NCBI GenBank assembly: GCA_000934665.2
Contig: JYFJ02002599.1
Span: 1 to 54,207 of the forward strand
Reading direction: 5' to 3'
From: Catajapyx aquilonaris
Lineage: Eukaryota
Length of the DNA: 54,207 bases
The translations under genes were made by a program, and so were the position numbers. Shown here piece after piece: positions 1-54,207 of this stretch (the first letter of the stretch is position 1; every line of letters begins with the position of its first letter). The notes below the pieces were generated by a model, which saw nothing but the letters and a program-made list of their open reading frames with translations, had not been told where the DNA came from and searched no databases.

Positions 1-1863
1 CACACCGGCGGTGCGAACACAACGCTGCACCCGTCCCTCGGCCCAACTTGGCCTCCGCGAGTGGGAAAAATCGTCGTGATCGTGCGCCCTTAATTCTAAG
101 TATTCATTCAATTGCCTTCTTTCTTCCACAGAAAGGGCTAGTAACAAGTGGCTGAATAGCATAACGACAGGGTTCCAGCACAGAATTAAAAATATTCACT
201 GATTGACAGTCCACCAGCCACTCCGTAGGCTGCATGTTTCTACTGATATTCGAGGTTACTGCGTAACTTGTAACATGTTCTAGCAATTTTCAAATCAGTC
301 AAGGGTAGGCTTCCGCTTATTGCACATGATTTAAAAGGCAAATGGTTTCACAAGAAAGACGTGTAATTTCACTGCCGGGACGTAAAGGCGTCTTAAAAAC
401 GTACCATTCTCTCAGGCAATTAGATCCTCCATCTTTTGTCCGTGTGATATATATGCATTTCTTATACAATATCCGTAATAAATAAATTCGAAATTTAAGC
501 ACTTCAATGTCACACTTATTGAAGGTTGGACGTTTACGGGCAATATGTCCGCGACTTTTGCTTGGATGTGATTCATGATGGGTTATTTACAGTATGCGCA
601 CGGTGTTCATTTACTGTGATATAAAGCCCGGAAATTCCATGTTCACAGCAACTCATGGTGTCATTCTTTCAGCTGAGCCATATCGTTTCCCATCCAAGGC
701 CAAATTGCATTCTCTCACACACCTTATAAATATCATTAATGGTGACAATAAAAGCCTCAGACTCATAGTCAGGTATATCTAGTTGAGTTTGAAAGGCACC
801 TTCGGAACTCAATAACATTATGAATAATTCAATAACTGCAGGGTTGGCACCGACCACCCTAATCGAATCTGAATCGGTGCACTGTTGTCAACATAACGGT
901 GAGCAAATTGCAAAAGCGTCATGTTGCATAACTTCTGCGTTATACGAAAGATTACGCGGACTTTAATATTGCTTCGCTCGTCTCAAGCACTCTTATGTAA
1001 CTAACAGCTCGCCACTGTCATTTTAATCACATTAGGTTCCGACATTGGCAGGAAGTAATTCGTCTCGTTTATAAATGCAAACCGTCTGCCGTATGCTATG
1101 CACTGAAAGACCTGTCTTTGATCTTCCTTACGTAATTATATACATACAGAAGAAGCGCAGCTTCGCAAATCCTGAGGCGATTCACTTTGGTGCTACACTA
1201 ATGGGTAGGTAGATTTACATTACCGCCAGTTTATAACTTCTAACCTTATTAAAGTCATCTGAAAGTCAACCTACTATCAAGTCATCTGAAACCCTGTGTA
1301 TATGGCAGTATCACTGACCATGTTCCGTATTTTCAGCGCGTGGAATGGAAGGTCGTAAATATCATCTCGCGGGGCATTAGCACAGTGTGTTATTATCGTA
1401 CGAGGTCGCCAAAACAGCACACAATTCATCCAATAGACGTGCCATTTCGGTGACAAATAGCCCAAAGCAAACGCATAATATATGCTGACGGGTTCAGCTT
1501 TTTCATCTTAGAACCGCGCAGTGAATGATCTCAACCCAGCTCATCCAAAGGGAAATCCCAGACATCCCCCTTTTGTTCACTTTGGCTTAATTTAGCCCGG
1601 ATGATCTCACTCAGATGACCCAGCCCATGACCTCCATGATACACAAATACCCCTGTAAGCACGTGCAGTCTGCGTGTCAACTTTTAATCACAACCTGAAA
1701 GGTGTCAGAGCAAAACACTCTTCCTTTGTTTGATGTACCCGGCGCCCTGTATAGCCGTTAACTCAAGTGATCCTTGAGAGCACCTATCAATCGACAAGAT
1801 GAATCACTACCGAAAAGCACCTGAGACAATCACAAATCGCGTCTCCATGGACACCCAACTCAC

Positions 1864-1967
1864 CACAAGTGAATCAGAGTCTGCACGTCGATATGTTCCT
1901 CCATTTCTTTAAGCCTGATTCGGTGATCCTGAAGAATGATCCCGCTCTCTTCAGTAGGGCACGCCAT
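1864..1967 (-). CDS. Probable first coding exon of an unidentified gene running off the left end of the window
   Basis: ATG at 1967 opens MACPTEESGIILQDHRIRLKEMEEHIDVQTLIHL and ends at a consensus donor TG|gtgagt (1863). GC-rich 1-88 could be the next (phase-2) exon, but its acceptor is weak. Confidence 0.4.
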
Positions 1968-3368
1968 GAGGAACTTCCTCTCTACTTTTTCCTCCGATAA
2001 ACCTCACCGCATATGTCGTGGAAAATCCAGGATGTCACCCCCGAACTGCAGCAGACCACGTGCAGCTTCCAGTGAGCACACGCATGGCAAATGAGTGAGC
2101 ACAACTTATTTACTTGTAAAGGGTATACGCCCCTTTAGATACATCAAAACCAGATAAACTCTCGGTCAAGGTTCGCGACTTCTGCAACGAAAAATATGTC
2201 ACAGTGTCCGCGACGTATGATGTCAGATATCATCACCTGAGCACCGCACCGCATATGCTGAAGGAAAGGCGGTGCTCCAATGATATAAAGCATGTGCCAA
2301 AGTGAAAGTCCTGTTACACCTCGACGACTACCGTATCCTTCGCTGAAAGACCGGTCATGCGACACTTGGACTGCACCAACACCCGGTAACTGTACTCAGC
2401 AATATCAACTCCATGTAATCTTTAGTGATATGATGAGATAAGTCGCGAATTTTAGCAAGTGGGCAACGTACCCTTATGGTCGCAAAACGTGAGTCAGGTA
2501 ATATATCGTGAGTCATATCAGGAGTTCATAATGGCCATATTTATAGCCGGACTACAATGCTACAGTTCATTGCCAAAGCAATATATGGGTCATCGATTAC
2601 CCCCAAAACATTTGCCTGCTGGTGTGGCACACCCTGCATGGAACATTGCAAAACTAGGAACTTCTATTTTGCGCTCGACATATTCCGTTACTGATTCAAT
2701 TGACAAAACCACAAAACTGACCTGCTCAAATACGATCGAGTAGACAACCTTGAAAAACATCAGGTGGATCGCCCACCCTCGCGACATCTACCAATCCCAA
2801 CCTGCACTACTGTACATATCGACCACCTTGGCAGATTAAAAAAATTCTGCAGTTTCCTTATTGTAATGTGTGTTGCATACAATACTCAGGAAGACATCGT
2901 TAACGAGATTAAAATCCGCGGATACTTGAGATATTCATGCCTTTGAAAGCAGGGTGGGTGTTTAAAAAAATTAAAGTCACGCTGTCGTGTAAAACTGTTT
3001 CCTCGGTTCTCCAAGACCTTCGCTTATATTTGACACGAGAAATGAATTCTTCACTCTTTGCCAGGAATGGCGTTAAATCCATGACACACTGACCCAGAAG
3101 TGCAAGCCTGGAAAATGCAGAATTCGCACAGATAATGTGATTAATTAACGGACCACGGTTTCTCTCACGCCTCACTTGCTCCGCTGTCTGTAAACATACC
3201 TAAAACCTTGCTATTGACTGGTTCCTCATTAAGCGCACCTTCTCTCAACTTTCTTATTGCCTCTCATTTGCCAAGAAGTTTTTCAAGTTTCCACATGGCA
3301 GATGCATTTAATGACACCTTGTTCAGATATTGAATATCACAGGTACAGGCTTCTCTCTAACGTCTAAA

Positions 3369-5000
3369 TCATTCTCCAATTTTAATAAGCTGCACAGCTT
3401 TGCAATTGGGATCAAAGTAATGATGTAGAATATTACTTTCATGGAGTAATGCCATAGATTCTGAGAGTCTGGATCACTCAAATGTTTCGTAAGCATGAGA
3501 GTACAGCAGTATGATACACTATATTACCACATATAAGGAAAAGCAGTTAGACATGAAATAAGCTGAAGCTATTCATGAAGGTTGATCAAATTAGATCAAT
3601 AGCGCAATATGTTTTTTAAACCTGGCATTTGGAATCCCCTTTGAAGGGATAGTTGTGAACCCATAAGTTCAGCAAGTTTGTCTACAGGTGGAGTTGAGCT
3701 GGATAACATGTGAACAAATTTGGTGGCATCATATCAGACATGCATGCTCCATGAACAAAAAGAGATCTGTTATTCGGCTTTGTGCCTAGATTGGACAAAA
3801 CGAATCCACATAAATTATATTGGCAAATGCAAGCACATCATGGAAAAGCCATATACCTAGCAGTCACTTTGTCTATGAGCAGTGTAAAAATATCCAGGAA
3901 GGGGAAAGTAACCTTGTCAGACGTGCAAGGTCCATGCCAAGTGAATGGAAAGGCGACAGGCAGAATATTTTTTACACCACTCGTATACATGTGCCTGGGT
4001 CAGACTCAGCAGGCCCATATTGTGCCTGCATTCTCCAATATTTTTATGAATTTTGTCCCCTCTATGCTCGAAACTGAATATGAGATTTCTCCTTGGTGAA
4101 TGTCCTGAGGAGGTGCTACCACTTTTAAACAAATGCTGTCAGACTCATGCTGCATACGGAGACCAACTACATGAAAATTCAAACAAACTTCTACCATCAG
4201 GCAACAGAGAAGGCAGTAATGATTTGCAGAAAAGAAAGAAGTAAAAGCAGATGTGTCACTCCTATGCAAACATTTACATGCAGTGTGTACATCACATTGA
4301 ATAAGCCTAACCTGGCACTACTGCTTACCTTTCCTCAATATTGAAGAGCACATGATCAGTCCGTTTAGTTCTTTCATCGCAGCTTGTAAGAGAGAAAAAT
4401 AAAATAAAACCATCAGAACAAACTCTCATAATATATTGAAGCAGTTGGTGCAATGAATGGCTTAAGGACCTTCAGACTTTGCAGCAATTCCCCTACAGTC
4501 ACATTTTAAATAGTAAATTGTTGTGCTTGCAAATCGCTTAAGTTATATCCTGCTGACACCCTACCATTATACACATTGTAAATGTTGTCTATAATACGCC
4601 ATCCTGTTCCATTAAATCTTCTGAATCCCTCAAATGCCTCTTTTACATTCCTGTAATTTTGTGTGTGAGTAAATGTTATGCAGTGACATAAAAATGTTTA
4701 TTGGTTAATTAAAGCAACGCCTTTCCACCCGAAATATCAAACCACCCATGCACATGAAGACTATGCATATGTTCCTTCCAAACTACTAAATACGACTGTA
4801 AGAGCAAATTATTGCAAAATGTAAGATTAGTCCTTCACCAGAAAAAAACCATTATGGCTACAAATGCACAAGATTCCTTACCTAAAGCAAAGGTGTCTGT
4901 TCTGGATCAGTTTGGCACGACTCATCTTCTCAGGAGAGTCAATCTGATCCTCACTATTGAGCGCAGAAAAGGCAGCTGCCAGCTGGACCTCCTCAGACAT
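3369..5000 (-). CDS. Uncharacterised ~183-aa protein, six short exons (ORF4)
   Basis: Phase-compatible exons 5000-4882, 4650-4565, 4382-4329, 4166-4026 (GC donor; otherwise stops at TGA 4006), 3681-3622, 3460-3369. Product MSEEVQLAAAFSALNSEDQ...RNVKEAFEGFRRFNGTGWRIIDN...LHHYFDPNCKAVQLIKIGE*. There is an in-frame TGA just upstream of the ATG and a 5'UTR intron at 5152-5014. Confidence 0.5.
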
Positions 5001-5152
5001 GATTCAGGTAGCTCTACACCAGAAGGAAATGTCATATTATCCATGTTCATCACCAGTTCATTTACCACTAGTAAAACATGTGCAAAGGATTCAGTGTAAC
5101 ATGTCCTGTGTGCCAATGTTTCAATCACAGGCAGGCAAGGATTTGAGCTCAC

Positions 5153-5385
5153 ATTGTGTCAGTCGAGGGTCAAAGCACGAGGCGTCAGGGGCAGCTGTGG
5201 CTTGGGCACCTGATGGGGGCAACACCCCTGGCACCTTTCACCCCGGCCTGAAACACAGCTGATCGGAAAGGAAATCCGAGGAAAATTATTGTCGCTAATT
5301 CGTCAGCGCGTCAGCCATGACACTCTCCAGTGGCGCCAACAGCTGGGGGAATATTTCGGGCATTGGGAGCGCGCGAAAATCGATC
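5153..5385 (-). promoter_or_regulatory. GC/CpG-rich putative promoter and non-coding first exon of ORF4
   Basis: Local GC island in AT-rich DNA; E2F consensus TTTCGCGC (5378-5371); donor AT|gtgagc at 5152 pairing with the acceptor at 5014. Confidence 0.4.
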
Positions 5386-6478
5386 AGAAACAATCAAGGC
5401 CAATTATCTCATGTCCAGTAATCTTAAATTAGAAGAAGAAGAAACAGAGGAGTCACCAGTTGCATCAGTTGATCTTCAATTCTGGGAAAATATCAGTGAT
5501 GACAAAAACAGCCTTACTTGATTGATAGCTTCACACAAGTCCTGTACCAGTGACATCAACCTGCAAAGTAAAGTTTAAATAATAGACAATATTATCTGAC
5601 AGTGAGTGAAGCTGTCAAGTTTAAGAAAAATACATTTATCATTGTTATATGTGTGCTTTATTAAAATTAATGTGAACACTGATGCGTGTTTTACAAGCCT
5701 GTCGTGTATTGGTACAAAATATATCATCACAATCATGCGGAATAACTATAAGTGCATGTTACTATCATATGCCATTGTAGCTGCTATGTCTTTGAACTTA
5801 GATTGAACCTTTGGTAAAGGATGTATGTTGCTGGATATTTTTTATATATCACTCTCTTACAAGGCCTTAGAAAACTAGAAGAACAAAAATTTCAACACCA
5901 GGGAAGCCTTCAAAAATTATATTGTATGTAGCAGAACAACTAAGCTTCACATTGAGAAGATAAGCATTTCTTTAATTGAACCTTTGGTAAAGGAATACGT
6001 TGTTGGAGATTTTTATATATCACTCTCTTACAAGGCACTAAAAAACAGCAAGAAAAATAATAATAATTCAACACCAGGGAAGCCTTCAAAATTGTAAAAC
6101 AACTAAGCTTCACATTGAGAAGATAAGCATTTCTTTTAAAACCAAATGACTAGACACATAATTATTTAAAAAAAATAACGGCTAACATCCATAACTTTGC
6201 ATTTGTGTTGTGCTGACTAAATATATTATAAACATATCTCAGCTTGCAAGCCAGGCATGTGCTGACGTTGAAGTTGACTTATATTTGTAAAAGTTCCCAA
6301 AAATATATAAAAGTACTTTGGTAGATAGGCACAAATGTCCTTATTATACTCCGGTTCCTCTGCAACCCTACTGCTAATGTCCCTTGATGCAAACATATTC
6401 TGGTCAGAAGTACTAGACAAACAATCTATCAGCCTCATTACACTTAATATTTCAGAGCTCCAAAGGCCATTAAAAAAC
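5384..6478 (-). CDS. Cryptic C-terminal exons (ORF3), possibly a long isoform of the F-box/LRR gene
   Basis: Exons 6478-6317 (FFNGLWSSEILSVMRLIDCL...ICAYLPK), 5560-5518 (LMSLVQDLCEAINQ, ttgcag/gtaagg) and 5422-5384 (ITGHEIIGLDCF*, long pyrimidine tract) join in phase 2/0. Confidence 0.4.
5802..6136. repeat. Imperfect tandem duplication, two copies of ~160-170 bp
   Basis: attgaacctttggtaaagga...aagcttcacattgagaagataagcatttcttt occurs at 5802-5973 and 5975-6136. Confidence 0.9.
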
Positions 6479-7105
6479 CTTTACAATACACAAAAACAAG
6501 TAAAAAAATGCAAACCCTATTAACGAAATGACCCAATGGGATTGATACAGAAGCTAATCTGTTAGCATTTAACGAAACCAATGCCATCTGCAAAATTCAA
6601 AGGTACCTGTCACAAAAAGTAATGGGATTCATAACATTAACAGAGGTAAAGAAAAATAATGATCATTATGCCAACAGGTTTTGAAATGATAAACAGCAAA
6701 GATGGGGTACTTTTGCACTACAAACGCAAGAGGATGAAAATCACTCAGGTCACCATATGACACTATCTTATTAGGCCAGTTTTGCAAAATAATAAAATGT
6801 AACTATGGTTTAAATGGGATTTGTTGGCTGAAAACCTTGATATTTCAATGTGGGCCTCCTTCACTGCTGCATTAAGAACATCTTAACATTACACCATATA
6901 CAACATGAACTCTAAAGCTTACCACTAATTGACTAATTTGATGAGCTCAGTTTGAACTTTTATTATTTGTGAACATAAGCCTAAGATCAACTCCTGCCAT
7001 ATTGGCAACAACCAAGTGCAGAACAAAAAGAAATTATATGTAGGGAATCATAACATCACATTCTTGCAACAAGTTGTGCAAAAGCAAGAGCTTTACACAA
7101 AATCC

Positions 7106-9316
7106 TCACATTCGAATGTCAGTTAAGACATTCACTCCCCCCGCAATTAACTTGATAACTGGTACTTCAGTAACGCAGGGGCAGGCGAGCAGCTGCACCT
7201 CCTTGAGATTCCTGGATCGAAGATTGTCAAAGCAGGACCCAGTGAAATCATCACAGGCTATGATGCTTAACCGGCGTAGCTTCCAGCAGTCGATGATAAC
7301 ACTCTCAACTCCCCAGTCATGCAGGGAACCACAGCGAGCCACAGTGAGGCTCTCTAGTCTAGGAATGCGGGACACAGAATTTAACACAGCTGCATTCACT
7401 GACAGGAGACCTGTCAGCTCCAGCACCCGAATGGAACGCATCTCTCTCCAAGTGAACAGTTTGCAGAGAAGTTTTGTCAGCCTGGTATTGTTTTGTGATG
7501 CCCTGCTGGATATGCTGGCATCCAACACCAGATGCTGAAGACGCACACAATTCCTCAATTCTACAAGTGATGGCATGCTGATTTCCACACCCCGGAGCTC
7601 CAGGCTCGTCACCGAGTTGCTCACCCTCGATAAGAGATCCACGGTCTTGTGATCAGAGCCCATCCTGCAATGATGGAGTACAGAGTTATTTCACAAATAA
7701 TGATCGTGGGGTATACTGATCAGGATGATGGATAATTTTTCTACCAACTAGTACATAGTTATGTCTACAATAAAATAAAAACCGTGAACAGGGTTGAAAA
7801 AGAAAAGTTTAAAAAATGCTTTTGCAGGGCCCTGTGATTCCTGGGTCATGCATGGCTAGCGAGAAAATTAGAGATATGTTTGCCGAATTACCATTAATTT
7901 TAATGGAGCCAAATTCTTGGACATGTGACTGATGAAATGCCATACATGTTTTTCTGAGTGCATTTTACAGAAAAACAAATTTCATAGGCACATTCTACTC
8001 GCGTTTCTCTTTCATTTGATGTACATGTTGATTGGGTTTTGACCACTTCCAATAACTGAAAAAAAATATCCAGAAAAGGCCCCATTTTCAAAATTTTCGC
8101 GATTTTTTCCCTCCCCACAGTACTTCGCAATTTGGCTGAAACTGGATATGCAGTGTTACGGCATAGGTGTGTACAGCTGTGATTATTTTCAGAAAAATCC
8201 GAGATGGTTCAGCAACATTTAGGCCCACTTGATTGGGAAAAAAACTGCTGTATTTGACAATTTTGGTTTTTTGCCTGCTCCGAGGTCAAAAACAAATCAA
8301 AGACAAAATGAATGCCTATTATGAGTTACTTGTGACCTAAGGAACACGAATATGAGGATGAATTTCCATGGACAATATCGTGTTGCATAGTGCACCATTA
8401 CACATAAAAGATACCATGTGTTTCTGAATTTGTCTGACATCTGTATCGGTAAAAATGTCATACACCTGACTAGAGAAGGAAGGCAAGGGAAAAGTTGTAC
8501 ATAGAGGAATGCGGCTTTGGTCCATACTCCAGCTTGAACTAGGCAGGACGACTTAAGAAAAGGAGTGCTGTTCCACTTTAAGCAGGAAGCCATGAAATTT
8601 CCACCAATGCAAATATGGGCTATAAATAGAAACACACTAATAATGTCACATGCTGATACAGACACATTTCAAATAGCTGAAAAAAAGCAGTTCACAACTT
8701 TCCTGCCTCAATGAGGTCAGAAAAAGGCTCAAAAGCCTCAAAAATTATAATTAAGTTGAAGGATCAGAATAAAGCATGGCACATGATACTTCAGAAAAGT
8801 ACAAAATAATACTTGCCTGTGATAAGTTGATATCTCAAGAAACTGCAGTCCAGGAAATGCTACACCATCATGAACATTACTGCAACGCTTATTGGCTTTT
8901 GTCACCTTTTTGCAGTCAGTCAACCTCACAGAACTCAGGTGAGGGCAGGCCAATGAAAAATGCTGAAGTTCCAGGATTGGCACCATGCAAAAGTGCATGT
9001 ACAGTGCAGTTACTTGCACGCAGTTCTGGGCCACAAAATTCAGAATGGCTGCTACCTGGTGCTCATTCCATTCAGCAATCCGTAGTGTCTGATTGCCTGA
9101 CTCAGGATTGATCTGGACTTCAAACAATTTTTCGTACTTTGTCTCAAGACAGAATTCCTGCCACAATTGCTGCCTCTTTGACAAATCCTTCAGCTTGTGG
9201 CACACCTGAGGAATGATAACAAGGCGTTCATACGCAGGGACGAGCCCAAGTATACGAATTAGGATTTCATCAGGAAGTTGAGTCAGACAAGTAATTGGGC
9301 ATCGTATCATCTCCAT
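7106..9316 (-). CDS. F-box and leucine-rich-repeat protein (FBXL-like), ~352 aa, two exons
   Basis: Exon 1 9316-8817 has an F-box (LTQLPDEILIRILGLVP...VCHKLKDLS...LW). GC donor AG|gcaagt (phase 2) joins acceptor ttgcag|G at 7664. Exon 2 7664-7106 has Cys-containing LRRs (LESLTVARCGSLHDWGV; LRRLSIIACDDFT; LKEVQLLACPCVTE). AATAAA at 6964-6959. Confidence 0.85.
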
Positions 9317-9331
9317 AACTAGGACTTAGAC

Positions 9332-12300
9332 TTATCGAAACAGGATGGCACCAAGTATAACAAGAAATTCCACTGCTCCTGGGATGGCAGAACCAAATCC
9401 AAACACCCACCAGAAGGAATTACAGTCCCATGCATCAACAACAAAGTAGGCCAATGCAACAGAAGCACTGCAATGAGATGCAATAGCTAGACAAGCAAGT
9501 TAAGGTTTGTAAATAAACGTGTTTTGATTTGGATATAGCATAGCATAGCTTCAATAGGTGACATGACACTCAAAATGCAAAGGATACAGATGAGTGCCAC
9601 AGTTGGCATAAACATAGAAATCCCCGAGAGCAATCCAAAAATTTCCAAGCCTCCCAGCCCCAGCGCAACACTCAGTCCAACCATCAACCTGAAATGAACG
9701 TAATATCACATATCCTTTACAAATTTAGTCTATAGTCGACACTGCAGACTGGGAAGCTCAAAAAAACATTGAGGGAATGCAGAAATACAGAGAGGAAACG
9801 AAACATCTGGCATCATTTCACATCCTTTGGGGCTGCCTGATCACCACACACTTACCATGAATAAGACATGCATGAAAACATCACCTCTAATTTTAGTGTT
9901 GAAATGGTGCTTTTCTTAGCGGATTCGGTAAGAGGCACGTAGAAAGTAAAACCTTGCATATGAAGTAGTGGAAGCATTACTTCGGCTTTCTGGATTGGAA
10001 AAGGAAATAAATGCTTGATTGATTTTTTACTGTGTCGACTACTGGGGCACTTACCTTACCTATCCGTTCTTAGAAACCCCTAATCTCAATAATATGTACG
10101 AGTTATTTGTTATGTAACCAATCCCAAGTTTTTATAGTGAATATAATTTCCTTGTTAAAAATAATACTTAAAGACCATAAAGTGAACAATTACATGTACA
10201 GTGTAAATTATGTGCCATTTCCATCACAGGTCAGGGAACCATTACTAGTGCATGCTCATCAGATACTAACATACTGGGATCCAGACTGGTGGCAGTCCTT
10301 TTTCCAGCTTGTGTATGTGGGTGTTGTTATAATATATTAACAACTACATAAATCCCGTGTACACGTGGCCATAAATCCCCGCAACAATCCCGTACATCCT
10401 TATGACAATCCCACAAATCTGGTGTACATTAAAATGGTTAGTTGTTACCTTTTACCCCACTTACATTTAAAAAGTGTCACAACCAAATTTCTCATAGTGT
10501 GGCAGACTTAATTGGTTGAATCTGCACTACAGGAAGGTGGGACAGAAAAGCAACACATTCAGGCCCAGCCAGGATGGAAAATTGCCTATTACTTATGCAC
10601 ATAATTGTTCACCTACTGTGCATGTGCAGGAATTACAATATATATTCAGTTTCTGGAATTTTCCTGCTCCAATTCCAGAGCATACGGGGTGAAGGGAAAC
10701 TCGCGCCAAATAGCCAGGTAGACTGATAGTACTCGCAAAACTAATATAGGGATGTGCAAAATTAGTTTTTGGCACCAGTGCATAGTTAATGTATATGGCA
10801 CCTTTAAAGTGTAGAGGGCCGTGTGGTAAAATATGAGGTAAAAATCACAATGGGCACGGGTGTTGCACCCAGATTCTTACTCTGAACGGATTTGATCGCC
10901 TATTGCACGTGGACGATGTGTTAGGGGACCAAGGCCGGATTATTTGGAGGTATTCGAGCTGGCTTTTGCTTTTTAAACTGGCAGAGCAGATGTAATGTCA
11001 CGAAACTTTAAAGGTGCCATACACACTAACTACGTACACTATGGTGCCCAAAACTAACTGCACATCCCTATACTTTAGTGGGGGCTTAACGTCGGTCTAT
11101 TTCTGCCGCTAAGGCTGAACACCGACGGCAAGGGGTGGTCCTCCTCCTGGAAATTTGGCCACTCTGGGGATCTTTAACGTGCACTTGCGCAATGTCACAA
11201 GCACACGGGACGGACAGCTCCACTTCCCCTCTGAAGGAAGGCGCACTCTCACTTATCTACCACCCGGAGAAAAGTCACCGACCTTGGTTAGGTTCGAACC
11301 CACAACTTTGGGACTAGAGGTGTGCGCGCTAACCACCAGACCACCAGCGCCGGCTGCACATCCCTATACAGTGGGACCCACTTATTTGGACCACATCGGG
11401 GCCAAGGCATTTTGGCCCAATGAAGCGGGGGTTTGATTAACCGGGGTTCATGTGAAACGACAGAAAAAAAAATGCAAAAAATTAGACTGCACTACCAGCT
11501 TTAATCTAAAAAATCTCACAACAGGTAAAATCGATGTATAAAAGTGCCTGTGTCATGCAAGTGTCATGGAAGTGCAAAGTACTGCACAATAATTTTAGTG
11601 CTCACTTCGCTGTAAAAAAAATGGTCTAGTAACACCTGTCAGGTTCTTGTTTTTGACTTCATGTTAACAAAGTCCGTGCAGGTGCCAAAGTGCAGTCACA
11701 GGACCGCCGTCATTCCCTACTTGCATAAAAAATCGTCTTAGGAATGGTCCCTTAATCACGAGCCCACAGGCGTTGCAGTACAGTATAGCATTATAGCAGC
11801 CAAACTGGTCCGACTAACAGGGGAAATCACCAGCTATGCAGGGGAAAATGACACTTATGGTATTGATTTAATTCTGGTCCTGGCGATAAGGTCCAAAAAT
11901 ACGAGGGGCCCAATAAACCGGGTCGCACTGTATTAGTTTTACGAATACTATCAGTCTACCTGGCGATTGGGCATGAGTCTCCCTTCACCCTGTAAGTTTC
12001 CCTCTAGGTATCTCTGAAGTTGAAAATAAGTGAAAATGAACGGAGATTGCAGCACTGTTGACTTTGCAGGGGATGGAGGCACATCAACATGTTTCGGATT
12101 CCCTGGGCTGCTGCATAGCGATTTAGCGAGTCAAAAATTATGTTGGTCTCAGACTACAGTAGAATAATCTGACCTCAGATTATTCAGCTGTCCTACTCCA
12201 GCAATAAATGCATGTTTTCTCATCAAATACTGTAATGCACGCCTACTAATCATTTGTTTTGTACTGCCTTAGTTAAATTTCAAACACCAGAGAGTGCATG

Positions 12301-13024
12301 TAAAAGATCAATACTTCACTATTTCGTAGAAAAGCATAATATTGTACATTATTTCATGATTTTAGTTGCGTTTTCCTTTGCTTCTCTGATTAAGGCCCAT
12401 TCACACAGGCCGTCGACGGTTTTGGTTTTTGGTCTCGTCGACGCCGCGGACCAATAAGAACGGGCCCACACGTAAACAACGCGTCATGGTTACCGTGAGG
12501 GCCCGCTCTGATTGGTCCAAAACCAAAACCGTCGACGGCCTGTGTGAATGAGCCTTTATCCGACCTTTTCTGTTATCTGACAATGCTCCGGTCCCATGGG
12601 TGACGGATAATCAGGGTTCTACTTTACTACTTTAAGATCCACCCATTGTTGTGCAAAAAATTGCCTCACCTCAATATCCATGCCTGATACCATCATGGTG
12701 CAACCTTCAGTTTAACCAATACGCCACCATAGTAACCACAATCTTGGCCTAGTCACACACACACACCTTCCACAAACGACAAGGGAGCAACTCACTCGAA
12801 ATCCTTGGCCTTGTACTGGTCCTGGCCGTACTCTAAGGGCAGACTGGCCTTCACGTTCTCCTCCTGAAACAGACCCAGTTCAGAGAAGAAGTGTTCCAAC
12901 CTACGTACGCCAGCGGCCTCTCTCTCTCTCTCATTACCCTGGCCAAGAGGATGGAGGCGGCGATGCAGAGGTGGGCCACCAGGGTCAGGAACCGGGTCGG
13001 AAGGAGGCCGTTCCCTGCGTACAT
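9332..13024 (-). CDS. TMEM107: Transmembrane protein 107 (ciliary transition-zone protein), 136 aa, four exons
   Basis: Exons 13024-12938 (MYAGNGLLPTRFLTLVAHL), 12863-12796 (EENVKASLPLEY), 9688-9588 (GLSVALGLGGLEIFGLLSGISMF), 9486-9332 (SIASHCSASVALAYFVVDAWDCNSFWWVFGFGSAIP). Matches recalled TMEM107 motifs (LVPSRFLTLLAHL, LSGVSMF, AHCSASVAL). Confidence 0.93.
9487..9587 (-). other. U12-type (minor spliceosome) GT-AG intron of TMEM107
   Basis: 5' site GTATCCTTT at 9587; branch point CCTTAAC at 9505-9499, ~10 nt from the AG at 9488-9487; removal restores the TMEM107 frame. Confidence 0.93.
9733..10041. mobile_element. Possible degenerate MITE
   Basis: Short inverted termini tagtcgacac...gtgtcgacta; no internal evidence. 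Confidence 0.3.
10747..11070. mobile_element. MITE with ~65-bp terminal inverted repeats, TA-flanked
   Basis: tagggatgtgca..ttagttttt ggcacca..tatggcacctttaaagt matches the reverse complement of actttaaaggtgccata..tggtgcccaaaactaactgcacatcccta. Confidence 0.85.
11074..11353 (-). mobile_element. tRNA-derived SINE with a Nin/Deu-like central domain
   Basis: Minus strand has A box TGGTCTGGTGG and B box GGTTCGAACC, core GTGCACGTTAAAGATCCCCAGAGTGGCCAAATTT, and a perfect 16-bp TSD ctgcacatccctatac at 11058-11073 and 11354-11369. Confidence 0.9.
11369..11930. mobile_element. Non-autonomous pogo/Tigger-like element, TA-flanked
   Basis: Termini cagtgggacccacttatt ... aataaaccgggtcgcactg, with TA on both sides (11367, 11931). 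Confidence 0.75.
12393..12555. mobile_element. PIF/Harbinger (Tourist-like) palindromic MITE
   Basis: ~37-bp near-perfect TIRs aggcccattcacacaggccgtcgacggttttggtttt; TTA target duplication at 12390 and 12556; the interior is also palindromic. Confidence 0.85.
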
Positions 13025-13079
13025 CACCAAGCCCCCAAGGACACCTCACGCTCCCTGCCTGGCCCCTATTCCATCCGAA

Positions 13080-13200
13080 TTCCAGGCCGGAAGTAGGCGG
13101 AAGCCGGCTCGGCTCCAGTTCAAACCAACGGCTTTGTTTCAACTACAATCGACGCCTAAATATGGCGCCGTTGTGTGGCGCATGCGCATTATGGAATTAG
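13080..13200 (-). promoter_or_regulatory. Housekeeping-type promoter of TMEM107
   Basis: ETS CCGGAAGT (13087-13094), YY1-like AAATATGGCG (13158-13167) and NRF1/Ewg GCGCATGCGCA (13178-13188) in CpG-rich DNA 60-170 nt upstream of the ATG. Confidence 0.65.
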
Positions 13201-13402
13201 GTAGGATCGATTCCAGGCGCGTCGTTCGAATTGTGATGAGCATTATTTTAATATTGTACCAAAGAGGATAACAGCTATTATACGCTTTGGTAAGTTAAAT
13301 AATTGCGCAGTACTGCACCGAGTGGAAATAAGCCATACTTTCAACTCCGCTAAATTGAGAGAGGAAAAAAAAAAAAATGCCAGCTGACAGGCCACATCCG
13401 AT

Positions 13403-13408
13403 TTTATT
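13403..13408 (-). terminator. Probable poly(A) signal ending the ~1.2-kb U-rich 3'UTR of fray
   Basis: AATAAA on the minus strand followed by a T-run, just before the TMEM107 promoter. Confidence 0.5.
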
Positions 13409-14582
13409 GTCAGACCACATTTCCTGTCAAATTCCTGCCAATTTGTATCTTCAAAGTATCTTTACAATGCCACACTAATGCATAATTATGTCAGTTCTTG
13501 GGTTTGTTAAAATGTATCTACACAGATAATTTTCTTGTGAACTGGTGCGTTTAGGAAACAGGTTTTTGAACATGGCTGCAAACACATGTTCATAGGACCA
13601 CTGTGTTCAACTACGGAAAAAAAAAAACTATTATATTGGCATACAACAAAAAAAAAACCTGGAGAATGGGGAAGAAAGGGAAAAATTGTAAACACAACTA
13701 TTTCTTTCTTTTTAAAAACCAATAGACAACATTAGTTTCAATAATAATTGTTCACACCTATTCATTTATAATTAAACCTATGAACCACATTTTTTTTACT
13801 TGCATAATATATGGCACTCTCTCATTTTCTCCTTTCCCCTAAAAACATGGGATTTCAAAATAAATACAGATTAACACACTCAATAATACAATGATCGAGA
13901 AAAAAAAAGTACATTTTAAAAACAAACGAATAAATCAAGAACTTTATACAAATGTTATGGTACTAATAATACTAATCCACCTGGGATAAGGCAATTTGGG
14001 GTAATGGGGGTGATTTGAGGAATAATAAAACAGTGCAAAAATTCAGGTTTTGCCACTTTTACAAAATTCCCTCTACTAAGTAAATACTCCTCGCTTTTGT
14101 TTCACATGCGTAAGAAATTATTCATACTGGAGGAAATACTAACTGTATCAATGCCAAGAAAAAAAAATGCTCTAGGATTCCTGAATACCTCACTCAAACA
14201 GTGAAATGGGCACACACAGCTCTTATTTTTTAAATAGTTAAGTCATGCAGTGTGCACAAACCACAAACTTTAAGGAAAATCATAAGAGAGAATTGGGAAG
14301 AAGCCCGCTGCTCACCAATATAATCCTGCTCGATATTCTTGTGACTAAAAAAATTTCAGGAGGGAAAACTCGGAACATTTAAACCTCTCAAAGCTACGCT
14401 ACGTATTTCATCAGGATATGGAGCATATTTTGCTATCCCATTCATTACTTAATTTTTTCCCAAATAGTAATGGGCAGCAAAGCACACCTGTTTAAGTTGG
14501 TCATCAGAAAAAGGCAGAAAATAAATCATTCAAATGCACAAATATTATGCTTTTTTTTCTCTCGCTCTCTCTTGCTTATTCT

Positions 14583-17500
14583 TTAATCGGTGATAGTAAG
14601 TTGGGCAAACCCTATAAGCGCCTTGTCATCTGGTACTTCATTGGGCCCACAACCAGAACTCTGGAACAGGAGAACAGACGAGTTACACATAATACTTGTT
14701 GCTGCATGATACGGTATGAAAAATAGAAGAAATGCAACTGACCAGCGCAAATGTGAGGTTCTTGCAGGAAGCATAACTGCTGCTGGTGATCTTATGCAGA
14801 TTGGCAGCAATCACAACCATGTCCCTCCCATCCACAAGCCCTGCTCCAACTAATTCCGATGCTATTCCTTCTGAGCTGTCCTTGCCAGGGACAAACTCAA
14901 ACCGGATGTCATTCAGCTCCCGACGACAATTTCTAAAATGAAAGTAACAGACAGTCAGCAGGACAGTTTGCTGTTTCAGATGTGTCCTGTGCCCATTTAC
15001 ATGAAAATAATACTACTAGTCACTGAAACCTTTCAATACATACCTCATTCTGAGAACAAGGTTGATAGGATCGTGTTCTTTAGGTGGCTCTGGCTGTTGC
15101 GGCACTGCAGCTGGAGGAGTAGGTTGAGGGGCAACAGGCCCAGGGACAGACATGGGTGTTGGGGCAACAGGTGCTGGTGCTGCCTGTGGGGGAGACACTG
15201 GGACTGGGGGATGAGGTGCTGGGGGTGGAGGGGTGGCTGTAGGGGCAGCAGTAGGAGCAGGGGTTGTTGCAATGGAAGGGGCTGGGGGGCTTGTAACAGA
15301 GCTTGTAGTGGAGGAGACACTGTCTCTGTGCGCCAAAGGCTGGTTCTCCTGAGACTGAAGTGACTGTGTTGGTGAGATGCCAGAATCATCTTTGCTGCTG
15401 CCACTGGATGACACTGAGTTTGTCACTTCGCCATTGGGTGGTTTCGATTTTTCTTCATTATCCTTTGAAATGAAAATAGTCACGTGTCACTTCAGAAATA
15501 CTGCAACATTGCATGCAGAAGTGCGTGCCTGTTATTACATAGTAATGACTAATGAGCAATTTGTGGGAGCATAGTATATCCTTTCGGGAATATGTCACAA
15601 TCTTTGATTGACAAACAGGATATAGGGAATGTTCCAAATGGGAAGGCATGTTATTTACGCCTGCCTTGGATGGATGCAATCCTTCCTTTCATTCTGGATG
15701 GTTATGAACAAAATGGAAAAGCAGAGATGCAACCAAGTTAGTGAAATGAATGTTTTTTTGTCAAGAAATTAAAAATGCATTCATCTGCTGGCTAGTGGTT
15801 TTCCCACTAAGCTGCAATGGCCGCTTCATTGTTTTCTTTGCCAGACAAGCATAATGAGCCAATAACTTTACCACCATATCATTTCTAATCACCAATTATA
15901 TTTCAAGGTGCAAGCATTAACACAGAAGCAATGGGCATGGAAATTCAGCTGAAACTACTCTATAGTACTGCAATAAAGAGCTTCGCTGCAAAAATCACTG
16001 GAGCTGCAGTGTGCTTCCGTAATTTGCTCCAGAGAAGCTCATTAGTGAAGTAGGCCCAAACTACACCACTGCCTCTACTCAGATTTATGCTGGGTTAGTA
16101 AGGGCATGTTGCACAATCAATGGTCAACATGTGTCTCATTAACAAGTGATTAATCACTTTTTCTGGATTTATCTGAATTGTACAACTGACCTTATGCCAC
16201 AAAAGTAATGCACTCATACTCTTGTCTGAATCAGTGCAAAATATATCAATGCTTCATGATAACAATGACACAAACGCAAATTACCTCATCTTCCGAATCA
16301 TCTCCGCCACCTTCTTCATCAGAGGACCAAATCCACTCTCCTGTTACTGTTCTATGCAACTTTCCTGATGCTCCAGGCTGTCTTTTCGCTGCCTGCATGT
16401 TCAGGACACATTTTAGATTATGTTGCACAAGAGAAGAGAAAAACTTACCTTCTGAACTCTCGTTTCCAAACTTGGACCACATGCTAAAAGAGTCTGTTGA
16501 AGATACCTTTTGTCCTTTGCTTTCTTGAAGAACTGATGTTTCAGTAATTCATTAGCAGTTGGCCTGAATTCATCAAGACAAGTATCATCAGTAAAGTAAT
16601 GAGTACTATACCTGCGACGACACATTATTAGATATCAGTACCTTTTCGTTGGATCCTTCTGAAGGCAGTCAGCAATCATCTTCCGAAAGGTCTTTCCGTA
16701 TATCTTGTACTGATCCTTCTCCTCTGCCCCAGTGTCGATGGTAGGTGGATCATTTTGCAAAGTGAGCATCAGTACCTTCATTGGTGGATATTTATGATAT
16801 GGAGCAGTTCCAGTGGCCATCTCAATTGCAGTTATGCCGAACGACCAGATATCTGCTTTGAAATCATAGCCATGATCCTGCTCCATGACTTCTGGAGCCA
16901 TCCAACAGGGGGTGCCAACGAAAGTGTGCCTGACTTTCTGCCTGGAGAGATCTCCACCAGTAGCCAACCAGGCACTGACTCCAAAGTCAGCTATCTGGAC
17001 AGTTCCATCCTCACCAAGGAGGATGTTGCCAGCCTTAATATCCCTAAAAACAGATGGGATCAATGTCACATGAAGTCATTTTAAACAATCCAAAATGTAA
17101 TAAAATGTAATGGAATGCAGGTTATGCATATTAGTTATTGTGAGTGTTACAAGTCATAGAGCCGTAGAATGTCTAGGTTTTCAAGTGTAGCACGATTATT
17201 GCAGTGATATTGACAAGTTATCACATGACTATCAACAAAAAATGCATTACAATTTTTTTCCATCCTTTGCATTGTGGTTATCATGGACTATGCACCATAC
17301 TGAAATATATATATCAGCTGACGAAAGGTTTGGCAGTTTGTAAGGAGCATCACATTAACAAGAACCAAAATAAAGCCTCATATTCACCCTTGAAAATTAC
17401 TATTTCAATCAAACAAATCCAGCAATAGTACACACGTAGTAAATTTGTCATCCTAATATTTACAGTTGCAATCAAATATTAGGAATGAATGTTATCAATT

Positions 17501-19527
17501 CTCAGGAATGCTATCTGCAATGTAAGCAAAGAATAGATATCTATTATGTTGACACGTTATCCTAAATAAATAAATGTTTTGACAATGTCTGTCACAGGTC
17601 GGGATCACCCTTGCTACTAAACACCTAAAGGAAGAGCTCAAAATAGAGCAAGACACTCACCTATGTATCTGCCCATTGCTGTGGAAATACTCCAGTCCCT
17701 TGAGCACTTCCTTGAGCACTGTGGCAATGGTGTGTTCATCAAACACTCCATGCTTGCAGTCTGAAGTCTTTATCTTGTGCTTGATGATGTCAAGAAGTGA
17801 GCCACCCTCAAGCAACCTGAGGACCAGCCACAGCTCTTCCTTCACCACAAAGCTGGTGTAATAAGTTACTACATTCTCATGGTTGCACGATGACATGGCC
17901 TGAATCTCCTTCTGGACATTGTAAAGAAGGGAGAAAATAACTCGTTAATTAATTGCCCTAATGTTTTCCAGAGGAGGAGTGATAAAAATAATTTATAATG
18001 AAATTGGGCAACGAACCAACAGTTCATCCATACTCGTGTTCCACTTCTCTAAATTTATCCTCTTGATGGCGCATTTCTCCTGACGGGGCTTGCAGTATGC
18101 AGCGTGAACAGCTGCAGTTGCACCCACACCTGCCAAGAAGTTTAATCATCTAATTAGTCACTTTACTGTAGGGCCAAGTGCCCTGTACTCAAATCAACAT
18201 ATGCAACAAATGTGGGTTACCAACTATATGGGTAATTAAATCAAGCTAACTTTAACACTGTCCACTTTAATGGCAAGTTGATGCTGCAATGTATGAATTA
18301 CACGATACTGCAACTTCAGAAGCATTTTTAAAAAGCAGTATCTGATTGACCAAAGTTCAACTGTAAATTATAGAGTCACGAATTTCTTGTTGAATACAAA
18401 TTACTAAAGCATCACTGCATTAAACTTGAGAATTTTGGTGTCAATATACTGTAAATGCCCAGTGCGTGATTTGGCAATGCCAGTCAAGCACCTGCTGGGT
18501 CACACCTTAGCGTACCAGATTCTGGCATTGGACCAGCAGTGTAATGACCTTAACATGAACAAACACATCATCCCTGCACGTGGAATTATTTGTGAGTCCA
18601 TTACCGACGAACACTACAGGCCTGCAGCCATACTTGTAAACACTAATGCCACAAAACAATGTTATTCATCATATCGATGTGTAATACATTACATCACAGA
18701 ATTTAAACTAGCACAGCATAATTCAGGCTAGATTGTGTACGAAGCACAATAAAACAAATTAAGTGAATGCACTCGTGCTGCCAGAAGGTTTTTTCAGTCT
18801 ACAAACCAACCATTAAGTGCTAACTGCTGCTAAAATGACCTTTTTGTGCCTGATTTCTTCTACTTTCAAAATTAGTAAAGAGCTAACTGTAGTTTAAAAC
18901 TGGCTCGAAGGTAATAAGTTTTATATGGCCCACACCTTTTAACAGTTAGAGCAACCAGGCAGATGTTAGCGCATCTGCAACTCTCACCAACTGGTCAATA
19001 TTTGCGTTCAGCTGATGGCAACATGCACCAGCAGCTGGACCTAATCTTACAACATGCGACCCAGTGGGCATGAACATTGCACCAACAAACCCAGGCCTAA
19101 TTACATAACGCAATAAGCCTTGCAATAAGCGCAACACCCCTAATTCGGTCCAGCATCGTGTCGTCTGCCGCCACACTCCGTCTCTCTCGTTCCAACTCAG
19201 TCAGCCCCTGGCCTTTCCCCGCATCCCAAATTTCACCAAAATTTATTCCAACAATCCCACCATAATTTTCCCCCCAAAAAATCTGCCCAATGCATTAAAT
19301 ATATTTTTTTTACTCATGCCCACATTGACCCTCATCTATAGTAATTTTTTTCCCTCCCCCTCTAGATGAGAGGGTGGGTGTCATCTCCCTGGTCCGACCC
19401 TGGATGCTCCAACTGTGTAGGCCAGACCCCTGAAGGTTGAGGACTGACCTATGACCTCCCTGAGATCGTAGTCGTCCCTCTGGTTGGCCCACCCCTGGAC
19501 CGCAGTGCCGGTGCCGCTCTCCGCCAT
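14583..19527 (-). CDS. fray: STE20-family kinase frayed / OSR1 / SPAK orthologue, ~584 aa, nine exons
   Basis: Exons 19527-19449, 18129-18017, 17911-17661, 17043-16642, 16563-16449, 16392-16285, 15462-15044, 14932-14743, 14660-14583, all phase-consistent. Motifs [42 protein letters not shown], and the C-terminal CCT domain (LNDIRFEF...LIGFAQLTI). Confidence 0.97.
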
Positions 19528-22500
19528 CTTGTGGGCCAGGATGTCACCTAGGCTCGCTCTGGCGGACCGGGGGAGAGTCACGTACGGGGGGAGCTCCGAG
19601 GAGGCCGACTTCTTGCGGAATGTGCCAGGGCTGCCCGGGGGCATCAGACCCGGACTTATTTTCCTGGGAAAGAAAAGAGAAAAAAAAAATGGTTGGAAAT
19701 CAAATGAGGGGTTCAAATATCGCGCGCCTAGAGGCATTGGCACCACTGGTTGGCCAGGATTGGATGATGCGGATCATGTGACCTTGCAGGGGTGCCAATG
19801 ACACTTCGGGTGTTCAACTTTACTGAGTCGAAACTGCTGCCAAGTGTTGGCAATGTGAAGGCGATGGTGCCAAGGACGGAAAGTCTCCCGAAAAATTGGT
19901 GGCTATAGGAGTACACTATGGAAACAAAATTATTTTTTTTCTCTGGACGTTGGGCAGAATGTGGGATTTATCCGGGAATCGCCAACCGGAACTGAATTTT
20001 CAGAAGCCAGCTTTTTCGCCACTTGTTGTAACCGAAGCAGAGATATTCAGACATCAGGATAATATATCAGAGAGATCTGGTGTACGGATTGTGTGTAAAT
20101 GAATGACACACGCTCATTATTTTGCACACACCTAATGATCAGGAAAATAGTAGTTGGTAGATGAGAGATGAGAGGAGTAACGCAATACTGATCATGCACA
20201 AGCTGCATATACACAGCAATATTATTTCAGCGCTTTAAAATATCGATCAGATGGAGAGAAAAAAAAAATGCCATTACTTGAGCAATTTATCTGACGACAC
20301 ATTCACATCCGACACAATATGGGATACAGTATACAAAAGATGTTGAAAGAGTCGGTTTGTGCATGCATGACAGAGCTCGTTTCTGTCAATTGCTGTTATT
20401 TAAATGGCTGGAAATTCCAACCTGTTTCTCTCTCCACAGTCTACTAATTAGACCTGAAATGTGGGCATCCTGCGATCATTACCGCCTCATGGGTAAGTCC
20501 CAGAGATCCAAGTGTAAAGGGTATTCACTGTGTAACATTTTCATTTTCCCCGAGACGTCTTATCTTTATCATCAGCAGACGCAAGTCAATGTGACGTCAC
20601 AGGATTTTTCTCGAGTACTTTCACTGCAACAAATAAGTGGCTATTTTTTTCTATTGTTACGTGATTTTTTGGTTTATTTTTTATTGCCCCCCCCCCCTCC
20701 AAATTCTGACAAATAAAATTGTCATATCGCACCCTGTGGTCACTGCTAGTAGTCTCTCACTAACAATAGCGTATGCGGCAATATTCGTGAAAATATAACG
20801 ACCATGTCCATTTCTCTGCAGGCCACATACACTGTAATTGCTGTACAGAACACATTTCATGTAGACTCGCTCTTAATGCCGTATTAATTTTATTACGAAG
20901 GAATAGAACGCATCTATAGCAATGGTATACGAGACAATGCCTTAAACATTTTGAAGGATTTTACATTAATTTCTACTCTGCCGTGCAATGAGGCATTGGA
21001 ATAATCAATGATATCTGATCTTTTATTACAGTGCATGATATGTAATATATTATATTGGCATTCATGACATAATTTCAGGGATTAATTCTGGCCCCAGCCA
21101 CATTACAGGTACCGGTACTATAAAATGCAGTAGATAACAATAACGGGAAAACCTTCGAATTGTGAAGCCAGCAGATTCCATCAATAGCACAATTGGTTTC
21201 ACCTGACATTTTATCCACGTCACCTGACATTTAATCCCTTGTTCACTATCGAAATCAGATGCAATAAATCCTGACAGTATCATAGGATTTCCGGGGGACT
21301 GGCAACTTTTTGCTGGCCTATTCGGCCATGATTCCAGTCGGTCCAAGCACACTGTTTATTCCTTCATAATTGAAGGGTTCAAGGGCGACTATAGCTCTCT
21401 CCATTTCGTATTCCAACACAAGGCGGAGAGTTAACACGGCAAAGAACGGGAGCCAATACAAGGAAGCACGCACGATTTGTCGAATGAAAAATTGTGTCAT
21501 TACATGATAATCCGCCTTGTTTTCAATTCATGTCAGGTTGTCACCCACAGACGTCACAATCATCCCTAAATCAAACACTCCAAGGCTATATACCTTTTTG
21601 TTCCTTCCATATTTAAAAAAAAAGTAGTCGCAATAATTGTTGAAAAACTACATTATTATATTGAGTAGACTGAAAACATTGTGGAACCATTCAGCATTAT
21701 GTTGTCCATATAGGAGTGAACGAGAAGTCGAGGCAATATCAGAATGGACATCCACTTACATTATTGCTTCTAAAAGAGCGTTCAAGTTCAAGAAATGCCA
21801 ATTCTTTTTCAGCTATCACTTTGACGCGCAGTGGATTATCTATACGACATACGCACGTATAATGTGTAGGCAGTTTCCGCCTTTACGCAAATAAAAAAGG
21901 ACCAACAAATCCAATATGCAATATTATTAAGCTGTAATAACAGCATCCGTTAAGTGAATGTCTCTAATTTTAAGAGACATGTCACAGAACATCTGGCCGA
22001 GAAGACCTCAAAGGCTCCTCCAATTTGCACAAGGTGAGTAATTTGGAGACAGTGCCTTGCTGGCTAATATAACTGTGGACGTCACATGCGGATATCCTGG
22101 AGAGTGGATCCAATAAGGAGCATAATTGGCTGGTGTCAGATTTCAGCAGAACCAAGTCTTGAGAGTGCAAACAGAAGTGATCGCTTTGTCGCCCCGCCAA
22201 ATTTACAGCCCCCAATAAGGAACCCTCTACACCCCCCCCCCCCCCACTACCTGTCAACAGAGCACTAATAATTTCCTAGAAATTAAAAAATATATATTTG
22301 ATTTGGCATGTTTCCTCGTAAATCCTGTGCCTAAACTATAGTCAAATAAATCTGACAGTTGGCTCTAGAGTGGGTGTCATCGTCGAGCGTAGGCAGATAG
22401 GTTTTATGGCAGAGGCGAATCCTCTTCTTCGTCCTTTCCGGTTTAATAAAGGTGGCCCAAGTGAAGTGGGCCACCATGATGGCTTAGGTGCCATATTGGT

Positions 22501-22550
22501 AGCAGGGGAATTAAGAGGGGGCCAGTTGCCATAGGAGACACCAACGGCTT

Positions 22551-22590
22551 TATAAAAAGGCAGGTACAGTGGAGCCCTCGGGTTAGTTTT
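22551..22590 (+). promoter_or_regulatory. TATA box plus Inr-like core promoter, probably of the cystine-knot gene
   Basis: TATAAAAAGG at 22551, TTAGTT at 22583, then an ATG (22629) and a consensus donor AAG|gtgagt (22653). Confidence 0.5.
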
Positions 22591-22628
22591 TTCACGGGTT
22601 AAGAGCAAGGAAGAACACAGATATCAGC

Positions 22629-25600
22629 ATGTCTCCAGTGCTCCAGTGCAAGGTGAGTACAGCAGCTCATTGAAGTGATCCGTGAACGCTATATGAACAC
22701 GGTTTCAGCAAGTACTCGAAATCGGGTTTGCACTAGCTTCAATAATTGTTAATAGCCCTATGCATATACAACCAGCCAATTTGTGATTCATGCGGTTATT
22801 GCCCTCAAAGATTTGCTCTGGTATGTACTCACAGTCAGCAGACCTTCTGGTAAAAACTGAAGCTGGCGAGAGGTTAAACTACCGGCAGCTACTGACTTGC
22901 GTGACATGCGAATAACTGACGGGTGAAAATAATACCTGAGAGGCATTTATGCTTCCTCAGAGAGTACATGACTTCGCCCGAGTTCTAACCCATCTATTAC
23001 GTCACCTGGTGATCAAGAGGAAATTCATTCACTTCCTCTTTTTTTTTTCAAGCACTAATTATTACTTGAGAGGTGGTTCATGCGTCGTTCATTGTGGACG
23101 CCTGTAAAGTATTTGCGATCGTAGTGATTGGCCTTGACTTAATAACTCTCACGGAAAGTTTAAGAGCCTATCGAGAGCGCAGTTCGTACAAACAGGTGGC
23201 ACAATTTTTTTTTACAGACGGACAATGTAAACAACATTTACGTCGATCTGCGCTGCAATGCTTGGTTAGTCGAGTATCATAAGGTAAATTTTATGTAATG
23301 AAATTAATTGTTTTCCATGCCTTGATGTATAAGCAGGAAAGTAGATCTCGCGTGGTCAGCACGTGACGGGGCTTAATAAATAGTAATTATTATGCAGTCC
23401 GATCTCTACATGGGCACAATGCAATAAGGAGTGGGTGTGTGAAGGACGTTAGACTTACTTTCTTTTGTGGGCTCATATTAGTCCCCGACTGGTGTCTAAC
23501 AGGTCATAAGCTAATCCGTAGTGTGTGACCTTAAAAAAACGCGTCCCGGTCATTATAAACTTGCTGCATATGGCAATCTAGTCCAATAGATTATGTTTTA
23601 TTGATAAGCTCTGATTTCGTCGCCTAAACTTGCGCCAATAAAACGCTGAGTGATGTGAACAATTATTTTTTTTCTGCGTAAAACAACACTATATACAGAA
23701 GTTGGATGGAAAACTTTGAGGAAAGAATAATAGCCTCTCCTTGAACGCTATGTAAAGTCTTTTATGCACTTGAAGTGGTCGTGGCATTACATAATGTACT
23801 TCGCTGGCGGCCATAGGCCCCTGGCTTAATGAGATATGAAGGATTTGTGACGTTTTACAACTCACAATGCATTGCCAACCTGACTTCCAAGTAATTTGGT
23901 CATAAATTGCGACCTTACTAGAAGAACCAATAAAAATATCGAAACGAGCAATTAAATCAAACATGAACTAACAGTATACGACTCTTGTACATAACTTTTT
24001 ATGCAGAAGCCCATTCAAACGGTATATTACTACAACGGCCAGTCTTACCGAAATTGTGAAGCGATCTTTGTTGGCATCATGGCGCCGGTGATATGTGATA
24101 GATAAATCTACCACCTCTATATTATCCAACGAGTAAAAGGCCGGAAAGCCTGTCCAGCAGAAATGTCCACAAGCTTGACACGGAAGATGTCCCTCAATTT
24201 GTCAACTCCTGATGTTGTCACTTGTTAGGCTCTTTCCTTGCAGCACAACTCAAGCACACGCACACACCACGTATAGACTCCTTGCCTCGATTAAGACTAC
24301 TGATTTCACCCAACTTTTTATCTTCAACCGCCCTGATATATTACCCCCCCATATCCAATCCGTATAAACTCCGTCGAGATAACACGAAATAGTCATGGGA
24401 TTATTCCACACTCGATTACACCACGATGGAATCTCCTCTGATGATTCTGTCGCCCAACATATGCGCAGAGCCCTGATCTTGCCTAAAGGTATATCATTCT
24501 GATGGATCGCGGGAGGTAGGAAAATTTCACTGATCAATAGCTAAAGTCAGCAAATGTCAACACAAATGTCTCTCACCTGTATGGCATATGGCCTCATGTT
24601 GACAATGACAACGACCTAACCGCATTATTCTTGACGTCTAGTGCTCGAGGTGACAATTTTAATCTGAACAGTTTACTTTTTATGATGGCCATTTTTAGAC
24701 AATATGCTAGGCGACAATGTATAAGTGGACTTATCCATTACAGGATGTGACATTATTTCAGGTGAAGCCTTCGTTTCCTGGAATCCTGAAGATTGCTCGC
24801 ACATCGCGTGTTATTTGGATAAGGAATTTTTGTTAAGCGTTACTAGTGAAAACCCTGGCTCAATCTCATTGAATCGAGCAGTTCGCACACCTGACAAACA
24901 GGCTAAAAATACGGCCAGGTGCGATTCCATCTAGGAGATAATTGCGACATGTGGCATCCTGCATATGGTCTCGTGCATAGGCGCGGATATGGTAAAATAT
25001 TATCACGTACCAAGAGGGCGAGGATTGAAGGACATTTTTCCCATGATCAAACGTGCTGAATGGAAATGATGAGCGGTATCAAAAGTAGTGTCAGTTCAAT
25101 GTAATGACGTAAGATGAGAGCGGTTTCAGCTGGAAAACGCAAGATTCCGTTTCGCTTCGTTTCTCTCGGTCATTTCATACCGTGGGAAATTGTTATTACT
25201 GCTTGTTGCTGGTATGTGTACACCGGTTTTGATTGACAACGCGGGGAAATACAGCACAAAGCATGATGATTCAGATTTGTAACAATTCAGCCAACGATAT
25301 GGTTCGCCATAGCAGGTGTCATAAAGAAAAAAAGCTGGTAATAATAAATTGAGAATGTTACGCCACCGGAAACTTGTTAAAAAGACATTGCGTGCGTTTG
25401 CCTCACTTGCGAACACAGTAAGTATTGTACTTCAACTCGGTGACAGCCGTGAAATAATAGTCCTTGAAGTGGGTCCTAACTGGCACTTATTTCGCGTGTA
25501 TAAAGGATATTTTAGAATGACGTAGATGCAAGTTCAACAGGTGACTCTGACCACGAATTCAGTCTTTTATGCAACCCTATTTTTTTATTTTACGACTCGA

Positions 25601-28600
25601 GCTCTTTTTTGTAATAACGCACCAACAATGAGGATGTTGAAATTCATCGCTCGCGACGGTACTATTTCCAGGTAGCATTCACGCCATCGCTTCCAACCAC
25701 GCACAACAATTACCTGCTGTCTCTGGAAATCACCTGGGTGAAGGACAAAACTTCACAAACACAAGCATATCCCAAGACTATCTCATAACAATAATACTGG
25801 GATCAGGAGCAGGTCGAGCACATTACTTTATCTCCGGCTGTGCACACCGGCTTGTATCCACCTTTCGACCCCGTCATAAACGGTTCGGTGCAAACTACCC
25901 ATTGTCACCAGCTTATAGTCAGCCTTAAAAGCCAAATTCATGGCCAGGTAAAACATGAACTTGAGACGCACTAAAAATGAGTGCTAGGTCAACTCACTGG
26001 TGGTGTATAGATTCTTCTAAGCACCAACTGGCACGGTTTCCCATCTTCCTCAGAATCTCCATGGCTTTATATGTCCAGTTCGGATGACCAAACACGGTAT
26101 GGGTCACTCGCGAGTAACAGTAGCACTAATAAATAAATGTGGCTGCTCGAGTCGTCTGCAGCGGACTAAAGTAGAGGCAAATGAGTGCGGCAGCTTAGCA
26201 ACTCAATCCGAGCCACGTGCACATGTACGTATGTGAGTGTATGTCGCTGGGGTGGTATAGAGGGTGGAACTGTGGGTGGGGGATGTCAGAGGGACACTAT
26301 TCCGCAAAGTCACAGACGACGGACCAACTGGTGGAAAAATTTTCAGGGGCTCTCAATGTCATTCGAATGTTGTCTCTCTCCCTCCATCCCCCCCATACNC
26401 CCCCCCCATTTGAACAGAACACACACACGCATATGAACCAGAGCCAATGGTCAGCTAAGGTTTTATCTGAATATTACTACCCTTTTAATCGCTGGACAGA
26501 ATTATTGCTGCCAGTTAGCTTAACTGCCAGTAATGAGTTGATTTGCATATGATTCAGTAACCCGATTTTGGGTTCAGTTACCAGACTTTTGTATAGTTTC
26601 GTCGCGCGTCAACAGCAATTAAGTTGAATGTGCACTGATTATCTTCTCCAAAAACTTGTGGGGTTGATTAACCCTTCGTGAGTAATGCAATGTCAAACCT
26701 CAGAAGGTTGGAAAATTATCTGATGACTGTATAAACTGAGAATCATTGATTCATAGTACGACAAAACTGGAGCAGTTTGACAATTTGCCGATTCAAATGA
26801 TCGTAAAAATATATGCGGAGGATGCTCGAGGACTAATAAGGCGTGCTATTACGCACGTATAGACTATCTATTAAGCATCGTTAGCAATCCCTTGCATGTA
26901 AACGTTCATCTGATGACACACATTTGCAATGCATATACATGGTGTGTGGCCAGAGATGACTCTATATACATCGTATCACCGAAGCATTTTAATATTTGAT
27001 AATCTGAAAATCCAGGCCATGAAAAGCTGGGTCATTGATACGTCGATGATCATCTAGATTGATCCAGTCCTGTATGACAAAAGGAGCACTTGTTCGATTC
27101 AATATTAGTGTTTACGGGCTGTAGCATATAGGGCTGCCATTAATTATGATGCAAAAGGTGTTCCAAATTCAGAGGATTCAGAGGATATTTCGTCGCTGAA
27201 ATTACGTTTGTTAACCGTACGTTTTCTACACGTGAATTACGAGACATATCTAAGCAGTTTGCCTCAATGGTCGCCAAATAAGTTGTTGATAGAGTAGTCT
27301 CGCCTGCATGTAAACACAATATATGACGTGCTGGCATACAAATGAAAAATGCAGAATATTTTAGCATCAGATACAAATGAAGCAAGTTGGCTCGTAAAAC
27401 AATATTGTGGAATTTGGAGTATGCGGCATCATCAGCATATGACATGACAGTTACTATTCTATATGTTGGTGTGCATAGCGATGGCGAGCTTTGGTAAAGG
27501 AATGTAACCAGCATAAACCATAACAGGGACCTGCAGGTGTGACTCCAGCTGGAGGAACAAAGACTCATACGCGCATGTTAGTGACACTTGTCATATACGT
27601 ATATGAAAGTGATGTTTTTGTTATGTTCGCTCAACGCTCCGAAAAAAATCCCTTGACTTTGAACTTGAATATCAGTGCAGATTTCATACTTTACAGTCAC
27701 TACCTATAAATAGGACTTCATGCATTAATCAACCGCAGTCTACATACTTACATACTGTATAATTATTATAATCCAACGCAAATCTTCAGTCTGCTGCATT
27801 TCACATCTGGTGCATTCCCCAAACAATGGTGCTTAATGCAACTTACAGGCCTGGCTATGTTTTTCAGGAACATTACAATAACATTACGGGCTCATTTATG
27901 ACAGGAATAATATTACATAAGGAGTATTTCCTTGTAAAAATTAGCTACTTGCATTTATTTGCATGTAAACTTAGGAGCGCTGTTGCATACATTTAGATAT
28001 AACAACGAGTTGAAAGAGTGGCATTCGTATACAGCCGATTATGCCGGTACACAGTGTAGTTTTCATTTATTAACTAAATGGGGAAAAGTGATAAAGCTAA
28101 AAACACACATACATATATTATCCTATCTCATTATCATTTCGGAGCGAGCATATGGCACACCAAAACGCGATAGTATATAGTAAGGAAGTTTCGGAAGTCA
28201 TATCATTCTGCCATCGGAATAAAATTATTTGCCCCAAATGTGGCACTCAAAAAATGGGCCACCAAGAAAACAATGTGCATAATTATGTACTAATGCATAA
28301 CTGCTGCGCAGTTTCCATTTTTAAATTGCATTCAGCATCGACTTACATTTGCTATAGGACAATGCTGCATTTCAGGCTTGTGCCTCTGGCAGTGGCACTT
28401 ACATAGGATAAGAAGGAACAAACCAGTAATAATATTTGACCGAGGGTAACTGTACCATCTCTTAAGAAATTGTTTCTCAGAGGTATTCTGCAGTGTATAG
28501 CTAGCGCTATACAACAACGAAACAATGCCTAATGTGACGAGTGCAGGCAGGGACAAACACTAGAGTGATGGTGGTTGCATATCTCCAGGATATACGTCTA

Positions 28601-31600
28601 GTTATACTTTTTATATTCTTTTATGTAGTTGGCAAATGCTACATAAATAAATGCGTGGAATTAACAGAAATGTCAGTCACATTCAGCCTGTCAACCGGTG
28701 TGTCACACGTGAAACATATTTTTAGAGCACTATAACTCTTAGTAATAGTGTCATTTGAAAGGGAACGGGTCAGGGTATCATGTCCATAATAATGTTTAAA
28801 AAATGCGGAATACATTTCGAAACTTCAGGCAAAAAATGACCTCAAGAAAAGGCTAGGCACACAATGCCCACATTAAGATTCACTCACCCCTTTATCATCC
28901 ATGACTATGCAGCAGAATCCCATGTCAGCTGCAAACTGTTTGTATAGTTTTGAAGGAAAAAAAGTGCAACATAACTTCCATGCAGTCGCATTACCATAAT
29001 TTATTATTCCGATATTTTATAGCATTTATAATTTCAGAATTAAACAATGCGAGCGTGAGAGTCCATTTCTCTAGCAAACCAACGAGAACTTTTATTATTG
29101 CAGACTAAATTGTTCCAAGTTGGCAAACCTAAAATAAGACTCGTTTCCAAAGATTTGTCAAATGACAAAAAGATTGAACAAGATTCGACTCACTCGATTC
29201 AAAACCACTGACTGTACCTGCCATTCGGGAGGTCAGGGCCACTCTTCCATTTACTTGGCATGCATTATTCTTATTAGCTTCGAATTAACCCCAATCCTCG
29301 GCGTCATTGCCACTTCCACATGAAAACGACGCGACGTAGAATCCGACCTTCCAAATTTTAACATATCTAGTGAGGAAAGGTCCAGAGGACACGTATGTAA
29401 AACGTCCCCTTCTTTTAACAAGTATTATAACATAGGTGGCAAAACAGACTTGACTTTACTATGACCTACAGTATGTATGTTTCCTGGGCGCATATTTTTA
29501 AATGCATATATTACACATAAAGTTCTGCTTTCAAAACCGACAGGTGGCATGCATGATTACTTTCTCAGCATTCCGTGCAGGCCGCCAGAGTGCAGCAAAA
29601 TCCGGCTCGGCAGCACATCATATACGAAATGTAATGACTACATTACAGCAAGAATTCGTGACACGTTTTACGCCTCGGACATTAACGCTCGTATTAAACT
29701 TTCATGCGAAGATTCTTTTCTTAGATTTCTACCTTTTTACACGGGGAAAATATACAAAGTTTCTAACCAAGATAAAAGACCAGCGAATTGTACATGAGTG
29801 GACGCTTTAATCCGCCGCAGTATATCATACAGATCATCGCAGTCACGTACTTTGCTCTCATTACTCAGCTTATTGGACAGCTTATTTGACATACTCCAGA
29901 CCAGTGATCATTGAAGTAGTAAATGCCACCTGCTGCAAATCATTATCTAATGAAAGAACTGGGGTGATTGCACTCTCTCGGTATGTAAAAGCATGAATTT
30001 TCTTTGACGCGTTTACTCTGTACACGCCTCCTTTCAAGGTATGAAATTACATCTGACATTTTAATTTCCTGCTACACCTCATGATACTTGCTTGAAACAA
30101 TACGTCAAGTTGGTCCAAATATTATTTGGTTTTTTACAGTGCAGTGACTTGCAGCCTTGATTATTACGGAGATGATTATTTCCGATGGGCTTATAGCCCA
30201 CATACAGAGCCTTCCGAATAAATAGCAAAATAATATGCCACCTGCTGTTGCGAATTCAAAAGCGCAGATCTGGACTGGTCTATTGTCATATCACATAACA
30301 AAACTAAACAATACCAGAATTGGCAGCGTTGCAAGACTGTGCAAATATAATAAATTATGCAAACATCTGTGGTAATCTTCCCTGCGCATTTAAGAAAAAA
30401 AAATGAGGTGAAGGCCTCTAATCGCATTTACTAAACCGACATTATACAATGCTGCACATCTCGTGACATTTCGCAATCCTTACGCAATTGTCAATTGGTA
30501 ATGAGATGACGTCAGTCTCAGCAATCACATTGTGAACCAAATTATCACACACTCTATTTTGAAACTTGATTAGTAATCAGTTCACTTCTAGAATGTGGTA
30601 TATAAGGCAAGCCGCAAACCAAATCCAGGAAGGAACAGGACCAAAAATAAAGATGTAAATTCATACGAGCTTTATGAGCACGGCTAATGAGGAAGTGATT
30701 TGCCATTCGACGAGTTTTCCCATTGCTACTAACAAGCATGTCAAGGGGGCATCTGTTATCTTTTACATGCAATTATTTTTCTTTCACCAAAGTGTCACGT
30801 GGGTGATTGAGATATTGATAGAAATGACTTGTCATAATCATTCGTCATGAAGGGCGGGGCTCGGCTTTGTAGCTAATTAACCTGATGTAGGCCGATTCCC
30901 GGTTGTAACAATAGACGCGCATATCCGTTTCACTGTAAACTAGAGAGGACCTCTCTACTGTAAACACACTGTAAACATTTCAATGAAACCGCAGAAATGA
31001 AAAAAAAAAATGCCAACCTGTTAGTCTTCATGATGAGCACTTCTCAGATCAGTTTTCTCCAGCACAAGCTTGGCACATAACAAACTGCGGCAATCCTATT
31101 GAACTTGTGCGACTCTCATCTCTGAAAGTCCGTCTCGAGTAAGCGCCACATACGCACTGAGGGACTGCATGCACCCAACAAATAACCCAGCAGCAGGCCA
31201 GCCAGCAGTTGATGTATGTGTTGCTAAAGTGTATCTGGGGGACTGGAAGGCAACCTACTTTGGGATGCAGCCAGACAACCCTCCCTGAACAATGGGCAGC
31301 ACATGTAATATGCAAACCCTGGGGCCTCCCCCCGACCAAGAGGACACTCGTGTTTTCACTGCCAGGATGCTTTGCAGTCACTTAGGTGGGACGTGCGCAC
31401 ATCGCGTGTTACATGGTTGTCAACATATCATCAGTAGGGGGGTCGTTTTTAATTCATACAAATATTTTTCAAAGTCGGGCCTCCAAATGGGGAAAGCATG
31501 TTGTGTAACAGGATAATGCTTTTATGAAGATGATAAGTTTCGAAGGGCTTTTACCACTTATAAAGCTGGTTGCAACCGTGCAATTTTGAAGGATATAATA

Positions 31601-34531
31601 TCAGACATCGGCCACGATGTATTCACATGCCAATCTTCTCTTTTGCAAATCATTATACTGTACAAAAAAAAGTCCAATGTGTCGTAACATTTCCTTACAG
31701 AAAATGTGATCGCCAATGTCTCCTTGACTGCTAAAGTAATGTTCCCGTTTTTCAGGTGATAATAGCCGCGCTCACAGTGATGTCTTTGGGCACCTTTTGT
31801 CAAGCCCGAGGCCAGGTGTACATCCCACAAGAAGTAAGCAGAAATTCCATTAAAAATATCCGTGCAACTGAACATTTCACATAGTTGTACGATTCGAGCA
31901 GCATAAGTACTACTGGTATCACATGCCAAGGTTTATTATAGCATTATGAACTGTGCTGTAAGTCTATTCAATTAAGAGGACATCCTCACATCTAATAAAT
32001 AATGACTCATAGTACAATAGCCATTCGGGGTCAGTGTGACGAGTCACCTTCGAGCTTGCTTCTGACGCGCCTTTTCTTCCTGGGATTGCATGTCAAATGA
32101 CGACATAGAAGTTTACACAATAGACAATTTTACACACGTCTATTCACGTGCCAATGACATATAAGTACTCTGATTAAGTGGGTCATGATTCTTTAACCAG
32201 CTGCATCGAAGCCCTTGGAAGCCAGATGTGATCGTGCACATCTTCATATTATTGTGATCACAGTCACCCGTGCACTCGTGCGTTGAAATAATTGGGGGAT
32301 GGCCAAAGATGTGCACAAAATACAAAGTTTGGATTTCTTTTGGGCTCCGTGAAGAATTTCCATTCTCTATACCTCTTTATAGACGTCAGTGTCAATGGCA
32401 CGCGAGACTTTGAACCGCAGGAGGTCATGATATTCCCCCTTTTTCGTAAAATTATTCGTCGGATTCAAGCGGCCTTCATTCATATATCTCTGGGGAAATA
32501 TCAGAGTTAGGTTCAATTGAATGATGTGACCTTTTACAGGTCGCTCTGATTTGCATGAAAATCAGCTGAAATATCGAAAGAGCAGTGATGTAATGTAAAG
32601 TTACTGTATACATTACAGCATAATTAAATGTGTTAGTAGCTGTTTAAATGTTACGATATAATCTTGCATAATGATTGCATGACAAACTTGTTCTTCTTTG
32701 GAATGTCTGTAGAGGCAACCAAATACTTACATGTTGGATCGAGTGAGAGAAGTTGATTGGGATCTAGACGAATCACAGCTCCTACGTCGCGACAACCATG
32801 AAACAATGCCGGTAATGTATAATAAACTTACTACTTTTAATACTGTGCTTCAAATACCACCAATGCCATATTTTTCGTATTCTACCCAATGCTGTTGATA
32901 TAACTTACTGATTTTGTGATTTTCGAAGACAGTCTGGTTTTGATAATGACTCAAGTAACTATCCGTAACTGCCTGTAACAACATTTAACCACCCACAAGT
33001 CCATAACTATAATGATTGGTGTATGGTACAGTACTGTACATCTTAACAAACTGTACCTCTTGACAAAATTTTATCTCCTTCAGTAATTATAGATAATTAA
33101 CAGCAACTTCGCAGGATGTAGCTATAATCTTTTGTCACCCAATATAAATCTGAATAATTCAAGGTTGTTCTGATGGCAAATCTGGAAGATCCTAATTAAC
33201 ACGGCAACATCTAAGAGCGACACGGTGGCCGAGTGGTTAGCACTGCAGCCTTCCACCTCTAAGGTCCCAAGTTCGATCCCCGGATCAGACAGAGGATAAT
33301 TATGTGGATAGAATTTCGATGGGTTCTCTCTGTGTTTGTGTGGGTTTTCTCGGGCTTCTCCCATTTCCTCCCACTATCAAAATCCATCACAGCAAAGGCA
33401 ATGATTAAAGTCGGTTAATTAAAAAGATGATCCCCAAAAAAGCCCAAGGAGGCTTATCACAGGGTATTCATTATAATTAACATGGCAACATCTCAGCATG
33501 CCCTGCTGTTAGGTTTGGAAGTTATAATATGAAAGGGTACCACATCAATAGCATGCATGATAGTTGTCCATATTAGTCAAACAGAATGGGCAAAGGCATG
33601 GAGCTACTTTGCAGATGTAAAGTACATAATGGTTCACTTTAGACAAACAAATCCAATGAAAATGTGGAAATGCCCAACATGTTACTTCTGGGCAAGTGTG
33701 TTTGAATGTGAATTCAGATGTGGTACATTGAGTAGAGGGGGAAGGGGGGTAGTAAGGGGTTGGAAAAATCTATCAGTTTTGCCAGAACAAGCGTGTATAC
33801 AACAGTTTTCAAAATGCCACAAGCAAATATGGTGGTCCACACACAAGAGAAATGACCAGATACATTGGCCTGCACCTATACACATGCAGCAACATACGTA
33901 ACACTATTTTTGCAGGGAGATCACTTTACCAATAACGGTTATAAAAGCACTTCCTTTGTGTCATGTTCATTCAACACGTCCAAATCTAGTGTGTGATAGT
34001 AGTACATATATTTTTCATTACAAATTGCTATAATCATTGAAATTAAGTTTCGTTTTATGCTTTAGTGTAGCACCTACCTGCCTTGTGCAGGGTTGTAGGC
34101 TACTTCACATTAACACTGATGCCTTCAATCCATAGACACATCTGCCTCTCTGCAGCACAGACATCAATAGGATAAACCTCAACAACCCTGAGTATGATTA
34201 CATGCCTCCATTCTACTATGAAGTGACGTGCCACAGATCGGGATCCAGTGAAGACGATGAGGTTGAACCTCGCCAAACTTCAAGCCAGGTATAATTGATG
34301 TTTACGTTTGCTTGTGTTTACCTAACCCACATGCCATAATAACAGAGTATCACTTCTCTCCAGAGATGTGTGGACACCTACTTAGAATGCGTCCAAAAGA
34401 ATGTTACCCTGTTTGTAAGTAGGCGTCGCCATGGTCAAGACTGCTGGGTACCAACAGCTATTGAAATTTCCAGTGGATGTGAGTGTATGTGGCCTGTGGC
34501 TGATCATGGAAGCATGCATTCTATGTATTAA
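22629..34531 (+). CDS. Secreted cystine-knot cytokine-like protein (spaetzle/trunk/PTTH-type fold), ~183 aa
   Basis: Exons 22629-22652 (tentative), 28589-28631 (GC donor; tentative), 31063-31127, 32713-32811, 34136-34288, 34364-34531. Signal peptide ...LVILFIFFYVVAQA|W, dibasic KR/RR sites, then LC...YMPPFYYEVTC...RC...ECVQ...RRR..DCW....SGCECMWP. The last three exons are the firmest. Confidence 0.8.
33213..33473 (+). mobile_element. tRNA-derived SINE with a V/Meta-like central domain
   Basis: A box TGGCCGAGTGG, B box GTTCGATCC, core GTGTGGGTTTTCTCGGGCTTCTCCCATTTCCTCCCAC; 20-bp TSD taattaaca(c/t)ggcaacatct at 33193-33212 and 33474-33493. Confidence 0.9.
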
Positions 34532-34820
34532 TGAATGTAAAATAATCAGCTGACATGAAATCGCTGCCGAAACAGTATTCAGCATTCCGTCCGTCATGCA
34601 TTCAAAACCACTGCATGAAAGAGTCTAACTGAGTGTTTCCTATTTACTGCCTCATATTGCAGAATTCCAGTCACAGCCTTTTGAATGCTATGGCATGCAC
34701 AATGTTCCTAATGGTCACATAATTTGTCTGCAGGATATGTGAAAAATAAACAAACCTTGCAAATGGAAATTGTCATTATTTTTTGTTAAAATCCTTCTTC
34801 ACTTTACATCCCTTACTCTC

Positions 34821-37800
34821 TCACTTCCATGAGTTGGCCTTATGCTTAGGCAAGAAGACAAAGGAATCTGGTACAGGTCCTAACAGCATTTCACTGAAAG
34901 TAAATACATGGAAATTAATTTTGAACCAGGATGGGAGCCAACTCCTATTATAATTTCAATCAAATGTGTATGCCACATTCAGAGTGTAGCCAATATCTGC
35001 TCTGTACACTGTGGTTACTCCTACAGAGAATTTTTTTTTCCATCTTGCTCATACAAAATACAATATGAATTCCCACATACAAAACTGACCTGATTTTCAC
35101 CCAGTCAGCAGAACTGGTACTGGCCATCAATGTCTCCATGTCATCTCTTCCTCTGTAGAAAGGGGGCCGCTCATTAATTTTTTGAGGGGGATGTTCAAGG
35201 ATGCCCACAGGGATATAGCGGTGAAGGAAAGACAGCCACTCCAGAAGGAATCGACGAGTATTTTCCACACCCTGCGATGAAGACAATAACAATGAACAAA
35301 TTTGTTATGTATTATGCCTCAAAAATAAGTTTAAGTACTTGACAGAAATAACAGCAAACTTGTCACTGTATGCAAAATGTCCTATGGAGACCGTTTCCCC
35401 TATTGAATATATCTATGCACGTGTCTCGACATGATAGTAACAACTAATAGTTACTTGTTGCAATGTGATTATTTTGAATTTTCCATCACTATGTAATCCT
35501 TCAATTTACTTAAATCACATATCACTAATATTGTTCTTTATAAAAACATTATTACCTGCGAGTCACTTCCCCAGTGCTCCAGTCCATGGTTGACATACTT
35601 TTTGAGCATGGCAAACCTCTCCTCAGAGGAGATGTCCCAATGCCTTCTCTCCTTGATCTCAGTGAAGATCCAGGGCTTGATAAGTGCACCCCTGGCCACC
35701 ATGATCCCACACACATCCGTCTCTTTCCTCCTGGCCTCATAGTCCTCATAGCTCAACACATCGCCATTTCCAAATAGGGGGCTTGGAGCAGCCAGTTTGG
35801 CACACTCATTCACATAGTCCCAGTCTGCCTGGCGGGTGTACCTCTGCTCACGAGACCTCCCATGCACTGTCACCAGAGAGGCTCCCCACCCTAAGCAGAG
35901 GGGTGCCAGGCGATGGGCAATGTTGTGGTCCATGTACACCCCTGTACGCATCTTGACGGTCAGGGGCACTGATATAAGGCGGGAAGCGCAATTGACAATG
36001 GCTTGAAGAGGACGCTCACGGCGCATCAATCCACTACCGCCACCCTAAAAAGTAACTTGGGCAATTGACAACTGCTGACTCTAGGGATAACAACATTTGA
36101 CACACCTGCTGATAGACGAGGTCTATTGGACAGCCCAAGTTGAGATCCAGAAAGTCCATTTCAATGTTCTCTTCCAACAATTGAGCACATTTCCCAACAA
36201 CATAGGGATTGTTACCACACAGCTGAGGAATGAATTATTATTATTAATTTAAGTCATTCTTCTCTAGAGAATAGAAGTTGCAGCAAGCCTACCTGGACCC
36301 CAAAAATAGACTCTGAATGATGCCGCTTAACTAGCGCCCACTCTTGCTGGCCACCATGCAGGAGTGATGTGGCCATGGCCATCTCCGAGCAGGTTATATC
36401 TGCTCCATACTCTTTACATATACGGCGGAAGGGAAGGTTGCCCACAGTTGTTAGAGGTGCCAAATACAGCAAATCCTTCCAGTCAATCTGATTCAAATGG
36501 ATGAAAATATAATCTAGCACATGCTCGTTCTTGTCAATTTGATTGTGAAAAATTAGCAGATGCCTATTGTACCTTTTTCTTCTCCTCCTGCCGCAATGGA
36601 ATAGTGTCTTCATCGGTTACAGGTCCTAACTTAGAAGTGGCATCAGCTGTGTTGTCACTAATGTCTTCAGTCTTGACAGTAGATTTTTCCTCGGATTCCT
36701 GAACACATTCATTGACGTTGTTGACTGCAGACTTGCTTTCTGCTTCACGCTGTACTCCTGAAATGAATGCTTGTTAGGACATCACATGTCCAAGCTAATT
36801 TCAGATGCACTTGACACCTGCCTTCAGATATCACTGTCGCATTGGCGTCATCCTTCTTCTTGGGCTTGCAGTTGAACTTGCTGATAAGCCTCTCACTCCG
36901 ACTGAATTCATACTTATGCTTCCTAAGTTGTGTTTGAAGTTCTTTGGACAGCGAGTTGAAAACAAATTGCTTTCCAGCATGCTTGGCGATTAAGTCATGG
37001 TTAATCACATTGAAGTGACCAACAATGTGTTTCTTGCTAAACCTGCAACAAAATTATCTGAATCAATATATAAGGAATAGACATTTGTTTTCAAGTGACT
37101 TCAGCTCATAAATACCTGCATGACAGTCCCCGTGGACATCTCCCATAAGTGTTGAACACATGACACTCCTCTCCGAGGTCGGGCGGCTTACTGGCTAAAA
37201 ATTGGTCCACATCATGCTGGTACGCGCACCCTGGAAATGTGCATGGTTTTGGTTCCTCTCCCTCAGCCACGTCGACCAACGTGGGGCAGAGTCTCTGCGC
37301 AAAAGTCAGTTTCATGGGCGGAGGCCTCTTCTTGTTCTGCCCCTTCAGCTTCTTCTTCTCCTGTCGGGACAGCTTCTGCCTCTTCTCCAGCGGCTCAGAC
37401 GCATCTGCGCCGCCATCCGCTTCCTTCTCCCCATTGTTTTCAACCCGCACCCGCTCAACAACAAGAAACCTGAAACATTGCATGAGTATGAGCTGTACAC
37501 ATTATTTATTTTTCTACGTAGGAATTATTTTTAAAAGTCATGCATACTCTTTCTTGACTTGTGCCTCTCCGGCTTGTCTAGGGCTTGGAGCAGCTTCTGT
37601 CGTTGACTGGTCAGGGCTGGTGTTGTCCTCTGCGGCATCCTGCGAGGGCAAGTCCATTGCTTCCAGCTGATGTGTTACCAGTGGACTTCTTGTGAGCTGG
37701 GCCTACATACACGTGCAGCAACTCAGCAAGGCAAAAAGGCAAAAACGTTGAAAATTTAAAATGATGTCAGTATTAGCAGGTCGCGATACCACCAACTGCA

Positions 37801-37969
37801 ACTCTGAAAATAGTCATGGGTAGCCCTGTTATCGATAGAGTACTGAAACAGAAATATGGCCCAAAAAATGTGTCAAACTTTGTTCGTGTTTTTCCAGATG
37901 CTTTCGGACCACCTTGTACAAGCTTGTTACATATTCTTACCTCCGAAAGGTGCACATTCTCACCTCCAT
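34821..37969 (-). CDS. DUS3L: tRNA-dihydrouridine(47) synthase 3-like, ~658 aa
   Basis: Exons 37969-37964 (tentative; alternative ATG 37657), 37702-37548, 37469-37116, 37042-36822 (GC donor), 36757-36573, 36487-36293, 36222-36106, 36044-35556, 35271-35090, 34893-34821. Two CCCH zinc fingers, [51 protein letters not shown]. Confidence 0.97.
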
Positions 37970-38259
37970 GTTACTGAAAACGGTAGAAATTAATGAGCAA
38001 TGCGGGAAATGTTCAAAAGGCAAAAAAACTTTTATTAACAAAAGCATATTTCATGATAATGATTAAAATTACGATGCGCAAATGTACACAGTATTCTGCT
38101 TTAAAATTTCAAGGATCATTGTTGACAATAACTGCTGCTTAATCAGTATAGGCTACTATAGGCTGAAGAGAAGTTAAAAAATCGCTGGCGACGAAGACCA
38201 TGTCAGTTCTTGTAGTTAAAACGTTCAGTAAAGTGCGCTCCTTCCATTTGACCTGTGCT

Positions 38260-38892
38260 TCACAACGCTCTGAGCTGAACCAACATCTGTCGATTGTCCC
38301 TTCCGACAGGACATGCTGGACAAAACTGCACAAAGAGCCTGAAGAGCCTGTCTCTGATTGCATTTTCGAGGTCGTCGATGAGCCTCACCGTGAACACCAG
38401 GTCATTTGGGGCGTGTATTGGGCTGGATATCTGCACCGGGTCGTATTGGGGTGCGGGTCTCCACCGACAATGCAGCTGCATTCGAAGCACCACCTGGGTC
38501 ATCAGGAGTTCCATCTTGGTGTTGAGGAAACGGGCCTTGAGCCAGTACAGCAGACGTTGTCGGCCGCTGTGTCGGTACGTTGGAGTCGTGTACGTCAACC
38601 ACGCCGTCCTGAACGAATCCACGCACTGTGTATAGACACGCATCATTTGGACAGTGTCATCCGGCTCGGGACAGTGGCAAAAGGTCAAGGCGAGGTTGTA
38701 CTCCCATGGCAGCAGGGAGTCGAACAGAGTGGCCATCATGGCGCAGAAGATTTTGATGGCATCAGGGACAGGTTCCACGGAGTCCAGCTGCCTAATCAGG
38801 TCTTCAGCTTCAGGTAAAATTTTCGGTCAAAAAATTTGCACATTTCTTGGATGATATGTAGAAGGGTACTCACCTTGCTGAAGAAACGACAT
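38260..38892 (-). CDS. Uncharacterised ~188-aa protein, two exons
   Basis: Exon 38892-38874 (MSFLQQ, G|gtgagt) joins an AAG acceptor to 38807-38260 (AEDLIRQLDSVEPVPDAIKIFC...CPACPVGRDNRQMLVQLRAL*). GC-rich third codon positions; AATAAA at 38036-38031. An in-frame upstream ATG near 38997 is possible. Confidence 0.7.
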
Positions 38893-40650
38893 TTCGGTTG
38901 ATAAAACTGTAGTGGCCAGCACCACATTGGTAAATGACTTTGGGCAATGCAAGGCGAGGATGAAGACCAAATTACAATGGGGCCGAATATGGCCCATTGT
39001 GGTGTTGTAGGATGGCGATCTCACACAGTTTCAAGCATGCTTTGAATTTAAAATGTAACATAAATTAGTGAGCATTGAGGTTACTTCTTTTTTTTTGGGG
39101 GGGGGGGNNGGGGGGGGGGGGTTTGTGCAGCAAATTCGTATATGATATTTTCGAACAGTGTGTTATGTGTAAGATATTACAAGTACATACCTTAACAAAT
39201 TTGCATGTTTAGTTACATAAACTCATCGTTTTGGTATCCATTCTGAAAAACAGTATGAAAACAATGTTTCGCTAAATGCAACGAGAATGGCCGGAGAGTT
39301 GATTTGGAGAAATTATTCTATAGAAAAGGAGTGCATAGGTCTGACGAGTAATTGTGACGCAATGACATTAATTTTTTGTGTATGCTACCGTATAATATGA
39401 AAGAGATACAGGGAAGTTGGACTTTTGCACGAGTCTCAGTCAAGTTGGTCTGATGTTTTAATGGACAACGCATACGTGTTTAGTGCAAGATGATTATACC
39501 AAAAGGCAAAACTGATAAGCCTAAGTGACTGTTTAAATATATTAATGATTTCGCAAAACAGTTAGCGTTTTGCAAAATTCCAGCCAGAATAATAATTTAA
39601 CCATAAATGATGAGATTAATAGTTTTATTATTCAGGATGTATGAATTAATAATGATGGATGAAGCAAAAAGTAGCTAGGATGCAAAATTCTTAAACTCTC
39701 GCAGTGACAGGAAAAGAACAAAATGTCAACATTCACACTCCTATCAAGCATTACGTATATAGCCACTGCCAATATTTCGGTGGATCGTTTTGAAACATCA
39801 AGCTCACACTCGACACTCTATCGACTTATGAATGGTATAGGTTGTCAATATGTTATGTGGTTTCAGCCATAATTGATTTAGTTCTTAAAATCTATTCATG
39901 AATGAAAAACTCTGCAATAATACGTGTTTCTGAAGAATCCGAACTGATATGAAAATGCAATAAAAATAATATGTACGCAAATTTAATTTTCTTTCGTGAC
40001 GTGATTGATTTGGAGCAACTTTAATTCTCAAAAATAATGAATGTCAGAACATATTTCCTGAGTACTTCTTAATGTCGAAGGTCTAGAAATTGTTGTATCA
40101 TACGAAGAACTAAAAGGTCTTGTGTCATACAGTATTAGCAGCTGGGCAGACGTTATGTAGGCCGCTATGGGTTTCCAATAGTATTTCAATCGTCAACCTA
40201 TTTTATCCAACTACTGGCTTGGAAAGGGGTGGTAGAGGGGGTTCCTGCTGAATAAGAAATACAACTATTGAGAGAAACGACCCTGGCATGTTTGCAGTAT
40301 AGGAAAATAGACGTGGTTGGGGCAGGTCCCTCAGAGCCAGCTGAACTTTCAATCTTCATTCTTTGGATGTCGTGAACGATAAGGGTTAGATCAGGTTGAA
40401 CCAATCGTCAATCGATATGAAAAAGTCCCGTAATAAGGCACGACAGTCATCAAGTTGTCAGCTTGTAGGAGGCCAAGTGTTCGGCGGAAAGGATCAGTTG
40501 TAGCGTGGCTTTCGTGCAGACCACTCTCGTCATCAGCTGGTTACAGTTCAGTGGGCTGAAGACCATCCCGGAAATGACGTTCATGAAAGGTGGTGCGCGA
40601 AGAAGAGGTCCTCTGATGACCTAGACCTTTTCTTCGGTGTCCAAGGAACA

Positions 40651-43242
40651 ATGTCGGGAAATTTGCTCTGCCTACTGCTGGGACTTGTGTTGGTGGTGGT
40701 GGTGAAGGGTGAATATCGAGACTTTTACTACAACTCCGAATCTTGTGCCAACTTTTTACCCCACCTGACGTCCAACGGAATTGAGAATGGAGCCAGCCTC
40801 CGTCGGATTGATGCTTCCAATGCGCCTTATCGCCTTCTGGCTCCCAGCAGATATCGACGGAAGCAGGACATCACAGGTAATTTCAAAATACGTATTTATC
40901 CCTTCAAAAAGTGGCATGAATTATGGTGTGAGCATTTCAAGTGAAGGAGACAACTAAAGCGACAAATTTTTGGACAGTTTTTGGAAAAATCACACGGTGA
41001 GAACACATCAACACTCTTTCCACATGAGAATCGTCCGTCTTTTTTGGGGATTGAACGCGGAACTTCAGAAGTAGGCTTACTGTATGTGACTTGACCATAC
41101 TACACTACATCATGAAGACTCTTAGCAATAGGGAACATTGTTCAATATTGCATGATAAGATTGAGCTGATAGCAATTGCAGTTGAGCAGATGGTATCATG
41201 TTTGGAGTCAGGCAAAGTTAGGCCGGCTGAGGTGCAATTTGGTTATGATGTTAAGTGCATGCTAATCGCAAAGTTAGTACAAGGTGGGATAACAGCGGAA
41301 CTGCTCCATAAAAGGGGATAAAGTGCCCCTAGCTCTAAAAGTATCTTTGTCACATATGTTTTACAACTTGGATGACATACTGGTAATTATGCATGCTGCT
41401 TTCACGACACAAATGGTGAGTTGGATATTGATAAATTATATGAGGCGATGTAAATTCTTCGAGTCACCACAATGGACAGAATCAAAGGAAAAGATCGCAT
41501 TAATGTTTCTACAAAGAAGTTTCTTCCATTGACCATATAGTTTATAATGGGCTCAGCACTCCTCCCCTGCAAAAAATATGGCTAGTATACCCTGAATAAT
41601 TCAAAAGGACTGGTATCATTTGACTTCGATCTTTGCATGAATGTTTAAGTAACTGCTAGAGGGGGTAGCCTACGTGGAAGGCGGAAGTACCACCACGACA
41701 TGACCTGATCAATAATTGACTTGTGTGTTCCAGTGTCCCTGGAGTCGACCGATACCTTCGAAGCCTTCCTCCTGCAGGCCCGTTCCGTTGGCAGCGGACC
41801 GCAGACCGCAGGAGACACCGACGCCTTTGTGGTCGGACACTTCTGGTCCATTCCTCCGGCTACCTCATACATGCTTTGTCATGACAGAGAAAGCGGTACC
41901 GTCGTCGACAAAGGTCGGCCGATCTTGTTCAGCAACTTGACCTTCTCCTGGAAAGCGCCCTCTGAAGCTGTGGCAGACATACAATTTACGTAAGGCCACA
42001 TGTGGAACACTCAACCTCATATAACATTCTTCAATAAAAAATAAAGGATGATGAGAATTACAGCAATTAATATAAAGTTGCAAAAAACATCGCTTTATGA
42101 CACTTACATGGTACTGTTAATTCAGCAGGAGAATAGGTCACAGACCTTTAATATTTATTATCATTTTCATCGCTGCCATTGTGACAAATTGGCTGAAGCA
42201 ATATTGACATATTCACAGATGCAGCGTTCTGAAAGGCAATTCGTACTGGATCTTGCGGTCGAAGCCAATGAATTACAACCCGTTTCGTAAGTGCACTTAC
42301 GTCATCAAGGTCTGTCTCTGCTTGGTCATATTTTGCAAGTATTTATTGAACTTTGGGTTGCAGCTATTGGAACGCAAGAGTGCGGGACAGCTGTGGGATG
42401 CTTCCGACTCTGTGCTGGAGATTTGGACAGTGGTTGCTCCATGGAGAAAAGCCCCTTGGTTGCTGCTGTGCAAAATACCGGGGAAGGTCCAGAACAAGTA
42501 ATGGTAATCACTCTCGGAGGGAAAATTGCTAACAAGTGGGTGAGTGTTACAAAGTATCAAATTACTTCAGAGAATTCACATGCTTTAGAATAATACAACT
42601 TGAGAGCTGCCAATGTGCACCTTATTTTTCTGTATAGAATTACGTGGCAATGGCCTTTGGAGAAGACCCTGCAGAATTGACAGCATTGGATATAATGGCA
42701 TGCTACGCAAATGACGAGGAAAATGTGGTCGTTGGTCACTTCTTCCTGGAAGAAATAGGAACAACTCCATATCAACATGCTGGGGTATATTCATTCGGGT
42801 TCCCGCCTATAGAACCAGAGATTGACGTGGATTTTTAAAATATTGTAACAGGAAATAGAGCTGGAGGATTCGTATTACGACGGGCAGAGTGTGTGGTGTC
42901 GCTTTCGTCGGCCTGTGTCCAGCTCAGACACAACGTCGATCAACATGGAGCGGTCGCTGAATTATTTCTTTTTCGTGGGCAACAGAGACGAAGACAGTAA
43001 GAGATATATTTACGAAAGTAAGTCATGACCTACTTGATTTGACGGACTTGCAATTTATTTCAGCCATTTACATTCCCGGGAGATACAAAATCCAAAAACT
43101 GAGCGCCAGAAGGAACGTGACGGACGTTTTCAACGAAATACGAAACGGAGCAACTCAATGCGGACCTCAAAGCAATGGGTTTTTAGCCCTGGTCTTGGTA
43201 GGAACATTCTTAGGTATTGGCTCCTTCTTACTCCGCGAATAA
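40651..43242 (+). CDS. Reeler + DOMON domain protein (FRRS1/SDR2-related, no cytochrome b561), ~398 aa, seven exons
   Basis: Exons 40651-40876, 41734-41989, 42219-42286, 42364-42539, 42638-42784, 42852-42996, 43064-43242. Signal peptide; Reeler motifs (APY, FEAFLLQAR, VGHF, FSWKAP); linker ECGTAVGCF; DOMON (YVAMAFG, DIMAC, VWCRFRRP); hydrophobic C-terminus. Confidence 0.88.
40980..41110 (-). mobile_element. Degenerate tRNA-derived SINE fragment
   Basis: Minus-strand B-box-like GTTCAATCCCC followed by a decayed V-domain-like segment (acacggtgagaacac on +). Confidence 0.4.
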
Positions 43243-44388
43243 AAATTATTTCAAAGCAATATTTTAAATTACCCTTAATTTTCGGAAATGCAGTGAGCAA
43301 ACTTATATGCCTTAGTACAAAGAGTTGTGAATATTCAGGAATATTTTATTTTTCTCATTTTATTGCTTACAAGTTATCGCACTCCCTCACCAAAAAGGTG
43401 AAGCAATTCATAGTATCTGCTGCACATGTGATATGGGTGGCATATGCGAAATCGATGTCGCTACTTCAAAGGCTTATACATCGTTTGTATCAAAGTAAAA
43501 AAAAGTAGTGGACTCCGCTGGAAACTGCCTAATAATATTTTTATGCAAATTGTAGACCGTAGATATTGCTTATACGACGGTACATGACTGTTGCTGCTAG
43601 TAACATGTAATAAAGTAGGCTGCAGAAATAAATGTGTCAGTAGTTCGCCGTATGTATAACTGACGTTATTAATAAACAACATGGACATCAGATGTACACG
43701 CATTTCATGTGCAGTGTAATAATGGTCTTATGTTATTACCAGTAGGTCTATACTAAACTGTAGGTGAGGAGCACTAAAAGACCTACCATGCACATCTGAG
43801 ATTGTAAAAAAAAAGTTGTATTAAAATAACGTAACAAAAACAATATAATTGTGTAAGTAAAAATCAACCCTACAACCACACTGTTTGACCGTAAATTTTA
43901 AAACATTTCAATAACAAGTTACGACCACAGACCCTAGTAAGGTCTACACTAGTGACATTTACACTCTTCTGACAAAATTGCCAACTTTTGCACCAAATAT
44001 TTTAAAAGCGTCCGTTATAACTACGGACACCACAAAATTTTCGGACAAAACTACTCAACTAATTCAAAGGCGATCATCACATTCCTCATTATTCAAATTG
44101 CCTTCTTCATGACGATAATTTAAACAAATTGGCAAATTTGTGCCATAAACTAATAATGAGCTCATTTGAACCTTCCTGTTGCAAAAGTTGGTAATGGCTA
44201 TAAAGTATAATCTCTCAATTGCGATTTACCTCGTAAATTGCAATTCATCCTCATAGACTTCATTACACTTTGTGAGCAAGACATCATTCCACGTGTATAA
44301 TATACGGTAATGACATGGTGATATGTCCTAAAATGTCACTCTTTTTGGAGATACCTGAAAACTTGTCCTATAAAGTATGACTTCAATC

Positions 44389-46833
44389 TTATTCGTTTAA
44401 GTTCAGAGTACTGTTAGTTTTCCTCAGTTGTGCTCGCCAGGGAATAATGGGCTGATCATCCATTTCATCCTCACTGGAAGACTTGGACTGGGTTTCTTGC
44501 TCGTTTTGGGTCGTTTCGCCGTTTTCTTTAGCTGGCGACCCGTTCGCTTGATCTTCCTGGCTCTTACTGTCATCCAGAGACAATGCGGTGAATAGATTCG
44601 GGTGAGATCTGCAACGATTATTCGGCAACATTAGAGACAATAAGTGCATTGAGTGTTGTGCCTTGTTTACCGCGTGGTTTCAGTTCCTTTCTTCTGAAGC
44701 AGTTGCCTCTTCCAAGCTGGAATGGCCTGAATGCGACGCTCCTCTCTTTCCTTCAGTATCCTGTCTTCAGCTTCTTGTCGCGCTTTTTCTGCAGCCTTCT
44801 TCGCCATCATTAGTCGTTTCCATATTGGAATTGTAGTGCCGGCCGAGTCAGCCTCTGGTATCTAAAATGACAGCTTATTAGTCGCATGTACCGGTGCTGA
44901 TAACATGTGCATAGTACCTTGCTGATGAAGTTTTCGGCTGTGAACTGTTTTAAAAAGTCATCTTCTGCCACTCTACCATGCTTGGTCTGGACTTGCATTT
45001 TCTCGTGCTTCAGTTTTTTGATGCCGTCTATGTCCTTGGACAGTTTGAGTTCGGCAATGAGGTCATCCTTCTGAAGTACCAACGCACACTCCTTGTCTGC
45101 AATTACATCCAATAATTATGTAAAAAGCAACCCGGCTGCCCCATCAATTACCGAAAAAAAACTTACCCAACAGGTCAGTCTTGATGACAGGTGCTGACAA
45201 CGTCTTGGTCACCTTGTTGTCAGTCCTTCGCAGTTGAACACTATTGAGCTCTCGTACACTGATGGCGGAGAGAAGTTGAGGTGACGGAGGTGCGCTGGAT
45301 GCAATAGGAGGAGGCGGCATCGGAGGCGCCGCGGGCGTCGGTGGTGGCGCAGGCGCCGCAGGGCCTTCCGACTCTGGTATTGCAGGCAACACATTCACAA
45401 ACCCAGCGTATTTACCTTCTTCTTGATCTTTGTCGTCAGCGATGGGTGCCGCCCTACTATTAAAGACATAACAGCTAACAATCCATTACACATTCCATCA
45501 TAAATATTATTTTAGGTATGATAGTCTACAGGTGATGCATTGCCCAAGTGCCCAGGGTGCCCCAAAAATTAGTTTTAAATATATGAATCCATTTGTGGTT
45601 ATTGCTTTTTTTTAAATGTGATATAGTGGGAGCAAACAATTCAGAACTCATAAAACTTCTGAGGACTTGACAGCTCACCTGCATTGCGAACCGGGTAAAA
45701 AACGTTGACATTACGAAGTTACCTGTCTTATCTTTCCCATAAGAGACTTGGTTTCACTTTTATTATAGCCCGGCTAGATCACCTGGGGTCAGCTAATTGT
45801 TATTTAAAATTTTGACAACAACTAGGCTAACAAGAAAGACCTGGCCTTAATGTTACGTCTTATCTACATTATTTCCCGCAAGATCTATTTTGTCGGGAAG
45901 ATCGTGTAACTTCGTGAGGTCAACGTCAACCGGTCCAACTGTACCTGTTAGGCGGCGAAGGAGGAGAATTTGAGGATTTGTTTCCGATGGTTTTGAGATA
46001 CTCTGAAGGCTTGATGAGAGTGTCTTCTTCGCAAGGGTTTGGAAATTTTGGAGGTATGAATGAGGACATCAACTGGTGTCTAATCAAGTGCTGCTTAGAA
46101 AAGTGTGGACCGCCCTCCTCTTTCGGGACATCTCCATTAGGACCACGGTCGTAGCCGTTTCCGTCCTGTTGCTCTGGAGGGTCATCCAGTTCCAAGACTG
46201 CTGCGAAGGCCTCGTCCACTGCGCTGAGGGAACTTGAACGACTTCTCCTCGACACTCGCTTGCCTCCTGGACAAAACGGGAAAGGATCGTGGGTCAGTGT
46301 GTCTCTTGGATCAACCCCTGGAATTCTCGTTCAGTAAAAATGCTCTAGTGTTTTCTCGCCCACTACTGGTTTTATTTTTGGGAGATATTTTGCCATACAA
46401 TATTGCCAGAAAAATGCCCTTCAACTTGTATCTGGTTAGTAAATGTACTGTCTACTCTTCTCAATTATTTTTGAGTGGCCATTCCCTGGCCTACACACGT
46501 GAAATAGCGCCAGTTAACTTTGTGTGGAATTTTTCTTTTCTCTTTCTCATAAACTCAATACTGTTAGATTGATGTAAGAGTGGCGAATGAAGTGGAAGAA
46601 AAGTTACCGTAAGAATTGCTTGAATTGTGTTAAACTGGCGCTATTTCTAGGGTATAGGGAGGGTAAAATCCATTCATATTGAGTGGAAACCTTTCAAAAT
46701 AATTCAGAAAATAGTTATGCAAGGTGATAAGTTTTTAGCAAAAATGTTAAAATGGCGGAATGAGTATTGGTAAGCTAATATCTTGGTTAGTGTTTGCATT
46801 TGACAAAAAATCTATTTCCCACTGAATACATAA

Positions 46834-46876
<43 letters not shown>

Positions 46877-49800
46877 ATTGGAAGTTGCAAAAACCTGACA
46901 GTTACTCTGCGTAAATCTTTTTGGCAGGCCTGGAATCTACGAATCTCAGTTTGTGTTTTTTACCAATGGCTTTACCTGCTTCATTTGATTGCATTGCAAA
47001 CGATGAACCATAAGTTGATTCCATCCTGTACTTATGCAGTGCATCTGCTTCATCGTTTCCGAACTTTTCATTTTGGTAAATTCCGTGTCCGTTGTCCAAT
47101 CCTCGTTCAGGTGGGGGAGGCGGTGGGGGAGGTGTAAATCTGAAATGATCAAAATTTCGCACTCAAAAAAATCGAGGTAATTACACACCACCATACTTTT
47201 CCGATTTTGTTGATTGGTACGAGTCATGCTCTTGTCCCAACTTCACGTCTAGCTGGAGGGTAGTGTCGTCGAATTCTGCAAACTCAGGAGGAGGAGGGAT
47301 AGATCCAGGTGAGTAGATACCTTCTTCTGGAGCTTCATCCCCATGGTTTTTGCTTGTCTGGGCTCTTTTATAGCGATCTTCCGCCATCTGAACAGGGGGA
47401 GGTGTGGGTGGCCTCCCATTCACTTCGTCCTGTTGATCCTCGCTGGATATGTAAATGTCCTCGTAATCATTGTCAGCAGCTGGATCACTCAACTCGGAGT
47501 AACTCTCGTCCGAATTGCCGGAATTTCGAGGCGTGTCAACCGATCCTTAGAAGTAAGGCAAAGGACAAGTTAACACTAAATTGGATAGAAGTCCTTATTT
47601 TAGACTGTATTTTCATTTCAAAAATGTCCTCCAACATATTCACATAGCTCCCCTTAATTGGCTTGATAATTTCGTATTTACAAAATCCATGTCAAAGTAG
47701 CCTATTATCAAGTGCATACATGTATGCCACGTCATTAGCAGAAGTAGACAAAAGCACCGTTACTTGGGTCAGGTGCAAAAAATCTGCACAAATTTTCCTT
47801 CTTATGACAATTAGATCGACATACATAGGAGGATCTTGCATATGTGCACCATATGCTACTACCATAAGAGGACACTCACCTTCCATGGATCCATTTCTTG
47901 AATCTTTGTTAGGAAAATTCTCCCCTATTTCTGCATATCCGCTCTCTGACCCGCTGTCACTTCCACCCGAATTCTTGGACTGAGATTCTTGAAACAAATC
48001 TCGAGCCCTTTCATCCAAATTGGCCAAATCCTTCCATGGTTGATGCAGAAAGAACCCTTGGTCTCCATTCCTGCGTTGTTTGCTAAAAGTAGCAAGTTAT
48101 TAGCCTACATCCCATAATTGGCCCAATTAAATATGTGACACACTATTATTGTATTTCAGATAGTGTGTTATGTGGTTGGACATTTCATGATGTAATTATT
48201 GCATCATGAAATGTCCAACCACATAATAATTTTTTTTTGTACAAATGTTAGATCACTTATGGTCACCTGCAATCGCAATTAGAGGCCCCACTTCCTTTGA
48301 GGTTGAGCGTTTTGGCCCTGTCGACATGCTTGTTCTTCCCCTGCTTGTTCATCCTGGATTCTGCCCATCGGGTGCTGACCCGTGTGGTCCCAGGGTCACT
48401 CTGATGCGAGGGCAGGTAGACCTCCTCTGGGTGCTGTCCGCATCCCCGGCCGGATGAGGAGCGGGGAGGGTGCAGGAAGAAGGGTTCTCTCTCCCGAGGA
48501 GACGAAGACGCCAAAGGACCTCCGCCACTCGTCGCCGGAGGAACACCAGGAACCACACTCGAGTCCTCTGCTCCGCCGTTCTGCACAACCTAGAAGCGGA
48601 TATCAATGAACTTGGGTAAGGTCACAACTTATTACACAATATAATTAGGGCTACTTTCTGATCAAACCCAGTATGTGCAATGGTCAGTCATTACAAACGT
48701 AATTGTAATTATTGAATAAATATTTATCAGAATTTACTAAACACAATGCACTGACAAGGAAGTGCAATATTTATTACACTTGCAGTAATTACTGTTTAGA
48801 TTGTACAAGTTGCTATGTACAACACGGTGGCACGGAAATTGGGACATTAATTTGCTTAATAAGATGTGCGTCACGTGTTTCAAGTTTCGCGTAATGGCTT
48901 TGTCTTGTGAGAAGCAGGGCTGAAGATGTGTAGTACAGTACATGCCTATTATAAACATGTTTGCATAGAAGCCGTGTTTTTTAAAAAAAGTTGATGTTAA
49001 CTCCCAGAAGTCAAAGGTCACGTGAAGGCGGCGAGGGTGGTGATTACTTAATCAAGGCGAATAATTTGTTGAATCCGACAGCAGACAACCTTCTTGACTA
49101 ATTAGTTCAGATCATGATCGCTTCAGATATACAAAAAGAAAACGGCGTTTCCATACACAGTAGCCAATAATATAAGTTTATGAACGGTCATCATAACACT
49201 ATAGCTATATCATTGCTAATACTACGGATCAGTAAGTACCTATGAAATGGCAGGCCTTGCCATTAATGATTAAATGGCAAGTAAAACAGTTATCTTTAAC
49301 TGGACGTGACCATTGGTTCTTATAGCTACTTATTCTGAATGAATCCAAACCGCAACTCACCAATCCATTTTTGCCATTTTGGTGACACACACATTTGCTG
49401 GCCTTGAACTCTTCCTTGATGTGAAACGGACCGTTGTCGTACGCCCCGGAACCAGTACCATACATGATAAGGACAGATAAACACTGAAAAAAGAGCAAGC
49501 ATAAAAAGACTCAACAATAATAGCATGCAAGGTCACTATGTCGAATTGAATAACCCACCTTCAACCCTAACAATCGGTAATTTTAACTCGGTCACTTCAT
49601 TCTAAACGCGACAGTCACGCGCACCAGAAAGTTCCGGTTGTATGAACGCAAATTTCTGATCATGCATCACCGTATATAATTCGGAAATTTAAAAAAAATA
49701 TATACAAGTACAATAAAATCAGTAATTTATCAAAAAATGTGTTGATGTCAAAATGTAAATAAAGACTCACCTCCATGTGCTCATTGTCAGCCGCGTAGTT

Positions 49801-52800
49801 GATAGGTCCTTTACCGGCCATGTCAAAGGTCAGAGAGGCTCCGGTGGCCAGCAGCCAACGGACAACCTCAGTGTGTCCTTTCTTGGCCGCCAGATGCAGG
49901 GCAGTGGATCCATCTGAATCCGCAGCATTTGGGTCCATTCCTTGCTCCTCAACCTGACAGGATAAAACGAGGTCTATTTGGTGACGCTTCTTAGAATTCG
50001 GCCTATCACAAGTCTGTGTCCTCCCTTCCTAACGATCCCAAATTATGAATTGTTGGTCATACAATATAAAAAAAGGGGGGGTTGTATAAAAGGAGAAAAC
50101 CGGAGCAAAGCGAGATAGACCACAAACGGTGCAGATTGCTGCGGGAATTTCACAACTGAGAGGTTGTGAATGAGGAGGAAAAGAGGTGAAATCCGATCTT
50201 TTTGTTTCTGAGGCTGTATGAAAGAGGAAACATTGCGGTTGCCCTACGAGAATTTTTATATCAAGAAAAATGAAATTCCATTGCTGTTTTGCGTTCTGAA
50301 AAAATGAGGTGTAACGCCTCCCTTCTAAAAAAATTGGTGAAAATTAAAGTGCGGTATGCATGAGCAAACAAAGAAGGGGAACAAAAATCCGTGGGAATTT
50401 TATTTGAGACTTACCAACCACCGAAGACAGGAGACGCAGCCCATGCTCGCGGCTTCGTGAACTGACTTCATGCCACCAGTTTTGTGACTTTCCTCACGAT
50501 TCTGTTGTTTATGTTGTTGTTGTTGGGGACTGTGGAGGTATCGAAGCGCATCCACTGCTGCTTCCACTGCTACGGCGCCAGCATTTCCATTGGTCTCAAG
50601 AGCACTGGAAAAAAAGAAGAAGACGAGGCCAGACGTGTCAGTCAGTCACACGCAGTTGGCTTCCTCCATAAAGAGCCACCCTTACGTATCTAGACAGAAA
50701 CGAACGGACCAAGACTGCCTCAAAACCCTTTCATCAATGCCATCATCATCTTCTGAGAAAGACAGTAATATCCGACCTCCATGTCCTCATTCTACCTGAA
50801 TTTTAGCCTACTCGTTTGCAACTTTTTTTAAAATAAAAAAAATGAAGGCAAAGTAGGTTAAGCAAGGTCAGTTCCAATTGGCCATTAATGGCATGTAATT
50901 TTTTTTTATATTAGTGGTTATGGACATTGGGTACAGTCCAAGCCTTTTTGCCGACTCTTCCTGGCACCTAAATCTTAACAAGCTGTCCAGTAGGTGTGCT
51001 TGTTGCACAGTTAGGGGTTAAGGTGTAAGGTCGGGTCATTTGGAGGATTGTAGGCTAACGCAAGGGTCGTGATCGTATGGACACGACGAACCAGTAAGGA
51101 GCAGGCCCTTCTGTAGGTCAAGGCGAGATATTTATCCTGCTTGACCGGTTAAAAGTCTTTCAACCTTGGCAATGGGCAGAAAAAGATGACGGTTTTCAAA
51201 AAAATTGCTTACTGTTTGTGACAGATTGACAAGTTCGTGTTCACTGTCTTTCTGACTTGGAGTTACGATGTGCAGAAGCGACAGAGTTCTCACGAGGTGA
51301 CCTCGAGAGCATGTGACTAATAATTACAAAATGGGGGCACATATTTATTATTGGCTTCGAATATTAAATATGCAATATTTACTATCTTAGTTTTTTGAAC
51401 CGAATGTTGCGAAATTTTTGCCTCCGGGTTAGCTGTTTATACGAGCTTCCTTTTCCATCACGCACCGTGACTGTCACATGCATAATATGCAACATTTACT
51501 TGCAAAGTAGCCTACTTGGAAACACCAACCGCCTTTCATGTCGGCCTAAGTACAAGGCAGGCAATTTGTGGTTGCGCCTTATTATTTGCTTCTCGCCGGG
51601 TGGAGCCTTTTAAATGTAATGTTTATTACCCGTTATTTCAGCGAAAGGTTTATTGCTCCCGTAACACGTGAAGCTAAGAGTGCTCACGATATACATTTTC
51701 GAAAAATCTGCCCCAAACAGTTATAATTTCCTGATGTATTAGGTAAGGCGTGCAGCATACCATGTGCGAAAAAGTTGATGGCGCGTTAATTTACGCAGAT
51801 GGCCATTCGGCGCAATGTACCAGGCAATAAAAGTTAATGTGCTGAAATGTTGCATAAAATGCCGGAGCCGTCGCACTAATTTGCGAACAAGCGGAACTAC
51901 GAGTGAAGTTGGTTATCACGTATCGGCCAGATAATTAACTAACGCCATCATTGAAACCTGAATTTTCAGTTAAGTGAAAAATCACTTCCGCGACTCATTT
52001 TACAGTTAAGGAATGCTCAGTACTGCGACAATCAATCAGCAATTAATATACTCTACCTTCCAGTAGGTATTTCGCTCCATAACTTCCCAATGCTCGAACT
52101 TTTTGCACGACTGTTTGCAAGCGATAAAAAGTTAATTTGATTGTAGTATGTGTTTTCCTGATCGTCCTCATTAGCGCCCCAATCAATCAGCATAGGTGTG
52201 GCCGATGCACACCTTTCAGAAGAATCGGTTTCAGCTCCATTCTTCGAGTTGAGATGCCTTTGCAAGCTGCTGGTCTGGCAGAATGACAATAAAGGAGCTG
52301 TTGTGGGTCCCGGTTCGTCCACCATGTCCAGCAAGTGTAGTCCTGTACAGCTGCTTGCCAGGTTGCTGGCTATAGACTTCCTCACGTACGCTGGTATGTC
52401 TTCCATCGCTATGTGGCTGACCTCACTTAAGGACTTTTCCTGCTTGACCTTATCAGGCTGAGGCATTTCTGCCACCTCTTTCTTATTCACAATCGGAGTT
52501 GACACTCTGGCTTGCTCTTGGTGAACAACTTCTCTGTGCACATGAACTTGAGGACTGTAAGCTCTCTCAGGAATCTGAGGACTGGCTTCTCTTCGGGCAC
52601 TGCTAGGTCTCTCATGTTTGTCTTTTGGGACTTGAGGACTGCATGTCCTCTCGAGTTTGACATGACGATTGTCCTCTCTTGGGACTTGCGGACTGCAGGT
52701 TCTCTCAGGTTTGACTTGAGGAACTTGAGGACTGGCATGTCTCCGAGATTGAGGACTAGCGTCTCTGTGCACTTGGAGATGGACCTTTTGATGGACCTGA

Positions 52801-54123
52801 GGACTGATGTCCTTTCTACGACTCTCATGGAGAGTGTTTCGGTTGTTGCGATGGTCGTGAGGAATCGGCTCTAGTTTGATTATAGTCTCGGCATTTGAGG
52901 ACTGTATTATTTTAGTTCTGCATGGTGGGTTGGATGATGGAGGCGGTGGGGGTAGCTCGTTGCATTGTCGGCGACAATCCCGCAATTTGCTGACATCGTG
53001 TCTTCGGGCTGGTGGCATTGGAGCCATTCCTTTTGAGTGATGAACTCCGTTTCCGGAACTCTTTCTAGTCCTGGACAAAAAATGAGATAAAATAGCATTT
53101 TCAAGCTGGAGGAAAGTGTGACACAGATGCTTCTTCCGTTTTTTTATCGGGCTGAACATTTTCATGCTCAAAAGCTTTGTTCCGGCTTTTAAAAAGTGTG
53201 TATGTATGATACGGTGGTCGGTCATCTTGGCTGTGTCAACGAGAACTCGCGGATGTAAAAGGTACTGGAGCTGAGCTATTTTCGTGACTCTTTGACACAA
53301 AAGAAGGAAGGCGTATCCATTCCATGCGGTTAGATACTGCATATTATAATGGGGAAGCCAATACCCATATTTTGCTTTCGATTTGCAATGGTCTAACCCG
53401 TTATAACCGCGCCTCAAAAAGCAATTTAGTAACACTCTCTCCACGAATCGAAACGACTTTGGAAGGAGCATCAATCACATCGGGAAGATATAGCGGAAGG
53501 GTGTGAAATATCCATTGTTGCAATCCATACCGAGACGGAAGTTGCCTTTGAAGCTGCTGGTTGTCCGCCAACGACTGCATGCTGAAGAACTTTTCCATCA
53601 GCGGATTTCTCATGCTCATCGGAAGACCAGGTTGAAAGAGTTCATATGTTTCGCTATGGGCTCGGTATATTTCCTCCTCCTCTTGGGGCAGTTCCTCCTT
53701 CTCCGGATGCAGTCTGAACCCTTTCTTACCGGAAAATGTTCCAAACCTCTTGAACTTGGGACAATTTGTAGGGCCCAGACTTCGGTCCATGAACTGGTAA
53801 GCCCCACTCGGAGTCGCAGGCAATGGTGGTCCACAGATCGGATGCAACGGCGACCTTCTTCCGGACAACCCTTCCGGATGGGGCTCGCCACTTGGGACAG
53901 CCGAGATTCCATCATGAAACTGCTGGGGATGCTGGCGTACCCGCTTCTTCTTCTTCTTCGGTTCCCGGTAGAACCAAGTGTAGTTTCGAGAAGCCAGGCC
54001 CCATCCTTTGGGTTGCTCACACTGAGGGTTGTCACCGGAAGGAAACTTGTTCCATGATTCCTCCCCGGTTGATTCGACGCAGCAATAGCACGTTCCACTG
54101 GAGGAGCTCAAGACACACCCCAT
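44389..54123 (-). CDS. forked: Espin/forked actin-bundling protein, ~1447 aa, 14 exons
   Basis: Exons 54123-53531, 53070-52057, 50604-50415, 49953-49771, 49483-49361, 48589-48267, 48082-47880, 47545-47197, 47139-46976, 46266-45945, 45456-45167, 45096-44918, 44861-44671, 44608-44389, all phase-consistent. Ankyrin repeats ([19 protein letters not shown]), [40 protein letters not shown], actin-bundling module [15 protein letters not shown]...IPAWKRQLL. Linkage of the first two exons is less certain. Confidence 0.88.
45702..45926. repeat. Inverted-repeat-bounded element (MITE-like) in an espin intron
   Basis: acgttgacattacgaagttac ... gtaacttcgtgaggtcaacgt (21 bp, 2 mismatches). Confidence 0.55.
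46501..46647. repeat. Short inverted repeat, probable MITE remnant
   Basis: gaaatagcgccagtt ... aactggcgctatttc (15 bp perfect). Confidence 0.55.
46832..46877. repeat. (AATA)n microsatellite
   Basis: About 11 perfect units seen directly. Confidence 0.95.
48168..48226. repeat. Perfect 25-bp inverted repeat with 9-nt spacer
   Basis: ttatgtggttggacatttcatgatg-taattattg-catcatgaaatgtccaaccacataa. Confidence 0.92.
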
Positions 54124-54207
54124 CTTCTAATAGTACCTGTCACGTGCGACACCCATGCCGGCACAACTAGCACACCACACTTGCTCACTGACACTCGGCG
54201 ACTGAGT

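Follow-up and report, generated by a model that had tools for sequence, protein, structure and literature searches.

TMEM107 and an F-box/leucine-rich repeat gene 15 nt apart in Catajapyx aquilonaris: a candidate dicistronic transcription unit

Background

Dicistronic genes, whose processed RNA carries two complete reading frames, are a well-known arrangement in Drosophila. According to the accessible text of PMC4528330, 159 dicistronic pairs are annotated in D. melanogaster (FlyBase gene_with_dicistronic_mRNA; for example stoned, Adh/Adhr and mei-217/mei-218). Such pairs consist of two unrelated ORFs on one strand with a short gap between them; a single promoter lies ahead of the pair and a single poly(A) signal behind it, and translation of the second ORF calls for non-standard initiation. 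At loci with polycistronic transcripts only, the distance from stop to start is -34 to 319 nt. Both proteins originate solely from dicistronic transcripts at 45 of the 159 loci; a monocistronic alternative exists for one gene at 69 loci and for both genes at 45 (PMC4528330, same text).

Spliced-leader (SL) operons present a second type of close gene packing. As described in the accessible part of PMC1488885, Ciona operons have no intercistronic DNA and AATAAA is missing near the upstream 3' end in 16 of 18 cases, and Oikopleura operons have spacers of 23-30 nt; in both, the cistrons lie on the same strand and an AG precedes the downstream one. The third relevant system is viral termination-reinitiation of the TURBS type (caliciviruses, influenza B), where the second ORF starts close to the stop codon of a long first ORF.

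Our present results describe a gene for the ciliary membrane protein TMEM107 and an F-box/LRR gene that follow each other on the minus strand of contig JYFJ02002599.1 of Catajapyx aquilonaris (assembly GCA_000934665.2), analysed at its whole length of 54,207 nt (the window). Judging by their arrangement, we propose that TMEM107 and the lineage-specific FBXL-like gene form one transcription unit whose processed RNA would be dicistronic as in Drosophila, a reading to which we give an even chance.

Results

Direct reading of the sequence identified on the minus strand a TMEM107 gene with four exons, followed after 15 nt by an intact two-exon F-box/LRR ORF. The features are, in order of transcription:

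12938..13024, minus strand: TMEM107 exon 1, CDS part, from ATG 13024 (translation; Pfam PF14995 profile 1-20, E 0.041; GTAATG follows)
12796..12863, minus strand: TMEM107 exon 2 (an open frame requires the end at 12796; TTTCAG and GTGAGT on its flanks)
9588..9688, minus strand: TMEM107 exon 3 (PF14995 profile 48-79, E 9e-4; donor set by the frame)
9487..9587, minus strand: TMEM107 intron 3, 101 nt, with U12-type signals (GTATCCTTT exactly at donor 9587-9579)
9332..9486, minus strand: TMEM107 exon 4 with stop TAA 9334-9332 (PF14995 profile 81-122 of 123, E 1.7e-12)
9317..9331, minus strand: spacer GTCTAAGTCCTAGTT, 15 nt (read directly in the sequence)
8817..9316, minus strand: F-box/LRR ORF exon 1, from ATG 9316 (PF12937 E 2.5e-8 and PF00646 E 2.3e-7, residues 11-57)
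7665..8816, minus strand: intron of the F-box gene, GC-AG in the preferred model (donor CAG/GCAAGT at 8817, acceptor TTGCAG)
7106..7664, minus strand: F-box/LRR ORF exon 2 with stop TGA 7108-7106 (FBXL2, 6o60_C, E 2.8e-6; Skp2 and FBXL17 weakly)

The TMEM107 model (exons 13024-12938, 12863-12796, 9688-9588 and 9486-9332) encodes 136 amino acids. PF14995 was scanned separately against exons 1, 3 and 4, leaving out exon 2 (22 amino acids) and the whole spliced protein, and the three exons matched profile positions 1-20, 48-79 and 81-122 of 123, in correct order. Exon 4 scored 48.2 bits against a cut-off of 26; exons 1 and 3, each scanned alone, scored below it. Because the match of exon 4 reaches profile position 122 of 123, TAA 9334-9332 is the normal C-terminal stop codon of TMEM107. 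Comparison of exon 4 with longer proteins gave 13 candidates, none of them significant.

The last intron of TMEM107 bears U12-type signals. GTATCCTTT is located at the donor required by the frame and CCTTAAC precedes the 3' AG by 12 nt, both of which we take to conform to the U12 consensus; RTATCCTTT has 4 matches in the window against 1.08 expected. A U12-type intron is also present in human and zebrafish TMEM107 genes, according to the accessible part of bioRxiv 10.64898/2026.08.20.745718.

On the minus strand the junction reads TTT CGA TAA (9334-9332), the spacer GTCTAAGTCCTAGTT, ATG (9316-9314) GAG ATG. Within the spacer lie another in-frame TAA at 9328-9326 and a TAG in the +1 frame, and positions 9320-9319 read AG. 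Both ORFs share one frame, in which two TAA codons (tandem TAAGTC TAAGTC) separate them. A previous sequence-only reading had placed the TMEM107 stop codon and ATG 9316 on the same strand, 15 nt apart, with neither poly(A) signal nor promoter in the gap; the minus-strand sequence confirms these positions, and 15 nt is too small for a promoter plus a poly(A) site. Its further statement that the gap holds no pyrimidine tract went too far, as pyrimidines make up 60% of the 20 nt before AG 9320-9319. This share compares with 65-70% at the four modelled acceptors of the locus and with a mean of 51% at 374 background AGs, 29% of which reach 60%. The locus thus has two complete coding sequences on one strand, without overlap and without poly(A) signal or CpG-type promoter between them.

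The F-box ORF encodes 352 amino acids with the donor CAG/GCAAGT at 8817, or 316 with an alternative GT donor at 8925. Its F-box motif lies near the N-terminus (F-box-like PF12937, 34 bits, cut-off 24.3; F-box PF00646, 30.9 bits, cut-off 20.5), and LRR-type similarity extends across residues about 80-160 of exon 1. Among solved structures, exon 2 comes closest to the LRR part of FBXL2 (E 2.8e-6; Skp2 E 0.056). Pfam LRR_RPS2 matched exon 2 at E 0.0029 and 18 bits, below its cut-off of 27.9, and an AlphaFold model of exon 2 alone (pLDDT 44.9), in which strand and helix alternate, is too weak to count. The protein resembles SCF substrate adaptors of the FBXL family (FBXL2, Skp2, FBXL17), whose members have an N-terminal F-box and then cysteine-containing leucine-rich repeats, but it has no orthology to any named FBXL and Pfam LRR models stay below cut-off. 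The F-box motif already starts at residue 11, and the reading frame is closed by a TAA four codons ahead of the ORF, so that no further coding exon is required upstream. ATG 9316 has G at both -3 and +4.

Relatives of the F-box protein were sought in several collections. HMMER against 1.84 billion representative proteins returned 19 matches at E<=0.001, 16 of which had their best stretch only in the LRR part, and none at E<=1e-30, i.e. no close relative. A word-indexed search of longer proteins gave 130 candidates, none significant, matches in the ESM Atlas were generic F-box clusters only, none of 164 pattern matches in metagenome contigs was confirmed, and solved ciliary F-box/LRR chains did not match at E<=1. 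In the searches run, the protein is therefore without identifiable orthologue or ciliary relative; as the protein databases also lack this species' TMEM107 and OSR1, the absence of an orthologue is partly a matter of sampling. Because the F-box protein has no close relative, its pairing with TMEM107 is probably young. Around the F-box gene, a search for repeats or target-site duplications revealed short chance repeats only.

No related locus was found in protein and metagenome searches. When the neighbouring OSR1 exon was used as synteny anchor, 535 of 598 metagenome stretches proved to be relatives, the best of which, 89% identical, sits on a 2.4-kb contig and is useless for synteny. The pairing of TMEM107 and F-box was not found in the literature searched, judged by titles and abstract starts, or in the 12 searchable supplementary files of PMC4528330. 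The earlier claim that the arrangement is undescribed stands, within these searches, for this gene pair, but not for the kind of layout, which is well known (PMC4528330, accessible text).

Two further features delimit the pair:

13001..13400, minus strand: promoter-like CpG-rich stretch ahead of the TMEM107 ATG (CpG observed/expected 0.94-1.23)
6959..6964, minus strand: AATAAA, the first canonical poly(A) signal past either stop codon (hexamer scan)

The CpG-rich region lies 1.4 kb beyond the end of the OSR1 coding sequence and contains GCGCATGCGC and ACTTCCGG, presumably candidate NRF1/ETS-type motifs. CpG observed/expected is 0.0-0.8 in most 200-nt bins of 13000-6800, and 0.13-0.61 around the F-box start (9600-9200). 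The previous reading of a sole clear promoter upstream of TMEM107 agrees with this block, with the qualification that a second CpG-rich block exists at 12600-12401; this one is a palindromic repeat of 179 nt inside TMEM107 intron 2, 3 kb ahead of the F-box start. Altogether, intron 2 holds three inverted-repeat elements. Near the F-box start only promoters of CpG type are judged absent; a non-CpG promoter is possible there. The X-box (RFX) motif was rejected as promoter evidence, with 22 matches against 26.5 expected and none at the promoter.

AATAAA at 6964, correctly placed after the F-box ORF by the sequence-only reading, is the sole AATAAA on the minus strand from 9700 to 6000. From TMEM107 exon 3 along the spliced F-box CDS until this signal, the 14 poly(A)-type hexamers looked for are all missing; the spliced stop-to-stop path of 1074 nt is free of them, compared with a density of 7.0 per kb in the window. 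Between the TMEM107 stop and the 3' end of F-box exon 1, a stretch of 515 nt where none of the 14 hexamers was found, codon shuffles have a mean of 2.21, and zero arises in 8.1% of 2000 shuffles. With this frequency, and because any gene avoids such signals within its own CDS, the absence of hexamers is a weak result. The F-box intron contains the only ATTAAA (7904) past the TMEM107 stop, plus four variant hexamers.

The OSR1 exon differs at 5 exon-coded positions from the consensus of the listed matches and none of the 120 matches listed is identical to it. Among the matches listed, its identity is 93-95% to insects, 83% to a nematode match and 57% to a rotifer match; identity to human OSR1, counted from the alignment, is about 82%. 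The N- and C-terminal parts of OSR1 are only 40-67% identical to those insects. In the window, Rfam gave no matches at gathering thresholds and ARAGORN no tRNA genes.

A joint spliced mRNA would have 6 AUGs up to the ORF2 start, against 6.3 expected, and its TMEM107 stop would sit 516 nt upstream of an exon junction, a layout that would be prone to NMD where the species has the junction-dependent type of this pathway. Compared with 200 shuffles, folding of the junction RNA revealed no stable structure; it folds less than shuffles do (z +1.77, worse than 194 of 200). A pentamer which we take to represent the 18S-complementary element of TURBS occurs once, 92 nt upstream of the TMEM107 stop, and across the window 86 matches were counted where 114 were expected. 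Termination-reinitiation of the TURBS type was rejected on these grounds: stop and start are 15 nt apart here and do not overlap, the junction is less structured than shuffles and the pentamer is at chance level.

Discussion

The features of the locus fit one transcription unit, because the spliced path carries no poly(A)-type hexamers until AATAAA 6964 and the sole promoter-like CpG block lies upstream of TMEM107. Transcription would start from the CpG-rich promoter at about 13.0-13.4 kb, cross both genes and stop past AATAAA 6964, and splicing would yield a processed RNA of Drosophila type with both ORFs 15 nt apart. We infer that this dicistronic RNA exists and templates the F-box protein. 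The spacing of 15 nt falls within the range of -34 to 319 nt given for Drosophila in the accessible text of PMC4528330, and the two unrelated ORFs on one strand, the upstream promoter, the downstream poly(A) signal and the need for non-standard initiation are likewise shared. In contrast to the annotated Drosophila pairs, the dicistronic TMEM107/F-box mRNA is predicted from DNA sequence, and its source is not a close insect relative, by the OSR1 terminal identity of 40-67%.

Re-initiation is inefficient after long ORFs. Neither re-initiation nor leaky scanning receives positive support from the sequence: the junction RNA shows no stable structure, and ORF1, 136 codons long, contains about as many AUGs as expected, which makes leaky scanning unlikely. 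ORF2 might start by internal or 3'-UTR-type initiation, or by low-level re-initiation at its well-placed AUG; we rank these above leaky scanning. A stricter version, in which the mRNA is obligately dicistronic in an animal lineage without spliced leaders, and ribosomes that end the ER-targeted 136-codon TMEM107 ORF restart 15 nt on and produce an SCF adaptor at that same place on the membrane, would tie the synthesis of a transition-zone membrane protein in stoichiometry and space to a ubiquitin-ligase adaptor acting on ciliary-gate or ER-membrane clients; we consider it quite unlikely. More broadly, that this pair couples the ciliary gate to SCF in function is pure inference.

Two other ways of producing an F-box mRNA have to be weighed, and the AG at 9320-9319 is relevant to both: its average upstream pyrimidine content leaves room for an SL operon or an alternative 5' exon. 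The two genes could yield separate overlapping mRNAs, with an F-box start site inside TMEM107 (intron 2, intron 3 or exon 4) or a 5' non-coding exon spliced to this AG. The F-box mRNA would then be monocistronic, and the TMEM107 mRNA would have the F-box gene as its 3' UTR or end in the F-box intron near ATTAAA 7904, where the four variant hexamers are also available. Monocistronic alternatives are common among dicistronic loci of Drosophila (PMC4528330, accessible text), the pyrimidine share of 0.60 would suit an acceptor, and the inverted-repeat elements of intron 2 could supply a promoter. Against this, neither a CpG-rich nor another recognisable promoter was found near the F-box start, the only other CpG-rich block is the palindromic repeat 3 kb upstream, and no upstream exon with a donor was identified; we regard separate mRNAs as somewhat unlikely. 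Alternatively, in an SL operon of the Ciona type, the precursor would be cut at AG 9320-9319, leaving a polyadenylated TMEM107 mRNA whose 3' UTR measures about 13 nt, and an F-box mRNA that receives a spliced leader 2 nt before its ATG. The locus has the layout of such operons, with same-strand cistrons less than 100 nt apart, almost no spacer, a candidate 3' splice acceptor of acceptor-like pyrimidine share 2 nt before the ATG, and an upstream cistron without AATAAA; as Ciona operons mostly lack this signal (PMC1488885, accessible part), its absence does not speak against an operon. An upstream 3' UTR of only about 13 nt differs from Ciona operons, and trans-splicing is a hypothesis at this locus. 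TMEM107 itself is preceded by an ordinary-looking CpG promoter, 1.4 kb past the last coding base of OSR1, and the conservation of the neighbouring kinase exon suggests a slowly evolving lineage, unlike tunicates. Gene-body CpG depletion together with the U12-type intron, given how both are distributed across nematodes, flatworms and rotifers, argues against these groups as well, and we judge an SL operon unlikely.

The F-box ORF could also be a passenger in the 3' UTR of TMEM107, recently arisen or in decay, transcribed but with little or no translation and no selection, as suggested by the missing orthologue among 1.84 billion representative proteins and in the word-indexed search, the confinement of 16 of the 19 weak matches to the LRR part and the lack of a relative in metagenome contigs. 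We hold this to be very unlikely: the 352 codons stay open across two spliced exons, the F-box can be recognised and the LRRs look regular, the start codon is in a favourable context, and the databases without an orthologue do not contain TMEM107 and OSR1 of this species either. Fusion of TMEM107 and the F-box protein into one chain, through readthrough of both stop codons or through splicing of exon 3 to AG 9320-9319, is hardly credible. The ORFs share one frame and exons 1-3 amount to 256 nt, so that a junction to 9318 would be in frame, but frame sharing is expected in 1 of 3 cases by chance. TAA is the least leaky stop codon, and readthrough would have to pass two of them in tandem; the donor of exon 3 is of U12 type and no U12 branch motif precedes AG 9320-9319. 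Both routes to a fusion were rejected on these grounds.

Conclusions

Trans-splicing at AG 9320-9319 would make the locus an ordinary operon, and a start site belonging to the F-box gene alone would make it a case of ordinary gene overlap. If the TMEM107/F-box arrangement is real, it is a further case of an already known dicistronic gene type. A processed mRNA with both genes would then present a clean dicistronic example, with two long ORFs and an intron in the second cistron, probably outside insects. It would offer a natural case for initiation of a second long ORF 15 nt after a long first one, and would point to co-expression of an uncharacterised FBXL-like protein with a gene of the ciliary transition zone.

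Gene order and gene models

The window is animal nuclear DNA; it carries spliced genes, shows gene-body CpG depletion and lacks bacterial features. On its minus strand an OSR1/STK39-like kinase gene is followed by TMEM107 and then by the F-box ORF; DUS3L, a Reeler-domain gene and an ankyrin-repeat gene are more distant.

Other genes and domain-bearing exons (Pfam)
14586-19800, minus strand: OSR1/STK39-like kinase gene (Pkinase and OSR1_C), directly upstream of TMEM107
34400-37500, minus strand: DUS3L (Dus and zf-CCCH_DUS3L, on ORFs)
41709-41990, plus strand: Reeler-domain exon (on ORFs)
49663-50028, minus strand: ankyrin-repeat exon (on ORFs)

A 473-aa ORF (52056-53474, minus strand) gave no match in the Pfam search. 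Coding sequence of OSR1 ends near 14586 (blastx), leaving about 1.4 kb to the promoter of TMEM107. For the OSR1 kinase exon (17043-16638), the best of the matches listed are insect OSR1 sequences with 93-95% identity, and none of those listed is identical to it; identity to human OSR1 is about 82%, counted by hand from the printed alignment. Other parts of OSR1 have only 40-67% identity to the same insects.

TMEM107 is modelled with four exons (13024-12938, 12863-12796, 9688-9588 and 9486-9332, minus strand) coding for 136 aa. Exons 1, 3 and 4 match Pfam PF14995 at profile positions 1-20 (E 0.041), 48-79 (E 9e-4) and 81-122 of 123 (E 1.7e-12, above cut-off); TAA 9334-9332 is therefore the natural stop. 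The last intron (9487-9587, minus strand, 101 nt) bears U12-type signals, with GTATCCTTT as donor at 9587-9579 and, 12 nt ahead of the 3' AG, CCTTAAC, which independently fixes the exon 3/4 model. RTATCCTTT, the U12 donor consensus, has four exact matches in the window against 1.08 expected; the other three lie at 25502-25510 (minus), 9710-9718 (plus) and 15576-15584 (plus). Vertebrate TMEM107 genes are likewise known minor-intron genes (bioRxiv 10.64898/2026.08.20.745718), so this intron may be ancient and conserved.

Intron 2 (9700-12800) consists mostly of inverted-repeat elements. A tRNA-like stretch was noticed by eye near 11360-11290; ARAGORN and Rfam called no tRNA.

Inverted repeats in TMEM107 intron 2
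10683-10749 / 11928-11994: 67-nt arms, 87%
10778-10810 / 11005-11037: 33-nt arms
12385-12429 / 12519-12563: CpG-rich 179-nt palindrome, 45-nt arms

The F-box ORF (ORF2) opens at ATG 9316, 15 bases past the TMEM107 stop and on the same strand, just as the sequence-only reading had placed it. Its residues 11-57 form an F-box (PF12937, E 2.5e-8; PF00646, E 2.3e-7), and the closest solved relative of its exon 2 (7664-7106) is the FBXL2 LRR domain (E 2.8e-6). The preferred model codes for 352 aa and has a GC-AG intron (7665-8816, minus strand; CAG/GCAAGT at 8817 ... TTGCAG); with an in-frame alternative, the GT donor at 8925, the protein would be 316 aa long. Two details went unmentioned in the sequence-only reading. 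The ORFs lie in one and the same frame with TAA GTC TAA GTC CTA GTT between them, where the TMEM107 stop runs into a tandem TAAGTC TAAGTC (9317-9334, minus strand) with two in-frame TAA stops; the second detail is an AG at 9320-9319, two bases ahead of the ATG. As an in-frame TAA stands four codons before ATG 9316, ORF2 needs no upstream coding exon.

Evidence bearing on a probable common transcription unit

The AATAAA at 6964, beyond the F-box ORF, is the sole one on the minus strand between 9700 and 6000, and the sole ATTAAA there (7904) lies inside the F-box intron. A set of 14 poly(A)-type hexamers has no match between the TMEM107 stop and the last base of F-box exon 1 (515 nt), nor along the 1074-nt spliced stop-to-stop path, against a window average of 7.0 per kb. 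Codon shuffles of F-box exon 1 (2000) contained 2.21 on average and none in 8.1% of cases. Assuming canonical signals, a TMEM107 transcript must therefore cover F-box exon 1 in full, if not more. The observed/expected ratio of CpG reaches 0.94-1.23 at 13400-13001 but stays at 0.13-0.61 at 9600-9200, and the CpG profile, blind to non-CpG promoters, reveals no CpG-type promoter ahead of the F-box ORF. Just one other bin (12600-12401) is CpG-rich, and it coincides with the palindromic repeat in intron 2.

Given such a transcript and no CpG-type F-box promoter, co-transcription is the most economical reading. It falls short of proof, because coding sequences are in any case poor in poly(A) signals and promoters without CpG enrichment escape this analysis. 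The two genes likely share a transcription unit; for a processed dicistronic mRNA we consider the chances about even.

Alternative readings

The F-box mRNA could arise from a separate start site inside TMEM107. According to the FlyBase data, such start sites are frequent even where a locus is genuinely dicistronic; both proteins come exclusively from dicistronic RNA at only 45 of 159 such loci (PMC4528330). In a spliced-leader operon, AG 9320-9319 would serve as acceptor. The 20 nt before it are 60% pyrimidine, compared with 65-70% at the four modelled acceptors of this locus and a mean of 51% at background AGs (n=374), 29% of which reach 60%. To our knowledge, gene-body CpG depletion and a U12-type intron do not fit nematodes, flatworms or rotifers, which argues against such an operon; so does the OSR1 kinase exon, which departs from the consensus of the matches listed at only five exon-coded positions and so suggests a lineage that evolves slowly, unlike tunicates. 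The poly(A) argument does not tell against the operon, as Ciona operons lack intercistronic DNA and AATAAA is missing in 16 of 18 (PMC1488885).

That no search of proteins or metagenome contigs returned an orthologue would suit a non-functional passenger ORF; its reading frame is nevertheless intact and domain-bearing. A TMEM107/F-box fusion protein would demand either readthrough of two TAA codons, which is implausible, or splicing of exon 3 to 9318. The latter is not easy, because exon 3 ends in a U12-type donor whereas AG 9320-9319 has no U12 branch motif ahead of it.

Possible translation of the second ORF

Re-initiation, by which ORF2 had been proposed to be translated from a dicistronic mRNA, is unsupported. 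TMEM107 has 136 codons, and ribosomes re-initiate inefficiently after ORFs of such length unless special elements assist. RNA of the junction (9420-9240) is less stably folded than its shuffles (-36 vs -42.9 kcal/mol, z +1.77; 194 of 200 fold at least as well), and this comparison revealed no stable IRES- or TURBS-like structure. An 18S-complementary pentamer occurs once, 92 nt before the TMEM107 stop, at chance frequency. Ahead of the ORF2 start, the spliced TMEM107 mRNA contains six AUGs against 6.3 expected from composition, and AUG depletion permitting leaky scanning is absent. The ORF2 start is open and has G at -3 and +4, which would allow initiation at a low level, either internally or after termination. 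Where junction-dependent NMD operates, a dicistronic mRNA would be NMD-prone, as an exon junction would follow the TMEM107 stop at a distance of 516 nt. The suggested coupling of a ciliary gate to a ubiquitin ligase is unsupported.

Comparative context

Among 1.84 billion representative proteins the F-box protein has no orthologue and only generic FBXL-like matches, so the gene is at least fast-evolving or lineage-restricted; word-indexed longer proteins and metagenome contigs likewise contained no orthologue. The protein collections lack the species itself, since neither its TMEM107 nor its OSR1 is among them, and the lack of F-box orthologues is therefore partly a matter of sampling.

Titles and abstract openings yielded no published work that places TMEM107 in an operon or in a bicistronic or dicistronic layout, or beside an F-box gene, and 12 searched supplement files of the Drosophila rule-benders paper contain no TMEM107 or F-box entry. 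The locus has the DNA-level features of a Drosophila-type dicistronic gene, a class defined at the RNA level; the 15 nt from stop to start are inside the range of -34 to 319 nt given in the Drosophila survey (PMC4528330). It equally has those of a spliced-leader operon without intercistronic DNA, and lacks those of viral termination-reinitiation. The sequence-only reading knew of no description of this arrangement; this holds for the pairing, as far as we found, but not for the layout.
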